From an uncultured Bacteroides sp. (GTDB lineage Bacteria; Bacillota; Clostridia; Lachnospirales; Lachnospiraceae), in NCBI GenBank assembly GCA_964563955.1, contig CAZLZH010000002.1, forward strand, positions 12,517 to 76,516: a stretch of 64,000 nucleotides of DNA, in the 5' to 3' direction. The notes under the pieces are model-generated. The model was not told the DNA's origin and did no database searches. It saw only the letters and a list, made by a program, of their open reading frames with translations. Made by a program: the position numbers and the translations under genes. Below are positions 1-64,000 of the stretch, one piece after another; positions within the stretch are counted from its first letter, which is position 1, and each line of letters opens with the position of its first letter.

Positions 1-1002
1 ACCGATCTCGTTTCTTGTAACGGTTTCCTTCTGTTCCTTCAAGGAATATGTAAAAAATCCCGGAATCACTTTTTTCTTATCAATCCCCATTGCTTCCATA
101 ATCGGCATGTTTTGAGGAATCTGCTTTTCATCGAACATTTGATAATCCGATAATGTCATAGCCAATGTAGATGTCAGTGTGCCGACAGTCAGCACCGGGA
201 CAAGCTCATTTGCAAGACCGGCAAATAGGCTGGTTCCACCGACCAATACGATGGCAGATGGCTTTAACCTGTAAATCGCGTTCAACAACTGTTGCATTTC
301 ATCCAAATTCGGCATATCTTTTTCACATTGATAGAACGGAATCGTATGATTCTTCCAATTCACATGATTGAGATTCACATATGTATCAATTTTATTCCCC
401 GCATAGCCCCCGAAATAATGGACAGCTCCCGCCATGGACAGCATCTCTGCTGTATTGATCAACAATACCTTCTTTTTAGTACTCTGCAAAATGGCACATC
501 TATCCAAGACCGTTTTCGTAGGTCCATGTGCTTCACTCAAAAATTGCTCCACTAAAACGACCACTGTATCCGGGTCTCGTTGGTCTGCCGGTATTCTGTT
601 CATAGGAATCGCTATGGCTTTCTTACACTCGTTGAATGCCGTTTGCAGCAGCTTCCATGTATTTGTATATGTTTCCGTGCAATTCAGCTTCGGAGTCTGA
701 AACAACAGACTTATCAACTGACTTGTCAGAAAATATTTGTTCTGCCAATTCAGCTCATAGCTTGCTTGTACATAGTTGATAAATTGATTGCATAAATCTA
801 TAGATGGCGCTACGCTAAGCACAAACGAATAGATCCACACATCCATATAAACATTCCGACCGATATACGACAACAGTCTGTCTACATGTTCGGCATCCAT
901 ACCTTCTGCATTATGGCTTATGGTTTCCTTTATCGTTTCCGCGGTTTCATAATCAAATCGTCCCTGTTCAATGGACTCTATAAGCCTCTCAAATCCTACC
1001 AT
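1..1002 (-). CDS. Glycosyltransferase-like protein of the flagellin-modification locus (3' end runs off the window)
   Basis: Not in the ORF track. I translated an open minus-strand frame from ATG at 1002 (preceded by GAGGT) to base 1 with no stop: MVGFERLIESIEQG...VLLINTAEML...PSAIVLVGGTSLFAGL...FTYSLKEQKETVTRNEIG. The product is inferred from position next to maf and from general resemblance. Confidence 0.5.
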   Translation of the reverse strand, partial: MVGFERLIESIEQGRFDYETAETIKETISHNAEGMDAEHVDRLLSYIGRNVYMDVWIYSFVLSVAPSIDLCNQFINYVQASYELNWQNKYFLTSQLISLLFQTPKLNCTETYTNTWKLLQTAFNECKKAIAIPMNRIPADQRDPDTVVVLVEQFLSEAHGPTKTVLDRCAILQSTKKKVLLINTAEMLSMAGAVHYFGGYAGNKIDTYVNLNHVNWKNHTIPFYQCEKDMPNLDEMQQLLNAIYRLKPSAIVLVGGTSLFAGLANELVPVLTVGTLTSTLAMTLSDYQMFDEKQIPQNMPIMEAMGIDKKKVIPGFFTYSLKEQKETVTRNEIG

Positions 1003-1050
1003 ACCTCTATCCCCCATTATTTATCATCCGCCATTTCATATTTACGGTTT

Positions 1051-2898
1051 TCAGACTTCCGGTTTCAGCTTAGCCATGCACTCATCTATCATAGCATTGA
1101 TCTCCGGCACGGTGTCCGCAAGACCTCTGTAATATTTCGAGCTGTTCTGATACAAGCGTATGGACTCTTGCAGGTCATCCTCCATCTCCTCATAGACTGT
1201 GGAATTAAAATCATAATCCGTCTGCGCAGCAACCTTCGTAAAGAGTATCTGCTCCTCCATATTCGTAAGCTTTTTATCCAACCCTGCCATTCTGGCATTG
1301 ATAGCCTTTAATGCCTGCGTATCAATCCTTTTGGCAATCAGCATATCGGCAGCACGCGTACAGTCGACGCTGATTTCCGTCATTTCCGCACCTATGTCGC
1401 TTAGATGCTCCCGCATACCTTTTAGGGTATCGATAATCACGCTTTGCTCCTGAAACAAACGCTGCTTGGAGCGCAAAATTCCCTCGACATCACACTCCAC
1501 CGTACAATACTTATCAATCGCATCCCGAAGGGGCATGATCGTCGTATTCTTTTTAAATGCACCGCCCTCCGTCGCATCAATAAATTCCACATCCGGACAG
1601 GAGTACGCCAAATCCTCAATGTTTTTAATGAACATAAAGTAGTCCATCTTTGTCACGACATCTTCACCATAGATATCCTTGACCATAACAAGATTTTTTT
1701 TACTAAATTCATTTCCTACCAATTTACTGCCATCCGCATATTGCTTTCCGCTCGTAAGAGCCAGATCCTGCCCTATCATGATGATCCTTTTAAAGCCCCA
1801 CTCCACAGCCAACGCCATGGCGGCAAGTGCAACCGAGCCTCCCGAGAACAAGCTTCTGATCTCCGAACCCTGCTCCTTAAAAAGTCTGTCCCAAACCAGA
1901 AAATCGGACGTATAAAAAATTAAATCCTTAGGCTTTACCAGCTCCAGTGCATCCGTGCTGGCACTCATATCCGCAAGCATGACGATATCAGAGAGTCCTT
2001 CTGCCTCAAAATTGCGCAGTTCTTTGTTGTTGTCGACTGTGATGATCGCATCCGGTCGGATTCCACGTTTCATGACCGTGCGAATCGCAGAATCAACCAC
2101 CAGTATAAACGCCCTGCCCTTCGCTTCCTTTAACAAATCTACATTTTTTTCCAGGGATGGACCCGCTGCCACAATGATAACCGGCAACCCCTCCGGAAAA
2201 GCACCCACATAAGAGATTCCCGCCCTGCATCCGGGCAGAAATCGCATATTTTGTATACTCGTATACGCAAACCGTTTGCCAAGATCAAGTATCGTATTCG
2301 TCTGTATATGATACTCAATCACTTTATCGGTTATGATGGAATGATAGGTTTTTAGCTGCTCCGGAAATATCTTTTTATAAACAGGCACCAAAAGATATTT
2401 ATTTTTGCCCTCATTAAATGTATTGGAATATTTCTGAAGGAAAAGACCAAACTGATCGTCGTTTAATCCTGCAACAGCAAGAAAAAACCGATTTGACGCA
2501 AGCAAATCTGTGATATCTATATCATGTATAACCCGCATAAATATATCCGCACAAGGCTCATACACAAAGCAGCCTGTATTTTTCTTATTTTTATTCAAAA
2601 ATTCTCGTGAAAAAGCGCCATTTCCAAGACCATACAAGGTAATATAACACTGTTCCGACATATCCAGGCAATCCGCCATAAACTTTTCTGCCTCTGCGGA
2701 TGGATTGTATCTTGAATTCAAATAATTTGCTTTTCCATCTTTATAATAGGTGACGACCGTATCTCCATTCTTTGCCAGCTCGGAAAGCGCAATTTCCTGA
2801 TTCCAGCAGTCCTCATACGCTAGGATGGCATCATACAAGCGTGCACCTCGTTTTTTAATTATCGCAAGATTCTTTTCATATATCGTTGGCATATTCAT
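1051..2898 (-). CDS. maf: Motility-associated factor (Maf/DUF115, MptE-like domain), putative flagellin glycosyltransferase
   Basis: 615 aa with family motifs IIVAAGPSLEKN, RPDAIITVD, SGGSVA and IIMIGQDLA; two genes downstream of flagellin. Confidence 0.8.
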   Translation of the reverse strand: MNMPTIYEKNLAIIKKRGARLYDAILAYEDCWNQEIALSELAKNGDTVVTYYKDGKANYLNSRYNPSAEAEKFMADCLDMSEQCYITLYGLGNGAFSREFLNKNKKNTGCFVYEPCADIFMRVIHDIDITDLLASNRFFLAVAGLNDDQFGLFLQKYSNTFNEGKNKYLLVPVYKKIFPEQLKTYHSIITDKVIEYHIQTNTILDLGKRFAYTSIQNMRFLPGCRAGISYVGAFPEGLPVIIVAAGPSLEKNVDLLKEAKGRAFILVVDSAIRTVMKRGIRPDAIITVDNNKELRNFEAEGLSDIVMLADMSASTDALELVKPKDLIFYTSDFLVWDRLFKEQGSEIRSLFSGGSVALAAMALAVEWGFKRIIMIGQDLALTSGKQYADGSKLVGNEFSKKNLVMVKDIYGEDVVTKMDYFMFIKNIEDLAYSCPDVEFIDATEGGAFKKNTTIMPLRDAIDKYCTVECDVEGILRSKQRLFQEQSVIIDTLKGMREHLSDIGAEMTEISVDCTRAADMLIAKRIDTQALKAINARMAGLDKKLTNMEEQILFTKVAAQTDYDFNSTVYEEMEDDLQESIRLYQNSSKYYRGLADTVPEINAMIDECMAKLKPEV

Positions 2899-2905
2899 CC
2901 CCTGT

Positions 2906-3181
2906 TTAGCTTAATCCGGCTAATATCTCTAACAATTCATACGTTATCAGATCCGCAAGCTCTGTGGCGTCCTGCTGCTCCATGGCATTCAGGATCGGTT
3001 CAAGCGCATCCTGAACAAGCCTCTTTCTTTCTTCCTCATCCTCTATCCATGTAGAGATCTCTGCAAGATTCGGTATAACCTCTCCCATCTGTGCAATCCC
3101 TTGCGATGCATATCCCTGATATAATACATCCGCAATCTCCTCCAACCGTATGCATGTAGTATCTAACAACTTTCTATCCAT
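2906..3181 (-). CDS. Small acidic hypothetical protein between flagellin and maf
   Basis: 91-aa ORF with strong RBS (GGAGGAGG), ending 7 bp before the maf start. Confidence 0.75.
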   Translation of the reverse strand: MDRKLLDTTCIRLEEIADVLYQGYASQGIAQMGEVIPNLAEISTWIEDEEERKRLVQDALEPILNAMEQQDATELADLITYELLEILAGLS

Positions 3182-3202
3182 ATATCTGCCTCCTCCTAAA
3201 AC

Positions 3203-3240
3203 AAAATACGGCTGACCCGAAAACGAGCCAGCCTATATTT
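3203..3240 (-). terminator. Stem-loop terminator after flagellin 1
   Basis: Minus strand GGCTGGCTCG-TTTT-CGGGTCAGCC followed by GTATTTTGTTTT. Confidence 0.6.
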
Positions 3241-3256
3241 TGTCAATAATTTTTAA

Positions 3257-4111
3257 TTACTGAAGTAATGAAAGTACACCCTGAGTAGACTGATTTGCCT
3301 GAGCGAGCATTGACTGAGCTGCCTGCTGAAGAATGTTATTCTTCGTGTAGTTCGTCATTTCAGTTGCCATATCAGTATCTCTGATCTGAGACTCAGCAGC
3401 TGTCAGGTTCTCTGAGTAGTTCTCGAGGTTATCGATTGTGTACTCAAGTCTGTTCTGCTTAGCACCAAGTGAAGATCTTGCATCAGATACTGTCTTGATA
3501 GCAGATGAGATAAGCTTCATAGCCGATGAAGCCTCATCATGGCTGAACATGTTAAGCTCTGCTGTTGTTGTAGATGAGTTTGTTGCAATCGTTGAACCAG
3601 AAGCACCGAAAAGTGTAGATGCGTTCATGGCCTTGATTGAAATCTTCATGTTCTCGCCAGAGTTAGCACCAACCTGAAGATACTTGCCTGTGAAGTCACC
3701 ATTCAAAAGCTTTGTTCCGTTGAATGCTGCCTTTGTAGAGATAGAATCGATCTCCTGTGCAAGCTCGTTGATCTCAGCCTGGATAGCTGAACGATCCTCA
3801 GTAGCGTTAACATCGTTAGCTGCCTTTGTAGCAAGCTCACCCATACGCTGAAGGATGCTATGAATCTGACTCATGTTTCCTTCTGCTGTCTGGATAAGAG
3901 ATACGCCATCCTCAGCATTCTTAACTGACTGGTTAATACCTCTGATCTGGTTTCTCATCTTCTCACTGATAGAAAGACCTGCTGCATCATCAGCTGCTCT
4001 GTTAACCTGGTAGCCGGATGACAACTTCTCAGTTGACTTCTGAACTGCCTTAACGTTTGTGCCTAACATTCTGTTTGTGTTTGCTGCCTGCAAATTGTGC
4101 TGTACTACCAT
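3257..4111 (-). CDS. fliC: Flagellin 1 (short, essentially D0/D1 only)
   Basis: N-terminal KLSSGYQVNRAADDAAGLSISEKMR and C-terminal RSSLGAKQNRLE...SQIRDTDMA...QGVLSLLQ; 284 aa. Confidence 0.97.
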   Translation of the reverse strand: MVVQHNLQAANTNRMLGTNVKAVQKSTEKLSSGYQVNRAADDAAGLSISEKMRNQIRGINQSVKNAEDGVSLIQTAEGNMSQIHSILQRMGELATKAANDVNATEDRSAIQAEINELAQEIDSISTKAAFNGTKLLNGDFTGKYLQVGANSGENMKISIKAMNASTLFGASGSTIATNSSTTTAELNMFSHDEASSAMKLISSAIKTVSDARSSLGAKQNRLEYTIDNLENYSENLTAAESQIRDTDMATEMTNYTKNNILQQAAQSMLAQANQSTQGVLSLLQ

Positions 4112-4152
4112 AATAATTCCTCCTTGAATTTATTCTCGCTTCCTTGCGAGAA
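4112..4152 (-). promoter_or_regulatory. CsrA-type binding sites in the flagellin 1 leader
   Basis: Hairpin TTCTCGC-AAGGAA-GCGAGAA (4133-4152) has GGA in the loop, and a second AGGA overlaps the SD (TTCAAGGAGGAA). This is the same architecture as the B. subtilis hag leader, and csrA and fliW are in the window. Confidence 0.7.
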
Positions 4153-4249
4153 GTACTAGGGCTATGCCCCGTGAATAGTATGTATGTTATACTCTTTCGA
4201 GTTATAACCTGTTTGAATCCGGAACCGTTCTTTGTTCCTTACATTTTAT

Positions 4250-4276
4250 ATATCGGATGGAAATTAGATTCCTTAA
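4250..4276 (-). promoter_or_regulatory. Sigma-28 (FliA/SigD) promoter of flagellin 1
   Basis: Minus strand GGGGTTAAG-N15-CCGATAT. Confidence 0.75.
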
Positions 4277-4301
4277 CCCCTTTTTTTAATTTTTTAAAAA
4301 A

Positions 4302-4784
4302 TTATTTTTTCTTATCATAGAGCAGAGAATCATTCACCATTCCATTCGCCATCGACTGATAATAGCGACTCGCCACATTCTTCGACTGTTTAACCTGCCG
4401 CAGCCCTTTAAATCGAATTGCAAATGCCTGTTCGAGTGCAGCCCGATTTCGTTCCTCCGCTGCCTCAATCTGCATCCCGGTATCTACACAAGCCCTGATC
4501 TTATCCTGAATATCAAGAAGCTCGGTACGATATGCCGCCGGATCTCCCTGTATCTCTAACCGAACCCGGTCATAGACAGAGGAAAAGCCCTTGTCGATCT
4601 CATTGATATTATCGATCAAAACCTCCTTTTGATCCACTGTCTCAGAAAATGCATCCTCATCAAACGTATCTGCTGCTGCAAGCTCCGCCTGTTTTTTTGT
4701 AATCGTCAGGATTTCCGTCAGATACTTCTGCTTTCTTACAAGAGATTCCTGCATAATCTTTACATATGTGCCTGTATTCGCCAT
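4302..4784 (-). CDS. FlgN/FliT-like flagellar export chaperone
   Basis: 160-aa helical ORF directly after fliS, at the position where Firmicutes carry fliT/flgN-like genes. Confidence 0.6.
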   Translation of the reverse strand: MANTGTYVKIMQESLVRKQKYLTEILTITKKQAELAAADTFDEDAFSETVDQKEVLIDNINEIDKGFSSVYDRVRLEIQGDPAAYRTELLDIQDKIRACVDTGMQIEAAEERNRAALEQAFAIRFKGLRQVKQSKNVASRYYQSMANGMVNDSLLYDKKK

Positions 4785-4835
4785 ATCAAAATCCCTTTCT
4801 ACTAATACATAAGTATCTGCCTTTCACAGGTGCGC

Positions 4836-5231
4836 TTATTGTGTTTCAAGTACAACCTGTGGTCCCTTCGCATTCGCCATAACCTGCTTCCACACATCCC
4901 GCATACCGCGAAGCTCATCCAATACCCGATTTAACATCTCCACATCCTTTGTCTTGTTTGCTTCCACAAGAAGTGCAAAGATATAATCATACATTCTCTG
5001 AAAATCTTCTGCTACCGCATATTTATGATTGAGTGTGGACGTAAGCTCCACGATGATATTCCGGCACTTCTGAACATTGAGATTTGTGGTCTCATAATCC
5101 TTTTTTTCCAATGCCATGATTGCTATATTGCAAAATTTAACTGCGCCTTCATAGAGCATCAAAGTAAGCTCTGCCGGTGACGCTGTATTTATTTTATTAT
5201 TTCCATAAGCTTTGGCTGCATTATAAGCCAT
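4836..5231 (-). CDS. fliS: Flagellar export chaperone FliS
   Basis: TASPAELTLMLYEGAVKF...IIVELTSTLN...LRGMRDVWKQ; follows fliD. Confidence 0.95.
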   Translation of the reverse strand: MAYNAAKAYGNNKINTASPAELTLMLYEGAVKFCNIAIMALEKKDYETTNLNVQKCRNIIVELTSTLNHKYAVAEDFQRMYDYIFALLVEANKTKDVEMLNRVLDELRGMRDVWKQVMANAKGPQVVLETQ

Positions 5232-5293
5232 ATTCTACCTCCGCCTTAACGTCGTACATCATGAGCTGCCCGCCTACATTCGTAATTATTACA

Positions 5294-7252
5294 TTACATA
5301 TTAGAACCAAACAGGGATGACAGGTAAGACTGCTGTGCCTGCATCTTTGCCATAGCACTCTCCATAGCGGAGAACTGATCGTAATACTTATCCTCCAGCT
5401 TCTGAAGCTTCTCCTGCCATTTTTCAATCTCATCATCATAATCATCGATTTCATTATCCAATGTTTTATCATTGTAGAAGGTCATAGTGCTTCGAACACC
5501 ATTTACAGCCTTCATCGATTGACGAAGATAATCGTACATCTGTGTACCAACGCCGGAGTTCGAACCGCTTCCGCCGAGTAACTGTGACACTGCATTCGGA
5601 TCCTTTGTCAGCATATCGCGAAGCTTATTTGTCTCCAACGCATACGCCTCGTCATCCTCGTCACCCAAGATATGTAATTTGCCATTTTCGCTGTAATCAC
5701 CGGTTACGATTCCAAGTGAGGAAAGTGACATCCGGGTTGTCGTGCCATCCTCCAATGTAACGGTCAACCCTTTATTTAACATCGTACGCATTCCGGAAAG
5801 AAGCGTCTGAAGCGTGGAATCCCGGCGTAGCAAGCCCTGCTTTGCCTTTGTCTCCCACTGCTCAATCTGTTTATCAGAAAGCTGAGAACGCTCTTCATCT
5901 GTCAGGGGATCATATCCGGCATCCTTTTCATTATAGAGAGTGTTCATCTCCTCAATGAGTTCATTATATGCCTTAACAAAGTTCTTTACGACGTTGTACG
6001 CTGCATCTACATCTGCTTCAACCTCAATGTTGATCGGCGAGTCGTTTGTAAAGCTTCCGGTCGCTGCATCATATGTGCCTGTTACACTCTTTGCGGTAAT
6101 CGTGAGACCATTCACGGTCATCGTGTTGCTGTCATTTCGATATTCAACACCGTTATAGTCGATAATCGCATCCTTTGCATCAATCTTCTTTGCCGTGCTG
6201 CCAAGTCCCAAAATCTCCAACGCATCTGCATCACTGGAGGTTACATTAAAGTCGTTGGCTGCGCCGGTCTTGGACGCATTGATATAAAAACGCCCCTGCT
6301 TCTCATCAAAGCTTGCGGATACTCCCATCTTTGAAAATGCAGTTGTCAGATCACTGATTTTCGAATCCTCAGCTACAACAAAATCCTTGCCGTTGATAGA
6401 AAATGTCGTTCCGACATTGATACCCAAATCAGCGAGCTTTGTGGAGCTCTTGATATCCGCGCTTGTAAAATCATACTGATATCTTACATCCGAAATACCG
6501 CTTAAAGTATTTGTAAGTCCGGCATCCTTATCCTGCTGATAGCCAACCTCGCCGGACAATCCGAGCGCAGTGCTTTCCACTGTGTAGATCTCGCCGACCG
6601 TGCTTCCGTCCTCCTGCGTCTTTGCTGAAGAATTTGTAAAGACAATCTGCCCGTCCACGACGCTTGCCTGCAAATTCTCATAGCCGGATGTTGCCTTCAG
6701 CTTTGCATTCAATGCGCTTAAGCTTTCAACACCATTGTCGCCACTGCCGCCAAGCTCCAAATTCAGTTCCGGAACCGTATCATTTCCGCTTTTAATCGTA
6801 ATCGTCTGACCTGCAAGCCCAAGATTATTTCCCTGTGCATCCGTCATATCTGCAAATTTGGTCGTTGCTCCGATCGATTTATATGACGTAAATGACTTCC
6901 CTGCGGTTTTGACATTTGCACCTGTCACATATGCAGAAGAAGCGATCTGTTTTACCGACACAGTATGTGTACCGTTTGTCGCACCGGCTCCTGCCGTAAC
7001 CGACACCTTTGTCGTATCGTTTGCAGTTGCCTTCTTCGTTCTATAGCTACTGACAGATTTGAATGCCGACAGCTGTGTCTTATAAAAATTCAGGATTTTT
7101 GTATTTAAGCTGCTCCAAATCTCTTTTTTCCACTCAACATCCTGCTTTTTCTGTTTAATCTTATTTACTTTTTCTGAGTTGGCGCTTACCAACTCCTTTA
7201 CCATGCTCTCCGTATCCAATCCGGATATCAGCCCTGTCATTCTCATGCCCAT
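5294..7252 (-). CDS. fliD: Flagellar filament cap protein FliD
   Basis: MTGLISGLDTESMVKEL N-terminus, GLLRRDSTL and YYDQFSAMESAMAKMQAQQSYL C-terminus. Confidence 0.95.
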   Translation of the reverse strand: MGMRMTGLISGLDTESMVKELVSANSEKVNKIKQKKQDVEWKKEIWSSLNTKILNFYKTQLSAFKSVSSYRTKKATANDTTKVSVTAGAGATNGTHTVSVKQIASSAYVTGANVKTAGKSFTSYKSIGATTKFADMTDAQGNNLGLAGQTITIKSGNDTVPELNLELGGSGDNGVESLSALNAKLKATSGYENLQASVVDGQIVFTNSSAKTQEDGSTVGEIYTVESTALGLSGEVGYQQDKDAGLTNTLSGISDVRYQYDFTSADIKSSTKLADLGINVGTTFSINGKDFVVAEDSKISDLTTAFSKMGVSASFDEKQGRFYINASKTGAANDFNVTSSDADALEILGLGSTAKKIDAKDAIIDYNGVEYRNDSNTMTVNGLTITAKSVTGTYDAATGSFTNDSPINIEVEADVDAAYNVVKNFVKAYNELIEEMNTLYNEKDAGYDPLTDEERSQLSDKQIEQWETKAKQGLLRRDSTLQTLLSGMRTMLNKGLTVTLEDGTTTRMSLSSLGIVTGDYSENGKLHILGDEDDEAYALETNKLRDMLTKDPNAVSQLLGGSGSNSGVGTQMYDYLRQSMKAVNGVRSTMTFYNDKTLDNEIDDYDDEIEKWQEKLQKLEDKYYDQFSAMESAMAKMQAQQSYLSSLFGSNM

Positions 7253-7291
7253 AATGACTGCCTCCCATCTTTTTCATACCTAAACTTCTGC

Positions 7292-7747
7292 CTAACGGCG
7301 TTCGTCAACCAAAAGTCCTGCCATTTCCCAAGCCTTTGCCAACATATCGAGTGCCTTCTCCGGAGGAATCTCCCGGATCACCTCGTCCGTATCGCTGTCT
7401 GTTACGGTAATCGAAATACGATTTGTATCCTCGTGATACTTAAAGCTAAGCTGTGTGTGTTTTATCACACTCGGCTGTCTTACCTTTTTATTCAAGTCAT
7501 CCACAGCAGCCTTTACCTTGTCCGAAGCAATTTCCTTGTCAGACTGCACACCTGCGCGGTCCTGCTGATTCCCGCTTTGATTGTCATTGCCTCCCTTGGA
7601 TGCAACCGGCGGCAGACTGTCTACCTGCACCTGTGCACCCTCCGCACTAACATTGATATTCTGTGTCTCTGCCGTGCGTGGTGTACTTGTCCGCGTCTGC
7701 GAACTTACATTTAAGGCTCCTACGCCTCCAATACCATCAATTGCCAT
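7292..7747 (-). CDS. flaG: Flagellar protein FlaG
   Basis: LSFKYHEDTNRISITVTDSDTDEVIREIPPEKALDMLAKAWEMAGLLVDERR motif. Start taken at MAIDGIG (7747, RBS AGGAGG) rather than the track start 7804. Confidence 0.9.
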   Translation of the reverse strand: MAIDGIGGVGALNVSSQTRTSTPRTAETQNINVSAEGAQVQVDSLPPVASKGGNDNQSGNQQDRAGVQSDKEIASDKVKAAVDDLNKKVRQPSVIKHTQLSFKYHEDTNRISITVTDSDTDEVIREIPPEKALDMLAKAWEMAGLLVDERR

Positions 7748-7823
7748 AATTATGCGCCTCCTTGCGTAATATAAAAAACCTCTTTGTGTGCCATCCTTGT
7801 GCACACAGTCTTTTCTACTTGTG

Positions 7824-7851
7824 TTATCGTCACAATATAAAAAATACTTTA
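7824..7851 (-). promoter_or_regulatory. Sigma-28-like promoter of flaG-fliD-fliS
   Basis: Minus strand TAAAG-N16-ACGATAA. Confidence 0.6.
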
Positions 7852-7858
7852 TATTATT

Positions 7859-8074
7859 TTACAACAGTTTTTTCAAACTTTCCACATCTAAATTCCGGGC
7901 AGCCTCTCTTGTTGCCTCCTGAATCTGTACATAGATTTCTTTCCGATAGACAGGCACGCTCTTCGGTGCGGATATTCCAAGCTTTATCTGGTCTCCTTTG
8001 ACCTCAAGCACGGTGATTTCGATATTTCCGCCTATCATAATGGATTCCCCTTGTTTTCTGGATAGTGCTAACAT
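7859..8074 (-). CDS. csrA: Carbon storage regulator CsrA
   Basis: MLALSRKQGESIMIGGNIEITVLEVKGDQIKLGISAPKSVPVYRKEIY. Confidence 0.97.
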   Translation of the reverse strand: MLALSRKQGESIMIGGNIEITVLEVKGDQIKLGISAPKSVPVYRKEIYVQIQEATREAARNLDVESLKKLL

Positions 8075-8075
8075 A

Positions 8076-8540
8076 TCATTCACCTGCCTTTTCTTTCAAT
8101 TTCTGAATTGCGTCATACGCGTTAAATTTAACCTCGTAATCTTCATTCTCTACAATAACCTGCATACCTTTTCTTTCCACGGCATTGATAATCATCGGTG
8201 CCCTCAGATTGGCTGTCATCTTTGTCAGATCCGACGGAATCGACAACGTTGTAAAAATCAGCACATCCGCATCGGCAGGATCTCCGATATTCTTCATCAG
8301 TTCATCTTCCACGATCGGATTGTAATTCTCGAAGAGCTCAAACGGATGAATAATCGGTAACGCAAGGAGCGGTTCCTCCATAGACTGAAGCCAGCTGATC
8401 TTAGAGCGCTCCTCACGTTCAGAATCATATATAATTGCAAATTTCCGAAGGTCCTCAAATCCGATAATTCCCATCGGGAACTCGATAAGCTTATCCTCTG
8501 CAATATCGACTGTGCCAAATAATTTTGTTTCTGCTACCAT
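8076..8540 (-). CDS. fliW: Flagellar assembly factor FliW
   Basis: TKLFGTVDI...FPMGIIGFE...WLQS...TANLRAPMIIN; adjacent to csrA. Confidence 0.93.
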   Translation of the reverse strand: MVAETKLFGTVDIAEDKLIEFPMGIIGFEDLRKFAIIYDSEREERSKISWLQSMEEPLLALPIIHPFELFENYNPIVEDELMKNIGDPADADVLIFTTLSIPSDLTKMTANLRAPMIINAVERKGMQVIVENEDYEVKFNAYDAIQKLKEKAGE

Positions 8541-8589
8541 TGTTACCCCTCCTTAGTCCTATATACATAAATATAGATGTTTCGCACTT

Positions 8590-10116
8590 CTACAAGTAAT
8601 CCAACAACGAAGCCCGAACCAGATTACTTGTTGCCGCAAGCGCTGCCTCGTAAACAACATTCGCTTCCTTGTAGTTTAAAGCGGCTTCCTCCGTATTCAC
8701 ATCCTCGTTTTCCGACTTCAGTTCCTTAAATGTGCTATACTGCTCAGTCACACGTGTTTTTATCATTTCCAGCTTCGTCATGCGGCTTCCGACGTCTGAC
8801 TGTATCGCCGATACCTCATCCATATAATTTTGGAAATTCGTAATATTCGCTGCAAAGGTTTTCTGCATCGTCTCTTTCTTTACCGCAATCTCCACATTGA
8901 CATCCTCAAGCATCGCATTGATCTGCTTTACAGCATCCTCATTGGAAGCATACTGATTATCCTCCAGCATTGACTTCAGTTTTACCTCAGTCTCCTCTGC
9001 CGCCTGCAGGTCCTGCAAGGTATAAATCAGATCGTTAATATTATTACTCATTTCATCGTTGATGATATTTTTACCCTCAGTATTGACCTGAATACTCTGA
9101 CTAAAGTTCACTTCATAATAGATTGCCTGTATCTTGTCATACGTATCATAGGAGACCTCCTTGATCGTACCGTCTGACTGCTCGGTGTACTGTGTACAGT
9201 CGAAATAATGCTCCGGTCTCAAATCCCCGGATTTAAACTCATTCTTTGCATAGTCAACGACAATATCGTCTGCCTGTTTCAATGTATTATAGACATTCTC
9301 ACCAAATATTATCTCGCCTGTCTCCTCAATGATATTGATATCGTCCGGGCCGACGCGGTAATAGGAATCCGAATCCGCAGTTGTCTTAATCGACTGATTA
9401 AATCCGCTCAGATTGATTGCATTGCCATCCTTATCAAATGCGGCAAGATTCAGCACATCATTGCCCTTACGGTCTGTCTGTTCAATTCCTTCATAAGCCA
9501 GATTCAAGCGGTATACCTGCTCTTTATTCGGCTTTACATAGGTTGTACCTGCCAGATATGCGTCCACCTGCGTATAATCTACGCCATCTAAGACAACCGT
9601 TTTTGTGTCAAGGTCGTCCGGTGACATATGCTGTGTAATGCTGTAGGCATACTGGCTCACATCATCAGTCTCGTTAAACGCAAGTGAGCGGTCCGTCTTG
9701 TAACCGGAAAATATATACCGTCCTGCATAGGTGGAATTTCCCTCGCTGTTAATCATCTCCTGCATCTTTTTTAACACTTCGACGATTGCATTCCGGTCGG
9801 AGGAATTGAAGGAGTCTGTTGAACCCTGTGTACAGTACGACTGTATATCCTCAAGCCGGTCCGTAATGTTATCCAGCGATGTCGTTGTAATCGCCAGCCA
9901 CGAATTTGCATCTCCGATATTCTTGTCCTTATATTGTTCAAGCTGATTGACAGTCGTACGAAGCTTCAACGCCCGCACGGCAATCACCGGATCCTCCGAT
10001 GCCTTCATAATCTTCTTCCCTGTTGTCATCTGTGTCGTACGATTATCCAGATGTGTCATCGTCTTCTGCATATTCCGAAGGGAATTATTTGTTATCATCT
10101 GATTTGTAATTCTCAT
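8590..10116 (-). CDS. flgL: Hook-associated protein 3 FlgL
   Basis: MRITNQM...TGKKIMKASEDPV N-terminus and C-terminal SLLDYL. Confidence 0.93.
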   Translation of the reverse strand: MRITNQMITNNSLRNMQKTMTHLDNRTTQMTTGKKIMKASEDPVIAVRALKLRTTVNQLEQYKDKNIGDANSWLAITTTSLDNITDRLEDIQSYCTQGSTDSFNSSDRNAIVEVLKKMQEMINSEGNSTYAGRYIFSGYKTDRSLAFNETDDVSQYAYSITQHMSPDDLDTKTVVLDGVDYTQVDAYLAGTTYVKPNKEQVYRLNLAYEGIEQTDRKGNDVLNLAAFDKDGNAINLSGFNQSIKTTADSDSYYRVGPDDINIIEETGEIIFGENVYNTLKQADDIVVDYAKNEFKSGDLRPEHYFDCTQYTEQSDGTIKEVSYDTYDKIQAIYYEVNFSQSIQVNTEGKNIINDEMSNNINDLIYTLQDLQAAEETEVKLKSMLEDNQYASNEDAVKQINAMLEDVNVEIAVKKETMQKTFAANITNFQNYMDEVSAIQSDVGSRMTKLEMIKTRVTEQYSTFKELKSENEDVNTEEAALNYKEANVVYEAALAATSNLVRASLLDYL

Positions 10117-10141
10117 TGCTTTGGCCCCCTTTTACGCCCTA

Positions 10142-12010
10142 TCAAACTCCTGTATCATTTATAAGTTTATCGTAGACTTCATTTAAAACCGATATAATCT
10201 TGGATGCCAGATTGTATAAACTCTGGAATTTTGTCAAATCAGAAGCTTCTTCGTTTTTATCGACACCGGATATGGAAGCTCTCTGGTTGTCAATCGTGTA
10301 GCGTATATCGTCCTGATTGCCCGCGAACACTTCGTTCTTTTTTGTATCAACCGCCATGTTGGTCGTAAACGCCTGCATGAACTGTGATACATTACCCTGT
10401 TCAAACATGGATACATCCGTAAGACCGAATATCATCTTCTCTATAATCGGACAGGTCTCCACATCACCCTGCTCGATATCGCGGTCATACGATACGACAA
10501 TCCTCGCAGGATCCGTCTTCCACTCCTGATTCAGCTCCCAGTTTAATCCCGTCAGCCGGTAGTAGCTGCTGTCATCCGAGGAAAGTATGCCGGTTCCCTG
10601 CATCGTATCCTTCAGTACAAAATCCGAACCGTCCGCCTGTTCTGCCGTAAATGCATCCAAGCCATCTACGCCGTTTTCATCCACACCGGAGGTCGTAAGC
10701 TTGTTCATATAATCTGAAAATGTCCGAACCAGCTCATTTAACTGTGCCTGATAATACGGAATTCCCTTTACTTCATTTTTCAGACCGATCTGTGCCGGGA
10801 ATCCAACGATACCATCCGGAAATTCTGCTACTACCTCAACACGTTTCGAGTTGAGCATCGTCATATTTTTGAATGTAAAGTTATTGACATTGCCATCTGC
10901 ATCATATTCCGCAGTCCAGCCGTCATACAGATAATCCCGGCCATTCAAGGTGATTGTTCCGCGCTCCGGAACATTCAGCTTTTCTATCGGAATGCTCTCC
11001 GGAAGCGCCACCTGAATCTCGCTCGGATTTTCCGATACGCCAATTGTTGTTCCGGAAAACTGCTCTCCGTTGTTGCCGTCGCGGATATTAATCAGACCCG
11101 CAAGCTTTCCGATTGTCTTTGTTGCATTAAACCGCATGCTTCCCGAACCGTCTGCATTTTTCCAATAGATGTCCGTCAAACCGTCTATATCATTCAGATT
11201 CATTCGCTGTTCCCGCGGAACAACAACGAGTTCATTGTATCCAATCTCATCCACCAGAATCTGCCCGTCAATACGTACGCAGATTGTTTGTGCATTGGCC
11301 TCTACCTGATCCTGTCCGACTCCGAACATCATATTCCGTTCATCCACGTCTACATTTGTATATTCTGAGAGCTTGTCGATACATACGCCGCGCTGATCCC
11401 GCAGGTCATTTGCATTACCGCCCTTCAATTCAATCGTAATAATCTCCTGTGTCAATTCGTATATCTGCTTTGCAAGGGAATTTATCTCACTGACAGCAAG
11501 CTCGATTTCGTCATTGATTGTCTTCTGTGTGGATTGGAAATTGTCCGCAAGCTCATTGATCATGTCTGTAACGGAATCTGCCGTGAGTGCAAAAGAAATT
11601 CTTGTTGTATAGTCTGACGGATTGACCGCCATATCCTGCAGTGCATCCGAAAATTCTGACAGCCATTCTGTATAGCCTGCCTCCGATGTCATCTCATTCA
11701 TATAAGTCTGCAATTGTTCCAGATTTCTATGCTGCGCATCGTACTGATTATACTTTGAATTTGCGTACCAATACTTTGTGTCATAGTAGGCATTCCGCTG
11801 CCGCTCGATGCCATTTGCAGTAATACCGGTACCCATCATACCATATGTCTTTTTCAGGCGAAGCGCATCTGATGCTGTAGCCTGCACTTTCTGCTTGGAA
11901 TACCCTTTTGTGTCGGCATTGGAAACATTGTGCGCCGTTGTGTTGAGTGCTGTCTGAAAATATGACAAGCCGGAAAGGCCTGTGTTTAATCCTAAAAATG
12001 TAGATGGCAT
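10142..12010 (-). CDS. flgK: Hook-associated protein 1 FlgK (downstream copy)
   Basis: STFLGLNTGLSGL...TAHNVSNADTKGYSKQ, ANDLRDQR, SGVDKNEEASDLTKFQ. Confidence 0.92.
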   Translation of the reverse strand: MPSTFLGLNTGLSGLSYFQTALNTTAHNVSNADTKGYSKQKVQATASDALRLKKTYGMMGTGITANGIERQRNAYYDTKYWYANSKYNQYDAQHRNLEQLQTYMNEMTSEAGYTEWLSEFSDALQDMAVNPSDYTTRISFALTADSVTDMINELADNFQSTQKTINDEIELAVSEINSLAKQIYELTQEIITIELKGGNANDLRDQRGVCIDKLSEYTNVDVDERNMMFGVGQDQVEANAQTICVRIDGQILVDEIGYNELVVVPREQRMNLNDIDGLTDIYWKNADGSGSMRFNATKTIGKLAGLINIRDGNNGEQFSGTTIGVSENPSEIQVALPESIPIEKLNVPERGTITLNGRDYLYDGWTAEYDADGNVNNFTFKNMTMLNSKRVEVVAEFPDGIVGFPAQIGLKNEVKGIPYYQAQLNELVRTFSDYMNKLTTSGVDENGVDGLDAFTAEQADGSDFVLKDTMQGTGILSSDDSSYYRLTGLNWELNQEWKTDPARIVVSYDRDIEQGDVETCPIIEKMIFGLTDVSMFEQGNVSQFMQAFTTNMAVDTKKNEVFAGNQDDIRYTIDNQRASISGVDKNEEASDLTKFQSLYNLASKIISVLNEVYDKLINDTGV

Positions 12011-12029
12011 GTAATCAGCTCCTTATCTT

Positions 12030-13847
12030 TTATGCTCCAAGTCTATCAATCAAATGTTCAATCATTTCCGATACGACATTTATGTAACGGGAAGATGCAT
12101 TGTATGCATGTTGATATCTTATCATATTGGACAACTCCTCATCGGAAGAAACTCCGGCTACCTGTTGTCTTACATTGTCCACATCATTGACGGTCTGCTG
12201 CCCGGTTTCTGCCATAGCGTTATATGTAAATCCCCGGTCAGACAAATCGTCCAGCATGCCCGCATAATAGTCTTTATAATTACACTGCACCAGAGAATTC
12301 GGGCTTATAGTCGCAAATGTCTCATTCCAGCATGCTAGCAGCTTATCGGCTACCGTCTGTGCCTCCTCACCGGATACTCTGGACAGAGGAAGCAGGGATG
12401 GATTTTGCAAAAGTTTTTCATTGACCTGTATATCTCCGATTGTGTACAAGGAATAAAAATCATCCGGATTTTCCTCATTGTATACTTTATAGACTGCAGT
12501 TGTTCCGTCTGCCAATGTCAGGAGCCGCTCGGTATACCGTTCCATACTGTTTCTTACAAACAGCTCGGTTCCTGCATATTCATTTCCGTCTCCCATTCCG
12601 ATGCCGGCTGCATCTTCATCCAGTACCTTGACTGTACTTCCGTCTGCAAGTGTCACCTCTTTATTCGGGCAGAGCGTATCGTTGATCTGTGTGACCATCG
12701 CATGTACAAGCACATCGAACTGTGCCTCCAAATTTGTAATGGTATATGGTTCCACATATGTATTAAAATATTCCAGATCGCTGACATAGCTTCGCATATC
12801 CTGTTCATACTGTGTCATAGCGTTCTGATAATCTGCATTGTTGGCAAAATCAGTAGCAAGCGGTTTATCCGGTTTAACCGGTACATCCGTATAATTGCTG
12901 ACAAAATATCCACGTGCCATCATCAACCCGTGCAACGTTCCGACATCCGTATCATTGTCAGCGGATGGGATCCTGTTTATGTTAAATAAGGCTGCCTGAT
13001 CATCCTCCCAAATCGGCATCAAAAAGTCTGTCGAAGAATCTGTAAAATCATATTTTTCATTATATACTTTATTTTCGCCGATTTTCTGTGTCGTGATTGT
13101 ATAGGTTCTTCCAAGTGTTACGAGGCATCTGCCCTCTACATACACCTCAACCGTTCCGTCAACATTCGGAAGTATCTCGGTATTCACCATACCGGAGAGC
13201 TCATCCAATGCGGAATTCCGCTGATCCCGCAGGTCATTCGCATTCTCAATGTTCGCAGCCTCAATACCGAGAATCTCGGTATTTAATTCCATAATGGTTG
13301 TGGCAAGGTCGTTAATTCTCTTTACCTGATCTTTTATCTCCGCATTCAGATTTCTCTGATATTCAATCAGGCTGGAACGTATCGTCTGTATACGGTCCAC
13401 ATATGTTAATGCGTTCGATATAAAAGAGCTCCGGGTTACGATACTGTTTGTCTCCTTCTGCAGCTCCTGCATGGAAGACCAGAAGTCATCCAAAGTCGTG
13501 TTGAAATCTTTTCCCTCAAGCTCTCCGAAATAATTTTCAATTTCCGACACAGCCTCATACTGTGCCTTGTAATAGTTTGTACGACCAGACTCTATACGAT
13601 AAGTCTCATCGGCGAAATTGTTTCTGACCTGTCTTACCTCTGCAGTCAAAACGCCCATGCCGACTGAGTTCGTATAAAAAGAGCCTGTCGATATTTTATT
13701 ATATAAACAATCGCTCAAAAGGACCTGCTGTCTTGTAAACCCTTCGGTCTGTGTATTTATTAAATTGTGTGCGGTTGCGTTCAGTGCATACTGACTATTC
13801 TGTAATCCGGTTACACCGACATTCAACCTTCCCATCGTTCCTGCCAT
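12030..13847 (-). CDS. flgK: Hook-associated protein 1 FlgK (upstream copy)
   Basis: LNVGVTGLQNSQYALNATAHNLIN...GFTRQQV, ANDLRDQR, GVSSDEELSNMIRYQHAYNA. Confidence 0.92.
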   Translation of the reverse strand: MAGTMGRLNVGVTGLQNSQYALNATAHNLINTQTEGFTRQQVLLSDCLYNKISTGSFYTNSVGMGVLTAEVRQVRNNFADETYRIESGRTNYYKAQYEAVSEIENYFGELEGKDFNTTLDDFWSSMQELQKETNSIVTRSSFISNALTYVDRIQTIRSSLIEYQRNLNAEIKDQVKRINDLATTIMELNTEILGIEAANIENANDLRDQRNSALDELSGMVNTEILPNVDGTVEVYVEGRCLVTLGRTYTITTQKIGENKVYNEKYDFTDSSTDFLMPIWEDDQAALFNINRIPSADNDTDVGTLHGLMMARGYFVSNYTDVPVKPDKPLATDFANNADYQNAMTQYEQDMRSYVSDLEYFNTYVEPYTITNLEAQFDVLVHAMVTQINDTLCPNKEVTLADGSTVKVLDEDAAGIGMGDGNEYAGTELFVRNSMERYTERLLTLADGTTAVYKVYNEENPDDFYSLYTIGDIQVNEKLLQNPSLLPLSRVSGEEAQTVADKLLACWNETFATISPNSLVQCNYKDYYAGMLDDLSDRGFTYNAMAETGQQTVNDVDNVRQQVAGVSSDEELSNMIRYQHAYNASSRYINVVSEMIEHLIDRLGA

Positions 13848-13879
13848 GTCATTGCTCCTTTTGCGGTTGTCTTGTATTC

Positions 13880-14404
13880 TTAATTCTGTACATCAAATCT
13901 TCCGGCAGGTACATCTGCTGCATAACTGCCGTTCCCTTTAAACATATCCTTGGAATATTCTGCTGTCTCCGGCGCCCGATTCATATTCTGAAGCAGATTG
14001 ATGTTATACTCAATCATCGATAATGCCTCTTGAATCAGATTCTGATTGTGTCCGTTGATTTCCCGCACACGACGGGCGATTTTTGCCAATTTTTCGTTAA
14101 TTTCAATCAACGGATTACGGAATTCCGGCTGTCCGTCCAAAAACTCGATGACATCCGTCACCTTCACGTCATCCGGTCTTCTTCCCAATATGCTCGCAAC
14201 ACTTTCCATCGTTTCCCGTCTTTTGTGCTCCACACTTGCAAGCGCGTCCGCAAGGTTTTGTTCCTTCTCAGTTGTCTCTGACAACCGATCAAGGCTGTTA
14301 GAAACGATGGCTCCCGTCTTCTCCATAGAAACCTTCAAAAGCTGTTCGTACAACGCGTATTCATCATTCAACTCTGTAATCAGATTCTCAATTATACTTG
14401 CCAT
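13880..14404 (-). CDS. flgN: Flagellar export chaperone FlgN
   Basis: Helical 174-aa ORF between flgM and flgK, with INGHNQNLIQEAL motif. Confidence 0.85.
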   Translation of the reverse strand: MASIIENLITELNDEYALYEQLLKVSMEKTGAIVSNSLDRLSETTEKEQNLADALASVEHKRRETMESVASILGRRPDDVKVTDVIEFLDGQPEFRNPLIEINEKLAKIARRVREINGHNQNLIQEALSMIEYNINLLQNMNRAPETAEYSKDMFKGNGSYAADVPAGRFDVQN

Positions 14405-14424
14405 GCTTTTCTCCTGTCATAAGA

Positions 14425-14715
14425 CTAGTATCTTGATCTTGCAGCGTAGGTATCGAGCAGCTTCTGTGCAAAATCATCTATATCGACATCATAAGTTCCT
14501 GCATCCATGCGGCTCTTGATATCGTTAATCTTTGCTTCTCTTACATCCGATACAGCAGCAAGTGCTGTTTTTGCAGTCTGCATATCTTTGCCTGTGCTTG
14601 ACAGCATAACCTGATCTGTAAAGCCTGCCGCTCCGGATGCGCCCGATGATTTTGTCTTTTTTGTGCCAGTATTGCCATATATCTGGCTGATCATGTTATA
14701 AGACCCTATCCTCAT
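14425..14715 (-). CDS. flgM: Anti-sigma-28 factor FlgM
   Basis: DQVMLSS...DVREAKINDIKSRMDAGTYDVD. Confidence 0.92.
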   Translation of the reverse strand: MRIGSYNMISQIYGNTGTKKTKSSGASGAAGFTDQVMLSSTGKDMQTAKTALAAVSDVREAKINDIKSRMDAGTYDVDIDDFAQKLLDTYAARSRY

Positions 14716-14766
14716 AGCTATCCCTCCTTGGAAATTATTTTTGCCTAAAATAGTTTGTCAATAAGT

Positions 14767-14797
14767 TTATCGGACTTTTTTGAGTTATCATAACCCC
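14767..14797 (-). promoter_or_regulatory. Sigma-28-like promoter of the flgM operon
   Basis: Minus strand GGGGTTATG-N15-CCGATAA, nearly the same layout as the flagellin 1 promoter. Confidence 0.6.
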
Positions 14798-14821
14798 TTA
14801 TTTGAATTATTCTCACAATCC

Positions 14822-14893
14822 TGAATAAAAATGCCCGAATATTATGCTCTCCAAACAGACACCCTTCTGCTTCGAAATCATAATATCCGGGCA
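14822..14893 (-). terminator. Long-loop hairpin / probable terminator after yvyF
   Basis: 15-bp arms with 1 mismatch (TGCCCGAATATTATG at 14832, CATAATATCCGGGCA ending 14893), about 32-nt loop, followed by TTTTTATT on the minus strand. Confidence 0.4.
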
Positions 14894-14959
14894 GCCTCTT
14901 GCTGCAATATTTTGTTTAAATCCACCAAATTCAGTATGTTTATGACAAACTTGCTTTTC

Positions 14960-15358
14960 TCAATCCAGGAAATGCATCTTTCCAGATGAGGAAGAAGGTC
15001 TTCCCTTTAACTTAACCTCTTTTCGGAATGCATTATTCATAGCATCTGCAAGACCGCCTGCACAGGCCTTGCAAAATCTTCCGCTGTGTATCATCCGTCC
15101 GCAGCGTTCACATTCCAATCCGACGAGCGAATCATCCGTAAATGACAATCGTTCCTCCCGAACCCACTGCTTAATCTGACGCACGGAAACATCACATTCC
15201 TCTGCTACGACATTGATATTCTGCCCCGGGTTTTCCTCTATATATTTTTTTACTTCCTGAAATTTTTCCTCCAGCATTTCACGACAATTAGGACAGAGCT
15301 TTTCTCCCGTTATGTAATTAAACAATCTCTTACAATTTTTACAGTTTATCAGTTCCAT
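14960..15358 (-). CDS. YvyF-like flagellar operon protein (Zn-binding Cys motifs)
   Basis: NCKNCKRLF, LCPNC, IKQWVREERL and CERCG...RFCKAC; lies between comF and flgM as yvyF does in B. subtilis. Confidence 0.8.
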   Translation of the reverse strand: MELINCKNCKRLFNYITGEKLCPNCREMLEEKFQEVKKYIEENPGQNINVVAEECDVSVRQIKQWVREERLSFTDDSLVGLECERCGRMIHSGRFCKACAGGLADAMNNAFRKEVKLKGRPSSSSGKMHFLD

Positions 15359-15387
15359 ATCAAAGTTCCTCCTTAATCTTCATTTTC

Positions 15388-16101
15388 CTATGCTCCGTAT
15401 CCTATACATATACTTGTATAATATACGTCTGTAATTCCTTTTTCATGAAGCAGCTTCGTACACGCCTCAACCGTTGCTCCTGTCGTATAAATATCATCAA
15501 CCAGCATAATACACTTATAGCTTACTACTTTTTTTGTGCATTGGAAAGCTTTTTTCAAATTATCTTCTCTCTCAAGCGGAGAAAGCGACTTTTGCGGCTC
15601 TGTATTCACAACCCGGTATATAAGTTCCGTATCAACCGGTATCGACAACCGTTTCCCAAGCTCTCCTGCCAAAAGCTCCGCCTGATTATAGCCACGTTTC
15701 TTTAGCTTCTTTTTATGAATCGGAATCGGCACAAGCGCCTCTACAGGCAAAGAAAGTATCGTCTTTCCATGCCGTTTTATAATCTCGCTTACGTAAAAAG
15801 GCGCCATATATCGCTTATTATTATACTTAAATGCTGCGATACTCTCATCAAGCGGATATTGATACAGCATCGCCGGAAACCCTTTTTTATAGCTTCTGTT
15901 CATACGACTGCAATCCTGACAGTACGCCTGATTCTCATCCGAGACCCGGCCTCCGCACCGAAGGCATGTCGGCTCCGTAGGATACGCAATCATCTTCCTG
16001 CATTCCTCGCACACATATACTGCTCCATCCGGCAACACATCCCCACAAAGTGCGCACGCAGACGGATATACAAGTTCCCCAAGCTTCTCCAAAAAACTCA
16101 T
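15388..16101 (-). CDS. comF: ComF family protein (double zinc ribbon + phosphoribosyltransferase fold)
   Basis: CALC/CEEC, KKRGYNQAELLA, MLVDDIYTTGAT. Confidence 0.93.
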   Translation of the reverse strand: MSFLEKLGELVYPSACALCGDVLPDGAVYVCEECRKMIAYPTEPTCLRCGGRVSDENQAYCQDCSRMNRSYKKGFPAMLYQYPLDESIAAFKYNNKRYMAPFYVSEIIKRHGKTILSLPVEALVPIPIHKKKLKKRGYNQAELLAGELGKRLSIPVDTELIYRVVNTEPQKSLSPLEREDNLKKAFQCTKKVVSYKCIMLVDDIYTTGATVEACTKLLHEKGITDVYYTSICIGYGA

Positions 16102-18446
16102 ACCGGTTCCTCCTGCATCTCCTGCAAGCGCTGCGCAAGCGACGTATACCGCTTTTGTTCTTCCGTGTTATCTATCATCTGATTGACCAAACCGACATCC
16201 CCGACTATAATCACAAGCTGTCTTGCTCTCGTAATCGCTGTATAAATAAGGTTCCGGTTCATGAGCTTCCGGTTCCCGCCCAGAAGCGGAATGATGACTG
16301 CGGGATATTCGCTGCCCTGGGATTTATGAATCGTGACCGCAAATGCATGCTCAAGCTGTTCAAGCTCCCGGAAATTATACACACTCTCCCGTCCGTCATC
16401 AAACAATACGGTCAGTTCCTCATCATAATCGACAATATCAGTGACAATTCCCATATCGCCGTTAAACACACCGACTCCTTCATCTACGACATATCCTTTT
16501 CCGGTTCCGGTTTTAGAAATGCCGAATATCTTCCATTCCTGCTGATAATTGTTTTTAATCTGCATGACCTTGTCACCCTTTCGGAATATCACATCTCCGC
16601 GGGCGTGCTCCGGCTTATTCGACGCTTTCGGGTTTAACTTCTCCTGCAGACGGCGGTTCATATTATCCACACCGACATCATATTTTCTCATCGGACACAG
16701 CACTTGGATTTCCTGTGGTGCGAAGCCGTAATAATTCGGCAGGTTCTTCATCGTCAGCGTCTGAACCTCCTGCACAATCTGCTCTGCCGTTTGCTTTACG
16801 ATAAAGAAAAAATCATCGCTTTTATTGCTCATCACAATATGCTCGCCCCTGCAGATCTTATGTGCATTAAAGACAATATCACTGCCATCCTCCTGCCTGA
16901 AAATACGATTGAGTGTTGTGACCGGAAATACATCCGAGCGGATAATATCCTTCAATACATTTCCCGCACCTACTGATGGAAGCTGGTTCACATCCCCCAC
17001 CAAAATCAGGCGTGTACCATACGGAATCGCCTGCAAAAGCGAATAAAAAATATAGCTGTCTACCATGGACATCTCATCCACGATAATGGCATCACACTCC
17101 AATGGGTTATCTGCATTTCTGGAGAAATGCATACCCCGGTCCTCCTGATTTTGTGCATTTTCGTCGACGCCGCCGTTAATCTCCAGCAATCTGTGAATCG
17201 TCTGCGCCGGCCATCCGGTCGACTCCGTCATGCGCTTTGCTGCACGTCCGGTTGGCGCACACAATTTAATCTCCATGCCCTTCTTTGAAAAATACTTTAT
17301 GATAACATTGATAATTGTCGTTTTACCGGTTCCCGGGCCTCCGGTTATAACCGCTACACCGGCATCGATAGCTGCCCGAACCGCTTCCCGCTGCAAATCA
17401 TCCAGGAGGAAATCCTCTTCCTTTTCAATTGCTTTTATCTCCCGCTCCAATACATCCTCTTCCATATCATACCGAAGCTGTAAGTCTGTGAGCAAACGTG
17501 CCGTATTTAATTCGACATAATAATTTGGCGCACTGTAAATAACATCCTCATCATCCACAGTTTTTGCAACAACCTTTCCTGCAATTACCAATTCCAACAA
17601 CTGTTGTTCCAAAAGCTCCGCTGCCTGTTCATATGCAGATTCGCCGCTCTCCGCATCCTCATACTCCCCATATCCAAAGGATGACTGTCCATATATTCCT
17701 TCTACATCATTACCTGCATCTCTTGTTAATTCCACACATTTGCGAATCAAATCCTGCTTCGGAAGATACATATGTCCTTCATTTCCTGCTGTATTAAGTA
17801 CAAACAAAATGGATGATCGGAGACGAAATACCGAATCTGACGCAACGCCCATTCGTCTCGCAATCCGATCCGCAATCCGAAAGCCGATTCCGGAGATATC
17901 CTCAGCCAGCTTATAGGGATTCCCCTGTATGATATCGTATACCTTATTCCCATATGTATTATATATACGAATCGCAAGATTCACAGAAATTCCATATTCA
18001 GCAAGGAAAATCACAACCTCCTGAAATTCCTTTTTCTCGACATACGAGGTTGCAATCGACTGTGCCTTCCGCTCGGATATTCCGCTTATTTCAGCCAGGC
18101 GTTCCGGTTCCTCCTCTATGATTCGCAGTGTATCATCTCCGAATTTCTTTACGATCTTCTTCGCAAGTACGGCGCCAATCCCTTTGATAATGCCGGAGCC
18201 AAGATACCGTTCAATTCCAACCGTATCCTTCGGCATGCGGATTTCACAGGAAGAAAATTTAAACTGGATATCGTACTGCGGATGGTTCACATATTCCCCC
18301 TCTGCAATAACATAGAGACCCTCACCGGCACCCGGCAGGTTACCGACAAAGATCTCTTCTCCATCATCGCCTTCGACAGATAACACACAATATCCTGTCT
18401 CATCGCTCGCATATATGATTTTCTCGATATAGCCCTCTCTTGTCAT
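16098..18446 (-). CDS. recD2: ATP-dependent RecD2-like DNA helicase
   Basis: IERYLGSGIIKGIG HhH, Walker A GGPGTGKTT, DEMSM, GDVNQLPSVG, AFAVTIHKSQGSE, YTAITRA. Confidence 0.95.
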   Translation of the reverse strand: MTREGYIEKIIYASDETGYCVLSVEGDDGEEIFVGNLPGAGEGLYVIAEGEYVNHPQYDIQFKFSSCEIRMPKDTVGIERYLGSGIIKGIGAVLAKKIVKKFGDDTLRIIEEEPERLAEISGISERKAQSIATSYVEKKEFQEVVIFLAEYGISVNLAIRIYNTYGNKVYDIIQGNPYKLAEDISGIGFRIADRIARRMGVASDSVFRLRSSILFVLNTAGNEGHMYLPKQDLIRKCVELTRDAGNDVEGIYGQSSFGYGEYEDAESGESAYEQAAELLEQQLLELVIAGKVVAKTVDDEDVIYSAPNYYVELNTARLLTDLQLRYDMEEDVLEREIKAIEKEEDFLLDDLQREAVRAAIDAGVAVITGGPGTGKTTIINVIIKYFSKKGMEIKLCAPTGRAAKRMTESTGWPAQTIHRLLEINGGVDENAQNQEDRGMHFSRNADNPLECDAIIVDEMSMVDSYIFYSLLQAIPYGTRLILVGDVNQLPSVGAGNVLKDIIRSDVFPVTTLNRIFRQEDGSDIVFNAHKICRGEHIVMSNKSDDFFFIVKQTAEQIVQEVQTLTMKNLPNYYGFAPQEIQVLCPMRKYDVGVDNMNRRLQEKLNPKASNKPEHARGDVIFRKGDKVMQIKNNYQQEWKIFGISKTGTGKGYVVDEGVGVFNGDMGIVTDIVDYDEELTVLFDDGRESVYNFRELEQLEHAFAVTIHKSQGSEYPAVIIPLLGGNRKLMNRNLIYTAITRARQLVIIVGDVGLVNQMIDNTEEQKRYTSLAQRLQEMQEEPV

Positions 18447-18448
18447 AT

Positions 18449-18847
18449 CTAAACAGCGCTTTCCTCACTTACCTTGAGTGCTGCTTCCTCCTGTGCCTCG
18501 AACTGCTCCGGTGTTATTCCAGCATTTTGCTTTTTCATAGACTCATACAGCTGCTGTGCAAGTCCAAGCTTACCCTGGTCCGTTACAAGCTGCGCATACT
18601 GCTGTGCCTGAAGATCATACGCATATTCTGTATAACTATCTTCCTCTGAATCAGTCTTTGTCATCTCCCGCGCCCGTTTGAAAAGCTGTTCCACCATATA
18701 GCTCTCGAACTCCTTACAGGCATTTAACATTTCCTCATCCGTTGCCTCTGATGACTGCGTCTCTTTCAGCTTTCCGGTCAGCCCGCTTGTGTCAGCCAAA
18801 TTCATATAAGCAGAATAATCTGCATAACTGGTATTGATAGAATCCAT
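18449..18847 (-). CDS. flgJ: FlgJ-like rod-binding protein (no muramidase domain)
   Basis: ACKEFESYMVEQLFK...GLAQQLYESM rod-binding motif; follows flgG. Confidence 0.75.
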   Translation of the reverse strand: MDSINTSYADYSAYMNLADTSGLTGKLKETQSSEATDEEMLNACKEFESYMVEQLFKRAREMTKTDSEEDSYTEYAYDLQAQQYAQLVTDQGKLGLAQQLYESMKKQNAGITPEQFEAQEEAALKVSEESAV

Positions 18848-18876
18848 ATGTATCCCTTTCCTTCCCTAATCAGAAA

Positions 18877-19707
18877 CTAACGAAGATTGTTTGCCTGCTG
18901 CATCATCTCATCCGTTGCCTGAATCGCCTTGGAATTCATCTCATATGCGCGCTGTGCCACAATCAGATTAACCATTTCGTTTGCAACATCCACGTTCGAT
19001 GCCTCTGTATAAAATTGCAGGATTCGGCTCTGCTGAAGGTTCTCATTTCCGTTTTCTGCCACAGCAGCTCCGGAAGCAAGTGTTACGGAGTAGAGGTTGC
19101 CGCCCTCCTTGTACAAGCCTGCCGGATTGTTAAACTGATAAATACCAAACCGAATCGGTTGGTCATTTGCATCTGTCATAACTGCCGGATTACCCGTTTC
19201 ATCCGGAAATGCCAGCGTTCCGTCCTGATTTACAACCAAATCGGTTGCCACTCTCGTATTCGGAAGTACGATTGCATTCCCATTTGTATCTAATACCGGA
19301 TCGCCGTCTGCCGTACAAAGCATATTGCCATTTGCAACCGGAGAAATAATAAACGATCCGTCTCTTGTATACTGAAGCTCTCCGCTCTGTGTGCGCACCT
19401 GGAAAAATCCATCGCCCTCAATTGCAATACTGAATGCGCTTTCGGATGCTGTCAGATTTCCCTGTTTAAAGCTTGCTGTGATTGCAGAAACACGAGAGCC
19501 AAGTCCGACCTCTGCCGGTACCGGCTTTTCATCGCCTGCATTATTCGTTGATTTCGACTGTAAATTCTGATATAACAGTGCTTTAAAGCTAGCCTGCTGC
19601 GTCTTATATCCGATTGTATTGATATTCGCAACGTTATTTGCGATTGTATCAACATTGACCTGCTGTGCACGCATACCCGATGCAGCGGTCCATAAGGATC
19701 TCATCAT
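18877..19707 (-). CDS. flgG: Flagellar rod protein FlgG (FlhP-like)
   Basis: MMRSLWTAASGM...IANNVANINTIGYK, YTRDGSF, EASNVDVANEMVNLIVAQRAYEMNSK. Confidence 0.93.
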   Translation of the reverse strand: MMRSLWTAASGMRAQQVNVDTIANNVANINTIGYKTQQASFKALLYQNLQSKSTNNAGDEKPVPAEVGLGSRVSAITASFKQGNLTASESAFSIAIEGDGFFQVRTQSGELQYTRDGSFIISPVANGNMLCTADGDPVLDTNGNAIVLPNTRVATDLVVNQDGTLAFPDETGNPAVMTDANDQPIRFGIYQFNNPAGLYKEGGNLYSVTLASGAAVAENGNENLQQSRILQFYTEASNVDVANEMVNLIVAQRAYEMNSKAIQATDEMMQQANNLR

Positions 19708-19749
19708 AATGTTTTCCTCCTGTATCTCCTAGATATTCTATATTAATTA

Positions 19750-20532
19750 TTAAACTCTGCCTATTTCATTGACTGCCTTATCAAGCGTCTGATCAATGGT
19801 CTGCACCATCTTCTGATTCGTCTCATACGCTCTCGTAATTGCAATCATATCCACCATCTCGGTAACCATGTTGACGTTTGACATCTCCAGATATCCCTGC
19901 TGTACCGTTGCATCTGCATCCGTAAGCACGGCGCCGTCAACCGCCTCATACATATTCTCGCCATAGCTGGACAGTGCCTCATAGCTCTCGAAATCCACAA
20001 GCTGCAAATTCGCAACATATGTGTTTCCTGAATATATCTCGCCTAACTGATTGATACTGACCTTCTCAAAATTTGCATTTGGTATCTGTATACGATTACC
20101 GCCTTCCGCCAGCACATAATCGCCATCCTTTGTCACAAGAAAACCGTCCCTGGTAACCGTGAAATCTCCATCCCGCGTATAGCGTATATGTTCCGTTCCA
20201 CTCTTGTCTGTTGTGCTGATGGTAAAAAATCCATTTCCGGATAACGCAAGATTAAATTGATCCTCCGTCTGTCTGAAATTTCCCTGCGACATATCAAAAT
20301 AGGTCTCTCCGATTTTTACACCAAGGGCTACGCCACCGATGCCCTGCTTCAAATTGAGCCCCACTGTCTCATCATCAATCTTAACAGCAAGCTGTCTGTC
20401 AAATGACTGTGATGTGGCATCAATCTTCTTGAAGCCGGTCGTATCTGCGTTTGCCATGTTGTTTGTGACGACATCCATTCGTTTTTCTTCGTTTCGGAGT
20501 CCTGTCCATGCCGTGTACAACGCTCTTACCAT
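19750..20532 (-). CDS. flgF: Flagellar rod protein FlgF/FlgG family (FlhO-like)
   Basis: VTNNMANADTTGFKK, YTRDGDF, LEMSNVNMVTEMVDMI. Confidence 0.85.
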   Translation of the reverse strand: MVRALYTAWTGLRNEEKRMDVVTNNMANADTTGFKKIDATSQSFDRQLAVKIDDETVGLNLKQGIGGVALGVKIGETYFDMSQGNFRQTEDQFNLALSGNGFFTISTTDKSGTEHIRYTRDGDFTVTRDGFLVTKDGDYVLAEGGNRIQIPNANFEKVSINQLGEIYSGNTYVANLQLVDFESYEALSSYGENMYEAVDGAVLTDADATVQQGYLEMSNVNMVTEMVDMIAITRAYETNQKMVQTIDQTLDKAVNEIGRV

Positions 20533-20539
20533 CTCTTAC

Positions 20540-21529
20540 CTACTTTCTTTCACTTAAAAACTCGATATACTTTCCTGTGCCGATTGCCACTGCCGTCAGC
20601 GGCTCCTCTGCTGTCATAGTCGTGATTCCGGTATTTTCCTCAATCAAATCCTCCAGGCCATGCAATAATGCGCCGCCGCCTGTCAGGACGATTCCCCGGT
20701 CTGCGATATCCGCAGCAAGCTCCGGCGGGGTACGTTCCAATACAGAATGAACTGCATCCACAATCTGTGATGTCACCTCCCGCAAAGCTTCCTCCGTCTC
20801 ATCGGAAGATACTGTCACAGTTTTCGGAAGACCGGTAACAAGATTCCGTCCACGGATATCCATCGTAATATTCTCCGGCCGTTTGTAACATGTTCCGATA
20901 TTAATCTTTATCTCCTCTGCTGAACGCTCACCAATCAGAAGGTTGTGCCGTTTTCGCATAAAGCGGACAATGGCGTCATCAAAATCATCGCCTGCCACTT
21001 TGATAGAAGAAGATACTACAACTCCATCCAGCGAAATAACCGCTATATCAGATGTTCCGCCTCCGATATCCACAATCATATTACCACACGGTCTCGAAAT
21101 ATCAATCCCCGCTCCGATTGCAGCAGCGACCGGCTCCTCAATAATATAAACATCTCTGGCTCCCGCCTGATATGTTGCATCCTCAACCGCACGTTTTTCT
21201 ACCTCCGTAACACCGGATGGTACGCATACGCTGATGCGGGGCCTTCTGCCGAAAAAGCTCTTTCCGACTGCCTTCTGGATAAAATATTTCAACATCTTTT
21301 CGGTTGTTCTATAATCGGATATAACACCCTGCCGCAACGGTCTTACCGCAATAATATTGCCGGGTGTCCGGCCAAGCATAAGTCTTGCTTCTTCACCTAT
21401 CGCTTTAATTTGTTCGGTATCCCTGTCATATGCCACAACGGACGGTTCCTTTAACACGACGCCCTTCCCCTTGACATAGACTAAAATACTGGCTGTTCCC
21501 AAGTCGATTCCAATATCTGAACCTGCCAC
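20540..21529 (-). CDS. mbl: MreB-like actin homologue Mbl
   Basis: IGIDLGTA, IVDIGGGTSD, IVLTGGGALL; GTG start with RBS GGAGG. Confidence 0.93.
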   Translation of the reverse strand: MAGSDIGIDLGTASILVYVKGKGVVLKEPSVVAYDRDTEQIKAIGEEARLMLGRTPGNIIAVRPLRQGVISDYRTTEKMLKYFIQKAVGKSFFGRRPRISVCVPSGVTEVEKRAVEDATYQAGARDVYIIEEPVAAAIGAGIDISRPCGNMIVDIGGGTSDIAVISLDGVVVSSSIKVAGDDFDDAIVRFMRKRHNLLIGERSAEEIKINIGTCYKRPENITMDIRGRNLVTGLPKTVTVSSDETEEALREVTSQIVDAVHSVLERTPPELAADIADRGIVLTGGGALLHGLEDLIEENTGITTMTAEEPLTAVAIGTGKYIEFLSERK

Positions 21530-21548
21530 GTCTGTACCTCCTTTATAT

Positions 21549-21576
21549 ATATCGGAAATTTCTTAGTTATCCTTAG
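21549..21576 (-). promoter_or_regulatory. Sigma-28-like promoter upstream of mbl, overlapping the 3' end of the upstream gene
   Basis: Minus strand CTAAG-N16-CCGATAT. Confidence 0.7.
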
Positions 21577-23380
21577 CTTTTCTCATAATAATCATAGTTG
21601 CAGCCCCGCCCTGCAGCCACTCAATCGGCACCTCTGTAATATCCATAATCTCATCAAACACCGGTATATAACTGCACCAATTGGTAACCTTGCGAACCGC
21701 CACTTCCTTGCGGATTCCGTCAATATTCTCAAATTTATCCCGCAGATTCTTGATAATCTTACGACTGTCTCCTCCGGTCAGATCATATCCGAGCATATCA
21801 TTCAATTTCTTGTTGGCGAAAAATACATGTCCGGTATACAAATCGCGCACAAATATCGCCTCATCAAAGCTATTGTATGTTTCTATCAAATGTTTATTCA
21901 CATTTCGAACATTATCATCACCATCTGCATTTTCAAGCATATTCTGAACAATCAACGCAACGCTCTGTGAAAACCGCATCTCCTCTTTCGTCCAGATACG
22001 TTCAGACTTACATTCAGCAAATATGAGCATACCATACAGCTTGCCCTCCAGATAGATTGGATATGCAATCTCTGCTCGAAAATTATAGCGCATCAGATTG
22101 ATAATATCCCGTTCATTCATCGTCGTGCGGTCAAGCAGACAGCAGCCATACCCCCCGCGTTTGATTGTATCAAGCATCAGATACATCCGTTCCGGAAGCA
22201 GTGTAAGCATATCATCTGCCGGCATCTCACCTGTCGCATCGAAATAACTGCGCAGTGCATATTCCTTCGGATTATCTTTATCGAAGGTATATAAAAACAT
22301 TTTGTCAATCTCCATATGAAGCGTCACATCTCGCAGCGTCTCGCCGATAACCTCCTCGACATTATCGCTCAGACGGCTGCTGATTTTCGACAATGCAGTA
22401 TTGACGATACTCTGACGCGCCAGCTCCTCACGGAGCTTTTTCCCGGCTCCTCTGGATTTTGCTGATTCAACGACCGAATTATAGTTTTGCAGCAAAAAAT
22501 CGGATATCATCTCCGCAGTTGCCCAGTGCAGCTGGCAAACCTTCTGCAATTTTTTTGTTTCCTTCTCTGTATAAGAACCAAGCACCCAAAAGCCCTGTAA
22601 ACTTTCTCCGACAGTAATCGGTGCCATAAGGAGCTTTCCGGCACCGCCTTCCTCACGATCAAATATGGTCGGTTCCATGGACGAAAGCACCTGCTCCTTC
22701 ATGTGTTTATAGTATTCCTTATAAGCCGGAACTTCAAACAAATCATAAAAATCTCCAATATTTGCTTTCGGCCCTACAGGCGAGGACAAAGTCTTTCCGT
22801 TCTCATCTACAAATACCGAATAAAGACCTGCAAGCGTAGAAAAACCGCTCATAATCTTATCCATCCTTTCAATCTGCGAAACCAATCCCAGATTTTCCAG
22901 CTTATTGATTTTCAATGTACCGGATTTTGGTATCTGCATCGTCTTTAATATTCCCGCATTACCGGCAGTTTCCACCTTGTTTTGTTTTTCCTCATGTGCA
23001 GACGTAATATCACGAATATAAAATTCTACACTAAATGTATGCTCTTCCTCTGATAAGGTCTCGATTGAAATGTTCGCAAACACCTGACGGATTTGTCCGT
23101 CATCCCCAACCATGCGAAATTCATGTGCATACTCCGCTATGTTATTTTGGATTGCATTTCGAATCGTCTTTATCACATTTGCTCTGTCTGCCGGATATAT
23201 ATAATCTTCAAAAAGCTTTAACCCCTTATTCAGCATCTCCACATTCATGCCCATATCCGAAGCATTCGGAGAAACATATGCCACACTTGCGCCTGCCTCC
23301 CCTAATATAAATCGTTCCACAAGCACAACATATCCTGTTTTTTGAATTGCCTTCCTGAGATACCTGTTCTCAATTACCAT
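21563..23380 (-). CDS. Cytoplasmic multi-sensor protein (PAS, PocR-like, GAF, PAS-like) with no recognisable output domain
   Basis: PAS-like YIYPADRANV...HEFRMVGDDG; PocR-like FSTLAGLYSVFVDENGK; GAF-like EIAYPIYLEGKLYGMLIF...RIWTKEE. Start set at ATG 23380 (RBS AAGGGGTG). Confidence 0.65.
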   Translation of the reverse strand: MVIENRYLRKAIQKTGYVVLVERFILGEAGASVAYVSPNASDMGMNVEMLNKGLKLFEDYIYPADRANVIKTIRNAIQNNIAEYAHEFRMVGDDGQIRQVFANISIETLSEEEHTFSVEFYIRDITSAHEEKQNKVETAGNAGILKTMQIPKSGTLKINKLENLGLVSQIERMDKIMSGFSTLAGLYSVFVDENGKTLSSPVGPKANIGDFYDLFEVPAYKEYYKHMKEQVLSSMEPTIFDREEGGAGKLLMAPITVGESLQGFWVLGSYTEKETKKLQKVCQLHWATAEMISDFLLQNYNSVVESAKSRGAGKKLREELARQSIVNTALSKISSRLSDNVEEVIGETLRDVTLHMEIDKMFLYTFDKDNPKEYALRSYFDATGEMPADDMLTLLPERMYLMLDTIKRGGYGCCLLDRTTMNERDIINLMRYNFRAEIAYPIYLEGKLYGMLIFAECKSERIWTKEEMRFSQSVALIVQNMLENADGDDNVRNVNKHLIETYNSFDEAIFVRDLYTGHVFFANKKLNDMLGYDLTGGDSRKIIKNLRDKFENIDGIRKEVAVRKVTNWCSYIPVFDEIMDITEVPIEWLQGGAATMIIMRKAKDN

Positions 23381-23430
23381 GGAATCACCCCTTATCTTTT
23401 GAGCACTAATTCTGTACACCGGTCATAATA

Positions 23431-23460
23431 GGGCTGCCACACGTCCCCGTATGACAGCCC
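23431..23460 (-). terminator. GC-rich hairpin after the DivIVA-like gene
   Basis: GGGCTGTCATACG-GGGA-CGTGTGGCAGCCC (13-bp stem, GNRA loop) with only a weak U-tract. Confidence 0.45.
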
Positions 23461-23488
23461 CATCTATACCTCTTCTCATCCGTTCCTT

Positions 23489-24376
23489 CTAATTCGCATT
23501 CACTTCCGGAAATGCCTGATTGGCAACCTGCATCGTCTTATCTACCGCTGCAACGACATCCTCAAGTGCACTCTTCATCTCTGCCATATACTCACTGACG
23601 CTCTCACATTCCCGCTTCACAGCCATACGTGCCGTATATGCTTCGCTTCTCGCCTGACTGCGTATCTCCTCACAATCAGCAGTTGTCTCTGCACGCATAT
23701 TCGCACAATTCTCCTCTGTCTGTTCTGATAAAGCTCTGCAGTGGCTTTCTGTCTCTGCCCGAAGTGTTTCTGTCTCCTCCCGTGTCTCACGCTTAATCTT
23801 ATCACACTCTGCATATGTGGATTCCTTACGTTCCTGACACGCGCTCTTTGTCTCTGCATCCATCTGTTCGCAGGCTGCAACCGTCTCCGCATGCATGCGC
23901 TGGCACTCTGCCGTTGTCTCCTCCGACATGCGGCGGCAGGCCTCTGTCGTTTCTTCCGTGAGGGCATCACATTCTGCTTCTGTTTTTGCGCGCAGGTCAT
24001 TGCACTCCTGCTCCGTCTGTCTTACAAGGGCATCTGCGCTCTCGCGCGCCTCAAGCAAAGTTCTGGAGATTGACTCATAACGGCTTGCGGATTCTTCCTC
24101 TCTCGTCTTATATGCATCCATCTGATCCCGAAGCTGTGTAACCTCTATCTGAAGCTCATCATTTACCTTTTTCAAATTATCAATCGTGCTCGAGGATTCA
24201 TTCAAATTAACCTCTCGCATCGTATGAAGATTCTTAACGGTTTCCGAAAGTTTTAATACATTCGCCTTTAAATCTGCAACCTCTTTCTGATGTTCTGCAT
24301 TTAAACTGTCTATATAATTCTCTACTGCTTTCTTGTCATATCCACCGAAAGACGCGGTCTTTAATGTTACATTCAT
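23489..24376 (-). CDS. DivIVA-like coiled-coil protein with Cys-containing 11-residue repeats
   Basis: N-terminal SFGGYDKKAVENYID resembles the DivIVA FRGY motif, followed by a long coiled coil. Start at ATG 24376 (RBS GGAG). Confidence 0.65.
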   Translation of the reverse strand: MNVTLKTASFGGYDKKAVENYIDSLNAEHQKEVADLKANVLKLSETVKNLHTMREVNLNESSSTIDNLKKVNDELQIEVTQLRDQMDAYKTREEESASRYESISRTLLEARESADALVRQTEQECNDLRAKTEAECDALTEETTEACRRMSEETTAECQRMHAETVAACEQMDAETKSACQERKESTYAECDKIKRETREETETLRAETESHCRALSEQTEENCANMRAETTADCEEIRSQARSEAYTARMAVKRECESVSEYMAEMKSALEDVVAAVDKTMQVANQAFPEVNAN

Positions 24377-24571
24377 TTCTACAATTCTCCTTTCGAATCC
24401 ACTTCCACATGCACTCTTTTGTATTATATCATAAGAATTTACATTATGCACTCTTTTTTTACATGATAATATACCCAAATGAAACGGAAAATAATGACAG
24501 GTTCTTGCCATTTCTTTCTACTCTGTGGTACACTAAGTGAGATTTAAAAGTTACGAAGGGAGTTTTTCTGT

Positions 24572-25276
24572 ATGTTATATAAAAAGAAATGGAAACGCAT
24601 TCCTGCTTTCCTGCTTGTTTGTGCTATGATGCTCAGCCTGACAGCCTGTTCCGGAAATGAAGAAAAAAAATATCAGACATATATCAAAAGTCTGATTGCA
24701 ATTAATTATCTCGGTGCCACAAAGGATTATATCGAAGCCTCCGGGGCAAATGAAGCGGATGCAGAAAACCTGTATAATGAAAACATTGCACTTCTTACAG
24801 ATAACCTGCTTACCTATTACGGTGTTACCATAGATGATGCACCGGAAATGCGCACACAGTTCGAAGAGCTCGCAAAGCACATTTACAGCAAGGTCAACTA
24901 CAAAGTCGACAAAGCAAGAAAAGACGGCAGCGTCTATCTCGTCGACATCACAATCTACCCGATCAACCTGTTTGAACAAACCTCCGAGGAGGTTATCGCT
25001 TATGTAGAAACCTTTAATACAGATGTAAAAGCGGGTATTTACAACGATTACACGCTTACCGAATATGAAACGACATTTGCACAGGGACTATTGGACATCC
25101 TGAATGCCGGCTGTGACAGCATGACATATGCCGAGCCGCAGGTCGTAACTGTGGAAATCGTAGAAGAAGACGATAAATTCTTTATCAGTACACGGGATTT
25201 TCTCGCCATCGACAGCGCCATGATTGCTTCCTCTGTGACAGTAGAACCGGCATCCTCAACTGATGCCGCAGAATAA
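24572..25276 (+). CDS. Lipoprotein of unknown function
   Basis: Signal peptide with lipobox LTAC and RBS AAGGGAG. Confidence 0.8.
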   Translation: MLYKKKWKRIPAFLLVCAMMLSLTACSGNEEKKYQTYIKSLIAINYLGATKDYIEASGANEADAENLYNENIALLTDNLLTYYGVTIDDAPEMRTQFEELAKHIYSKVNYKVDKARKDGSVYLVDITIYPINLFEQTSEEVIAYVETFNTDVKAGIYNDYTLTEYETTFAQGLLDILNAGCDSMTYAEPQVVTVEIVEEDDKFFISTRDFLAIDSAMIASSVTVEPASSTDAAE

Positions 25277-25334
25277 TACTATATACCATATCATATATTA
25301 ATTGATAAATGCATACATACAAACACAAAAACAC

Positions 25335-25367
25335 AAAAAAGGTGGTTCAAAGTGAACCACCTTTTTT
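25335..25367. terminator. Bidirectional intrinsic terminator between the lipoprotein gene and metG
   Basis: AAAAAA-GGTGGTTCA-AAG-TGAACCACC-TTTTTT between convergent genes. Confidence 0.85.
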
Positions 25368-25370
25368 ATA

Positions 25371-27356
25371 TTAACTAATCATAGCTCCTGCCGGCATATC
25401 CTTCTCCGCTGTGAGCAGCGCCAGATTCCCATCGAAATCCTCAGCGCAAAGCAGCATACCCTCGGATAACACGCCTGCAAGCTTTGTCGGTTTCAGGTTC
25501 GTGATAACAACGACCTTCTTTCCTACCATCTCTTCCGGCTTATAATAGTTCTTGATTCCGGATACAATCTGAAGCGTTCTGCCCTGAACCTTTACCTGTG
25601 AGCAAAGAAGCTTCTTGGATTTCTCAACCGCCTCACAGGCGATAATCTCGCCCATCTGAAGCTGCATACGGTCAAACTCATCAATCGTGATTTCTTCCTT
25701 CACAACTGCATCCAATGTCGGAATCTCAACCTTTTCTGTTTTCTTCTTCGGCTTTTTCGGTTCTTCCTCCTCTACCGGCTTCGATGGGAATCTTCTCTCA
25801 ATCTCATCCAGCATAGCAGGCGCATCAATTCTTGCAAATAAGATTTCCGGCTCCGCCGTAACCTTTGTACCGGATGGATAAAGACCAAACCGGGAAAGTT
25901 CTGTCACACGACGTTTCTCCGCATTTAACTGCTTCAAAATCTTCTCGGAAGTCTCCGGCATAAACGGCTCTAACAGACTTGCACCGACTACGATGCTCTC
26001 TACCAGATTGTAGAGAACCGTACTGAGACGATCCTTATGTTCCGGGTCCTTTGCAAGCGCCCACGGCATCGTCTCATCAATATATTTATTGCAGCGTTTA
26101 AACAACGCAAAAATCTCTGTGATTGCATCCGCTACGCGAAGCTTGTCCATGCAAGTATTTACCTTCAGACGCGTATCAACTACCAATGATTTGAGTTCCT
26201 CGTCCACCGGCTCCGATACGCCCGCATTTTCCACCACTCCATCAAAATATTTGTTGGACATGGAGATAGTACGATTCACAAGATTGCCAAGTGTATTTGC
26301 AAGCTCCGAATTGATACGCTCAATTACAAGCTCCCATGAAATGACGCCATCATTTTCAAACGGCATCTCATGCAGAAGAAAATAACGGACGGCATCCACG
26401 CCAAACAAATCCACCATATCATCCGCATAAATTACATTTCCACGGGACTTACTCATCTTGCCGTCACTCTGCAGCAGCCACGGATGTCCGAATATCTGCT
26501 TCGGCAGCGGCTCTCCCAAAGCCATGAGCATAATCGGCCAGTAAATCGTATGGAAACGAAGAATATCTTTTCCAATCAGATGCAGGTCTGCCGGCCAATA
26601 GCGGCGATACATCTCATCCGAGCCTCCGTCCACATCGTAACCGAGTCCCGTGATATAGTTTGACAATGCATCAATCCACACATAAATAACGTGTCCCGGG
26701 TCAAACTCAACCGGAATACCCCACTTAAACGAGCTTCTTGACACACACAAATCCTGAAGTCCCGGAAGCAGAAAATTATTCATCATCTCATTTTTGCGGG
26801 ACTCCGGCTGTATGAAATCCGGATGTGTGTTGATATGTTCAATCAAACGTTTTGCATACTTGCTAAGTTTAAAGAAATATGCTTCCTCCTTTGCCGGCTG
26901 AACCTCGCGGCCGCAATCCGGGCATTTACCATCCACAAGCTGTGACTGTGTAAAGAAAGACTCACAAGGTGTACAGTACATACCCTCGTACTCACCCTTG
27001 TAAATATCTCCCTGATCGTACAACTTTTTAAATATCTTCTGAACCTGCTTCTCATGGTATTCATCCGTTGTGCGGATAAACTTATCATAAGATGTGTTCA
27101 TTAAATCCCAGATTCTTTTGATTTCAGCGGAAGTCTCATCCACAAACTCCTTTGGTGTGGAGAGATTTTCAAACGCTTTTATCTCTATTTTCTGTCCATG
27201 CTCGTCGGTTCCTGTCTGAAAACGGACATCGTATCCGACATAACGTTTATAGCGTGCGATACTGTCTGCAAGTACAATCTCGTATGTGTTGCCTATATGA
27301 GGCTTACCGGATGTGTACGCAATAGCGGTTGTAATATAATACGGTTTTTTAGGCAT
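25371..27356 (-). CDS. metG: Methionine--tRNA ligase with C-terminal tRNA-binding domain
   Basis: YYITTAIAY...HIG, GTDEHGQKI, CTPCE/CPDCG knuckle, KMSKS, C-terminal GVLSEGMLL. Confidence 0.97.
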   Translation of the reverse strand: MPKKPYYITTAIAYTSGKPHIGNTYEIVLADSIARYKRYVGYDVRFQTGTDEHGQKIEIKAFENLSTPKEFVDETSAEIKRIWDLMNTSYDKFIRTTDEYHEKQVQKIFKKLYDQGDIYKGEYEGMYCTPCESFFTQSQLVDGKCPDCGREVQPAKEEAYFFKLSKYAKRLIEHINTHPDFIQPESRKNEMMNNFLLPGLQDLCVSRSSFKWGIPVEFDPGHVIYVWIDALSNYITGLGYDVDGGSDEMYRRYWPADLHLIGKDILRFHTIYWPIMLMALGEPLPKQIFGHPWLLQSDGKMSKSRGNVIYADDMVDLFGVDAVRYFLLHEMPFENDGVISWELVIERINSELANTLGNLVNRTISMSNKYFDGVVENAGVSEPVDEELKSLVVDTRLKVNTCMDKLRVADAITEIFALFKRCNKYIDETMPWALAKDPEHKDRLSTVLYNLVESIVVGASLLEPFMPETSEKILKQLNAEKRRVTELSRFGLYPSGTKVTAEPEILFARIDAPAMLDEIERRFPSKPVEEEEPKKPKKKTEKVEIPTLDAVVKEEITIDEFDRMQLQMGEIIACEAVEKSKKLLCSQVKVQGRTLQIVSGIKNYYKPEEMVGKKVVVITNLKPTKLAGVLSEGMLLCAEDFDGNLALLTAEKDMPAGAMIS

Positions 27357-27383
27357 ATGAAACCCCTCCTTGTTTTTTGCTTT

Positions 27384-28688
27384 TTAACCAACCCTAAGTT
27401 TAAATTTTTGAATTTCCCGATCTGAATCAACCAACTCGATCTGTCCGCCGAGTCCGCGGATCTTACCGTCAAAATCTTCATATCCACGAAGAATATATTT
27501 GATATCCTCGATGGTGCTGAATCCATCCGCAGCAAGTGCAGCTATCACGAGTGCAGCGCCTGCACGCAAATCCGGCGCTATCATATTTGCTCCTGTGTAG
27601 CCGTCAACCCCTGTAATCACTGCGGAATTACCTTCAACCTTGATTCTTGCACCCATACGGGAAAGTTCACTCACATATTTAAATCGATTTTCGAATATAC
27701 TTTCTGTTATAACACTCGTTCCCTGTGACAGTGCCAATGTTACCGCCATCTGCGGCTGCATATCTGTCGGGAAGCCCGGATATGGAAGTGTCTTAATCTG
27801 TGTCGCTTTAAATCTCTTATCTGCCATAACACGAACGGCATCGTCATATTCAATCACACGCGCGCCAATCTCATTCAGCTTTGAAGAGATCGCCTCAAGA
27901 TGCTTTGGAATTACGTTTTTAATCAATACATTTCCCTTGGTGGCTGCCGCCATCGCCATAAATGTACCGGCCTCAATCTGATCCGGTATAATCGAATATT
28001 CGGTTCCCTTCAGCTTCTGCACCCCGCGGATACGAATCACATCCGTACCGGCGCCCTTGATATTGGCTCCCATACTGTTCAGGAAGTTCGCGACGTCTAC
28101 GATATGCGGTTCCTTCGCAGCGTTTTCAATCGTCGTCTTTCCTTCTGCAAGTGTCGCTGCCATCATGATATTGATTGTTGCACCGACTGTTACCACATCG
28201 AGATAAATATGATTCCCGAGCAGATGATCCGCTTTCGCAACAACCTTTCCGCCATTTACGATATCTACCTTTGCACCGAGCGCCTCAAAGCCCTTAATAT
28301 GCTGGTCAATCGGACGCAAACCGATATCACAGCCACCCGGCAGAGCTACCTGTGCATAATTATTTTTCCCAAGCAGGGCACCCAGCAGATAGTAAGATGC
28401 TCGTATCTTTCGGATATATTCATCATCCACACACACATCCTCTCCGGTCCGGATACTTCCGCCGCAGATAGAAACGGTATGGGTATCTATATATTTTACC
28501 TTGGCGCCAATTGTCTCAATTGCACGAAGCAGTGTTTTTGTGTCTTCTACATATGGTACATTCTCGATAATACACTCTTCATCCGTCATAACCGCGGCAG
28601 CCAAAATACCAAGTGCGGCATTTTTCGCGCCGGCAATGGAAACTTCCCCTTCCAGGACATTACCGCCTTTAATCACATATTTTTCCAT
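27384..28688 (-). CDS. murA: UDP-N-acetylglucosamine 1-carboxyvinyltransferase
   Basis: GAKNA, RASYYLLG, LPGGCDIGLRPIDQH (catalytic Cys), PGFPTDMQ, DLRAGA. Confidence 0.96.
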   Translation of the reverse strand: MEKYVIKGGNVLEGEVSIAGAKNAALGILAAAVMTDEECIIENVPYVEDTKTLLRAIETIGAKVKYIDTHTVSICGGSIRTGEDVCVDDEYIRKIRASYYLLGALLGKNNYAQVALPGGCDIGLRPIDQHIKGFEALGAKVDIVNGGKVVAKADHLLGNHIYLDVVTVGATINIMMAATLAEGKTTIENAAKEPHIVDVANFLNSMGANIKGAGTDVIRIRGVQKLKGTEYSIIPDQIEAGTFMAMAAATKGNVLIKNVIPKHLEAISSKLNEIGARVIEYDDAVRVMADKRFKATQIKTLPYPGFPTDMQPQMAVTLALSQGTSVITESIFENRFKYVSELSRMGARIKVEGNSAVITGVDGYTGANMIAPDLRAGAALVIAALAADGFSTIEDIKYILRGYEDFDGKIRGLGGQIELVDSDREIQKFKLRVG

Positions 28689-28774
28689 TTCACACCTCTG
28701 TGCCTGCTATGTGGTATCTGTCCACTAGCCCATAATCTTAATAATTATACCACATTACATAAAATTGTAAAGGC

Positions 28775-29188
28775 TTACTTATCTGCCTCACAATATACGC
28801 AGCGGTATATCCGATTTTCTTCATCGGTTAATTTAAATATATGCGCGATACCCTGTTCTGTGGATGTAATACAGCGAGGATTTTTACATTTTTTTATATT
28901 TACGAGTTTTTTCGGCAGCGCAAGCTTCTTTTTTTCGATTGTCTGCCCATCCTTGATGATGCTGACGGTAATTCCCGGGTCGATATAACCAAGCACATCC
29001 AGATTCAAGTCATACTCCTTGTCGATTTTTAAAATATCCTTTTTCCCCATCTTGCTGCTCTTTACGTTTTGCAATATCGCAACCGAGCAATCAAGCTTAT
29101 CAAGCTCAAGATCATGATATACCTGAAGCGCCTTACCTGCGGTAATATGATCAAGTACAATTCCGTTTTGAATACTATCTATTTTCAT
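28775..29188 (-). CDS. pyrI: Aspartate carbamoyltransferase regulatory chain
   Basis: IQNGIVLDHI, Zn ligands CKNPRC and CVYC. Start at MKIDS (29188, RBS GGAGG). Confidence 0.93.
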   Translation of the reverse strand: MKIDSIQNGIVLDHITAGKALQVYHDLELDKLDCSVAILQNVKSSKMGKKDILKIDKEYDLNLDVLGYIDPGITVSIIKDGQTIEKKKLALPKKLVNIKKCKNPRCITSTEQGIAHIFKLTDEENRIYRCVYCEADK

Positions 29189-29237
29189 CTTTATTCCTCC
29201 TTCTTGCAAATCAATTAGATAATTACTTAATTGCTCG

Positions 29238-29387
29238 GAGTTGTACATGATGATATTTTTTACGCAGACTCGCTCCCGCTCTGTGAATCACGCAGCGGAC
29301 ACTAAGTTCACGATGACGTTGTCATCGTTCACTAAGTGCCGGCGTGCTTCAACGGTCTGCTTTAAAATATATCATCTTGTACAACTC
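29238..29387. repeat. 150-bp nested inverted-repeat element (REP/REPIN- or MITE-like) between pyrB and pyrI
   Basis: Outer arms GAGTTGTACA(T/A)GATGATAT; inner pairs GCAGAC/GTCTGC, CACGC/GCGTG and CGATGAC/GTCATCG. Confidence 0.6.
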
Positions 29388-29477
29388 GTACAATACCTTA
29401 TAGTATTATTTATGTAAACTCATAACTTAATTAACCCTGTCGATGTTTTACTGTTTCTGCAGTCGTCGGTATCTGCC

Positions 29478-30440
29478 TTAGACGATTATTTTGGATAGTT
29501 TGTCTTCGGGCAGGTTTAGGGCAGCTCCGTTGGCACGAAGCAGAGTAAGCATCAGTGCCATACGCACATATTTTCCGTTTAGTGCCTGCCGGAAATAGCA
29601 TGCGCGCGGGTCATTATCCACTGCAACGGAGATTTCATTGACACGCGGAAGCGGGTGCAGGATTGACAAATCTTCTTTTGCATGCTTCAATTTTGCCTCG
29701 TCAAGTATGTATGTATCCTTCAACCGGACATAATCTGCCTCATTGAAGAACCGCTCCTTTTGCACACGCGTCATATACAAAACATCAAGCTCCGGCATCA
29801 CTTCCTCCATGGTGGAAACCTCTCTGTACGGAATGCCCTCTTTTTCAAATACTTCCGTGATGATATAATCCGGAACACGAAGCTCCTTCGGTGCAATCAA
29901 AATAAACTTAATATTTTCATAACGGGATAGTGCTTTGATTAACGAATGTACGGTACGTCCGAATTTCAAATCGCCGCAAAGTCCAATCGTAAAATCAGAG
30001 AGCTTCCCCTTCTCCCGCAGTATCGTAAGAAGGTCTGTCAACGTCTGTGTCGGATGATTGTGCCCGCCGTCTCCGGCATTGATAATCGGTACACTGCTCA
30101 CCATGGATGCGAGCTTTGGCGCGCCCTCCTTTGGATGCCGCATGGCAATAATATCTGCATAGCACCCAACCACGCGCGTCGTATCACCGACGCTCTCGCC
30201 CTTCGTAGCAGAAGAAGAATCAGCCGAAGAAAAACCAAGTACATTTCCCCCGAGTTCCATCATTGCCGCTTCAAAGCTAAGCCGGGTTCTTGTACTTGGT
30301 TCAAAAAATAAGGTTGCAAGTTTCTTTCCTTTACACGCCTCACAATAGGCATCTTTATCCTGAATAATGTCGAGCGACAAATCCAGAATATGTTGAATCT
30401 CCTCCACAGTCAAATCTGTTGGGTCAATCAAATGTTTCAT
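29478..30440 (-). CDS. pyrB: Aspartate carbamoyltransferase catalytic chain
   Basis: [32 protein letters not shown]. Confidence 0.97.
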
Positions 30441-30505
30441 TCTGCTAACTCCTCCTTTTGGAACATCCGCTCATACAAAATTTGCCTTCGGCAAATGAGC
30501 GGACG

Positions 30506-31039
30506 CTACATGTCAGGTTTTTCATAAAAATCTGACACAATCTTTTCTTCCTGCTCCGATTTTGGATTTGCACATCGTATTTTGTGGTCACGAAACAAAT
30601 CTGCGATTGCAAACCGATCCGCACGGTCGCATACAAGTATGTATGTCCTCCGATTCGCACGAATTTTCAATACAATTACATTGCTGTCCTCCCCCCTGTT
30701 TTCCAGGAGGTAGGACTGCATAAATTCCCATTCAATAAAAGAGGTTCCGACTAACGCACCCTCCTCGGTAATTCCGCTCTGAATCCTGGTTGACAGCACG
30801 ATAAACATCACAAACATCAAAACTGCCGGCACAAAGCTGTAAATCTCAAGATATACAAGCACCACAAGTCCTGCCAGTCCAACGTTGGCATAGACAACCT
30901 CCGAAATATTTAATTTGTGATGCAGCCGGCTCTTTATTATGATTCCGGATTGTCTTTTTATGGCGGATATACAAACAATCACGCCTGTACCAAATCCAAG
31001 AAACAAGACAAATGCCAGCACCAAAAGCCATACATCCAT
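30506..31039 (-). CDS. Membrane protein with short soluble C-terminal domain (DUF5673-like)
   Basis: Three hydrophobic segments, then GITEEGALVGTSFIEW. Confidence 0.65.
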   Translation of the reverse strand: MDVWLLVLAFVLFLGFGTGVIVCISAIKRQSGIIIKSRLHHKLNISEVVYANVGLAGLVVLVYLEIYSFVPAVLMFVMFIVLSTRIQSGITEEGALVGTSFIEWEFMQSYLLENRGEDSNVIVLKIRANRRTYILVCDRADRFAIADLFRDHKIRCANPKSEQEEKIVSDFYEKPDM

Positions 31040-31042
31040 GTT

Positions 31043-31978
31043 TTAATTATCCTTAATCAATGTATACATAACTGCCTTCTCCGCATGGCGGCGGTTCTCT
31101 GCCTGATCGAGAATGTGCTCGAGGTTCTTCATCTCCACACTCTTGGAAATCTCAAATCCGATATGCATCGGCATATCATGAAATACAATTGCATGACTTC
31201 CCTCTAAGAAGTCATCATTGAGCTGATATGGCATCATCTTATCCATCAGTTCCTTCTTGCGGTCCTGATATGCAGGGTCATTGAAGAATTCCATATCCAA
31301 CCATGTATCAGTATAACATATATCCATCTCTTTGACATACTTCTTTACTTCTTCGATAGACATTTCCGGATCAAGCTCCACATAATAGCCTGTCTTCTTT
31401 GCTTCCTCGTAGAAATCCGGTCCGCATGCTGTATCATTCACAAGTGGAGTAAAGCCGTACAACGTTCCCTGTTTCATCTTGGAGAAAAACTCCACAAGCG
31501 AGTTAAACACATTATTTTTTGCTCCAATGTAGAGGAATTTTACATTGAGGCTGCCGAACTTTTCAATAATCGTCAGAGCATCCGCAAGAATCTGACACGG
31601 ATGATAGGAGTTGTCACAGCCGTTAATAAATGGAACCGTTACATTGTTTCCAAACAACTCTACCGTTTCATTCTTTACAAGACGCGCCATGATGATGTCC
31701 ACATTTCTGCACACATATTTAATCTCAGAAATCGGCTCTCCAAGCACAAAATTTGAATCACGCCAGAGCTGATTATAATAGGTTCCTCCAAGCTCGGTAA
31801 TACCAGTTGTAAAGGAAAGGAAGGTTCTTGTACTCGTCTTTTCAAACAATGTATACAGCTTTTTCCCTTCCAGTGCGTGGCTGTATTTCTCAGGATCTTT
31901 CTTCATGTCCAAAGCAAGATCCAAAATTTTCTGAAGCTCCTCTGCCGAGAAGTTTTTAAAGTTCAGCATGTTTTTCAT
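31043..31978 (-). CDS. Ornithine carbamoyltransferase-like transcarbamylase (atypical substrate-side motifs)
   Basis: FEKTSTRT, HPCQILAD and QAENRRH present; DTWLDME and HDMP stand in place of DxxxSMG and HCLP. Confidence 0.8.
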   Translation of the reverse strand: MKNMLNFKNFSAEELQKILDLALDMKKDPEKYSHALEGKKLYTLFEKTSTRTFLSFTTGITELGGTYYNQLWRDSNFVLGEPISEIKYVCRNVDIIMARLVKNETVELFGNNVTVPFINGCDNSYHPCQILADALTIIEKFGSLNVKFLYIGAKNNVFNSLVEFFSKMKQGTLYGFTPLVNDTACGPDFYEEAKKTGYYVELDPEMSIEEVKKYVKEMDICYTDTWLDMEFFNDPAYQDRKKELMDKMMPYQLNDDFLEGSHAIVFHDMPMHIGFEISKSVEMKNLEHILDQAENRRHAEKAVMYTLIKDN

Positions 31979-31997
31979 ATTCTCTAACCCCCAATTT

Positions 31998-33185
31998 TTA
32001 TAAATATGCCTTCAAGGCGTCTGCCTTGTCGGTTTTCTCCCACGGAAGGTCAACATCCGTTCTTCCGAAATGTCCGTAAGCTGCTGTCTTCTTATAAATC
32101 GGGCGTCTCAAATCCAGCATCTTGATGATTCCTGCCGGACGCAGGTCAAAGTTTTCACGAATAATCTCTACAAGCTTTTCATTGCTTACCTTTCCGGTTC
32201 CGAATGTATCCACATTGATGGATGTCGGCTTTGCAACACCAATCGCATAGGAAAGCTGAATCTGACATTTTTCTGCAAGTCCTGCCGCTACAATATTCTT
32301 CGCTACATAACGGGCAGCATATGCTGCGGAACGGTCAACCTTTGTGCAGTCCTTTCCGGAAAATGCACCGCCGCCGTGACACGCATATCCACCATACGTA
32401 TCAACGATAATCTTTCGTCCGGTCAGTCCGGAATCCCCGTTTGGTCCGCCGATTACAAACCGTCCGGTCGGATTGATAAAGAATTTCGTGTTGTCATCCA
32501 CCATATCCTTCGGCAAAACAGCATCAAATACATACTTTTTAATGTCTGCATGAATCTGCTCCTGTGTTACCTTCTCACTGTGCTGCGTTGAAAGTACAAC
32601 CGCCTCTAATCTATATGGTTTCCCATTCTCATCATACTCCACGGATACCTGTGTCTTTCCATCCGGTCTCAGATACGGAAGTGTCCCATTCTTGCGAACC
32701 TCCGAGAGCTTGAGTGCAAGCTTATGTGCAAGTGAAATCGGATATGGCATAAGCTCCGGCGTCTCAGTTGTGGCATAGCCGAACATCATACCCTGATCGC
32801 CGGCACCGATTGCGTCAATTTCTGCATCTGACATCAAATGCTCTTTTGCCTCGAGCGCCTTGTCCACGCCCATAGCAATATCTGCAGACTGCTTGTCAAG
32901 TGCTGTGATGACACCACAGGTGTCACAATCAAATCCATACTTTGCACGGTCATATCCGATCTCCCGGATTGTCTCCCGTACAATGCTTTGAATATCAATC
33001 TGCGCCTTCGTTGTGATTTCTCCCATGACGAGAACAAGTCCGGTCGTAATAGCTGTCTCACATGCGACACGGCTCATCGGGTCCTGCTCTAAAAGCGCAT
33101 CTAAAATGGCATCACTAATCTGGTCACATATTTTATCCGGATGCCCTTCTGTTACAGACTCTGAAGTGAAAAGTAATTTCTCCAT
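31998..33185 (-). CDS. metK: S-adenosylmethionine synthetase
   Basis: [28 protein letters not shown]. Confidence 0.98.
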
Positions 33186-33211
33186 AATTTTTTCTCCTTA
33201 GCTTAAATAAT

Positions 33212-33240
33212 AAAAAATCCGGTTGCAAGCAACCGGATTT
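33212..33240 (-). terminator. Intrinsic terminator in the metK leader (riboswitch expression platform)
   Basis: AAATCCGGTTGC-TT-GCAACCGGATTT followed by a T-run on the minus strand, between aptamer and start codon. Confidence 0.85.
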
Positions 33241-33259
33241 GAATGTTTAAATCAAATCT

Positions 33260-33369
33260 TCTTATTGCTCGACAACTTCTTATAAAGTATCGCTCAGGCC
33301 GGCACCTTCCGCTTCCGCGGGGTTGCCGTGGCTTCCTCGTCCCTTATGACTCCACCACTCTGAATAAGA
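33260..33369 (-). ncRNA. SAM-I (S-box) riboswitch aptamer
   Basis: Minus strand UCUUAUU-CAGAG-UGGUGGA-GUC(AUAAGG)GAC-GAGGAAGCCAC-GGCAACC...GGUGCC...AAUAAGA. P1, kink-turn P2, GCAACC and GGUGC cores are visible, upstream of metK. Confidence 0.85.
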
Positions 33370-33406
33370 TAGATATGTTTATATATATATCATATATCTT
33401 TTATTG

Positions 33407-33922
33407 TCAATCCCTAATTTTAATTCTTTTACAAACAAATATTACCAAAAACAAAATTGCAGTTCCAACAGCGGCACCTGCACCATCAAGCGCAACATCA
33501 GATAATTGTCCGCTCCTGCCAGGTACAAACAACTGATGAAGTTCATCCGTTGCAGCATATGCTGTTGCAATTGCCCACGGAATCAACACATTCCACCTGT
33601 TTTTCCGATTTTTATCGTACCATGCCCCAACGAGCAGCATCGCAAACGCAGCGTACTCAGCGGCATGTGCCGTCTTACGAATCGGATGGTCCACCTTCTC
33701 TGCAAACGCAAGCTGTTTGCTCTCCGGCCACGATGCAAAATCGTGATGCACGATTTTTCCAAACATCATACCAACCTCATAGCTGTCCCCGGTAGACTCC
33801 TCGCCATTCCTTGCAGAAAACGCAAATATCATACACGCAAATGCAGCTGCCAAAATCCAAAAAACAAGCTTTCGCTTAGATATGTCTGCGGATGGCATCT
33901 GCAAGTGCTTTTTGCTCTTCAT
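33407..33922 (-). CDS. VanZ-like membrane protein
   Basis: IRKTAHAAEYA and YAATDELHQLFVPGRSGQLSDVALD. Start uncertain; it overlaps the HIT gene end. Confidence 0.85.
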   Translation of the reverse strand: MKSKKHLQMPSADISKRKLVFWILAAAFACMIFAFSARNGEESTGDSYEVGMMFGKIVHHDFASWPESKQLAFAEKVDHPIRKTAHAAEYAAFAMLLVGAWYDKNRKNRWNVLIPWAIATAYAATDELHQLFVPGRSGQLSDVALDGAGAAVGTAILFLVIFVCKRIKIRD

Positions 33923-34292
33923 CCTTTGTCTCCCCCTGCTTCCAGGCAACCGTCACGCCGTCACCCGCAAAGCGAGGAATGAGATGCATATGGAAATGAT
34001 GTACCGTCTGTCCGGCAATCTCCCCATTGTTCTGCACGATATTCATGCCCTCACATCCGGTTTCCTTCTGAATTGCCTTTGCAACGACCGTTGCAAGAGA
34101 AAATACCTTTGCAGCCGTATCTGCATCCAACTCATAAATATTCTCATAATGCTCCTTTGTAATAATAAGGGCATGTCCTTTATTTGCCGGTGAGACATCC
34201 AAAATCACCCGGCATTCCGGCGACTCATAAATCGTTGCAGACGGAATCTCGCCGCGCGCAATTTTGCAAAATATACAATCGTCCTTGACCAT
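33876..34292 (-). CDS. HIT family nucleotide hydrolase
   Basis: DCIFCKI and the histidine triad HHFHMHLIP. Confidence 0.93.
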   Translation of the reverse strand: MVKDDCIFCKIARGEIPSATIYESPECRVILDVSPANKGHALIITKEHYENIYELDADTAAKVFSLATVVAKAIQKETGCEGMNIVQNNGEIAGQTVHHFHMHLIPRFAGDGVTVAWKQGETKDEEQKALADAIRRHI

Positions 34293-34336
34293 GTTGCTTA
34301 ACCTCCTGCTATGCGTTTCCCAAACGCCTATTGAAA

Positions 34337-34816
34337 TTATATTTGATATCCGCGGCTTTCGTAATTAACTCCCTGTATACTTTCCTGCAAGGTACCCTTC
34401 CCGTATGTAAGTCCGGCGTACACCTGATGCGTATTCTGCATAACAGGACCTTCCTTATCAAGTGTATGCAGATGTTCAAATCCTACTCGCAGATTATCTA
34501 TCATTCCGGCACATCTGTCAAGCTCGTCCGGTTCCTTTCGCACCACGGAACGTGCAAGCTTACCATATAAAAACCGCAGGATTGTGATGACCTGTCGGCC
34601 TAATTTATCCTCTGAAGAAAAGCATGTAATCAGTTCATGCATGCACTGCTTTGCCATCTCTGCATTTTTAAGGTAAACCGACTGTTCACCCTGCTCATAT
34701 GCATGTAGGGCGTCCTCCAAATACACCTGCTCCATATCACATAACACCAAAATCAATCCACTGTGATTCTCCTGCGTGATGCGCCTTGTAAATTCCTGAA
34801 TCTGCTCCTTCGTCAT
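34337..34816 (-). CDS. Divergent second FliS-like protein
   Basis: FliS-like helical pattern (ITQENHSGLILVLCDM...MHELITC...LYGKL) plus C-terminal VYAGLTYGK extension; directly after flagellin 2. Confidence 0.65.
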   Translation of the reverse strand: MTKEQIQEFTRRITQENHSGLILVLCDMEQVYLEDALHAYEQGEQSVYLKNAEMAKQCMHELITCFSSEDKLGRQVITILRFLYGKLARSVVRKEPDELDRCAGMIDNLRVGFEHLHTLDKEGPVMQNTHQVYAGLTYGKGTLQESIQGVNYESRGYQI

Positions 34817-34878
34817 CCGAGCATCCTCCTATACTACCTTATTAGCATTTATCTTGAACATCCGATTCTCAATACTAT

Positions 34879-36303
34879 TTACTGCAAGAGCTGGAGCAAA
34901 GACTCCGGACGCTCATTTGCTTTCTGCATCATGGAAATCGCTGCCTGTGACAGTACATCCATCTGTGTATAGTTCGTCATTTCCTCTGCCATATCCGTAT
35001 CCATCGTACGTGAATATGCCTCTGTAATACTCTCACTTTGTACCTGCAAAGTGGAATGCACATCCTCCAAACGGTTCTCATACGCACCAAGCGTAGAGCG
35101 CACGCTGGAAACGCTCTTGATGGCATCATCAATCTTTGCAATCGCATCGCTCGCATAAGCGTGTGTGTACATAATCAAATCATCAATACCAAGAGATTTT
35201 GCGGAAAGCTCCGGAATGTCAAGTGCAAGCTGTTCGCCTTCATTCGCACCAATCTGAATCACCATAGGTCCGGCGGAAAGAACCTCGATTTCTGCCGTCA
35301 CCGCGCCTCCCTCAGCTGTTCCCGGATCCACCTCTATTGTCATGGCAAATCCATTTCGATCGACAACTTCTATTTCTGTGCCAAGTGTTGTGAGGGTTGC
35401 TGTCGTTGAAAAACCATCCTCTGTCACATTGAGCGTTGCCTGACAATCCTTTCCCTGCGCATTGGAACCATCTGCAATGCCAAGAGCTGCTGCAAGCTCA
35501 GGATTCCCAATTGACACTTCAATCTTTTGATCGGAGCCGTATGCATTTGTGCGGAACAAAACCGGTGAACCGGAAGCAAAACTCGTTTCTGTCGTACCAT
35601 CTGCTGATGCAAATACATCGACATTAATCTTTGCAAGACTGCTTTGCAACTTGCCGTATACTTCCTCCATCGTCATACCTTCTGCAATCTCAACAGCAAA
35701 ATCATTTACAACGATCGAGCCTGCCTGCTCCTTTGTGATCGTTGCACCTGAATAAGCGAACCCAGTCGTAAGAGTTGCCTGTTCAGCATCCGCAGTTACA
35801 TTCACTGAATAAACGCCCACGTTTACCTCGGATGAAATGTAGGATGCCCGCACGCCGTTCACGCTGGACAGGGAGCGTCTTGTCATATCTCCATTTAACA
35901 AAATCTGACCGTTAAATGCCGTTGTATCCGAAATCTGCGAAAGCTCCTCGGAAAGAGAGTCTATTTCCTCCTGAATCGCATCCCGATCCTCCTCATAGTT
36001 CACATCATTTGCCGCCTGTACTGCAAGCTCACGCATACGTCTTAGGATATTGTGCATTTCCTCCATACCGCCCTCCGCGGACTGAATCACGGAAATACCA
36101 TCATTGGAATTGAGTGCCGCACGATCAAGCCCTCGTATCTGTGCCCGCATCTTTTTAGATATCGCAAGTCCTGCTGCATCATCCGCCGGACTGGTAATCT
36201 TATATCCGGAAGATAACCGGGACATCGACTTTCCAACGCTGTCATTTATTTTCGAAAAATGTGTCGTTGCATTCATTGCCAAAGCATTATAATTGATTCT
36301 CAT
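34879..36303 (-). CDS. fliC: Flagellin 2 (474 aa, divergent, with central insert)
   Basis: RLSSGYKITSPADDAAGLAIS, QIGANEG, RSTLGAYENRLE, DTDMAEEM. Confidence 0.93.
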   Translation of the reverse strand: MRINYNALAMNATTHFSKINDSVGKSMSRLSSGYKITSPADDAAGLAISKKMRAQIRGLDRAALNSNDGISVIQSAEGGMEEMHNILRRMRELAVQAANDVNYEEDRDAIQEEIDSLSEELSQISDTTAFNGQILLNGDMTRRSLSSVNGVRASYISSEVNVGVYSVNVTADAEQATLTTGFAYSGATITKEQAGSIVVNDFAVEIAEGMTMEEVYGKLQSSLAKINVDVFASADGTTETSFASGSPVLFRTNAYGSDQKIEVSIGNPELAAALGIADGSNAQGKDCQATLNVTEDGFSTTATLTTLGTEIEVVDRNGFAMTIEVDPGTAEGGAVTAEIEVLSAGPMVIQIGANEGEQLALDIPELSAKSLGIDDLIMYTHAYASDAIAKIDDAIKSVSSVRSTLGAYENRLEDVHSTLQVQSESITEAYSRTMDTDMAEEMTNYTQMDVLSQAAISMMQKANERPESLLQLLQ

Positions 36304-36343
36304 GAAATCGCCTCCTATGTTTCATTTCACGTTTTAAACTATT

Positions 36344-39300
36344 TTATATATCGGACAAAGCCGCCAAAGCCTTAACAAAGAAGACGGCTGTCTCCATCAA
36401 TTTCCTATTGCTTGCCCCATCCTTTTGCTCCGTCTGAAGCTGCCTTTGTTCCTGCGAAAGCTGCCTTTGTCCAAATGAAATCCTTGCCTCCGGATATCCG
36501 TTTTTCGCAAGGTCATCCAGATAATCCGCCGTATGTGCAAGAAGTGCAGCGTTTCCATCACTTGTTCCGGCAAGCACCTCTCCATATACTACACCGTCTG
36601 CATCAAGTGAAATGTCCGCAGATAACGATTCGTATTTCTCGTGATTCATACGAATCTGTATCGTTCCAGCCTGTTCCATATCGTGTATAAGTGTCAGATT
36701 CACAATCTTCGTTCCGTCTGTTGTCTCAACCGGAAGCTGATACTGATTTTTCTCTGCCATTTTCCCGAGTATATGGAAGCCTGCCTGTATCACCTTCGCA
36801 GACTGTACATCACCGGAGTTGACTGCTGCATAAGAAGCATTTTGATACAAAAGCTCTGTCAACTGCTCACGCATGTCCGCATAGGTCAAAGACAAATCCC
36901 CCTGCTGTTCCAGAATCTGAAGCAGATTGTCTGCTGAAAACGAGACCGGTATGTCCTCTCCGGTCATTGATTCTGCCATAGCACCGGTTTCCTGATCAAT
37001 CAGTTCTTCCTCTGTCTCATCGCGGAACTTTAATTTCTTCAAAATATCCGACACAAGATCATAAAATCCATCCTGTGTCTGCGTATGCTCCGGCATATCC
37101 TGAAGGAGCAAAACGGCAGCCTTCATATTGACAGCGCTCTCTTCCATCTCCAATGTCTGAAGAAGCTGTTCCGCTTCCTCAAACTCCGGTTCCGAAGCAA
37201 GTGCCTCCCAGCTATTTGAAAATGCACGTTCAATCTGCGCATCTATTTTCTTTCCTGCACTTTCTATATTCGTCAGCATACCAAAGGAATCATCCACAGC
37301 CACATCCAATCCTGCCGCCTTACGGCTGCGCATGGCAGTCAGAAGATTCCGCACGGTCAGCCTGCTGCCATTTGCAAACAAATAGCCCGCCTCACGGTCA
37401 CCGGATTTTGCAAGCTTGTTAAGCATACGGTAGATACCGATGTAGCTTTCCCGTTCCTCTGCACTCAAATCCCCTTGTTTTTCCATATCGCGCAAATACG
37501 TTGCGAAATTTTCCGCCTCTGTCACGCCTGCGTGATACTGCTTTTGACGAAGCGTCGCATTTAACTCTTCGATTGGCATATCAAGTGGATTGATGCCATC
37601 CCGAATCATGCCAAGCACCGCCTCCGGATAGCAGGCATCCATCAAATCATTGACCTGTCTGTCATACTCCATCACCTGCTGCACCGAATCCTCCGTAATT
37701 GCAATCGAATTATATCCGAGAATACGAACGGCACGCACATGCTCCTCGGTCACAGGAAGGTCCATCTCCTGTAAAAGCTCTTCGATATTACCGAACGCCT
37801 TGCGTATGCTGTCTCCCATATCTGCACGCGGTGCTGTACCAACTGTCTCATAGCTTCTTTCCGCCTGTGCAAATTCCCTTTGAATCCGCATACCCGAAAG
37901 TGCTTCTGCAGACTCTCCGGTTTCTACACGCCCTACTACCTCTGCAACATTACGTGTTGTAAATGATACATCCGTTTTCAACAGACGGCCGAGTCTTTCT
38001 GCCGGAGCTTCCCCGATAGTCCGGAGACTCTGCTGCATCTCCCTATAGATGTTCACATTCTCATCGGTAAATGCCACATTTTTTCTTGCAAATAGTTCTC
38101 TTGTCAACTGGCGTTCCACAGTGCGAAGCTCTGCCACAACCTGTGAGAGCTCGCGTGTATCTATATTGATATCTGCCTTTAACATACGGCCTGCTGCCTG
38201 CTCTGTCATAGAGAGCCGGATTTCCTCCATCTGCCGCATCGCCGTAATCGCCCGAAGTTCCTGTTCCGTCGCCGGATGTGCCGCAATATCAAAAGCCTCT
38301 GATTCTTCCTTCCAATCGCCAGTCGCTATCCGTTTCATTTGGTATGCATAGGCGGACGCAATCGAAATCGGCTGGTTTTCCTGCACCATCCCTGCTATCG
38401 TTTCGGCATCAATGCTCCAAACCATCTGACACAATTCCCGCGCCTGTTGAAACAAAGTCTCCTGTTCCGATTGTACCTGTACATCCGCAGGCGCAATCTC
38501 GGAAATATCCCTTCCTTCATACTCGCGTAATTGCATATATTGACGCATCGTATCGGTCGTAACCGGTATATCCTCTAAAAGCATCTGTTTTGCACCATTC
38601 ATGCTGACATCATCCACAGGTATGCCGGCCTGCAAAATTACCTTCTTTAATTGCTCTTCCATGCCATCCGGAAGCGTCTGCTCTGACGGTTCCACCACAT
38701 GCTGTCCACTGAAATGCGCTTTATAAAGATTTTCACGATTTAACGGAAGCTGATTTTTCAGCAGATACATAATATCTCTGTTCTCCACAGAGACCTCGGA
38801 TGTTTCATCCATGACCACATCCATCACGTCTACATTGTTAATCTCTACCTCGCCGCCGGCTGTCTGGACGCCGGAGCCGGTAATCATAAGATTGTCATAA
38901 TCTCCGCTTTGCACCTTTGCCTGTGCAAGCGTCTGTTCAAAGGCCTCCTTATGTGCTTCCCTTCGCATATGATTGACGATATCCATCAAATCCGACAAGG
39001 ATGCGCTGTCCACATCTATACCCATCATGCGAAGCTGCTCGATTTCTTCGCTCGTAATGTTTTTCGCAATTTCCTTTGCTTCCTCGTTCGCCTCATGCTC
39101 ATCCTGTGCCGCATTTTTTTGCTCTGCCTTTGCCTTCTCCTGCATGTCTCTACGGTATTCCTCAAAATTATTCATGACGGTTTCCGTATTTTTTGACGCT
39201 GAAATGTCCTGCTTATACTGCACCTGTTCCACTGCATCAAACGCATCCACATCTCCGATGGATGCCGCATGGTTTCCCTGCTTACGCATATCCTCGTATA

Positions 39301-39349
39301 CTCCATACCCCGCAGCTTCCTGTGTTTTCCTAAAATTTATATTCTCCAT
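36344..39349 (-). CDS. Large acidic protein (about 1000 aa) with FliK-like C-terminal domain (DUF6240-like)
   Basis: C-terminal YQLPVETTDGTKIVNLTL...IQIRMNHEKYESLSADISL resembles the FliK hook-length-control C-domain pattern. Start set at MENINF (39349, RBS GAGGGA). Confidence 0.55.
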   Translation of the reverse strand: MENINFRKTQEAAGYGVYEDMRKQGNHAASIGDVDAFDAVEQVQYKQDISASKNTETVMNNFEEYRRDMQEKAKAEQKNAAQDEHEANEEAKEIAKNITSEEIEQLRMMGIDVDSASLSDLMDIVNHMRREAHKEAFEQTLAQAKVQSGDYDNLMITGSGVQTAGGEVEINNVDVMDVVMDETSEVSVENRDIMYLLKNQLPLNRENLYKAHFSGQHVVEPSEQTLPDGMEEQLKKVILQAGIPVDDVSMNGAKQMLLEDIPVTTDTMRQYMQLREYEGRDISEIAPADVQVQSEQETLFQQARELCQMVWSIDAETIAGMVQENQPISIASAYAYQMKRIATGDWKEESEAFDIAAHPATEQELRAITAMRQMEEIRLSMTEQAAGRMLKADINIDTRELSQVVAELRTVERQLTRELFARKNVAFTDENVNIYREMQQSLRTIGEAPAERLGRLLKTDVSFTTRNVAEVVGRVETGESAEALSGMRIQREFAQAERSYETVGTAPRADMGDSIRKAFGNIEELLQEMDLPVTEEHVRAVRILGYNSIAITEDSVQQVMEYDRQVNDLMDACYPEAVLGMIRDGINPLDMPIEELNATLRQKQYHAGVTEAENFATYLRDMEKQGDLSAEERESYIGIYRMLNKLAKSGDREAGYLFANGSRLTVRNLLTAMRSRKAAGLDVAVDDSFGMLTNIESAGKKIDAQIERAFSNSWEALASEPEFEEAEQLLQTLEMEESAVNMKAAVLLLQDMPEHTQTQDGFYDLVSDILKKLKFRDETEEELIDQETGAMAESMTGEDIPVSFSADNLLQILEQQGDLSLTYADMREQLTELLYQNASYAAVNSGDVQSAKVIQAGFHILGKMAEKNQYQLPVETTDGTKIVNLTLIHDMEQAGTIQIRMNHEKYESLSADISLDADGVVYGEVLAGTSDGNAALLAHTADYLDDLAKNGYPEARISFGQRQLSQEQRQLQTEQKDGASNRKLMETAVFFVKALAALSDI
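36348..36376 (-). promoter_or_regulatory. Sigma-28 promoter of flagellin 2, embedded in the last codons of the upstream gene
   Basis: GTTAAG-N16-CCGATATATAAAAT; the CCGATATATAAAAT tract is identical to that of the flagellin 1 promoter. Confidence 0.75.
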
Positions 39350-39398
39350 ACACGTTCCCTCATAAACTTTAATATTTAGCAATTTCAACCTATAATAA

Positions 39399-39426
39399 TT
39401 ATCGGTAACCGGTAAAAATAAATAAA
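39399..39426 (-). promoter_or_regulatory. Possible sigma-28 promoter of the FliK-like gene
   Basis: Good -10 (ACCGATAA) but poor -35 (TTTAT). Confidence 0.35.
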
Positions 39427-39443
39427 GTCAGTGTTTGCCAAAA

Positions 39444-39477
39444 AAATAATACCTATGACAGACCCTTCCATCATAGG
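39444..39477 (-). terminator. Intrinsic terminator after the aldose epimerase gene
   Basis: CCTATGA-loop-TCATAGG followed by TATTATTTTTTT on the minus strand. Confidence 0.65.
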
Positions 39478-39513
39478 CATTATCTTAAATCCTGCTACAC
39501 TGATATTCACGTA

Positions 39514-40515
39514 TTATGATGTGTAAATTCTCTCGGTCAGTGTCTTCGATTCACCCGGTGCAAGCTCCGTATAACCGGACTCCTCATGAGGAACCGGTTG
39601 GTTCGGCGCATCAATAATCCATGTGCATGGCTCCGGGCAAAAATATCCCTTGTCGCCGCGGTCGTTCCATACAATCCAGAATTTGAAATCCTGACAAACC
39701 TCATAGCAGATACGCTTGCCGGTTGCCGCATCGGTTGCAACTGCTCCATAAAACGGCTTGCCATCCATGCTTCCTTCCTCCGCAAAGAATACGTCGTTGT
39801 CGATATCATGCAAAACCGGGACCTGGGAACCGGTCAGATACTGTCTGTCATGATTTGTCTCAGGAAGCATGTCTCCTGTCGGAATACAGGATTTGGAAAG
39901 CTCCCATTTCTCGCCGACCGGCAAATAAAGCCGCATATCCAGACCATTTCCATCCTTCGTAAATGGTCCGTTCATCGTCGTATGATTGCACACACCAAAC
40001 GGAAGCTGTTTATCTGAAGTGTTCGTCATCGTAAATTCATAATCAAGTCCTTCGTCTGACAATGTAAATGTAAATTCCGCCTTGAAGCTGACCGGAAATG
40101 TCGGATAAAACTCGTCCTTTTCATCATAAACATATGCGGTCTTTGCCACTGCTTTCGACTCCGATGCTTCCACACTCACAATCGCATGCTCACGCTTATG
40201 TAAAAACCCATGAATATGATTTCCAAGCGGATCATTAATCGGGAAATGATACGTCGCATCACTCACCTTCAATACACCGTTTGCAAGCCGGTTTGGAAGA
40301 TACAATGTCGGAAGCCCATATACCTCCGGACTGCCCTGAAGCTGTTCAATCGAAAGCTCCGGATCATATCGAAAAACTTCAATCTCATTTTCAGTATCCT
40401 GCATTCGGATTACATTGCTGCCCAAAAATGGTGCAACAATTGCCTTATATTTTCCGGCTACGAGTGCAATCGCTTCTTTTCCTTTATAATCAATTATTTC
40501 TGCGGAATAACTCAT
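39514..40515 (-). CDS. Aldose 1-epimerase family protein
   Basis: YGLPTLYLPNRL, HIHGF, CNHTT, FCPEPCT. Confidence 0.88.
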   Translation of the reverse strand: MSYSAEIIDYKGKEAIALVAGKYKAIVAPFLGSNVIRMQDTENEIEVFRYDPELSIEQLQGSPEVYGLPTLYLPNRLANGVLKVSDATYHFPINDPLGNHIHGFLHKREHAIVSVEASESKAVAKTAYVYDEKDEFYPTFPVSFKAEFTFTLSDEGLDYEFTMTNTSDKQLPFGVCNHTTMNGPFTKDGNGLDMRLYLPVGEKWELSKSCIPTGDMLPETNHDRQYLTGSQVPVLHDIDNDVFFAEEGSMDGKPFYGAVATDAATGKRICYEVCQDFKFWIVWNDRGDKGYFCPEPCTWIIDAPNQPVPHEESGYTELAPGESKTLTERIYTS

Positions 40516-40813
40516 GGTTTTTCCTCCTCCCTATACATTTTTCATTCATTTTTTCTTACAAATTAAATTACATAAAATATATCATATGGGGAAAACTATG
40601 TCTAGAACAAAACTGCACAACTGACAAGCTTTTTGCGTATGATAGAAACAGGCGACCATGCAACCGACCTCTTACACGCCTTTTGCAGATTTAAAATGAA
40701 TTCTTCCCTTGTTAATGTACAAATGTTACGGTTGCATTTTATGATAAACCCCAGTCCTTGCAATCATGCCTGCGACTGGGGCTACATAATCTATTACCAA
40801 AAAACAAATAGAT

Positions 40814-41155
40814 TTAAAGTTTAAATTTTATCTGGACAGGTTCCGACAGAGACTGTCCACCTTTTGATTTCACACTCGTTGTAATTGTAAGAAAATAGTA
40901 CTCATTTGTAGAATATGGCTCTAACGGCTGAACCTCGATAATTTCATTTTTTATGTCATATTTGATATGGGTTTTCAGCTTCTGATTCTGTGAATCCGTC
41001 ACATACATCGTATCCTTGTTGACGGTTTTCGGATCAAGCGGAATATTGAACCGGACACGCCATACAAAATTACCCGTCTTGAAACGAAGGTCCTGCTTGA
41101 CCTTATCTGCAAGCTGCGGTGGAATATCCTCTATGTCAATTAGATTTTTCGCCAT
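40814..41155 (-). CDS. Stand-alone Ig-like (SbsA/Big_5-type) domain protein without signal peptide
   Basis: VRFNIPLDPKTVN...IEVQPLEPY...YFLTITTSVKSKGGQSL beta-strand pattern. Confidence 0.6.
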   Translation of the reverse strand: MAKNLIDIEDIPPQLADKVKQDLRFKTGNFVWRVRFNIPLDPKTVNKDTMYVTDSQNQKLKTHIKYDIKNEIIEVQPLEPYSTNEYYFLTITTSVKSKGGQSLSEPVQIKFKL

Positions 41156-41273
41156 ATAACACCCCTCTTATCCTCTGGAACAACTGGAATTAAGGGTATT
41201 CTAGCATATTTATATCGAACAGACAAGAAAAATCGGGCTTCCTGTCTGAATTTTGCACATGCTTTTTCTTTAC

Positions 41274-41320
41274 ATCACAAAAATGTAACACTAAAATAAA
41301 ATTGTTACAAATTTATTACA
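41274..41320 (-). promoter_or_regulatory. Two WalR-box-like direct repeats upstream of the M23 peptidase
   Basis: TGTAAT-N5-TGTAAC (41304-41320, fits TGTWAH-N5-TGTWAH) and TGTTAC-N5-TGTGAT (41274-41290, 1 mismatch). Confidence 0.45.
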
Positions 41321-41332
41321 GGTAGGAGATGA

Positions 41333-42091
41333 ATGATGTTGAAACATAAATCAATTTCCTACAAAAGACAAACTATTTTAGCAATCGTAATTTTATGCAG
41401 CGGTCTTTTAATTGCATTGTTAAACAATGTACGGGAATATCCGACAATCCGGCTTCAAGAGCCACAGTATATGCTGACCGGTACGACGATGCAGAGTAGA
41501 AAAGATGTCGGTTCTTACTATGCGTCCTGTCAGACGATTTTAGACGACAATCTGTACGAGGACGAAATCGTCGTTGTCAATGAGGGAAGCGCCGGACAAC
41601 AGGAAACAACCACTTTATTTACGTATTTAAATGGCCGCTGCGTTTCCGAGGATGTCATTGATTCCCGCATCATAGTTCCGGCAGTCGCGCGCGAGGTACA
41701 CATCGGTACAAAAAAAAGACCTGCTTTTATCATGCCGGTCACAAACTATACTATCACATCTTATGTGGGACCAAGATGGGGAAGAAACCACAACGGCATA
41801 GATCTTGCCGTGCCGGTCGGAACGGATGTATACAGTTCTGCATCCGGTGTTGTGATTCAAAGCGGCTGGAATGGCGGCTACGGCATCAGCATCTATGTTG
41901 ACCACGGAAACGGCATCATTGTGCGATATGGTCATCTATCAGAAAGCTATGTAACAGTCGGACAAACCGTGTCCCAGGGTGAATTAATCGGACTGTCAGG
42001 AAACACAGGCAACAGCACAGGACCTCATCTGCATTTTGAAATGCGGTTAAATGACGAGGTCGTAAATCCTCTCGAATATGTATCCGATTAG
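41333..42091 (+). CDS. M23 family peptidoglycan endopeptidase (N-terminal anchor, G5-like segment)
   Basis: HNGID, YGHL, GNSTGPHLHFE. Confidence 0.92.
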   Translation: MMLKHKSISYKRQTILAIVILCSGLLIALLNNVREYPTIRLQEPQYMLTGTTMQSRKDVGSYYASCQTILDDNLYEDEIVVVNEGSAGQQETTTLFTYLNGRCVSEDVIDSRIIVPAVAREVHIGTKKRPAFIMPVTNYTITSYVGPRWGRNHNGIDLAVPVGTDVYSSASGVVIQSGWNGGYGISIYVDHGNGIIVRYGHLSESYVTVGQTVSQGELIGLSGNTGNSTGPHLHFEMRLNDEVVNPLEYVSD

Positions 42092-42092
42092 C

Positions 42093-42121
42093 AAAAAGCA
42101 TGGCAACTTGCCATGCTTTTT
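42093..42121. terminator. Bidirectional terminator closing the kinase operon and the M23 gene
   Basis: AAAAA-GCATGGCAA-C-TTGCCATGC-TTTTT. Confidence 0.85.
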
Positions 42122-42126
42122 ACATA

Positions 42127-42846
42127 TTATGCGACAAACACTGCCGCGGCTGTAAAATTATCATTATTCTTCGGTGCCCTTTTCTCAAGCAAAAGCAGCA
42201 TCCCCTGCAGCCATTCCTCAGGCGTGTGCGCCTGCTTTAAAATCGCTGCCATCTCTGCCTCATATACATATTCCCAAAAACCGTCCGTACATAAAAGGAA
42301 CGCATGAAATCCTTTTTCCTCCTCAAGTCTGACCGGTCCCGACACCTCCGGTTCCGCACTGTCACTGCCGATTGCCCGAACTACCTTATTCCGATCCTCA
42401 TGAAACCGAATCTGGCTCTGCGATATCTCGTTCATCAATACCGCCATCTGAGATACACTGTGATCTAACGTCTGTTCAAAAAGCTCCGCATTGCGAAACC
42501 GGTAAATGCGTGTATCACCCACATGCGCCCGCAATGCATTTCCATCCTCAAGCAGAAGCATCGCCATCGTCGTTTTCATCTCACATTCCGCTGTCTGTTG
42601 TTTTGTTACGGCAACATCGGCAAGATGAAACGCTTCGAGCACATCCTGTTTATCATGAAGCTGATTGTTTAAAAATTGCTGCATGACAATATCCGCCGCA
42701 CATCCCGATGCAATCTCTCCGTCTCCGCAGCTTCCGAGTCCGTCTGCGACAACAATACAGACAGCTTCTCCCAGCCGTTCCACACGCACAGTATCCTCAT
42801 TATAATTTCTGCCACCGCAGCCGGTGATTTTGGCAACCTCGACCAT
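42127..42846 (-). CDS. PP2C-family Ser/Thr phosphatase (soluble)
   Basis: GRNYNED, VADGLG, HVGDTR, LCTDGFW, DNFT. Confidence 0.93.
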   Translation of the reverse strand: MVEVAKITGCGGRNYNEDTVRVERLGEAVCIVVADGLGSCGDGEIASGCAADIVMQQFLNNQLHDKQDVLEAFHLADVAVTKQQTAECEMKTTMAMLLLEDGNALRAHVGDTRIYRFRNAELFEQTLDHSVSQMAVLMNEISQSQIRFHEDRNKVVRAIGSDSAEPEVSGPVRLEEEKGFHAFLLCTDGFWEYVYEAEMAAILKQAHTPEEWLQGMLLLLEKRAPKNNDNFTAAAVFVA

Positions 42847-42874
42847 ACAATCTCTCCTCTATCCACTATCCCGA

Positions 42875-45800
42875 TTAGTTCCCGCTTTCCTCTGAAGCCG
42901 GCTCCTCATAATAACGGACTTCCACATTCTCACCAAGCTGTGCCTGAAAATCACAGTCCTTCCGATATGTAACACTCTGTAACATACCGCAATCGCTGCA
43001 TACATTCGACGGCACATACGTCATATTCCGCGGGAAATAAATCTCCGTCAGATTTTCACAATAATAGATTGCATTTTCCTCCATCGTCGTTCCGCTTTCC
43101 GACAAGTCCAATAGTGTGAGATTATCGCAAAATGAAATTGCCGCAGTTCCGATTGTCTCAAGGCAGGAACCCTGTTCAAGCTGAAGGCTCGTCAGTCCGT
43201 CACAATCGAAAAATGCATATCCCGCAATCGTCTTTACGCTGGCAGGAATAAAGTATCCCCCCTGCGCTCCATCCGGAAAGCTGATAAGCGTCGTCATATC
43301 CTTCGTAAATAATACACCGTTTTTAACGGCAAAGGTCTGATTGAGTGTATCAACCGAAAAACCATCCGCCGCTATGTTGGTCGCAATTTTAGAACCAATA
43401 TTCTGCACGTTTGCAGGAATCGCCAAATGTGTAATCTGCGTATCATAAAAGCAGAAGGAATCAATCGTCGTAACTGCATTCGGAATCGTAATTTCCGCAA
43501 GTGATGTACAGCCGCCGAACGCAGACATGCCAAGTGTATTCAGACTTGCCGGGAGCTTTACATAGCTTAAGGCTGCGCAGTTTTCAAAGGCATAGTCATT
43601 TACCGTTTGTACATAAGAGCCAAGCACAATCTTTTCGATATTGCTCTCTGCAAATGCGCTTTCACCAATACCGACAACCTCGGTATCCTCAATCGTATCC
43701 GGCAGCATCAGCTCCGTTAAATCTCCGTTGTATCCGGTAATGACGACCCCGCTTCCATCCTCCGTGAAGTCATAATCCAGTTCATCCTCTGACGCATAAA
43801 TATAAAAATCAACATCTGACGGCAGACATCCCGGTTCGATATCCGTAACCGGTATGTCATCTATGATATACGGAATCCCGACCTCATTGTCGATGCCCTC
43901 ATAACCGCAGATGGTAATGGAACCATCCTTCTTTTTATAAAGCAGGCCATTTTCGGCTTTATACACATCCGCCTCGTCCGCCTCTAACAATCCGGTGCCA
44001 TCCTTATACGCCATATAAACCCGGCTTCCGGTATAGTTTTCAGCATCATTTTCTCCCTCGAGCAACCAAAGCTCCGTGCCCGATACGCAAATCGACAGGA
44101 AATATTTCCCATCTACAATTTTATTATTTCCGGTTCCGTCTTCGCGAATCTGGTACAGATTTCCGTCATCTGCCCCAACGTAATAAATCCATCCGTCACC
44201 ATACGCAAATGTGAAATGATTTACATCCATTTTCGCATCATAGACATTCTGTTTCAGTTCACCGTCCAGATTCAATTCGGATATTACATTTTCCTTATAG
44301 GAATACAAATATATCGTTTCATTCTCGATGAAACCATATGTATACAGCATCTCATCATCCAGAAGCTTTGCATGCTTTCCGTTTACATTGGACTTATATA
44401 ATTCCGTCCCGCTCTCATCGTTATACAATGTGTAGTATAATGAATCTCCGTATAGATTATACCAGCAGACATCATCGGCTACTAATGTCTCTACGGCATC
44501 CGTTGCGAGATTGTAACGCTGTAGATTCGCCGTCTCCCCATCCGGAGAACCCTCCACAAAATACAGATATTCCTCGTCATTGGAGAACTGGACATACTGC
44601 ATAAGCATAATTTCATTTAGTTCGTCATACAGGCATTCTATATTGCTTCCGTCATGGTTCATTTTAAACAGCGCGCTGGAATTATCGTTCCGCTCCGCAA
44701 AATAGATGACATCCTTACCTTCGTTGATATAGTACGCATTTTCCGCCACAATCACCGCTTCATCAACATAAAAGTAGCCGTCTGTCTCATCAAATTCAGA
44801 TAGTTTCAAATTTTGATTGTGGTCGAGGAAATATTCATATTCATTCTCAAGCAGGAGCAGGCCTCCATCATTTAATATATTGCTGTTTGAATTGCCAAGC
44901 CGTTCCACCGTGACACGCCATGGATTTATAATGACGAGAATAACGGCAATTATTGCACAGACGAGCGCTGCCGCAATCGGTATAATCACCTTCTTCGATG
45001 GCTTTTTCCGTTTTTTCTTCTCTGCATGCGTATTCGTTTTGCCGATTTGTTCCACCGCAACAGTCACATTGGCTTTACCATCCCCACTATAGGCTGCAAG
45101 TTTTGCCTGCAAATCCCCCATAGTCTGAATCCGCTCCTCTGACCGAATGGAAAGTCCAAGACGCAGTGTGTCAATAAAATTCTCCGAAATAAAATCACCG
45201 GACGGGGCAGGCGGAAAAACAAGCGGGTCATCCATCATCCGATCCATGGCATCCGGGATAACCTTTCCATACACACAATAATATATGGTCGCACAAAATG
45301 CATAGACATCCGTCCACGGGCCGATGGAGCCATGCTCCATGTACTGCTCCGCCGGACTGAAACCGTGCTTTGTGACAAGCTGCGATACACTGTCTTTATT
45401 TACACTTATATCCTTCGCCGCTCCAAGATCAAGCAGCATCATATGTCCGTCCTGCTGCATCATGATATTATCCGGACTGATATCCCGATGTATCAAGCCC
45501 TGCTCATGCACCTTCGCGAGACTCGTCATAAGCGGTGCCAGCTTTTGAATACATTCGCGATAAGGCATCGTACCGTTTTTCATCAGATATTGCTTCAACG
45601 TAGTCCCTTCAATAAAGTCCATGACAATATACGCGGTCTGATTCTCGTAAAAGGTGTCGCGCACCCGCACGATACCCGGTATAGAATCAAGCTTCGCCAT
45701 CTTTCGCGCTTCCTTAAGAAAGCTCTCACAGCCCTGTTTCCACTGTTCCTCCTGTCCTATAGAGGAATGCCACTGTAACGTGCTTCCTGTTATACTGTCT

Positions 45801-46054
45801 CTGGAAGCACTGCCCAGCGGTAAATATTCCTTAATGCAAACCTTTATGCTGAGCAGCAAATCAAATCCGATATAGGTGATTCCGAATCCTCCCTGCCCGA
45901 GCATTTTTCCGACAAGATATCTGCCATGCAGAACCGTATTACATTTGAGCGCGATCGTTGGCTGTGCAAGCGGTTGATTTTGGTCAAACCCACACTTCTT
46001 ACATATATCTCCCTCCAGCTCTTCCATACAATTTATGCAATGTTTTATCTCCAT
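42875..46054 (-). CDS. Membrane Ser/Thr kinase: Zn-ribbon, kinase, TM, DUF5050-like propeller, BspA-type LRRs
   Basis: CINC/CKKC; GQGGFG, IKEY, HRDISPDN, DLG, SPAE; TM VIIPIAAALVCAIIAVILVII; LRR_5 repeats such as IGESAFAES and VNDYAFENCAALSYVKLP. Confidence 0.9.
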   Translation of the reverse strand: MEIKHCINCMEELEGDICKKCGFDQNQPLAQPTIALKCNTVLHGRYLVGKMLGQGGFGITYIGFDLLLSIKVCIKEYLPLGSASRDSITGSTLQWHSSIGQEEQWKQGCESFLKEARKMAKLDSIPGIVRVRDTFYENQTAYIVMDFIEGTTLKQYLMKNGTMPYRECIQKLAPLMTSLAKVHEQGLIHRDISPDNIMMQQDGHMMLLDLGAAKDISVNKDSVSQLVTKHGFSPAEQYMEHGSIGPWTDVYAFCATIYYCVYGKVIPDAMDRMMDDPLVFPPAPSGDFISENFIDTLRLGLSIRSEERIQTMGDLQAKLAAYSGDGKANVTVAVEQIGKTNTHAEKKKRKKPSKKVIIPIAAALVCAIIAVILVIINPWRVTVERLGNSNSNILNDGGLLLLENEYEYFLDHNQNLKLSEFDETDGYFYVDEAVIVAENAYYINEGKDVIYFAERNDNSSALFKMNHDGSNIECLYDELNEIMLMQYVQFSNDEEYLYFVEGSPDGETANLQRYNLATDAVETLVADDVCWYNLYGDSLYYTLYNDESGTELYKSNVNGKHAKLLDDEMLYTYGFIENETIYLYSYKENVISELNLDGELKQNVYDAKMDVNHFTFAYGDGWIYYVGADDGNLYQIREDGTGNNKIVDGKYFLSICVSGTELWLLEGENDAENYTGSRVYMAYKDGTGLLEADEADVYKAENGLLYKKKDGSITICGYEGIDNEVGIPYIIDDIPVTDIEPGCLPSDVDFYIYASEDELDYDFTEDGSGVVITGYNGDLTELMLPDTIEDTEVVGIGESAFAESNIEKIVLGSYVQTVNDYAFENCAALSYVKLPASLNTLGMSAFGGCTSLAEITIPNAVTTIDSFCFYDTQITHLAIPANVQNIGSKIATNIAADGFSVDTLNQTFAVKNGVLFTKDMTTLISFPDGAQGGYFIPASVKTIAGYAFFDCDGLTSLQLEQGSCLETIGTAAISFCDNLTLLDLSESGTTMEENAIYYCENLTEIYFPRNMTYVPSNVCSDCGMLQSVTYRKDCDFQAQLGENVEVRYYEEPASEESGN

Positions 46055-46094
46055 ATCAGTGTTCCTTTCCTATCCTTCCAATTTCCGCTGACTT

Positions 46095-47363
46095 CTAACT
46101 GCCGCAGCTTAACGTCAGAATTTCCTGTCCGAATTGAATGGCAGCCCCATCCTTCCATTCATACCACATAGGAGGCTGTAAGCGCTGTCCGTTTAAATAA
46201 GTTCCGTACGTTGAATTTTCATCCTTTATAAAGACCTTCCCGGCTTCGTCCATATAAACCATACATTGTCTCCGGCTGACACCCGGCGTATTCGACGGAT
46301 ATTGAATATCACAGCTAAAATCCCGTCCAATTACACAGGTTTGACCGAGCTTTAAATTCTGCCTTCTTCCGTTCAGCATGCCCTGAAATACAATGCTCTT
46401 TTGCCTCGCTCCGCCAAACAGCTGCCGATAAAGCTCTGCAACAGACTGATACCGATCCTCCGGCATGGCTGACATGCCCTTTGTGATTGCCTGCGCGACA
46501 TTTGCCGGAAGTGTGGGACAAAGCTGTGTAATCGGGATTGTCTTGTCCGCCATAATCCGTTCCGGTGCTTTCGGCGGCAACACACCGGCAAGCGCATAAT
46601 ACATCGTGACGCAAAGGGCGTAAATATCCGTCCACGGTCCCTGATTCCCATTGGAGCGGTACTGCTCAAACGGTGCAAAATTGTGTTTTAATATCGTTGT
46701 AAGTCCATTCGGATTGTTGTAGCTTCGAAGGGAACCGAAATCGATCAGCTTCGCATGTCCATCCCTTGTCAAAAAGATATTGTCCGGGCTGATATCCCGG
46801 TGTATGAGATTTCTCTCATGAATCACCTGCAGGGCATGCATAACCATCTTCATATAGACGGACAGCTTCTCCCACGGCATCTTTCCGTATTTCAGGAGTG
46901 TGGATTTCAAATCCATGCCATCCAGAAATTCCATGGAATAATATGCCGTATTATTCTCCTCAAACAATCGGTATACGTTCACAATATCCGCTTCATTCGA
47001 AAAGCTATAGAGTGCCTGCGCCTCCTCAAGAAAGCGTTTTTTTACATGCGAAATATAATCCTCCTGCCCAAATACAATCTGCACGGTCACACCATTTTGC
47101 TCCCGTGTCATATCCTGATTCGGATAAAACTCCTTCACCGCAACACGCATGCCATTTTTCATATCCCATGCAAGATACGTGATTCCGTAACCGCCAACAC
47201 CTATTACCCGTCCAATATAATATTGCTGTCCCAGTATATGCCTTGCCGGAAGCGCCGTCGCCGGTCTGTTTGTATCCCAATCTACCGGTCTTTTGCAGAC
47301 CATACACGTATGCTGTTCAGTCGTGCCCGCCATGCAATATGTACATAAATGCTGTAGCTCCAT
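46095..47363 (-). CDS. Soluble Ser/Thr kinase with N-terminal Zn-ribbon and C-terminal FHA domain
   Basis: CTYC/CMVC; GVGGYG, VKEF, HRDISPDN, DFG, APFE; FHA IGRD...GVSRRQC...STYGT. Confidence 0.92.
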   Translation of the reverse strand: MELQHLCTYCMAGTTEQHTCMVCKRPVDWDTNRPATALPARHILGQQYYIGRVIGVGGYGITYLAWDMKNGMRVAVKEFYPNQDMTREQNGVTVQIVFGQEDYISHVKKRFLEEAQALYSFSNEADIVNVYRLFEENNTAYYSMEFLDGMDLKSTLLKYGKMPWEKLSVYMKMVMHALQVIHERNLIHRDISPDNIFLTRDGHAKLIDFGSLRSYNNPNGLTTILKHNFAPFEQYRSNGNQGPWTDIYALCVTMYYALAGVLPPKAPERIMADKTIPITQLCPTLPANVAQAITKGMSAMPEDRYQSVAELYRQLFGGARQKSIVFQGMLNGRRQNLKLGQTCVIGRDFSCDIQYPSNTPGVSRRQCMVYMDEAGKVFIKDENSTYGTYLNGQRLQPPMWYEWKDGAAIQFGQEILTLSCGS

Positions 47364-47387
47364 ATGGATTCCCTCTTATGTCCTATT

Positions 47388-48485
47388 TTACAATTCCAAT
47401 AAAATCGCGGTAAAGTTATCCTGCTTTGGATTTTGTTTTGCAAGCACAGCCTGTTCCATACGGGCCGCTGCCTCGGAAGCACACACGGACTCCTGCACAA
47501 TCCGGCAGATTTCCGGCTCCGAAAGCGTATTGAATACGCCATCCGACATCAACAGCAGCCAATCTCCCGTCTGATAGGAAAGCTTTTTCGTACTTCCATC
47601 TATATATTTTAATTCTCCCATTCCAATAAAGCTTGTGAGACCGCTCCGGCTTTTATCAGTTTTTACCGACTGAAATGTAATTCTTCCGTTAACCGCCTTC
47701 TGCATAAGCTCCGTCTCATAAATATGCTCCCGGTTTAACAGCAGCAGTTGATTTCCCCGATATAGATAAATATGACTGTCTCCAACGGTCGCCCACTGGA
47801 AACCATCCTTTTCAATCAATGCGGCAATCACAGTAGATCCACTCTTATACTGATTCTCCACGCCAAGCATTTGATTGACCTCATGGTTTGCGTGTGCAAT
47901 CATTTCATACAGGCAATTCTCGGTTTTTCCCGGTTTTAACATCGTGGAATCCTGCAGCATTGTCATAACTATCTGCTGGCTTACGCGGTCGCCGTCTGCA
48001 AGTCCGCCCATGCCATCTGCCACGATGGCAAGCGTTCCCCCGGCAAAATCCGTCATGCCGAGACTGTCCTGCTGTCCGCTTCTCCGCCCGATATTATGCA
48101 ATTTTCCGACACGGTTTTCGGCATTTACAGCCTCCGGTTCTACAGCTGTATGCTCTACAAGTACAGTCTGTTCCGGTAACGTCTCCACATCCATTTTATC
48201 CGTCTTGTTTTCCGCCTGTTTTTTTTGTAGGCGTACAAGCATATAGGCGAGTATTACACACGCAACGAATAAGACCGCGCTCAAGATACCAAACACAGTG
48301 GCAAGCTTCCCCTGTCCCTGTGTTCTTTTTGTTTCCGTCGCTGTTGACGGCGTAGCCTCAATCTCCGTTGATGGTGCAGTCTCCGTACCGCTTATCCCAA
48401 ACGCTGCATCCGACACGGTTGCCTGCTGTCCGTCCCCATCTGTCGCAAGCTCCACATGTTCATCATATATATATACACTCATCAT
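47388..48485 (-). CDS. Membrane-anchored PP2C phosphatase
   Basis: Thr-rich N-terminus, TM LATVFGILSAVLFVACVILAYMLV, then GRRSGQQD, VADGMGG, VGDSH, MSDGV, DNFT. Start approximate. Confidence 0.88.
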   Translation of the reverse strand: MMSVYIYDEHVELATDGDGQQATVSDAAFGISGTETAPSTEIEATPSTATETKRTQGQGKLATVFGILSAVLFVACVILAYMLVRLQKKQAENKTDKMDVETLPEQTVLVEHTAVEPEAVNAENRVGKLHNIGRRSGQQDSLGMTDFAGGTLAIVADGMGGLADGDRVSQQIVMTMLQDSTMLKPGKTENCLYEMIAHANHEVNQMLGVENQYKSGSTVIAALIEKDGFQWATVGDSHIYLYRGNQLLLLNREHIYETELMQKAVNGRITFQSVKTDKSRSGLTSFIGMGELKYIDGSTKKLSYQTGDWLLLMSDGVFNTLSEPEICRIVQESVCASEAAARMEQAVLAKQNPKQDNFTAILLEL

Positions 48486-48498
48486 TTCTTCCATCGCA

Positions 48499-49122
48499 TC
48501 ACACATTCCAATCAAATTTTTCTCCGCAAAGCGGTATAAACAAAAGCTTTGTGGAACCAATCGTAATCTCGTCATGATCGTTTATCTGTGTCGGTGTCAT
48601 AACCATCTTGCCATTCAGGCGAACAATACTTTTTCCGTCTGCCGGTCCGAAGAAGAATACTCGTTCCTCCTGGTCATAGGCAATCAGAGCGTGACGCTCC
48701 CGCCCAATCTTTTGATCCCCTCGAATACAGATATCCATCTGCTCACTTCTTCCAATGTAATTGTAACCGGCTCTGATTCTGTAATCCGTTCCACGCTCCG
48801 GTCCGTCGACGCAGACGAGCCATCCTGTAACCGGCGAAAATCCTGCAATACCACCGATATTCACAGCCTGTGTCGCTCCATCATAATCCTCAACGCCCAT
48901 ATTATTTGCAAGGTCGCCTCCGCCGAACATATCCATCGGCTCTGGTGCCTGCTCATTCATCATTCCAACCGGCTGTGTCGCTCCGTATTCACCCGGTCCC
49001 GTCTGGGCAAATACCGGTGCTGTCGCACCATATCCTCCTCCGTTTTCTGCCGCGCACTGCGGGCATGCCGTATTTGCTTCCGCATCATAAAAATGTCCTT
49101 TTTCGCATCTTACTATTTCCAT
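48499..49122 (-). CDS. FHA domain protein with N-terminal CxxGH...CPxC motif
   Basis: RCEKGHFYD...CPQC; GWLVCVDGPERG; FHA IGRS...IGRERH. Confidence 0.88.
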   Translation of the reverse strand: MEIVRCEKGHFYDAEANTACPQCAAENGGGYGATAPVFAQTGPGEYGATQPVGMMNEQAPEPMDMFGGGDLANNMGVEDYDGATQAVNIGGIAGFSPVTGWLVCVDGPERGTDYRIRAGYNYIGRSEQMDICIRGDQKIGRERHALIAYDQEERVFFFGPADGKSIVRLNGKMVMTPTQINDHDEITIGSTKLLFIPLCGEKFDWNV

Positions 49123-49162
49123 CGTTTTGTCCTCCTTTTATAAACATATTTTTAACCTTTTA

Positions 49163-50635
49163 TCAGGCTTTTTTAATCACAAACATATTCCTCTGCTCCC
49201 CGATGCAGAACCGGTCGCCCTCCTTTAATACAACCGGCGTATGCGGAGAGAGCTTTCCCTTCCCCTCCACATAGGTTCCAAATGAGGATTCCAAATCCAC
49301 AAGCATCAGATCATTCCCCTGCCAGTAAAGCTTGCAATGCATCCGGCTGACACCCTTTACATCAGACGGATACCGGATACTTGCCGACGCATCCCGTCCA
49401 ATCGTGACCTCTCTTGCATCCATCGGGTAAATGCGCCCGTCCATATATCCGCCGACTGCGCTAAGCTTACATTTCTTCCCTTGGACAGCAGTTCCCTTCG
49501 TCTCAGGAGCCGCTACAGCAGGCATTGGCGGTACATAAGGGGCGGTAGCCCCGATTTCTTCAACCTTACCGGGCGAATTCTGCATCGGTGCAGGCTGAGG
49601 CGCAGGGGCAGTTTTAATTGGATTTGGCTGGATTGATGCAGGCTGAATCGGTGTCTGATTCAAATAAGGATTTGCTTCCTGAAGCGGTACATCCTGTGAT
49701 GCACTTCCTGTTTCATCCTTTTGCTGTTTCTTTTTGAAATAGATTCCTCCGCCAATCAATCCGGCTCCGACCAATAAAATCCACCAATATTTTTGGATTC
49801 CGCCGGATTTTTTATCGCTGCTCTCCTTGTTGCTTTCATTTCCATTGTTACCTGTTCCCTGATTGTCATTTCCGCTTCCGTTGTTATTCGTTCCCGAATT
49901 ATCATTTCCGCTTCCGTTGTTATCCGTTCCCTGATTGTCATTTCCGCTTCCGTTGTTATTCGTTCCCGAATTATCATTTCCGCTTCCGCTGTTATCCGTT
50001 CCCGAATTATCATCCGAGTTTGCATAAAAGGTGTCCTCGCTTGCAAAAATCCCCCATATGCCTCCTTCTGTTGCAAGCGCAACACAATTTCCGTCTCCAT
50101 TTACAACCATCGCAGGCGGGTAATACGCACTTGTCGGTCCGTCTGACGCTGTTATAAACGCATAGTTATCCCGTATCTGAAGTCCCGTAATTGTGGCACT
50201 CGCCGTACTTTCATTGGAAGACTCATCCAAGTAATATACACTGCAGACCTCGTTTTCATGCGGTGCGTCAATCGAGTAAAAAGAAGTGTCCGGACTCCCG
50301 CCGACTAACGACCACTGAATCACGCTCAATGTGTTATCCAGTGCATACATTTCCAGATTATAAGAATTTCCCTCCGTCGAAATATAAACGTAATTGACTG
50401 TCGCATCGGTCATCGGCGACAATGACGAAAATATAAAGCATTCCCCCTGGCTGTCAATCAGTGCAGCGGCAGGACTGTATGCACACGGATTGTCTGTTTC
50501 ATCAAGTCCAAAGACATAGCCAGATATACCGGTTCTTCCGGCAGCCCGCGCCGGCTGCGCAGATACGGCAATTCCAAAAAGCAGCATGCACAAAGCAAGT
50601 GCGTAAATCTGCAAACGTGATCTTCGTTTTTTCAT
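49163..50635 (-). CDS. Signal peptide, trypsin-like (probably inactive) domain, Asn/Gly repeats, TM, Pro-rich linker, FHA
   Basis: Start MKKRRSRL (50635) with signal peptide; VVNGDGNCVALAT; TM YWWILLVGAGLIGGGIYF; FHA IGRD...GVSRMHC...SSFGT. Confidence 0.8.
   Translation of the reverse strand: MKKRRSRLQIYALALCMLLFGIAVSAQPARAAGRTGISGYVFGLDETDNPCAYSPAAALIDSQGECFIFSSLSPMTDATVNYVYISTEGNSYNLEMYALDNTLSVIQWSLVGGSPDTSFYSIDAPHENEVCSVYYLDESSNESTASATITGLQIRDNYAFITASDGPTSAYYPPAMVVNGDGNCVALATEGGIWGIFASEDTFYANSDDNSGTDNSGSGNDNSGTNNNGSGNDNQGTDNNGSGNDNSGTNNNGSGNDNQGTGNNGNESNKESSDKKSGGIQKYWWILLVGAGLIGGGIYFKKKQQKDETGSASQDVPLQEANPYLNQTPIQPASIQPNPIKTAPAPQPAPMQNSPGKVEEIGATAPYVPPMPAVAAPETKGTAVQGKKCKLSAVGGYMDGRIYPMDAREVTIGRDASASIRYPSDVKGVSRMHCKLYWQGNDLMLVDLESSFGTYVEGKGKLSPHTPVVLKEGDRFCIGEQRNMFVIKKA
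49845..50012 (-). repeat. In-frame 36-bp tandem repeat (about 4.5 copies, 72-bp higher-order period)
   Basis: Encodes alternating NDNSGTNNNGSG / NDNQGTDNNGSG units. Confidence 0.9.
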
Positions 50636-50655
50636 GCTGATACCCCCATTCTTTA

Positions 50656-52029
50656 TTATCTCTGATAAGTAACGCGGAACGTCTGATTGGATTGCGCAAG
50701 CTGTATTACATCGCCCTCCCGCAGGACATAAAATCTGCCCGGCTCCAGCTTCACGCGATTTACAAACGTTCCATATGTAGAATTCAAATCGCGGATTGTC
50801 CATCCCTGATCCGTATATTGAATGATACAATGCTGTCTGCTGACACCCGCCACATTGCCCGATATCTTAAATATATTTCCATCCTCGCGCCCTATCGTAA
50901 GTGTTTCTGACATCACGGACTGCCATACAGCGCCTTTTATAACGCCCTCCATACACACAACCGTAAGCTTCGGTGTGGACTGTGGTGCCTCAGCCGCTGC
51001 CATCTGCGCCGGTGCATACGACTGTGCACTTCCGCTCGTATAACCCGACGGTGCAATCACCTGATACAGACATTTTTTAACGATATACAACACAAGCAAC
51101 CATTGCAACAATAAGAATCCAATATAGACAATATACGATACAAGCTGATCAAGCCCATGCTCAGCCGAGTAGGTTCCAAAGGCATTCCATGAAAAATGCA
51201 GTGCCATTGCTCCGATAAATGCGATTAAGAAATCAATATCTATAAAAGCCGATCCGCGCATCTTACCCTTTTTGCACGCAAGTGCATACGCCCCTGAGTA
51301 AGACGCGCACCAAAGCGTATGTGTGCCAAAGGCGCCGATCATCCGGCCATAAACAAACATCTGCATTGCACCATATAATCCGGATGTTTCTCCCTGCAGC
51401 GCATACTGCGCTGATTCAAATGCCGAAAACCCAGCTCCTACAGCCGCACCGATTATGACTCCATTTATTCCATAGAGTGTTTTCTTTTTCGTAAAAAACA
51501 GCATGCATAAAAGCGCCGCAATCAGCTTTGCCGGTTCCTCCGTAAATGCCGCATATGATGCCGGCGTTTCCTTTGTTGCGATAAACCGCAATATCACTTC
51601 TGTCACAAGCAGAGAGGTCACCCCTCCAACGAAAAAATAACCGATTACCTCATAGATTGAAATGTTTTTGGGAATATTCAGTTCCCATAAAAACACAAGC
51701 ACCACAAGCGGTATGACAAGCGGAGGAATCACAATTGCGATAATCTGTATCGCAGGTACAATGTATTCAATTTTAATGGAAATAAAATAAACCAGAAATA
51801 TAAACGCGATTAAAATCAGACCGGCAATAAACAGCCGATACCAGACCCACGGCTTATGCCATTTTTTGAGCATATCCGCATCGGTTGCAGTGTTCATGGA
51901 GGTTCCTGCGGACAGCGCATATTCAAGCTCCTCCTTCGAGTGCTTTTTCCGGCTCTCTGAAAAAATGTCCCTCCATTTTATCTTATTTGCATCCGTTTTT
52001 ACCTGCTTATAAAAAAAGGTATTCCCCAT
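50656..52029 (-). CDS. PrsW-family intramembrane glutamic protease fused to a C-terminal FHA domain
   Basis: FTEEPAK, GAGFSAFESAQY, THTLW, ALHFSWN, many TM segments; FHA IGRE...GVSRQHC...STYGT. Start at MGNTFF (52029, RBS GGAGG). Confidence 0.88.
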   Translation of the reverse strand: MGNTFFYKQVKTDANKIKWRDIFSESRKKHSKEELEYALSAGTSMNTATDADMLKKWHKPWVWYRLFIAGLILIAFIFLVYFISIKIEYIVPAIQIIAIVIPPLVIPLVVLVFLWELNIPKNISIYEVIGYFFVGGVTSLLVTEVILRFIATKETPASYAAFTEEPAKLIAALLCMLFFTKKKTLYGINGVIIGAAVGAGFSAFESAQYALQGETSGLYGAMQMFVYGRMIGAFGTHTLWCASYSGAYALACKKGKMRGSAFIDIDFLIAFIGAMALHFSWNAFGTYSAEHGLDQLVSYIVYIGFLLLQWLLVLYIVKKCLYQVIAPSGYTSGSAQSYAPAQMAAAEAPQSTPKLTVVCMEGVIKGAVWQSVMSETLTIGREDGNIFKISGNVAGVSRQHCIIQYTDQGWTIRDLNSTYGTFVNRVKLEPGRFYVLREGDVIQLAQSNQTFRVTYQR

Positions 52030-52093
52030 GTATATGCCTCCTTCCCGGTCAAATAAAGTAAATATATGGGATATTTTAGCATAGAAAAATACG

Positions 52094-52141
52094 AAAAAGG
52101 GATGCAGCCAGCACACATCATGTACTGGCCGCATCCCTTTT
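52094..52141 (-). terminator. Terminator separating the DUF4349 gene from the kinase operon
   Basis: AAAAGGGATGC...GCCAG-loop-CTGGC...GCATCCCTTTT. Confidence 0.75.
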
Positions 52142-52164
52142 ATTTATCCGTCTGAAATCGACTC

Positions 52165-53205
52165 TTATTTCTCCTGCTCACTCTCGGAATCCTGTACAGG
52201 CTGAGCAGGATTACTGCTTTCCTCCTTCCGATTCCGTTTTGCCTTTCTCTTTTTAATCAATGCTTTTATAACGATGATAATGACTACAATCACTACGATG
52301 CCATAAATATTCCGGATGACAAAGAACAATGTGTTCTCAAGGAATTTTAAGAAGCTCTGCCATGATTGTCTGCATGTATTTTTAAACCGGTTTCCGAAAG
52401 TATCCGTCGGCTCCGGATCCTCCTCATACTCCTTTACCTCCTTAATTGTGATATCAATATAAGAATATGCCACATCATTCTCGATATTGGTAATTCCCGA
52501 TTTCAACCGCGCAATCTCCATCTGAATATCAAACAGCTCGTTCTCAATCTGTAATGCATACTCATCATCGGTCGCGCTCTCAAGCAGCGTCAGGTAGCGT
52601 GCATACTCTGCCTCATAAATCTCAAGCTGGGACTTATAAGTGCTGTACTGCTGTGTCACATTTGTAGCATCCGAGCATCTGCTTCTGACATCTCCGAGTG
52701 TTGTCGCTGCATTTATGATCGCGTCATATTCCGTACTCGGAACCCGTACAGTCGCGTAATACAAATTGTGCTTCCGGTTATTATCAACCGCATAATAACC
52801 GCTTGTGGAATAGCTGTCCGAATAGGACTCGGATTCCACAAATCCGCCCTTTTGATTAAGCAGCGTCTTAAAATCATTTACAGACGTATCAAAATCCAAC
52901 GTATCAATACTGAGTTCACCCCGATATACAAGCATCTCCTTATCCAGCTTAGGAGCAGAATCCGTGCCTGTATTCGCCGTGGCAGAAAGTCCATTGTCTG
53001 CAAGCTCTTCATCCGCTGATGAATACATTTCATCCATTTCTTCTGCCACATCATCCGTATAAGATGCTTCCGTATTCTCCATCACGGCTTCATAATATGA
53101 ATCAGATTTCATCTGCTCGTCCGACGCCTTGTTTCCGCAACCGGTACAAAGCATTGCCAACGCGGCAGCCACTACCATTTGCTTTTTCCATCTCTTTTTT
53201 TTCAT
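52165..53205 (-). CDS. DUF4349-like lipoprotein with C-terminal TM
   Basis: Lipobox CTGC, ATVRVPS, DVTQQY-like motif, VAYSYIDITI, C-terminal TM plus basic tail. Confidence 0.8.
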   Translation of the reverse strand: MKKKRWKKQMVVAAALAMLCTGCGNKASDEQMKSDSYYEAVMENTEASYTDDVAEEMDEMYSSADEELADNGLSATANTGTDSAPKLDKEMLVYRGELSIDTLDFDTSVNDFKTLLNQKGGFVESESYSDSYSTSGYYAVDNNRKHNLYYATVRVPSTEYDAIINAATTLGDVRSRCSDATNVTQQYSTYKSQLEIYEAEYARYLTLLESATDDEYALQIENELFDIQMEIARLKSGITNIENDVAYSYIDITIKEVKEYEEDPEPTDTFGNRFKNTCRQSWQSFLKFLENTLFFVIRNIYGIVVIVVIIIVIKALIKKRKAKRNRKEESSNPAQPVQDSESEQEK

Positions 53206-53293
53206 GTATATCCCCTTTCCTGTGTTCCTGTTTTCCTTTGGATATATACTATACGAATCAGATTTTTATTTTTATGGAAATTTTTTAAAATTT

Positions 53294-55048
53294 TTATTCC
53301 GCGTAAACAATTTCAAACTCCGGCTCCCCATATTGCTCGACCAATGCCGCCATCTCATCCCTCTTACTATAACTCACTTCCAGCTTTTGGAGGTTCGGCA
53401 TCGTATACAATGGTGACAAATCTTCGATTTGGCAGGATACAATATTAAGGTACTGAATATCCTCCCGCCCCTTAAGCGCAGATATATCCGTAATCTCAGA
53501 ATGGTAAATATACAGCTTCGTTACGCCTTCTACTTCATCCAGGCAGGACAACTCCGTCTGTCCGGGTGCTCCGAACTTTATTTCATCGTAGCTTTTTCCA
53601 CCCAGGTACATATAGGCATCCGAATCACAGGCAATATCTAAAAAACTCGGCTCACGCAAAGCTTCAATCGGGCTTCCGTCAAAGCTGCCGGCATTGCGCA
53701 AATCCAAGCTTTTCAAAGCCGGGCAGTTTCGAATCACCTCAATGCTTTTCAAGTTATTATTGCAAAACCCTATAAAACTCAGGTATTTCTTATCTGCAAG
53801 CACCGATATATCCTCAATATCATTTTCACGAAATTCTATCAAGACCAGCTTGTCAAGATATTTGAGCGGTGAAATATCTGTAATATGCTCTCCTCCGATA
53901 TACACATTTTGCAGATTCGGCATATAAGCAAGATCAGAGATATCCGTGAGTTCTCCCTGCATACTTCCACGCTCATCCCATGTATATGCATATTCATAAT
54001 ATTCCTCTTCTGTTTTGACAGCATATTTCTCGAATATATATATTTCCTTTACATCCTTTAATTCCTCATACTTAATATTGCCGTATGGCTTACCAAGCTC
54101 CAGCCGGACCGCTTCCTCTATCAACGGTTCCTTAAAATCTATCACCCTGTCATGCCGGTAAGCTTTATATCTCATCACGCCGACAACCGTCAAAACGACC
54201 AGCAACACACCCATGGCAATCATACTGATCCATTTTTTCCTTGCATGCGATTGATACTCTTTCGTCAATTTTTGCAATGAAAAAATCAGCACATTATCAT
54301 CCTTGAACCGTTTTTCCGGTGCAAAGCCGGTGCATCGTGCTGAAATCTTCTCAAGCTTTGAAACGGGATCCTTAAACGGCTTTGCCTTTCCGGTCATCAT
54401 CCATGCAAGCAGAATTCCAAACGAATAAATGTCTGAGCGGATATCCGTCTGCATAAATCCGTACTGCTCCGGTGCTGCATATCCCTTCGTACCGCAGACA
54501 ATCGTATCCACATCTTCCCCTTCTTTGTAGATGCGGCTGATGCCAAAGTCAATCAGAGCTACACTGCCGTCCTCTTTTATAATCACATTTTGCGGTTTGA
54601 TATCTCTGTGTACGATGACCGGATTGGATGTATGTAAAATCTCCATTGCCTTCGCAAGCTTAATTGCTATAGCAATGATTTCTTCCTCCAGCACATGATG
54701 CGTCAGAAAAAATTCATCCAGCGGTGTCCCTTCCACATACTCCCGCACAACAATCTGGTATTTCTCGCTTTCATATTCCCCGACCAAATCCGGTATGATA
54801 TCGCTGGCCAATCCATTTGCCTGCATGGAGATATCCATTGAAAAGTCATCCTGCTCCCTACGGTAACATTTTGCCACACATTTTTTCTGCGTCTTTGTCT
54901 CAACCACGAGTAGAGTATCACAATCATCCTTGCTGCTCAGGCAGGAAACCACTGTATATCCTTCCATAAATGCCTGTGGCAGTTCCTGTTCATAGCTTTT
55001 ATCAAATTCTGCTTCAAACGCTTCTTTTATATCCATTCTGTCAGTCAC
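53294..55048 (-). CDS. Membrane Ser/Thr kinase with extracellular internalin-type LRRs
   Basis: VHRDIKPQN, DFG, YAAPEQ; TM; ITDISPLKYL and IEDISVL LRRs. GTG start directly abuts the upstream TAA. Confidence 0.88.
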   Translation of the reverse strand: MTDRMDIKEAFEAEFDKSYEQELPQAFMEGYTVVSCLSSKDDCDTLLVVETKTQKKCVAKCYRREQDDFSMDISMQANGLASDIIPDLVGEYESEKYQIVVREYVEGTPLDEFFLTHHVLEEEIIAIAIKLAKAMEILHTSNPVIVHRDIKPQNVIIKEDGSVALIDFGISRIYKEGEDVDTIVCGTKGYAAPEQYGFMQTDIRSDIYSFGILLAWMMTGKAKPFKDPVSKLEKISARCTGFAPEKRFKDDNVLIFSLQKLTKEYQSHARKKWISMIAMGVLLVVLTVVGVMRYKAYRHDRVIDFKEPLIEEAVRLELGKPYGNIKYEELKDVKEIYIFEKYAVKTEEEYYEYAYTWDERGSMQGELTDISDLAYMPNLQNVYIGGEHITDISPLKYLDKLVLIEFRENDIEDISVLADKKYLSFIGFCNNNLKSIEVIRNCPALKSLDLRNAGSFDGSPIEALREPSFLDIACDSDAYMYLGGKSYDEIKFGAPGQTELSCLDEVEGVTKLYIYHSEITDISALKGREDIQYLNIVSCQIEDLSPLYTMPNLQKLEVSYSKRDEMAALVEQYGEPEFEIVYAE

Positions 55049-55474
55049 TTATCCTTCTCCAAGCAATGGAAGCTCAAGCGACGCCATCAAATCCTGCACC
55101 TCCATCACACTCATTTTATGTGATAATCCGTAAATACAGGCGGCATCCCGCTTCACCTTTGCATACAACATACATTTTCCTGCTTTCTTCAGCAGCGTCT
55201 GCGTCTCTTCAAATGTCAGCCCAAAGCCAAAGGCAAGCTGTATCAGCTTATCTCTTGAAGGAATCCGGGTTCCGTTAAATATCTGATGCCCATATGTCCT
55301 GTCTATCTGTGATCTTTTTATGACCTGCTCCGGTACCTGTCGGCGCACTTCACATAAGTCCTTCAAATACCGCGATACACTCTGCTCTGTAAAGCAGTCG
55401 TCATTTGTCTCAAGCACCTTTTGAAAATTTTTGCCATGCATAATTCTATTTAACAAAGAATTTGTCGTAAGCAT
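55049..55474 (-). CDS. XRE-like helix-turn-helix protein
   Basis: IDRTYGHQIFNGTRIPSRDKLIQLAFGFGLTFEETQTLLK. Start at MLTT (RBS GGAGGAG). Confidence 0.75.
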   Translation of the reverse strand: MLTTNSLLNRIMHGKNFQKVLETNDDCFTEQSVSRYLKDLCEVRRQVPEQVIKRSQIDRTYGHQIFNGTRIPSRDKLIQLAFGFGLTFEETQTLLKKAGKCMLYAKVKRDAACIYGLSHKMSVMEVQDLMASLELPLLGEG

Positions 55475-55505
55475 ATAGAACACTCCTCCCGTTTGCCCCG
55501 GCGAT

Positions 55506-56609
55506 TTATAGCTCCTTTACCGCCCCGTTACTGACAACCTGATCTTTTCCATGTCTTTTTCCATAGTATAATCGATCATCTGCTATCGTAATCAGCTTTT
55601 CATGTTTTGGATTCTCATCATAATATGCAATCCCAAATGTCATAGTAACATGGATTGTCTGCAAATTGTATACGATATGTTTTTGACGGATCTCCTCTAT
55701 CATTTTTTCCATCACGGAAACTGCATACGGCATATCCCCATAAAGCAAAATCAAAAATTCCTCTCCACCCCAACGACACGGTACCGCTGTTTCCGGCAGA
55801 TTTTCTCTTATCACTTCCGCAACACCTACAAGCACGACATCCCCGCAATCATGCCCGTATGTATCATTTACCGCCTTGAAATCATCGATATCTCCAAGAA
55901 TAACACAATATGGTTTTCCGGATTCTCTATATTTTTGAAAATAAGAAGCAATATAATGTCGATTACTTAAACCTGTGAGCTTATCATAATTTGCATAGAA
56001 ATCCAGCTGCTTATTTTTTTCAATCAAAAGTGCATTGCTTACATCAGCCAAATGCTTATTGTATGCCATTTCCGATAAAATATTTGCCGTCACATATAAA
56101 AAATTAGCCGCATTATCAATTTTTTTGCGATCCAAAATATAAACCGTCTCCAATGCCTTGACATATGCATCCGGGTCTACCTGTATCTCTTTTGCAATTC
56201 TCCGATATTTCTCCGACTCCGTTTTTTCCGGCAGAACCTGACCGCCGATAAAGCAGCCGATCATCTCACCATTTACCATAATCGGCGCGGCATAATCAAT
56301 CAAGCCTGCATGACATTCATAGACACAGACATGTCCATTCTTTCTGGCATTTTCCGCACCGTTTTTATCGCACTGTTCGCAGCGGCGTCCGCCAATTTCT
56401 GATTGTCTTGTATAGACCGTGCAAAAATCCGTAAAATTTGATCCTTTTGTTACCGGCACTCCATACTTATCCGTTGTAAGCGCTGCCATGCCGGTCATAT
56501 TGGAAAAAGCATCCTGTATTTTTTGCAGCGTCTCGACAGATATGTAATCCGTCAGAGTCCATTTCTTCTTTTCTTCTTCACTCACAGTTTCATAATAAAT
56601 ACGATTCAT
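55506..56609 (-). CDS. PocR-sensor diguanylate cyclase
   Basis: PocR LQKIQDAFSNMTG...CHAGLIDYAAPI; cyclase DKLTGL, DIDDFKAVNDTYGH, RWGGEEF. Confidence 0.92.
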   Translation of the reverse strand: MNRIYYETVSEEEKKKWTLTDYISVETLQKIQDAFSNMTGMAALTTDKYGVPVTKGSNFTDFCTVYTRQSEIGGRRCEQCDKNGAENARKNGHVCVYECHAGLIDYAAPIMVNGEMIGCFIGGQVLPEKTESEKYRRIAKEIQVDPDAYVKALETVYILDRKKIDNAANFLYVTANILSEMAYNKHLADVSNALLIEKNKQLDFYANYDKLTGLSNRHYIASYFQKYRESGKPYCVILGDIDDFKAVNDTYGHDCGDVVLVGVAEVIRENLPETAVPCRWGGEEFLILLYGDMPYAVSVMEKMIEEIRQKHIVYNLQTIHVTMTFGIAYYDENPKHEKLITIADDRLYYGKRHGKDQVVSNGAVKEL

Positions 56610-56717
56610 CGTAGTCCCCTCATGTACGATTTTTTACTTAAATGATAGCATAAAGTATATCATTTATTTGATATGCCCGCAATCCTAAACAGAAACAGCA
56701 GATTCTTTGATACAGCA

Positions 56718-57665
56718 TTATTCCAAAACAGAAACCCGTGCGTAAATAATCGCGCGCAATCGTTCTTTCAGCTCCGGCGGTAATAACGAATTTTCACACA
56801 TCGTAATCCATTTCGGAGTGAATGATACAAGGTTTTGGATAAGCCTTTCAGCCGTTGCTCTTGTGATTCCGCACTTGTCCGCAAAGATCAGAAAATCTTT
56901 TTTTCGGATGTTCATCTTCTTGCCGTTCATCGGCAAAGCAAACTGCTCTTTATCTGCCGGCATGTTGGCATTTACAGGAAGCAGATCATATGCAGGCGAC
57001 AACACATATTCTCCCGAGCCTTCTGCGGTTTCAATCATTGAAAAGTTCTTCAAATGCATATCGGAATTACCCACGATAAATGAAAATACCAAACGGACAA
57101 AAAGCTCTGCCATATCAATTCCTATGCGTGAAGAATATCGACGGATAAGCTTCGCGCAACGCTCATAAGAACCTCGGTATTTATCCTCCGTAAGCCTCAA
57201 ATCAAGCTGACAAAAATCTTCCATCGCAAGCATTTGAACATTGTCTTTTTCAAATTTACGGTCAACTCGTTTTGTGATATAAGCAAGTCCTGTACTCCCT
57301 TTAATCAGTGCATGAGGAACCGTTGAAATACCGGTTATATCCGCCATTGACATCACAAGCTGTTCCGATTCGGGAAGTGCCTCAAACTCTGCAACCTGCG
57401 GTTTCAGAATGTAACCTGTCGGATAGTTTACAAGCGTCAGTCTCGGCTTGCCACTATTGCTTACAAGATGCAATGACAGCTTCTTTTGAACGCCCGGCAC
57501 CGTAAAGCCCTTATTGGTCGTTTCTGTCGCTAAAAGTGCCAGAGCCTTATCATCTATCTCAATTTCAGGAAGCTTGGTCGTACCGAAAAACCGTTTTATG
57601 CAGCTTTTATGCCAACCGGATTCATCAGGTGTACGAATAGGCTTTCCGCAGCATAAACAGTTCAT
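56718..57665 (-). CDS. hipA: HipA-family toxin kinase (HipT-like)
   Basis: Gly-rich loop TVPGVQKK, YILKP, MEDFCQL, GNSDMHLKNFS, SPAYDL. Confidence 0.92.
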   Translation of the reverse strand: MNCLCCGKPIRTPDESGWHKSCIKRFFGTTKLPEIEIDDKALALLATETTNKGFTVPGVQKKLSLHLVSNSGKPRLTLVNYPTGYILKPQVAEFEALPESEQLVMSMADITGISTVPHALIKGSTGLAYITKRVDRKFEKDNVQMLAMEDFCQLDLRLTEDKYRGSYERCAKLIRRYSSRIGIDMAELFVRLVFSFIVGNSDMHLKNFSMIETAEGSGEYVLSPAYDLLPVNANMPADKEQFALPMNGKKMNIRKKDFLIFADKCGITRATAERLIQNLVSFTPKWITMCENSLLPPELKERLRAIIYARVSVLE

Positions 57666-57991
57666 ACCCGTTCCTCCCTTATCGATACATTTCCAATTCC
57701 ATCTTTACAGGCGACAAGCAAAATTCCAAAACGATCACGACTATCTAATTTCCAGTTATCGGTAACTACTTTAAGAAGCCAGCCCTCCGGAATCAGACCA
57801 TCAAAAAATGGAAATAATGTTTTTGATGTATATGCCTCTTCCTGCAAGGGTAACGTAAGCGAAATTGCCAATGCCTCATCACTTTGCAGGTATTCCATAT
57901 CATATTGTAGCAAATAACCTTCGTCGGTTTCTTCAAGAACTCCGGCAAAAATATTTCTCACATAAACATATGCCCTTCTAAAAACGCTCAT
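57662..57991 (-). CDS. HipA N-terminal (couple_hipA) protein, HipS-like antitoxin
   Basis: AGVLEET...ISLTLP...FPFFDGLIPEGWL; 4-bp overlaps on both sides. Confidence 0.9.
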   Translation of the reverse strand: MSVFRRAYVYVRNIFAGVLEETDEGYLLQYDMEYLQSDEALAISLTLPLQEEAYTSKTLFPFFDGLIPEGWLLKVVTDNWKLDSRDRFGILLVACKDGIGNVSIREERV

Positions 57992-58188
57992 ACATTCTTC
58001 CTTCCTGCTACCGCTTCCATATTAAACATCGCAAGCGCAATATTCACCTTATCCATACGCACAGTTTCTTTGCCCTGTTCCAGTTCTCGAACAAAGCGCA
58101 GACCAAGACCCGAACGCAAAGCAAATTCTTGTTGCGTAAGCCCTGCAGCTTTTCTGTGTTCTTTTACAAATTCTGCGATTGGGTTCAT
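57988..58188 (-). CDS. HipB-like XRE regulator
   Basis: HRKAAGLTQQEFALRSGLGLRFVRELEQGK HTH. Confidence 0.9.
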   Translation of the reverse strand: MNPIAEFVKEHRKAAGLTQQEFALRSGLGLRFVRELEQGKETVRMDKVNIALAMFNMEAVAGRKNV

Positions 58189-58223
58189 CGATATCGTCCT
58201 CCCTCTTATTCTATGCTAACATC

Positions 58224-58328
58224 AATTTATACCCTTTCGGGTTCTTTGTCAATTATTTTTAATATAATTACACCCAGACGGGTATATTTAATAAGCATAT
58301 TCTTAGGGATTACACCCTTTCGGGAGTA
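58224..58328 (-). promoter_or_regulatory. SigA promoter with three palindromic operators for the hip operon
   Basis: TTGACA-N17-TAAATT (58252-58224). Operators TATACCC-TTTC-GGGTTCT (58228), TACACCC-AGAC-GGGTATA (58269), TACACCC-TTTC-GGGAGTA (58311). Confidence 0.7.
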
Positions 58329-58345
58329 CAAAAACAGCACATCCG

Positions 58346-59182
58346 CTATTTGGATGTGCTGATTCTTTTTCCTACAACAACAAATCGTCCGCCCTCCACA
58401 TGATAGGCGCAGCAGGACAAAGTGATAAATTCATCTCCGAATTCCGCTGTGACACCGGTATCATATAAGGATAGTTGTTTGATGTTATGATACCAGTCAT
58501 CAAATTCCTCCTGCGTATCCGCCTGAAAAAAATTATAATATTTAAATACATCCTGGTCTACATAATAAACCTGAGAATAAAATACAGCAATCAATTCATA
58601 CTGCCGATGCTCATACAGACTGTCAAAGCAGATAAGGGAATGCTCCGCTCCATATGCTTCCTCCGCATACTGCATCAAATTACCAAACATCTCTCCGGAT
58701 TTCATTGTATGTCCGTGAATGATTAAATTGCTCGACGGCACAGTTCCGCCTTGATAGTCATGCTCCCGGTCGCCTACGCCGACAACCGAATCCGTGTCCA
58801 TAATCAGACAGCCGTTGCTGTTTTCATTTTTATCAAAATCTCGGTTAATGTAGTACACTTCATCATCCATTGTCTGCATAACCGGATAATCAATATTGGT
58901 GTCCTCGATTTTCAGCCACCCGATCATATCATGGTTTTTTTCATATAAAGCCTGACATTCAGGCAGAATGGAAGGTTCTCCATATTCCTCTTCACCAGAA
59001 GAGACAGAGTCCGTTTCAGACTCTGCCTCCGGTATTTCTTTTATTTCCTCCAATGCCTCCTGCTGTGCCTCCAGCTTTCTTTTATCATTCCATCTGTTCC
59101 AATAGCAGACGGCTGCCATAAAGATAGAAACCACAAACAAAGCGGCGAACAGGATAAATGCTATCTGGGATTTTTTACGCAT
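58346..59182 (-). CDS. srtB: Class B sortase
   Basis: N-terminal TM, IGWLKIEDTNIDYPVMQ, IHGH, MFGNL, ITLSCC...RFVVVG. Start at MRKK, overlapping the upstream stop. Confidence 0.9.
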   Translation of the reverse strand: MRKKSQIAFILFAALFVVSIFMAAVCYWNRWNDKRKLEAQQEALEEIKEIPEAESETDSVSSGEEEYGEPSILPECQALYEKNHDMIGWLKIEDTNIDYPVMQTMDDEVYYINRDFDKNENSNGCLIMDTDSVVGVGDREHDYQGGTVPSSNLIIHGHTMKSGEMFGNLMQYAEEAYGAEHSLICFDSLYEHRQYELIAVFYSQVYYVDQDVFKYYNFFQADTQEEFDDWYHNIKQLSLYDTGVTAEFGDEFITLSCCAYHVEGGRFVVVGKRISTSK

Positions 59183-60182
59183 TATTTTTCTTCCTTCTGA
59201 AGCCGTAAACACATACCATGCCTGCAAGACCACACATACTCAAAACAATCCAAAGCTCTGCTGTATCTGCCTCTCCGGTTGCCGGTACATTATCCTTTTG
59301 TGACGGTGTCTTCGGCGCCTCGGTTGTCTGCACGGTGCCCGGCTGGCTTGCCGGCGCGGCTGCAATCGTAACATTCGTTGATGCCTCGCCATCTGTAAAC
59401 ACGATTGTAATGCTGTGTGTTCCCTGTGACAGCGTCAACAGATATTCCTTTGTAAATGTTACAATCGTGCTTCCTGAGGTTGCTGTGTAATTCGAAGCAT
59501 CTACCGTTGCTCCGTCCACCTTTACGCTCTGGAACTTTTCAAGAGCCCCGTTTGCTCTTACTGCAAGTCCATCTGCGCTGTCCACAGTCCATGTGCTGTT
59601 AATACCCTCTACAACCGTATAAGGAACGGCTTCCGTTGCCACAAATTCAATCAGAATATAATCCGAAAGACTATTTACGGAGCTGTAAGGAATCGTAACC
59701 GTATTTTCCGTATAGGACGCTACTGCTGTAAACGGTGTCGCGGAAGAATCATCCATCTTATAAAGCGAATATCTCGCCGAGGAAGCATCGCATCCTGCAG
59801 GAATCGAAACCGTCAGCTTTCCTGCAATCGGCTCCTCCGACAGATTGTTTGTCAGATTTACCTTACAAAACCGGCTATAGCCTTCCTCCAATGTATAGGT
59901 TCTCTCGTATTCCCCTATGTAATCCATCAAAATTCCGGTAAATCCGCCCATTGTGTTCGTATCCAATACAGCATTTGGATCATCCGCCGTAAATGATGCG
60001 CTCAGTACCGTCTGGTCAAGATACACATAATCCATGCCGCCTTCACATTCCGTATACTCACAGACTCTGACCGGCAGTGCCACGGTATTTCCCTGCTCCG
60101 CGTGCACAATCGTCGGCATCATAGCCAGAAGCATGCACAGGCAGGCTGCAAAAGCAAGACAAACTTTTACTGTTCTTTTCAT
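59175..60182 (-). CDS. Cell-wall-anchored surface protein, likely sortase B substrate
   Basis: Signal peptide, X2/Ig-like module (VKVDG...NYT..SGSTIVTF..EYL..LSQGTH), sorting signal VPATG, TM and RRKK tail. Confidence 0.82.
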   Translation of the reverse strand: MKRTVKVCLAFAACLCMLLAMMPTIVHAEQGNTVALPVRVCEYTECEGGMDYVYLDQTVLSASFTADDPNAVLDTNTMGGFTGILMDYIGEYERTYTLEEGYSRFCKVNLTNNLSEEPIAGKLTVSIPAGCDASSARYSLYKMDDSSATPFTAVASYTENTVTIPYSSVNSLSDYILIEFVATEAVPYTVVEGINSTWTVDSADGLAVRANGALEKFQSVKVDGATVDASNYTATSGSTIVTFTKEYLLTLSQGTHSITIVFTDGEASTNVTIAAAPASQPGTVQTTEAPKTPSQKDNVPATGEADTAELWIVLSMCGLAGMVCVYGFRRKKNNA

Positions 60183-60257
60183 ACTCTCTGCCTCTTTCCT
60201 TTAATTTATTTCCAGATTATAACAAACAAAAATTTCTGTTTGTAGTTCACATTTGTG

Positions 60258-60542
60258 TCAATCTATGAATTTTATACTATCCTTCAGAATGATTTCCATA
60301 TATGCCTGAAACACGCCAATCCGGGATTTTGTTCCGGTTTTTTCATAGATAGACGCAATATATCGCTGCAAATTGCGTCTTGATATATACAATTTATCTG
60401 CAATTTCCTGAACACCATCCTCGGTTGTAACAAGCTCTTCAAAAACCTCCATCTCCATCGGAGTCAGACAAAATTGGTTCCCGAATATTTCCAAATACTT
60501 TTTCTTCGACAATTCCAGCAGTTGTTTTGATGTATCTCCCAT
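60258..60542 (-). CDS. Stand-alone LuxR-type helix-turn-helix protein (possibly a remnant)
   Basis: LTPMEMEVFEEL...QEIADKLYISRRNLQRYIASIYEKTG. Confidence 0.7.
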   Translation of the reverse strand: MGDTSKQLLELSKKKYLEIFGNQFCLTPMEMEVFEELVTTEDGVQEIADKLYISRRNLQRYIASIYEKTGTKSRIGVFQAYMEIILKDSIKFID

Positions 60543-60657
60543 AATCCTGTTCTCCCCTCATATATACATCCACTAAACAATTTGCGAAACTCATACATTA
60601 CAAGATATGTTGTGCAGGATATACAACTCACATATTGATTCTGTGAGTTTCGCAAGC

Positions 60658-61743
60658 CTACTGACCAATCGGTATATACAAATCCTCAATATAGATGCCG
60701 CATACCTTCTCCAGACCGATTACCTCCTCAAATTCCAACACATTCTTCTGGTAAGATTTGTCGCCGACCTGGTCATAACAGATGCTCCCTCCCTGTATGA
60801 AGCTCTCGTCCGATTCGTGACTCACAATCGTCTGTTCGCTTCCATCTATCATCTGAAATTTGATTGCAATGGTCGTATCCGACAGTCCTAATTGGTCATA
60901 TGGAAAATTCGACACGTCCGAATTTAAAGTAAGCCCAAGCGGTGTAATCTCAATATAATCCACGATTGCCGTCGTACCCAGAAACGAGAACTCCATATCC
61001 GGTGTTCCTTCAATCGAAATACTTTCGGTAACCGTTCTGTTTAACGGAAATGTAATACTCCACATTCCTTCTACAAGCAATTCCGGATTGTCTGAGTAAG
61101 GATTTCTCTCCAGGTCCTTAAAATATGCTGTTACATTCGTTCCTTCCTCCAGATCCTTGTTAAACGTGATGCTGACAACATACGTTGCCATATTCGGCTT
61201 TTGTTCACTTATCTCCAGCAGCTCGCAGGATTTTGCTCCCCCTAACAGATTATCATTATTGTAATTGTCTCCTTCACAGAAACAGAAATAATCAAACCCG
61301 ACATCCTCCGCAAATTCGATGCCCGAAGATGCCGTTATCTTTACAAGAAGATATATCGTATGGCTGTCCACAACGACCTCCTGTGACTCCATCATCAAAT
61401 CCGGCTTACTCTCCGTGTATATTTTTTCACTTTCCACGCCTGTTTCCTCTACTTCATCCTCCGATGTAAGTCCGAGAAAATCCATAATCGACTCTTTAAA
61501 TGCTTCAAAAATATTTGCATGTGCATCCAAAGAAGTGAGTGATACCAGACCAATGATACACACCAAGCAAATTGCGATGCGGACAATCCATTTTTTACTA
61601 TGACCGTTTTTTTTTGAAATGTCTTCCCGTTCTTCGATTGATTGCAGCGTACTGTCAACCTTTTCTTCATAAGATTTCGGAAGCTCCACATCTCTGATCA
61701 ATCTTTTTATCTCTCTGTCAAATTTTGCCATAATCCCCATCAC
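60658..61743 (-). CDS. Membrane anti-sigma factor (DUF4179-like)
   Basis: Short cytoplasmic N-terminus, TM, acidic extracellular domain; directly downstream of an ECF sigma. Confidence 0.75.
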   Translation of the reverse strand: MMGIMAKFDREIKRLIRDVELPKSYEEKVDSTLQSIEEREDISKKNGHSKKWIVRIAICLVCIIGLVSLTSLDAHANIFEAFKESIMDFLGLTSEDEVEETGVESEKIYTESKPDLMMESQEVVVDSHTIYLLVKITASSGIEFAEDVGFDYFCFCEGDNYNNDNLLGGAKSCELLEISEQKPNMATYVVSITFNKDLEEGTNVTAYFKDLERNPYSDNPELLVEGMWSITFPLNRTVTESISIEGTPDMEFSFLGTTAIVDYIEITPLGLTLNSDVSNFPYDQLGLSDTTIAIKFQMIDGSEQTIVSHESDESFIQGGSICYDQVGDKSYQKNVLEFEEVIGLEKVCGIYIEDLYIPIGQ

Positions 61744-61750
61744 TTCCTTC

Positions 61751-62212
61751 CTAAGCCAATGCTTTTTTTAAAAGCTCTCTGCCACGGTTCAAACGCGATT
61801 TCACGGTTCCGACCGGAATATCCAGCACACCGGAGATATCACGTATGGATAACCCATTGTAATAATACATGACAACCACCAATCGATACTCCTCGTTCAG
61901 CCCTTGAACGATTTCCCATAACTCATTATGACTATCGAAAACCGGATCCATCATGGATTCCATCTTTTCATTTCCCGGCAGTTCCAATCTTTTTTCCTTG
62001 ATTTTCAATGCCTCATTTTTTGTAATGGTTATCATCCACGTCTTAAATTTGTGCGGGTTTTTCAACTGGTCTATATGCTCATAGCCCTTTAGAATCGCAT
62101 TGCCGGCCGCATCCTCCGCATCCATTTTGTTATTCAGAATAAAATATGCGACCGTATACAGATGATCCTTATATTGGTTGATATATTCGCAATATTCTGC
62201 CCGTTTCATCAT
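61751..62212 (-). CDS. ECF RNA polymerase sigma factor
   Basis: Region 2 DAEDA...FKTWMITITKN; region 4 LSIRDISGVLDIPVGTVKSRLNRGR. Start set at MMKRAE. Confidence 0.92.
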   Translation of the reverse strand: MMKRAEYCEYINQYKDHLYTVAYFILNNKMDAEDAAGNAILKGYEHIDQLKNPHKFKTWMITITKNEALKIKEKRLELPGNEKMESMMDPVFDSHNELWEIVQGLNEEYRLVVVMYYYNGLSIRDISGVLDIPVGTVKSRLNRGRELLKKALA

Positions 62213-62267
62213 TTGTTTCCCCTTTGATAGCACTTTTTTGATCAAAAAATCCTCTCTCATATATTTA

Positions 62268-62296
62268 AGATACTTGAAACCGCAAAAAGGTTCCCA
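62268..62296 (-). promoter_or_regulatory. Possible ECF autoregulatory promoter
   Basis: GGGAACCTTTTT...AGTAT loosely resembles SigW/SigV-type GAAAC-N16-CGTA. Confidence 0.3.
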
Positions 62297-62336
62297 TCTT
62301 TTTATATTTTGCCGGCAAAATCATCTCTGTATATAC

Positions 62337-62369
62337 AAAAAGCGTGCAAACAGAATCAATTTGCACGCT
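62337..62369 (-). terminator. Intrinsic terminator after the Nudix gene
   Basis: AGCGTGCAAA-loop-TTTGCACGCT followed by TTTT on the minus strand. Confidence 0.75.
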
Positions 62370-62383
62370 CTCCCATAATTTCT

Positions 62384-62851
62384 CTAATAAAAATGCAGGG
62401 ATTTTTCTACCAAGGTATCTCCCTCATATACAAGCCGCAGAGTAAAGAATCGCTGCTCATTCTCTTTAATCAATAAATTCAAAAAGATGGCATCCCCCTC
62501 CCATGTCGGAAGCTCCGGCACGCGCACTTTTTCTACCCACTGCAAGTCTCCCTCCGTACATGGAATCAATTCTCCCGTAAAGCCATCGGCAGTAAAAAGA
62601 CACATAAGCTCCGGTTCTTCCACTTTATCACTGATAAATGTCACAAGCCCCCGAAACCTATAGGACGTAAGCGTAAGCCCCGTCTCCTCCTTCACCTCGC
62701 GGAGCAGACACATTTCTGCATCCTCAGTGCCCTCTGCATGTCCGCCGACACCAATCCATTTGTCCTTATTGATATCCCGCTTTTTCTTCGTGCGGTGCAG
62801 CATCAGATATTTTCCATCTTTTTCTATATAACATAATGTTGTAAGCTTCAT
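62384..62851 (-). CDS. Nudix hydrolase (MutX/8-oxo-dGTPase-like)
   Basis: KWIGVGGHAEGTEDAEMCLLREVKEETGL Nudix box. Confidence 0.9.
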   Translation of the reverse strand: MKLTTLCYIEKDGKYLMLHRTKKKRDINKDKWIGVGGHAEGTEDAEMCLLREVKEETGLTLTSYRFRGLVTFISDKVEEPELMCLFTADGFTGELIPCTEGDLQWVEKVRVPELPTWEGDAIFLNLLIKENEQRFFTLRLVYEGDTLVEKSLHFY

Positions 62852-62887
62852 ACCTTATTTTTTTACCTCTGGCTCTGCGATAGCTCT

Positions 62888-64000
62888 TTAACGATTTTCC
62901 ATTTTGTTTTGGTACATTTTCTTATCTGAATTTTGATAAATCTGCCATAACGAACAATCCGGATTATCGTTTGATGAGCAAAATCCGTAAGCCGCAGATA
63001 TCTGATACATGCGGCCTTCTTTTCTATTTAACTTATCTATTTTTTCCATCAAACTTGTAATGGTCGACTCGACATAAGCCTTGTCCGTATTGTCCAAAAT
63101 AGCAACAAACTCATCGCCGCCCATACGACCGATAAATCCGTCTTCTTCGTAATTTTCCTGCAGGATTTGTGCAAATTCAATCAAAAGCTTATCCCCTACA
63201 CTATGTCCAAACACATCATTTACCTGTTTAAAATGATTTAAGTCAAAATTAATAATCGTTGTATCCTTCTTTGCGCTCTCACGCTCCTGAAACATCTTTT
63301 CGCACATGGCGCGGTTTCCCACCTTCGTGAGTGCATCCGTATATGCAATCTGAATCAGCGACTGTTTTTCCGCATTTTCATAAAATACCAGAATCAGACG
63401 ATGAATGTAGCTTGCAAGCATAAATAGAATAAAAAACAGCACCCCGATTGGCAATATACTGCTCGACAAATCAATATTCTTTGGGTGGGCATATTTATTC
63501 ACACAAAATCTTAGAATATCTGCAAATAAAAACAGCAGCAAGACGCCCAGCGCATATAAAATAATCTGACCCGATTTTCTGTCCTGTTGTTTCCTGAATA
63601 CAATATTCGAAATACATATCAGAACAATCGCACCCCCTCCCAATATATGGAAAACAGGCAATACCTTAGGCAGATGATATATCGTGAATCGTTCTAAAAT
63701 GATTGAAGCAATGAAAAAAACAATCAACATCGGAATCAATACAGACACCACTTTTTTCGCCTTTTTATTATCCTCGATATCATATATAAATAAGAGCAGC
63801 GGAATCGGTGCAAAATACAAAGATACATACTCCATGCGGCACACAGTTCGTATGTTTTGGAACACGAGCTGCAAAATGCCGATGGTGCAGAGTATCCAAA
63901 GCGAAAAAGAGATAGAGAAAATGGAAATCCAAAGCAAAATCCGGGTTTCTCTATCCAGCTTCTCCAGGAATACTATGACACCCAATAATAAAATGCCAAT
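62888..64000 (-). CDS. Multi-pass membrane diguanylate cyclase (5' end outside the window)
   Basis: The frame stays open beyond the track's TTG at 63985 to the window edge; multiple TMs, DALTKVGNR, DLNHFKQVND, RMGGDEF. Confidence 0.88.
   Translation of the reverse strand: MGILLLGVIVFLEKLDRETRILLWISIFSISFSLWILCTIGILQLVFQNIRTVCRMEYVSLYFAPIPLLLFIYDIEDNKKAKKVVSVLIPMLIVFFIASIILERFTIYHLPKVLPVFHILGGGAIVLICISNIVFRKQQDRKSGQIILYALGVLLLFLFADILRFCVNKYAHPKNIDLSSSILPIGVLFFILFMLASYIHRLILVFYENAEKQSLIQIAYTDALTKVGNRAMCEKMFQERESAKKDTTIINFDLNHFKQVNDVFGHSVGDKLLIEFAQILQENYEEDGFIGRMGGDEFVAILDNTDKAYVESTITSLMEKIDKLNRKEGRMYQISAAYGFCSSNDNPDCSLWQIYQNSDKKMYQNKMENR

Follow-up and report, generated by a model that had tools for sequence, protein, structure and literature searches.

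A divergent ornithine transcarbamylase-family gene behind a SAM riboswitch and metK is the probable argF of a Lachnospiraceae genome

Why should a divergent relative of ornithine transcarbamylase (OTCase), here called P0001, lie directly behind metK and a SAM riboswitch? A first-pass annotation of the window (the whole 64-kb stretch of DNA analysed here) had described an atypical transcarbamylase in which the STRT and HPCQ motifs are intact, DTWLDME stands in place of DxxxSMG, and HDMP stands in place of HCLP. It had proposed that the enzyme possibly uses a different acceptor and has a role linked to SAM or polyamines. The description of the motifs proved accurate, whereas the evidence presented below speaks against the proposed role. 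Judging from sequence comparisons, we consider it probable that the P0001 gene encodes the anabolic OTCase (ArgF), and the only one, of this gut Coprococcus bacterium, as a member of a clade (the DME/HDMP clade, named after its two altered motifs) that would have taken the place of canonical argF both in Megasphaera and in Lachnospiraceae resembling Coprococcus.

Organization of the metK locus

The features of the locus are listed in Table 1. The aptamer was assigned to RF00162 on the basis of a covariance-model score above the gathering score and a terminator downstream, and a SAM-I riboswitch precedes metK in relatives too. The promoter-like site upstream of the riboswitch does not appear in the list produced by our promoter scan, because its final base is A. 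The P0001 gene starts 19 nt past the metK stop, with a GGGGG ribosome-binding site ahead of its start, and a sequence scan of this junction and of the 3′ part of metK revealed neither a terminator nor a promoter-like site. Where other species have a longer spacer between metK and the P0001 orthologue, it is occupied by extended palindromes nested in one another, and neither a terminator nor a clear promoter was seen there. These observations support the view that metK and the P0001 gene would form one transcription unit behind the SAM riboswitch, as the first-pass annotation had it. Its remark that no other arg genes are nearby also holds, in that argC, argJ, argB, argG and argH are absent from the 64-kb window.

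Table 1. Features of the metK–P0001 locus, in coordinates of the window
Feature	Position	Strand	Basis or remark
Promoter-like site, TTGACA-17 nt-TATATA	33382..33410	-	putative; upstream of riboswitch, spotted by eye
SAM-I riboswitch aptamer (RF00162)	33259..33370	-	65.4 bits vs gathering score 44.4; full model 1-108
Riboswitch expression platform: intrinsic terminator, 11-bp stem and T-run	33205..33240 (hairpin 33215-33240)	-	
metK, S-adenosylmethionine synthetase	31998..33185	-	TIGR01034, 606 bits
P0001, divergent OTCase-family transcarbamylase of the DME/HDMP clade, 311 aa; proposed ArgF	31043..31978	-	motifs, family scores, phylogeny, fold, comparative genomics
Membrane protein, three hydrophobic segments and C-terminal DUF5673 domain	30506..31039	-	domain and hydrophobicity evidence
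Weak terminator-like hairpin within a larger inverted repeat	30480..30496	-	spacer between DUF5673 gene and pyrB
pyrB, aspartate carbamoyltransferase catalytic chain	29478..30440	-	TIGR00670, 339 bits; one of two genome copies
pyrI, aspartate carbamoyltransferase regulatory chain	28775..29248	-	NF002063, 188 bits vs cutoff 171

Family, fold and substrate-binding residues of P0001

P0001 belongs to the transcarbamylase superfamily, with both Pfam domains, OTCace_N and OTCace (111.5 and 110.4 bits), and with STRT, HPCQ and HDMP in place. Its AlphaFold model (pLDDT 95.2) has the unknotted OTCase fold, and the top Foldseek matches of this model are anabolic OTCases (TM 0.83-0.87). In the phylogeny, the DME/HDMP clade that includes P0001 forms a monophyletic group (SH-aLRT 96) within the canonical OTCases, a position that argues against the different acceptor initially proposed. 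The family models are less generous: P0001 reaches the cutoff of no OTCase model, with 196.5 bits against 280.85 for TIGR00658, 208.7 against 306 for NF001986, and 273.3 against 373 for NF011379 (PRK14804, ‘ornithine carbamoyltransferase’), which is nonetheless its best-scoring model. The NF011379 cutoff is passed by P0134, P0137 and L048, which carry the same signature and fall within the same clade, and the Lachnospiraceae/Megasphaera subclade that includes P0001, in which STRTR is altered to STRT(F/Y/A), scores 271-308 bits, throughout below 373. We found no experimental basis for the name of this model.

Which residues of the active site remain? P0001 retains S49-T-R-T52, R99, H126-P-C-Q129 and R296, and all of the carbamoyl-phosphate ligands are present. 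Four of the five ornithine ligands are also retained, namely the FxKxSxRT Lys, the NNV Asn and, in the loop, the first Asp and the Met, and the OTCase ligand positions are occupied by K47, N155/N156, R99 and R296 (equivalent to the Lys of FxKxSxRT, Asn167, Arg106 and Arg319). With regard to the motifs, as defined together with the roles of their residues in PMC4581275, P0001 departs from the OTCase pattern at D224-TWLDME-230 and H267-DMP270, and STRTR and GDGNNV are further changed to STRTF and GAKNNV. The loop Ser, the fifth ornithine ligand, is replaced by Asp, and two adjacent motif residues are altered, with Glu in place of the loop Gly and Asp in place of the HCLP Cys. Canonical OTCases bind the α-carboxylate of ornithine at the loop Ser position (PMC4581275), and the Asp would therefore place a negative charge at this site, which counts against an assignment as ArgF.

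These changes, together with scores below every model cutoff and the alteration of STRTR to STRTF, raise the question of whether P0001 is a paralogue that is decayed or non-catalytic and simply travels with the metK–pyrBI cluster. We regard this as extremely improbable. Every carbamoyl-phosphate ligand is retained; the reading frame is uninterrupted in all 55 carrier genomes of the host's genus; P0001 shares 75-94% identity with the named loci of the Coprococcus clade; and the positions invariant across the DME/HDMP clade coincide with catalytic residues. Moreover, the R-to-F change in STRTR covaries with the loss of its presumed partner Glu (SFE to SFT), which fits the loss of a structural salt bridge rather than that of a catalytic residue.

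Comparison with characterized transcarbamylases

Canonical ArgF/ArgI (TIGR00658; for example PDB 1a1s, 3tpf and 4nf2) shares with P0001 the two-domain unknotted fold (TM 0.86), the SxRT and HPxQ motifs, the Arg residues of β4 and of the C-terminal ENR, the FxKxSxRT Lys, the NNV Asn and, within the 240s loop, the first Asp and the Met, and probably also its role as the only OTCase in a gene set of the arginine-prototroph type. The differences are an identity of only 28-38%, model scores below the cutoffs, and, throughout the clade, DTW(V/L/I)DME for DxxxSMG, HDMP(M/I) for HCLP and G(A/V/I)xNNV for GDGNNV; in the 80s loop, the clade has SNF... in place of QLGRGE.

Could P0001 carbamoylate another acceptor, such as putrescine, cadaverine, lysine, a diamino acid or a SAM-derived amine, in the service of SAM or polyamine metabolism? 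The altered acceptor motifs and the more acidic pocket (S to D, G to E and C to D) would be in keeping with such a role, and the other enzymes known to have Asp in HxLP are the diaminopropionate and diaminobutyrate transcarbamylases (DPTCase and DBTCase) of the viomycin and padanamide pathways (PMC4581275). However, the signature of the latter enzymes is HDLP plus (T/S)RWQ(T/S)(T/M)G, in which the first Asp of the 240s loop is replaced by Thr or Ser, and they occur in natural-product clusters (PMC4581275), whereas P0001 retains Asp224 within DTWLDME and has a primary-metabolism context. A putrescine carbamoyltransferase is likewise contradicted by the score (126.5 bits against 500 for TIGR04384), by Lys47 instead of the putrescine-type Gln in FxKxSxRT, by a length of 311 aa without the C-terminal extension of ~20 aa, and by the genome context: this enzyme is expected alongside agmatine deiminase and carbamate kinase, and no arcC was found.

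A second possibility is that P0001 acts within the arginine pathway on modified or carrier-bound ornithine (N-acetyl-, N-succinyl- or LysW-), or has a dual specificity. LysW-type routes exist in some archaea, and the DME/HDMP clade is abundant in Bathyarchaeia; the altered motifs of P0001 would also be compatible with a modified substrate. A precedent is provided by argF′ of Xanthomonas and Bacteroides (PMC4581275), which, like the P0001 clade, is a divergent transcarbamylase that replaced canonical argF lineage-wide (in Bacteroidetes and Xanthomonas) and was long mis- or under-annotated. However, the argF′ enzymes are knotted, have a proline-rich loop and use acylated ornithine, whereas P0001 has an unknotted fold of ~311 aa; neither the proline-rich loop nor the extended 120s loop is present in its alignments or its AlphaFold model, and it scores 70 bits against 288 for NF003384, the model of the knotted N-acetyl-/N-succinyl-ornithine enzymes. 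In addition, argJ, whose product generates free ornithine, occurs in the same genome and adjoins the orthologues in two other genomes (L040 and L041, described below). We therefore judge a modified substrate to be very unlikely.

Exclusion of canonical argF and the arginine gene context

If P0001 is ArgF, is there a second OTCase? The first-pass annotation had left open whether a canonical argF exists elsewhere in the genome; neither HMM searches nor tblastn queries with canonical OTCases of Lachnospiraceae detected one. The genome does contain argC, argJ, argB, argG, argH, ArgD-like genes, ArgR and two carB, beside which P0001 is the only OTCase-type gene. The same exclusion is seen at larger scales. 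Among 151 Lachnospiraceae genera, a canonical OTCase is found in 130 (398-452 bits), the P0001 type alone in nine (196-219 bits), all nine of which have argH, and both types together in none; this pattern reflects essentially one displacement event and does not amount to nine independent observations. Within the host's genus, 55 of 59 species carry the P0001 type, as their sole OTCase-type gene, and a full canonical copy is found in none of the 59, one complete one-contig genome included. In Megasphaera, the P0001 type is present in 26 of 31 species and a canonical copy in none. The clade extends to Bathyarchaeia, Poribacteria, Latescibacterota, Gammaproteobacteria and others, and in five distant genomes (a Bathyarchaeota MAG, Thioalkalivibrio HK1, a Poribacteria chromosome, an Azotimanducaceae chromosome and M. 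cerevisiae) its member is the sole OTC-like gene and is accompanied by argH.

Nine other genera have argH without any OTCase, and argH alone is thus no proof of a complete pathway. The Lachnospiraceae that lack both OTCase types match a citrulline-salvage variant with ArgG and ArgH only, for which PMC9026213 gives a description. A test of whether these Lachnospiraceae use an acetylornithine-type enzyme instead was negative.

The neighbourhoods of orthologues, read from individual loci with tblastn and NCBIfam, add a second line of evidence. In L041, a Bacillota MAG, the genes argC-argJ-argB-argD-X-argG-argH lie on one strand, and X, which fills the argF slot of this arg operon, is a clade member with DTWVDME and HDMPI; in L040, a clade orthologue stands in the order X-argJ-argB. 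Co-occurrence with the arginine pathway and presence in arg operons are what the argF step calls for. Most clade members are located outside arg operons, which counts against the assignment as ArgF and might instead suggest a catabolic ornithine or putrescine transcarbamylase that supplies carbamoyl phosphate for ATP synthesis. However, neither arginine deiminase (arcA) nor carbamate kinase (arcC) was found in this 94%-complete genome, and the best structural matches are anabolic enzymes, so that a catabolic role has, in our estimate, only the slightest chance of being correct.

In a search for ArgR boxes, visual inspection showed palindromes resembling ARG boxes in the argG/argC spacer and ahead of orthologues that are monocistronic; they were not used as evidence. 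A scan with the ARG-box consensus gave 92 genome-wide matches at ≤1 mismatch and did not single out the arg promoters.

The linkage to metK

How, then, should the metK linkage be understood? It is kept, with the SAM riboswitch, in 53 of the 55 carrier species of the host's genus, and this conservation speaks for a SAM- or polyamine-linked acceptor, which would explain the place of the gene in the metK operon. However, a P0001-type gene adjoins metK only in this genus and two neighbouring genera, and the linkage is absent in six of the nine Lachnospiraceae genera and in distant lineages. Because it is so common within one genus and so rare in other genera, it is best read as an inherited operon architecture in which the riboswitch would belong to metK, with no biochemical link between P0001 and SAM. 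A search of the genome for a SAM decarboxylase was negative. Considering also that the gene is the only OTCase-type gene of genomes with an arginine pathway and that its orthologues occupy the argF slot, we consider the use of another acceptor very unlikely. The physiological logic of an only argF under a SAM riboswitch is not obvious, and this too weighs against the assignment as ArgF.

A variant anabolic OTCase

As ArgF, P0001 would convert carbamoyl phosphate and L-ornithine to L-citrulline. The Asp in place of Cys might handle the attacking δ-amino group, and the acidic loop might still close over ornithine, with D228, E230 and D268 as the candidate residues for these altered roles. In the host's genus, metK and this gene would be transcribed together from one promoter under the control of the SAM-I riboswitch, with the DUF5673 membrane protein and pyrBI following. 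The DME/HDMP clade as a whole is most likely a widespread, uncharacterized branch of OTCases with a rewritten substrate pocket. We found no assayed member of the clade in the literature and no paper that pairs ‘HDMP’ with carbamoyltransferase; the variant is not described in the titles and abstracts of papers that mention DxxxSMG or in a gut amino-acid reconstruction paper, and a literature search for nutritional data on Megasphaera gave no usable result. A bolder proposal is that the clade is mechanistically distinct, with Asp for Cys and an acidic loop for SMG, and that arginine synthesis in Coprococcus is throttled by SAM through the metK riboswitch; we regard this as rather doubtful. A mechanistically distinct enzyme could use protonated ornithine, differ in its sensitivity to pH, metals or inhibitors, or accept more acceptors.

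The function proposed here is ordinary, and the enzymology is moderately interesting. In Coprococcus and Megasphaera, genera common in the gut and rumen, the only argF-type gene reaches the trusted cutoff of none of the OTCase models tested; reconstructions based on HMMs could therefore miscall auxotrophy for arginine or citrulline, or treat the annotation as settled. The clade is large and offers a natural experiment on how the acceptor site of OTCase tolerates the changes of Ser to Asp, Gly to Glu and Cys to Asp. The combination of SAM riboswitch, metK and an argF-like gene in one operon is a small regulatory oddity.

Genes downstream of P0001

The coupled membrane protein that the first-pass annotation placed after P0001 was confirmed as the DUF5673 gene, which starts 3 nt past the P0001 stop. 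It is followed directly by pyrB and pyrI, which that annotation had not mentioned; a second pyrB-pyrI pair of the same genome is located on contig C37. In most relatives, the DUF5673 gene is immediately upstream of pyrB, and in Coprococcus hominis (L018) the spacer between the two is merely ~20 nt.

Identity of the metK-linked transcarbamylase

The 311-aa transcarbamylase P0001 is probably a bona fide anabolic ornithine carbamoyltransferase (OTCase) of a variant clade, with DTW(V/L/I)DME for DxxxSMG and HDMP for HCLP (the DME/HDMP clade), that displaced the canonical argF in this lineage. P0001 does not reach the curated cutoff of any NCBIfam transcarbamylase model (273 against 373 for the best, NF011379; 196 against 281 for TIGR00658; 126 against 500 for the PTCase model; 70 against 288 for the AOTCase model). 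Among solved structures, anabolic OTCases come closest (best phmmer E 4.6e-37; Foldseek alignments show about 28-32% identity), and the AlphaFold model of P0001 (pLDDT 95) aligns with them at TM 0.83-0.87. According to the residue roles of Shi et al. 2015 (PMC4581275), all carbamoyl-phosphate ligands are present (S49, T50, R51, T52, R99, H126, Q129 and R296), as are the ornithine ligands K47 (the Lys of FxKxSxRT), N155/156, D224 (the first loop Asp) and M229 (the loop Met). The loop Ser is replaced by Asp (D228) and the next Gly by Glu (E230), the Cys-Leu of HCLP by Asp-Met (D268-M269), GDGNNV by GAKNNV and STRTR by STRTF, and the 80s loop is rewritten. We propose that the acidic loop and the Cys-to-Asp change would accommodate ornithine; an altered acceptor, as the first-pass annotation had proposed, or a broadened one seems unlikely, even taking the two together. 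Within the clade, sequences that lack the Arg of STRTR also lack the Glu of the SFE that follows (SFT/SFA/SFS); this covariation would fit the loss of a structural salt bridge better than that of a catalytic residue.

Distribution and phylogeny of the DME/HDMP clade

When 1.8 billion cluster representatives were searched and the matches tabulated by motif, a set of proteins 34-52% identical to P0001 emerged that share DTW(V/L/I)(D/N)ME, H(D/C)MP and G(A/V/I)xNNV. Scanning a single genome of each GTDB species with a sequence pattern that included the DME loop and not HDMP gave at least 597 loci: among the Bacillota in Coprococcus, Lachnospira and Megasphaera, and also in Dehalococcoidales, Lentisphaeria, many Bathyarchaeia, Poribacteria, Latescibacterota, Thioalkalivibrio and Pseudomonadales/Cellvibrionales. 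The C. hominis orthologue is 94% identical to P0001, so the window belongs to a Coprococcus relative. Our literature search found no publications describing the variant, and the clade is uncharacterised. Its members are already named 'ornithine carbamoyltransferase' by NCBI, because P0134 (445 bits), P0137 (374 bits) and one Bathyarchaeota sequence (383 bits), all of the clade, pass the NF011379 cutoff; the Lachnospiraceae/Megasphaera subclade lies below it.

The phylogeny called for by the first-pass annotation, a maximum-likelihood tree rooted on PyrB, placed all DME sequences (49 rows) in one clade (SH-aLRT 96) nested among canonical OTCases. Those of Lachnospiraceae form a 100%-supported subclade that includes Megasphaera, apart from the canonical Lachnospiraceae OTCases. 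Because the Megasphaera enzyme, which is of the DME type in all sampled carriers (L037, L038 and genomes G214-G243), nests within this subclade, the tree suggests a transfer between Lachnospiraceae and Veillonellaceae. HDMP accompanies the DME loop except in Poribacteria and Latescibacterota sequences (loci L076, L077, L080, L082-L086, L090, L091 and L097), where HCLPA stays. Part of these were included in the tree, unresolved at the clade base and outside the main HDMP group, a position suggesting that the loop change may be older than the Cys-to-Asp switch.

Sole OTCase-like gene in genomes with arginine-pathway genes

A canonical argF elsewhere in the organism's own genome (94% complete) was looked for and not found, the only other matches being two pyrB genes. 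The genome has argG, argH, argJ, argC, argB, ArgD-like aminotransferases and ArgR; neither arginine deiminase nor carbamate kinase was found in it, which argues against a catabolic role for P0001. It also has two carB and two pyrB-pyrI pairs, spread over window 28775-30440, contig C37 (L003 1408-2895) and contigs C45 and C51; the argF-like gene is followed directly by one of the pairs, which clusters the two carbamoyl-phosphate consumers.

In 151 Lachnospiraceae genomes, one per genus, a canonical OTCase was found in 130 (398-452 bits), a P0001-type match alone in nine (196-219 bits), neither in 12 and both in none, an exclusion pattern that represents roughly one displacement event. All nine P0001-type carriers have argH. 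This gene does not by itself prove a complete arginine pathway; nine other genera (G005, G021, G022, G028, G036, G044, G045, G060 and G063) have argH without either OTCase. In the five of them that were checked, an acetylornithine-type enzyme was looked for and not found; such genera are consistent with the ArgG/ArgH-only citrulline-salvage variant described previously (PMC9026213).

The gene occurs in 55 of 59 species of the window's genus, none of which, a closed 2.9-Mb genome included, has a full canonical copy; the corresponding figures for Megasphaera are 26 of 31 and none. One bin of the window's genus (G168; 87% complete, 3% contaminated) contains a 199-position canonical fragment (C239:1298-1897, 263 bits) alongside its DME-type gene, a sign of contamination or of a rare second copy. 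Five distant carriers, of which two are complete chromosomes, likewise have argH and no OTCase-like gene besides the DME-type one. A Bacillota MAG locus (L041) reads argC-argJ-argB-argD-X-argG-argH on one strand, where X, in the argF position, has the motifs DTWVDME and HDMPI and shares 51% identity with P0001; a Dehalococcoidales contig (L040) has X-argJ-argB.

Operon architecture and the metK linkage

Features of the metK-pyrBI region of the window
Feature	Position	Strand	Remarks
Promoter-like site TTGACA-17-TATATA		minus	upstream of riboswitch; by eye, putative
SAM-I riboswitch	33259-33370	minus	65.4 bits
Riboswitch terminator	33215-33240	minus	11-bp stem
metK	31998-33185	minus	TIGR01034, 606 bits
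P0001	31043-31978	minus	both OTCace domains
DUF5673-domain protein	30506-31039	minus	three hydrophobic segments; 3 nt after P0001
pyrB	29478-30440	minus	
Palindromic element	29249-29477		pyrB-pyrI spacer; long, nested, very stable hairpin predicted
pyrI	28775-29248	minus	

Every element described in the first-pass annotation was confirmed: the riboswitch, metK, the 19-nt gap (which contains a GGGGG ribosome-binding site), the altered motifs, the membrane protein and the lack of arg genes, none of which occurs within the 64-kb window. Because neither the junction between metK and P0001 nor the 3′ portion of metK shows a terminator or a promoter-like site, the straightforward reading is that P0001 would be co-transcribed with metK from the riboswitch-gated promoter. 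A weak hairpin lies between the DUF5673 gene and pyrB.

The position behind metK also holds across the genus: in 53 of 55 carriers the gene directly upstream, on the same strand, is metK (gaps of about 21-352 nt), and the other two carriers have the gene at a contig end or come from a 71%-complete bin. Linkage occurs in three of nine Lachnospiraceae carrier genera and eight of 21 named Coprococcus-clade loci; pyrB-pyrI is downstream in 14 of those 21, with a DUF5673 gene immediately before pyrB in 12. The riboswitch belongs to metK, because SAM riboswitches precede metK with or without a transcarbamylase after it (e.g., L024) and the linkage is lineage-limited. The argF-like gene is thus a downstream passenger of metK in this genus, as pyrBI possibly are too, and the linkage is a real operon architecture, not evidence for SAM-related chemistry. 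The SAM- or polyamine-linked role once suggested for P0001 is not borne out, since distant clade members have no metK linkage and no SAM decarboxylase was found in the own genome.

Longer spacers between metK and the transcarbamylase gene in other species of the genus are filled with long nested palindromes, of a sequence family unlike the window's pyrB-pyrI element, and contain neither terminators nor clear promoters. Such elements (about 150-230 nt, predicted very stable hairpins; the window element, L020 7846-8000, L109, L110 and L111) look like REP/MITE-like insertions. In L012, the transcarbamylase and DUF5673 genes are separated by a 469-aa ORF (2203-3612) that matches no NCBIfam model; L027, L029 and L032 have a similar-sized gap (about 1.6 kb) there, and the DUF5673 gene is still immediately upstream of pyrB. 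Coprococcus sp. OM04-5BH has a GA-cis RNA motif (RF02987, 82.6 bits; L024 982-1066) between its SAM riboswitch and metK. In a Roseburia MAG (L039, about 7700-8000), the DME-type gene begins a few bases after a putative P-II nitrogen regulator gene, recognized by eye from its C-terminus.

Follow-up and report, generated by a model that had tools for sequence, protein, structure and literature searches.

The threonine phosphorylation pathway PpkA-PppA-Fha1 of the Pseudomonas aeruginosa H1-T6SS controls a membrane machine post-translationally, and the Mycobacterium tuberculosis operon fhaA-fhaB-pstP-rodA-pbpA-pknA-pknB groups genes for FHA proteins, a phosphatase and kinases; the phospho-switch proteins GarA and OdhI carry a single ETTS site. 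In Sulfolobus acidocaldarius, ArnA (zinc ribbon plus FHA), ArnB (vWA), the kinases ArnC and ArnD and the phosphatase PP2A form a module, and the Deinococcus radiodurans operon DRA0331-DRA0334 encodes a vWA protein, an STK, an FHA protein and an FHA-PP2C, a set in which FHA docking provides push-pull control of phosphorylation. The TerY-P triad consists of a TerY-like vWA protein, a PP2C and an STK with a C-terminal zinc ribbon (PMC11090510).

Here we describe seven minus-strand open reading frames, g1 to g7, that fill positions 42127-52029 of a 64,000-nucleotide window (the whole stretch of DNA analysed) from a gut Lachnospiraceae host. They encode two Ser/Thr kinases, two PP2C phosphatases, four FHA proteins and one membrane protease. 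We tentatively favour the reading that g1-g7 are one predicted transcription unit whose products form a phosphothreonine signalling complex centred on the membrane, and that this unit is a derivative, lacking vWA, of a cluster family conserved in the Clostridia.

Layout and components of the operon

The features discussed below, in order of transcription with the possible accessory genes last, are:

52095-52141, minus strand: upstream hairpin, intrinsic terminator of the preceding DUF4349 gene (-38.1 kcal/mol, z = -10.0)
50656-52029, minus strand: g1, 457 aa, PrsW-protease (PF13367) and FHA (PF00498) by Pfam
49163-50635, minus strand: g2, 490 aa, FHA as its sole Pfam match
49532-49564, minus strand: VEEIGATAP motif in the g2 cytoplasmic linker, T364 invariant across four orthologues
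48499-49122, minus strand: g3, 207 aa, FHA by Pfam
48862-49032, minus strand: three Y/D-G-A-T-[AQ]-[PA]-V motifs in the g3 linker (T34, T49, T84)
47388-48506, minus strand: g4, 372 aa, PP2C_2/PP2C by Pfam
46095-47363, minus strand: g5, 422 aa, Pkinase (109 bits) and FHA (59 bits) by Pfam
42875-46054, minus strand: g6, 1059 aa, Pkinase, DUF5050 and LRR_5 by Pfam
42127-42846, minus strand: g7, 239 aa, soluble PP2C phosphatase, PP2C_2 by Pfam
about 42092-42123, no strand assigned: downstream hairpin, bidirectional terminator (-22 kcal/mol, z = -6.4)
53294-55483, minus strand: possible accessory pair, from Pfam and translations, membership uncertain

Successive genes are separated by 20, 40, -8, 24, 40 and 28 nt, and a plausible Shine-Dalgarno sequence precedes all seven starts. 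Between the upstream hairpin and the g1 ATG (52029) lie an extended -10-like TGCTAAAAT and then the Shine-Dalgarno GGAAGGAGG; the downstream hairpin has a U-run and is common to g7 and a convergent M23 peptidase gene (41333-42091, plus strand). The terminator-bounded, tightly spaced set of seven genes given in the preliminary description is thus borne out by hairpins on both sides, as is its domain order, by Pfam and sequence motifs: PrsW-FHA, secreted-domain-TM-FHA, Zn-FHA, TM-PP2C, Zn-kinase-FHA, Zn-kinase-TM-propeller/LRR and PP2C. It also correctly reported the lack of a vWA gene, a T6SS or T7SS gene and a transcription factor, none of which Pfam detects between the two hairpins. No nuclease or toxin gene is found by Pfam among the operon genes, and no anti-sigma factor inside the operon.

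The product of g1 is a PrsW-family polytopic membrane metalloprotease (56.4 bits against a cutoff of 23.5) with a cytoplasmic FHA domain fused C-terminally. In an alignment of 32 homologues both the PrsW motif residues (E164, E165, K168, H237, H278) and the pThr-pocket residues of the FHA domain (G380, R381, S397, R398, H400) are invariant or nearly so. A total of 198 homologues were found, and the matches listed carry PrsW plus FHA; the gene adjoins an ectodomain-TM-FHA gene of any type in 36 of 45 cases, and one of trypsin-like or pseudo-trypsin type in 27 of the 45.

Its neighbour g2 comprises a signal peptide, an ectodomain of about 175 aa, a low-complexity spacer rich in N, G, S and D, a TM segment, a Pro-rich cytoplasmic linker and the FHA domain. 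The ectodomain has no match in the PDB. When 35 g2-type ectodomains were compared with 32 from trypsin-TM-FHA proteins using hhalign, a match over 180 columns was obtained (probability 85%, E = 5.9e-6) in which the His and Ser motifs of trypsin are replaced in the g2-type profile; from this one profile-profile match at 85%, the g2 ectodomain is probably an inactive trypsin fold. The VEEIGATAP motif of the linker, comparable to EEYGATMPL, EDIGATMPV and EDATVPL in other orthologues, may accept phosphate and serve as a docking site for FHA domains.

Within the cluster family, conservation is highest for g3, whose product has an N-terminal Zn knuckle (C6-x3-H10...C20-x2-C23), a Gly-rich linker and a C-terminal FHA domain. 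T84 of the linker is invariant in the family alignment, and T34 and T49 are at least 90% conserved. The density of T-x-P-[VILMF] in 80 Zn-FHA linkers is 30.4 per 1000 aa against a background of 0.54 (about 56-fold), with at least one such motif in 75 of the 80 proteins; against the scheme proposed below, the number of g3 motifs correlates only weakly with that of FHA proteins (rho = 0.26, p = 0.09). The linker motifs are candidate kinase target sites and, as pT-x-x-V, candidate ligands for the FHA domains. The closest solved relative of the g3 profile in the PDB is GarA/Rv1827 (E = 6e-5), and g3 resembles a phospho-hub of the GarA/ArnA type. We note that Gly (IGRERH) takes the usual phosphate-contacting Ser position of the FHA domain in g3 of the window and in most orthologues, some of which keep Ser (ISREKH) instead; the Gly counts against the docking proposed for g3 below.

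The kinase and PP2C catalytic motifs are intact as read from the translations. In g4, an acidic Thr-rich N-terminal tail and one TM segment (residues 68-86) precede a phosphatase domain with the metal-binding motifs DGMGG, SDG and DN; its start overlaps the g3 stop by 8 nt, with an alternative ATG at 48494. The soluble g5 product joins a Zn-ribbon (CxxC...CxxC; Cys 7, 10, 20, 23), a Hanks kinase with VAVK, HRDISPDN and DFG, and an FHA domain. The receptor kinase g6 has a Zn-ribbon (CxxC...CxxC), a Hanks kinase, a TM segment (357-375) and an extracellular part made of a DUF5050 beta-propeller and BspA-type LRR_5; in relatives its kinase part is 40-58% identical and the ectodomain is often swapped. 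The g7 phosphatase scores 128.7 bits with the NCBIfam Stp1 family, under the cutoff of 230.

A third receptor kinase, STK-TM-LRR_4 (53294-55048), directly adjoins a small HTH-like ORF (55049-55483), and the DUF4349 lipoprotein gene and its terminator stand between this pair and the operon. Such a kinase lies upstream of PrsW-FHA in three related loci (L001, L017, L018), and in L018 it is directly beside PrsW-FHA and has a small neighbour with a weak HTH_31 match.

Distribution among the Clostridia

The cluster family is present in at least 163 species of Clostridia among species-representative genomes, with g3 homologues marking 163 species-level loci. Four relatives (L018, L019, L021, L023) have the identical seven-gene order at 75-77% identity to the window, and the component set comes back in all 43 complete loci, with gene order rearranged and flanks unrelated, so that the self-contained unit proposed earlier is indeed kept together. 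This census, made with custom HMMs on 43 loci with full flanks, found at least two PP2C genes in all 43, a receptor kinase in 42, SP-vWA-TM-FHA in 35, kinase-FHA in 29, trypsin- or pseudo-trypsin-FHA in 27 and PrsW-FHA in 23, with a median of five FHA proteins per locus. The set is accompanied by no transcription factor, no toxin and no other conserved gene, the largest extra family occurring in 8 of about 70 loci.

Because 35 of the 43 related clusters encode SP-vWA-TM-FHA, the absence of vWA/TerY, though correct for the window, is a loss within the window's clade and not a feature of the family. These vWA genes, together with one PrsW-FHA homologue embedded in a classical STK/PP2C/vWA/TerY_C cluster, argue that the operon is a variant of the vWA/kinase/PP2C/FHA kind represented by TerY-P and Sulfolobus ArnA/ArnB. 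The suggestion of a new system holds to the extent that the operon matches no system in PADLOC or NCBIfam and that a literature search found no paper describing the cluster, which is uncharacterised so far; it gives way where the kind to which the operon belongs is already known.

Possible function and alternative explanations

The likely function is a phospho-dependent assembly of membrane proteins controlling surface proteolysis; to the observed domain content, gene-set conservation, catalytic-site integrity, motif enrichment and PrsW/ectodomain-FHA adjacency, this scheme adds kinase-substrate pairs, FHA-motif pairing, a ligand and a protease substrate that we infer. Binding of an extracellular macromolecular ligand by the beta-propeller/BspA-LRR ectodomain would activate g6, which together with soluble g5, recruited via its own FHA domain, would phosphorylate the Zn-FHA hub g3 on its G-A-T-x-P-V repeats and g2 on the motif of similar sequence in its cytoplasmic linker. 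The FHA domains of g1, g2, g5 and g3 could then dock onto the pT-x-x-V sites, so that phosphorylation would assemble or remodel the complex, bring PrsW together with a partner and switch its cleavage at the membrane surface, most plausibly of g2 or another single-pass protein; the system would be reset by the two PP2C phosphatases, g4 anchored in the membrane and g7 soluble. Regulated proteolysis, the output envisaged in the preliminary description, is plausible given the invariant catalytic residues of PrsW and its frequent ectodomain-FHA neighbour, but with PrsW-FHA in only 23 of 43 clusters it is not a universal output, and its absence from about 45% makes PrsW proteolysis an add-on rather than the core output.

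It is unlikely that the operon serves anti-phage defence or conflict in the manner of TerY-P or of kinase-based abortive infection, with receptor kinases sensing phage attack or foreign cells and proteases as effectors. Known defence systems include TerY-P-like modules and single kinases (PMC11090510) as well as the kinase-based KKP module (PMC11341870). The homologue beside TerY_C, flanks that differ between species (with integrase or resolvase genes beside two clusters) and highly variable receptor ectodomains fit such a role, and the operon kinases match the PADLOC PD-T4-6 and mad6 kinase models; these matches, however, are to the generic kinase domain without a system-specific component, PrsW, g2 and g3 match nothing, and there is no nuclease, toxin or other conserved effector gene. 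The operon's GC content is within the range of the remaining window, g3 identity drops with taxonomic distance from 91% to about 40%, as in vertically inherited genes, and around the operon the window has housekeeping, flagellar and c-di-GMP genes rather than defence genes, so that nothing points specifically to the anti-phage role raised earlier. Known kinase systems, to our knowledge, sense phage in the cytoplasm, whereas the sensing domains here face outward.

We also consider it improbable that the operon is a regulator of cell-envelope growth or division, a Clostridial counterpart of the actinobacterial FhaA-FhaB-PstP-PknA-PknB operon. The parts are similar (at least two FHA proteins, a TM-anchored PP2C, two Hanks kinases), the g3 FHA domain is GarA-like, the membrane-anchored FHA protein gives a sub-threshold FhaB/FipA match (54.7 bits, cutoff 125) and a convergent M23 peptidoglycan peptidase gene lies at the 3' end; yet no rodA/pbpA or other wall-synthesis gene occurs in any of about 70 clusters, PASTA domains are absent (PknB_PASTA_kin, 127-140 bits against a cutoff of 450), and the M23 neighbour is not kept in distant loci. 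An ArnA/ArnB-like switch of motility or surface appendages is quite doubtful; in it, expression of flagella or pili would be the target of the Zn-FHA hub, much as in Sulfolobus the archaellum and Aap pili are under the control of ArnA, ArnB, a phosphatase and the kinases ArnC/ArnD. The family core of Zn-FHA, vWA-FHA, kinases and phosphatases is suggestive, and the window encodes flagellin, FliS and two GGDEF proteins within 10-15 kb, but these neighbours are not conserved across other species, the cluster has no transcription factor, and a PDB search with the g3 profile does not list ArnA at E <= 1. The window has no vWA partner, and the one in relatives is extracellular and so out of reach of a cytoplasmic Zn ribbon of the sort that ArnB binds. 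That independent signalling genes accumulated by chance without a common function is very improbable: pleiotropy is common among Hanks kinases and no output gene common to the set can be seen, but the intergenic spacing and the recurrence of the components in every complete locus, despite rearranged order and unrelated flanks, already contradict it.

Comparison with described systems

The phosphothreonine signalling complex that we favour shares with the Arn module a zinc-ribbon FHA protein, Hanks kinases, a Ser/Thr phosphatase and, in most relatives, a vWA protein, as well as the proposed dependence of complex formation on multi-site Thr phosphorylation. It differs in that the candidate phospho-motifs are on the Zn-FHA protein itself, the phosphatases are PP2C and not PP2A, the family's vWA protein (missing from the window) is secreted, membrane-anchored and has its own FHA domain, PrsW-FHA, trypsin-like-FHA and kinase-FHA fusions are added, and no sequence match to ArnA is detectable. 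Kinase, PP2C, zinc-ribbon and, in relatives, vWA parts are likewise common to TerY-P, with one PrsW-FHA homologue in such a cluster; here, however, the zinc ribbons are N-terminal and the kinases end in FHA or an ectodomain, the family's vWA is extracellular and has no counterpart in the window, four FHA proteins and a protease are present, and there are no Ter, restriction or CoCoNuT neighbours. DRA0331-DRA0334 resemble the vWA/kinase/FHA/PP2C set of the family but are cytoplasmic, four in number and DNA-damage-linked, without membrane proteases or receptor ectodomains.

In the M. tuberculosis operon, too, two Hanks kinases and a PP2C anchored by a TM segment are encoded together with several FHA proteins, of which one sits in the membrane, but the present operon lacks RodA/PbpA genes and a PASTA sensor, and its PP2C topology is reversed, with the TM segment N-terminal. 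As in GarA, where an N-terminal pThr motif precedes a C-terminal FHA domain, the Thr motifs of g3 are upstream of FHA, although a Zn knuckle is added in g3 and the single site gives way to 2-4 repeated motifs. PpkA-PppA-Fha1 likewise sets a PP2C and an FHA adaptor beside a receptor Hanks kinase that has a domain outside the cytoplasm, and TagH-type FHA models (NCBIfam) weakly match operon proteins; in contrast, the operon has no T6SS genes, has multiple FHA fusions and offers proteases as the only candidate effectors.

The site-1 proteases of regulated intramembrane proteolysis, Bacillus subtilis PrsW (RsiW/sigma-W) and Escherichia coli DegS (RseA/sigma-E), are matched by g1, with its intact EExxK/H/H active site, and by the membrane-anchored trypsin-like proteases of operon relatives, with intact TNxHV and GNSGGP motifs. 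The cluster is without an anti-sigma/sigma pair or site-2 protease, and the trypsin-like partner in the window, g2, has lost its catalytic residues; both protease types of the family, unlike PrsW and DegS, are fused to cytoplasmic FHA domains.

The operon and its chromosomal setting

Translation of the region shows that seven minus-strand open reading frames, g1 to g7 in 5' to 3' order, fill positions 42127-52029 of the window, and Pfam bears out the domain architecture that the preliminary description had given to each of them:

50656-52029, minus strand: g1, PrsW protease and FHA (Pfam)
49163-50635, minus strand: g2, signal peptide, orphan domain of ~175 aa, N/G/S/D-rich spacer, TM segment, Pro-rich linker and C-terminal FHA (FHA by Pfam)
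48499-49122, minus strand: g3, 207 aa, Cys/His knuckle followed by FHA (FHA by Pfam)
47388-48506, minus strand: g4, TM segment and PP2C (PP2C by Pfam)
46095-47363, minus strand: g5, CxxC...CxxC, Pkinase and FHA (Pfam)
42875-46054, minus strand: g6, CxxC...CxxC, Pkinase, TM segment, DUF5050 propeller and BspA-type LRR_5 (Pfam)
42127-42846, minus strand: g7, PP2C (Pfam)

The intergenic gaps from g1 to g7 are 20, 40, -8, 24, 40 and 28 nt, and every start is preceded by a Shine-Dalgarno-like sequence. The DUF4349 gene upstream of g1 ends in a hairpin of 22 bp (-38.1 kcal/mol, z = -10.0), and an extended -10-like sequence, TGCTAAAAT, lies 3' of this hairpin and ahead of g1. On the other flank, g7 and a convergent M23 peptidase gene have in common a hairpin of 15 bp that carries a U-run (-22 kcal/mol, z = -6.4). 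From the gaps, the Shine-Dalgarno sequences and the flanking hairpins we infer that the seven genes are co-transcribed. Public RNA runs under the same species label resemble libraries from eukaryotic hosts (oligo-dT, single-cell), and the locus is found in none of them. The best sigma-70-like match of the region, TTGACA-16-TATATT (11/12; 50430-50457, minus strand), lies within the g2 coding sequence and might serve g3-g7 as an internal promoter. An Rfam scan found no RNA element at the operon, and its GC content (0.45-0.49) is inside the range of the window.

The window is ordinary chromosome. Downstream of the operon are genes for flagellin, FliS, a DUF6240 protein, VanZ, metK, two carbamoyltransferases, EPSP synthase and MetRS, and upstream are those for a DUF4349 lipoprotein, a receptor kinase (STK-TM-LRR_4) with a small HTH-like ORF, PocR-GGDEF, HipA_C, a sortase, an ECF sigma factor and a second GGDEF protein. 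Several of these can be specified further:

29478-31978, minus strand: two carbamoyltransferase (OTCase/ATCase-fold) genes with a DUF5673 gene between them
33259-33370, minus strand: S-box (SAM) riboswitch at 65.4 bits, located upstream of metK (31998-33185; S-adenosylmethionine synthetase)
34337-39388, minus strand: flagellar group of a FliS-like gene (34337-34816), flagellin (34879-36303) and a 1014-aa DUF6240 protein (36344-39388)
52165-53205, minus strand: DUF4349 protein with lipoprotein signal LCTGC, a weak match to DUF4179 and a TM segment at the C-terminus
53294-55483, minus strand: third receptor Ser/Thr kinase (HRDIKPQN, DFG), with one TM segment and extracellular LRR_4, together with the small HTH-like ORF that adjoins it
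55506-56609 (with PocR sensor) and 62888-63985: two GGDEF genes, on the other side of the operon from the flagellar group
56718-57665, minus strand: 315-aa ORF whose only match is to the HipA C-terminal kinase domain

The small ORF, of 144 aa and with an XRE-like helix-turn-helix pattern, ends directly at the start of the third kinase gene. This pair is also found upstream of PrsW-FHA in three related loci (L001, L017 and L018), directly adjoining it in L018, and might supply an accessory input or the transcription factor that the operon lacks. The DUF4349 gene, which separates the third kinase from the operon and has its own strong terminator, is confined to the closest relatives.

Phosphothreonine readers, candidate sites and membrane partners

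Both kinases have intact motifs in translation (VAVK/VCIK, HRDISPDN and DFG/DLG in g5/g6), as do both phosphatases (DGMGG/DGLGS, SDG/TDG and DN in g4/g7), which exceed the Pfam cutoffs for PF13672/PF00481. The kinases share a CxxC...CxxC motif at residues 6-23 and end differently, g5 in an FHA domain and g6 in the propeller/LRR ectodomain assigned by Pfam. FHA (PF00498) scores above its Pfam cutoff in all four proteins, g1, g2, g3 and g5; g1 and g2 have the phosphothreonine-binding residues G-R and S-R-x-H, and g5 has S-R-R-Q. The g3 FHA domain has Gly at the phosphate-contacting Ser position (IGRERH) in the window and in most orthologues, with ISREKH in some, and because the usual Ser is replaced its binding mode is uncertain.

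The small Zn-FHA protein g3 carries several candidate phosphorylation sites. Ahead of its FHA domain, C6, H10, C20 and C23 are invariant across an alignment of twelve orthologues, and its linker carries the motifs YGATAPV (T34), YGATQPV (T49) and DGATQAV (T84), of which T84 is invariant and T34 and T49 are each at least 90% conserved in the same alignment. Across 80 Zn-FHA proteins the linkers contain 191 T-x-P-[VILMF] motifs, with at least one in 75 of the 80, a density of 30.4 per 1000 aa, compared with 0.54 for unrelated ORFs at these loci. The same motif is moderately enriched just upstream of the FHA domain in g2-type ectodomain-TM-FHA proteins (4.4 per 1000 aa) and in trypsin-like (3.6) and vWA-type (2.9) TM-FHA proteins, an enrichment that may be due in part to Pro-rich composition. 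The linker of g2 itself has a conserved VEEIGATAP, in which T364 is invariant in four orthologues. FHA domains generally prefer pT-x-x-[I/L/V], a preference that a Thr followed by a hydrophobic residue at +3 would fit. The best solved relative of the g3 profile is GarA/Rv1827 (E = 6e-5), a switch in which an N-terminal phosphothreonine binds the protein's own C-terminal FHA domain. Motif number in g3 and the count of FHA proteins show no significant correlation (rho = 0.26, p = 0.09).

The membrane protease g1 scores 56.4 bits against the Pfam PrsW family (PF13367, MEROPS M82; curated cutoff 23.5). Both of its halves, PrsW and FHA, are probably functional, because among 32 PrsW-FHA homologues the PrsW motifs E164, E165, K168, H237 and H278 (EExxK and two His) are invariant, as are G380 and H400 of the FHA domain, with R381, S397 and R398 nearly so. 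We restrict the description of its topology to the Pfam family, since a simple hydropathy scan undercounts TM helices; the scan overlooked the Gly-rich TM segment of g2 and fused the PrsW helices together. The classical PrsW substrate is an anti-sigma factor, and the operon contains no anti-sigma gene. About 9 kb upstream an ECF-type sigma gene (61751-62260, minus strand) is followed by an unannotated 361-aa ORF, the pair spanning 60658-62260, and this ORF could be the anti-sigma factor of its neighbor. We rejected the pair as the PrsW target, as it is kept with the cluster solely in the closest relative examined, L017.

The ectodomain of g2 matched nothing in Pfam or the PDB and, as sole query, retrieved no homologues; a full-length search gave only four usable orthologues. 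AlphaFold2 models of it were unusable, both alone (pLDDT 35.7) and with a four-sequence alignment (39.5), and in BLASTP comparisons with two trypsin-TM-FHA proteins g2 aligned through its FHA domain alone. Comparison by hhalign of 35 g2-type with 32 trypsin-TM-FHA ectodomains gave a probability of 85% (E = 5.9e-6, 180 columns), a signal that emerged only with enlarged alignments, the earlier comparison of 13 with 3 being not significant. The trypsin-type family retains TNxHV and GNSGGP. No conserved His or Ser was seen in the g2 family at the trypsin catalytic positions; in the hhalign alignment g2 has FIFSSLSP opposite FVTNxHVV and AYYPPAMV opposite GNSGGPLV. With moderate confidence we take g2 to be a putative pseudo-protease paralogue. 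Between its ectodomain and TM segment, at residues ~206-270 (~49830-50020, minus strand), lies a repetitive N/G/S/D-rich spacer, SGNDNSGTNNNG..., that varies in length among close relatives and contains an assembly gap in the related contig L001; it is probably a wall-spanning linker. Of 45 PrsW-FHA genes, 27 directly adjoin an FHA gene of the trypsin or g2 type and nine more an unclassified ectodomain-FHA gene, an adjacency that suggests the two form a functional pair.

Conservation and composition of the family

The nearest genome matches are Lachnospiraceae, with a Wujia sp. MAG showing 82% identity in g1 and 91% in g3. The preliminary description had proposed surveying relatives for conserved gene order. 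The component set does recur, and the seven-gene order is identical in contig L018, with nothing added (g1 75% identical), and in three Lachnospiraceae MAGs, L019, L021 and L023 (g3 ~77% identical); elsewhere in the family the order is frequently permuted and the flanks are unrelated. In more distant Lachnospiraceae at 40-60% identity (for example Roseburia hominis L003, Lachnoclostridium L004, Eubacterium L005, and L007, L012, L014 and L015) the usual order is g1 g2 g3 g4 g5 g7 X g6, where gene X encodes 510-540 aa in which a signal peptide is followed by a vWA domain (DxSxS MIDAS motif), a TM segment and a C-terminal FHA domain. Gene X is nowhere in the 64-kb window, in which tblastn with four vWA-FHA orthologues matched FHA domains only. 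Some relatives also encode a trypsin-like (Trypsin_2) TM-FHA protein.

A scan over one genome per GTDB species with the twelve-orthologue g3 alignment yielded at least 163 loci in species representatives, the best 80 of which belong to Lachnospiraceae, Oscillospiraceae, Ruminococcaceae, Acutalibacteraceae and Christensenellaceae and include the cultured strains [Clostridium] asparagiforme DSM 15981, Dorea acetigenes, Murimonas intestini DSM 26524 and Butyrivibrio sp. MB2005. A few MAGs with the cluster are labelled Bacteroides, Muribaculum or Veillonellaceae, labels that may be binning errors. The gene content of the 43 loci with full flanks was counted with HMMs built from orthologues on naive ORF calls, a custom census distinct from curated annotation; the median number of FHA proteins per locus is five.

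Table. HMM census of the 43 loci with full flanks
Component: loci
PP2C, two or more: 43/43
Kinase without FHA, mostly long and receptor-like: 42/43
vWA-FHA: 35/43
Kinase-FHA: 29/43
Trypsin-FHA or g2-type ectodomain-FHA: 27/43
PrsW-FHA: 23/43

The invariant core of the family consists of Zn-FHA, two PP2Cs and one or more kinases, in most cases joined by vWA-TM-FHA. PrsW-FHA occurs often, as an accessory outside this core, and the operon in the window is a reduced form that lacks the vWA gene. No further conserved gene, effector or transcription factor, accompanies the clusters. The largest family formed by other ORFs in and around them occurs in at most 8 of ~70 loci, so that the unit is self-contained, as had been supposed. 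The parts of the operon, their motifs and their conservation are established observations.

The suggestion that the operon be compared with defense systems led to no known one: PADLOC-DB v2 returned only generic kinase models (mad6, PD-T4-6, MkoA and Stk2) and one candidate PP2C model (PDC-M21C), with no match for g1, g2 or g3 and none to system-specific protein models. NCBIfam matches to families were likewise sub-threshold and generic at the domain level. Phage records contain no PrsW-FHA, only PrsW-like ORFs without FHA, and all that plasmids contain is a distant FHA domain of the g3 type, within another cluster. The latter (L098; Leisingera sp. S132 plasmid NZ_CP083557.1, 6764-14656) comprises an STK, an FHA protein whose FHA domain is 40% identical to that of g3, a PP2C, a zeta toxin and two dynamin-family genes, which points to the kinase/FHA/PP2C cassette as a portable regulator that is joined to varied membrane-related partners. 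FHA genes similar to that of L098 are present on 19 plasmids of the Roseobacter group, Azospirillum and Rhizobium. We note that a resolvase gene in L012 and two phage-type integrase genes in L013, both metagenomic contigs, lie directly upstream of the cluster and hint at occasional mobility.

Proposed signalling logic and relation to known systems

In the model with the best support, we infer the wiring among the kinases, readers, erasers and protease to be as follows. A receptor kinase would detect something outside the cell, and the kinases would phosphorylate T-x-P-V sites in the Zn-FHA hub and in the linkers of membrane partners; the FHA domains of PrsW, the pseudo-trypsin protein and the soluble kinase would read these sites, the two PP2Cs would erase them, and the outcome at the membrane would be regulated assembly and probably regulated proteolysis. 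More tentatively, and with some doubt on our part, the clusters of gut Clostridia may represent an undescribed class of Hanks-kinase systems in which FHA domains fused to envelope proteases read phosphothreonine directly, the fusions comprising PrsW, DegS-like trypsin, pseudo-enzymes and surface vWA proteins, in which a multi-site Zn-FHA hub directs assembly, and in which ligands of hypervariable receptor kinases lead to proteolysis or shedding without a transcription factor.

To our knowledge, there is hardly any work on the Hanks-type kinases of commensal gut Clostridia, and Ser/Thr phosphorylation and site-1 proteolysis have so far been handled as separate signalling principles in bacteria; the two would be joined if phosphorylation does gate FHA-fused PrsW and trypsin-like proteases. 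The cluster offers a compact and testable system, with three candidate phospho-sites on the 207-aa hub g3, four FHA readers, two erasers and a protease with a defined active site, and the receptor kinases, through their variable LRR, propeller and lectin ectodomains, may reveal which surface features of the host or of neighboring cells are sensed.

The TerY-P triad is defined by a TerY-like vWA protein, a PP2C and a kinase with a C-terminal zinc ribbon or OB fold (PMC11090510). The operon has the PP2Cs (g4 and g7), but Pfam finds no vWA domain in its seven proteins and the CxxC motifs of g5 and g6 are N-terminal rather than C-terminal; with no vWA gene and with N-terminal zinc ribbons it does not fit the definition and is not a TerY-P triad. 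A classical STK/PP2C/vWA cluster that includes TerY_C does surround one PrsW-FHA homologue (36% identity), in L011 (1-12100), where two consecutive STK/PP2C/vWA sets with TerY_C are followed by a radical-SAM/SPASM gene and a Sel1-repeat kinase.

ArnA/ArnB shares with g3 the architecture of N-terminal zinc-binding and C-terminal FHA domains and a phospho-dependent logic, with no detectable sequence relationship, ArnA being absent from the PDB matches of the g3 profile at E <= 1. Its partner, a cytoplasmic vWA protein whose phosphorylated tail binds the FHA protein, has no counterpart in the window; the vWA domain of relatives is predicted to be extracytoplasmic because it is placed after a signal peptide and before a TM segment. 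The mycobacterial Fha/PstP/PknAB division-wall operon has a similar parts list, but it includes rodA/pbpA and a PASTA sensor on the kinase, domains that Pfam does not find here, and the NCBIfam scores stay below their cutoffs (PknB_PASTA_kin 127-140 bits against 450, FhaB_Rv0019c 54.7 against 125). Within the full-text literature outside subscription-only papers, we found no paper joining PrsW or any intramembrane protease with FHA and no description of this gene cluster. The operon is real, conserved and uncharacterised; it is of the kinase/PP2C/FHA(/vWA) kind already known, and its domain fusions are new.
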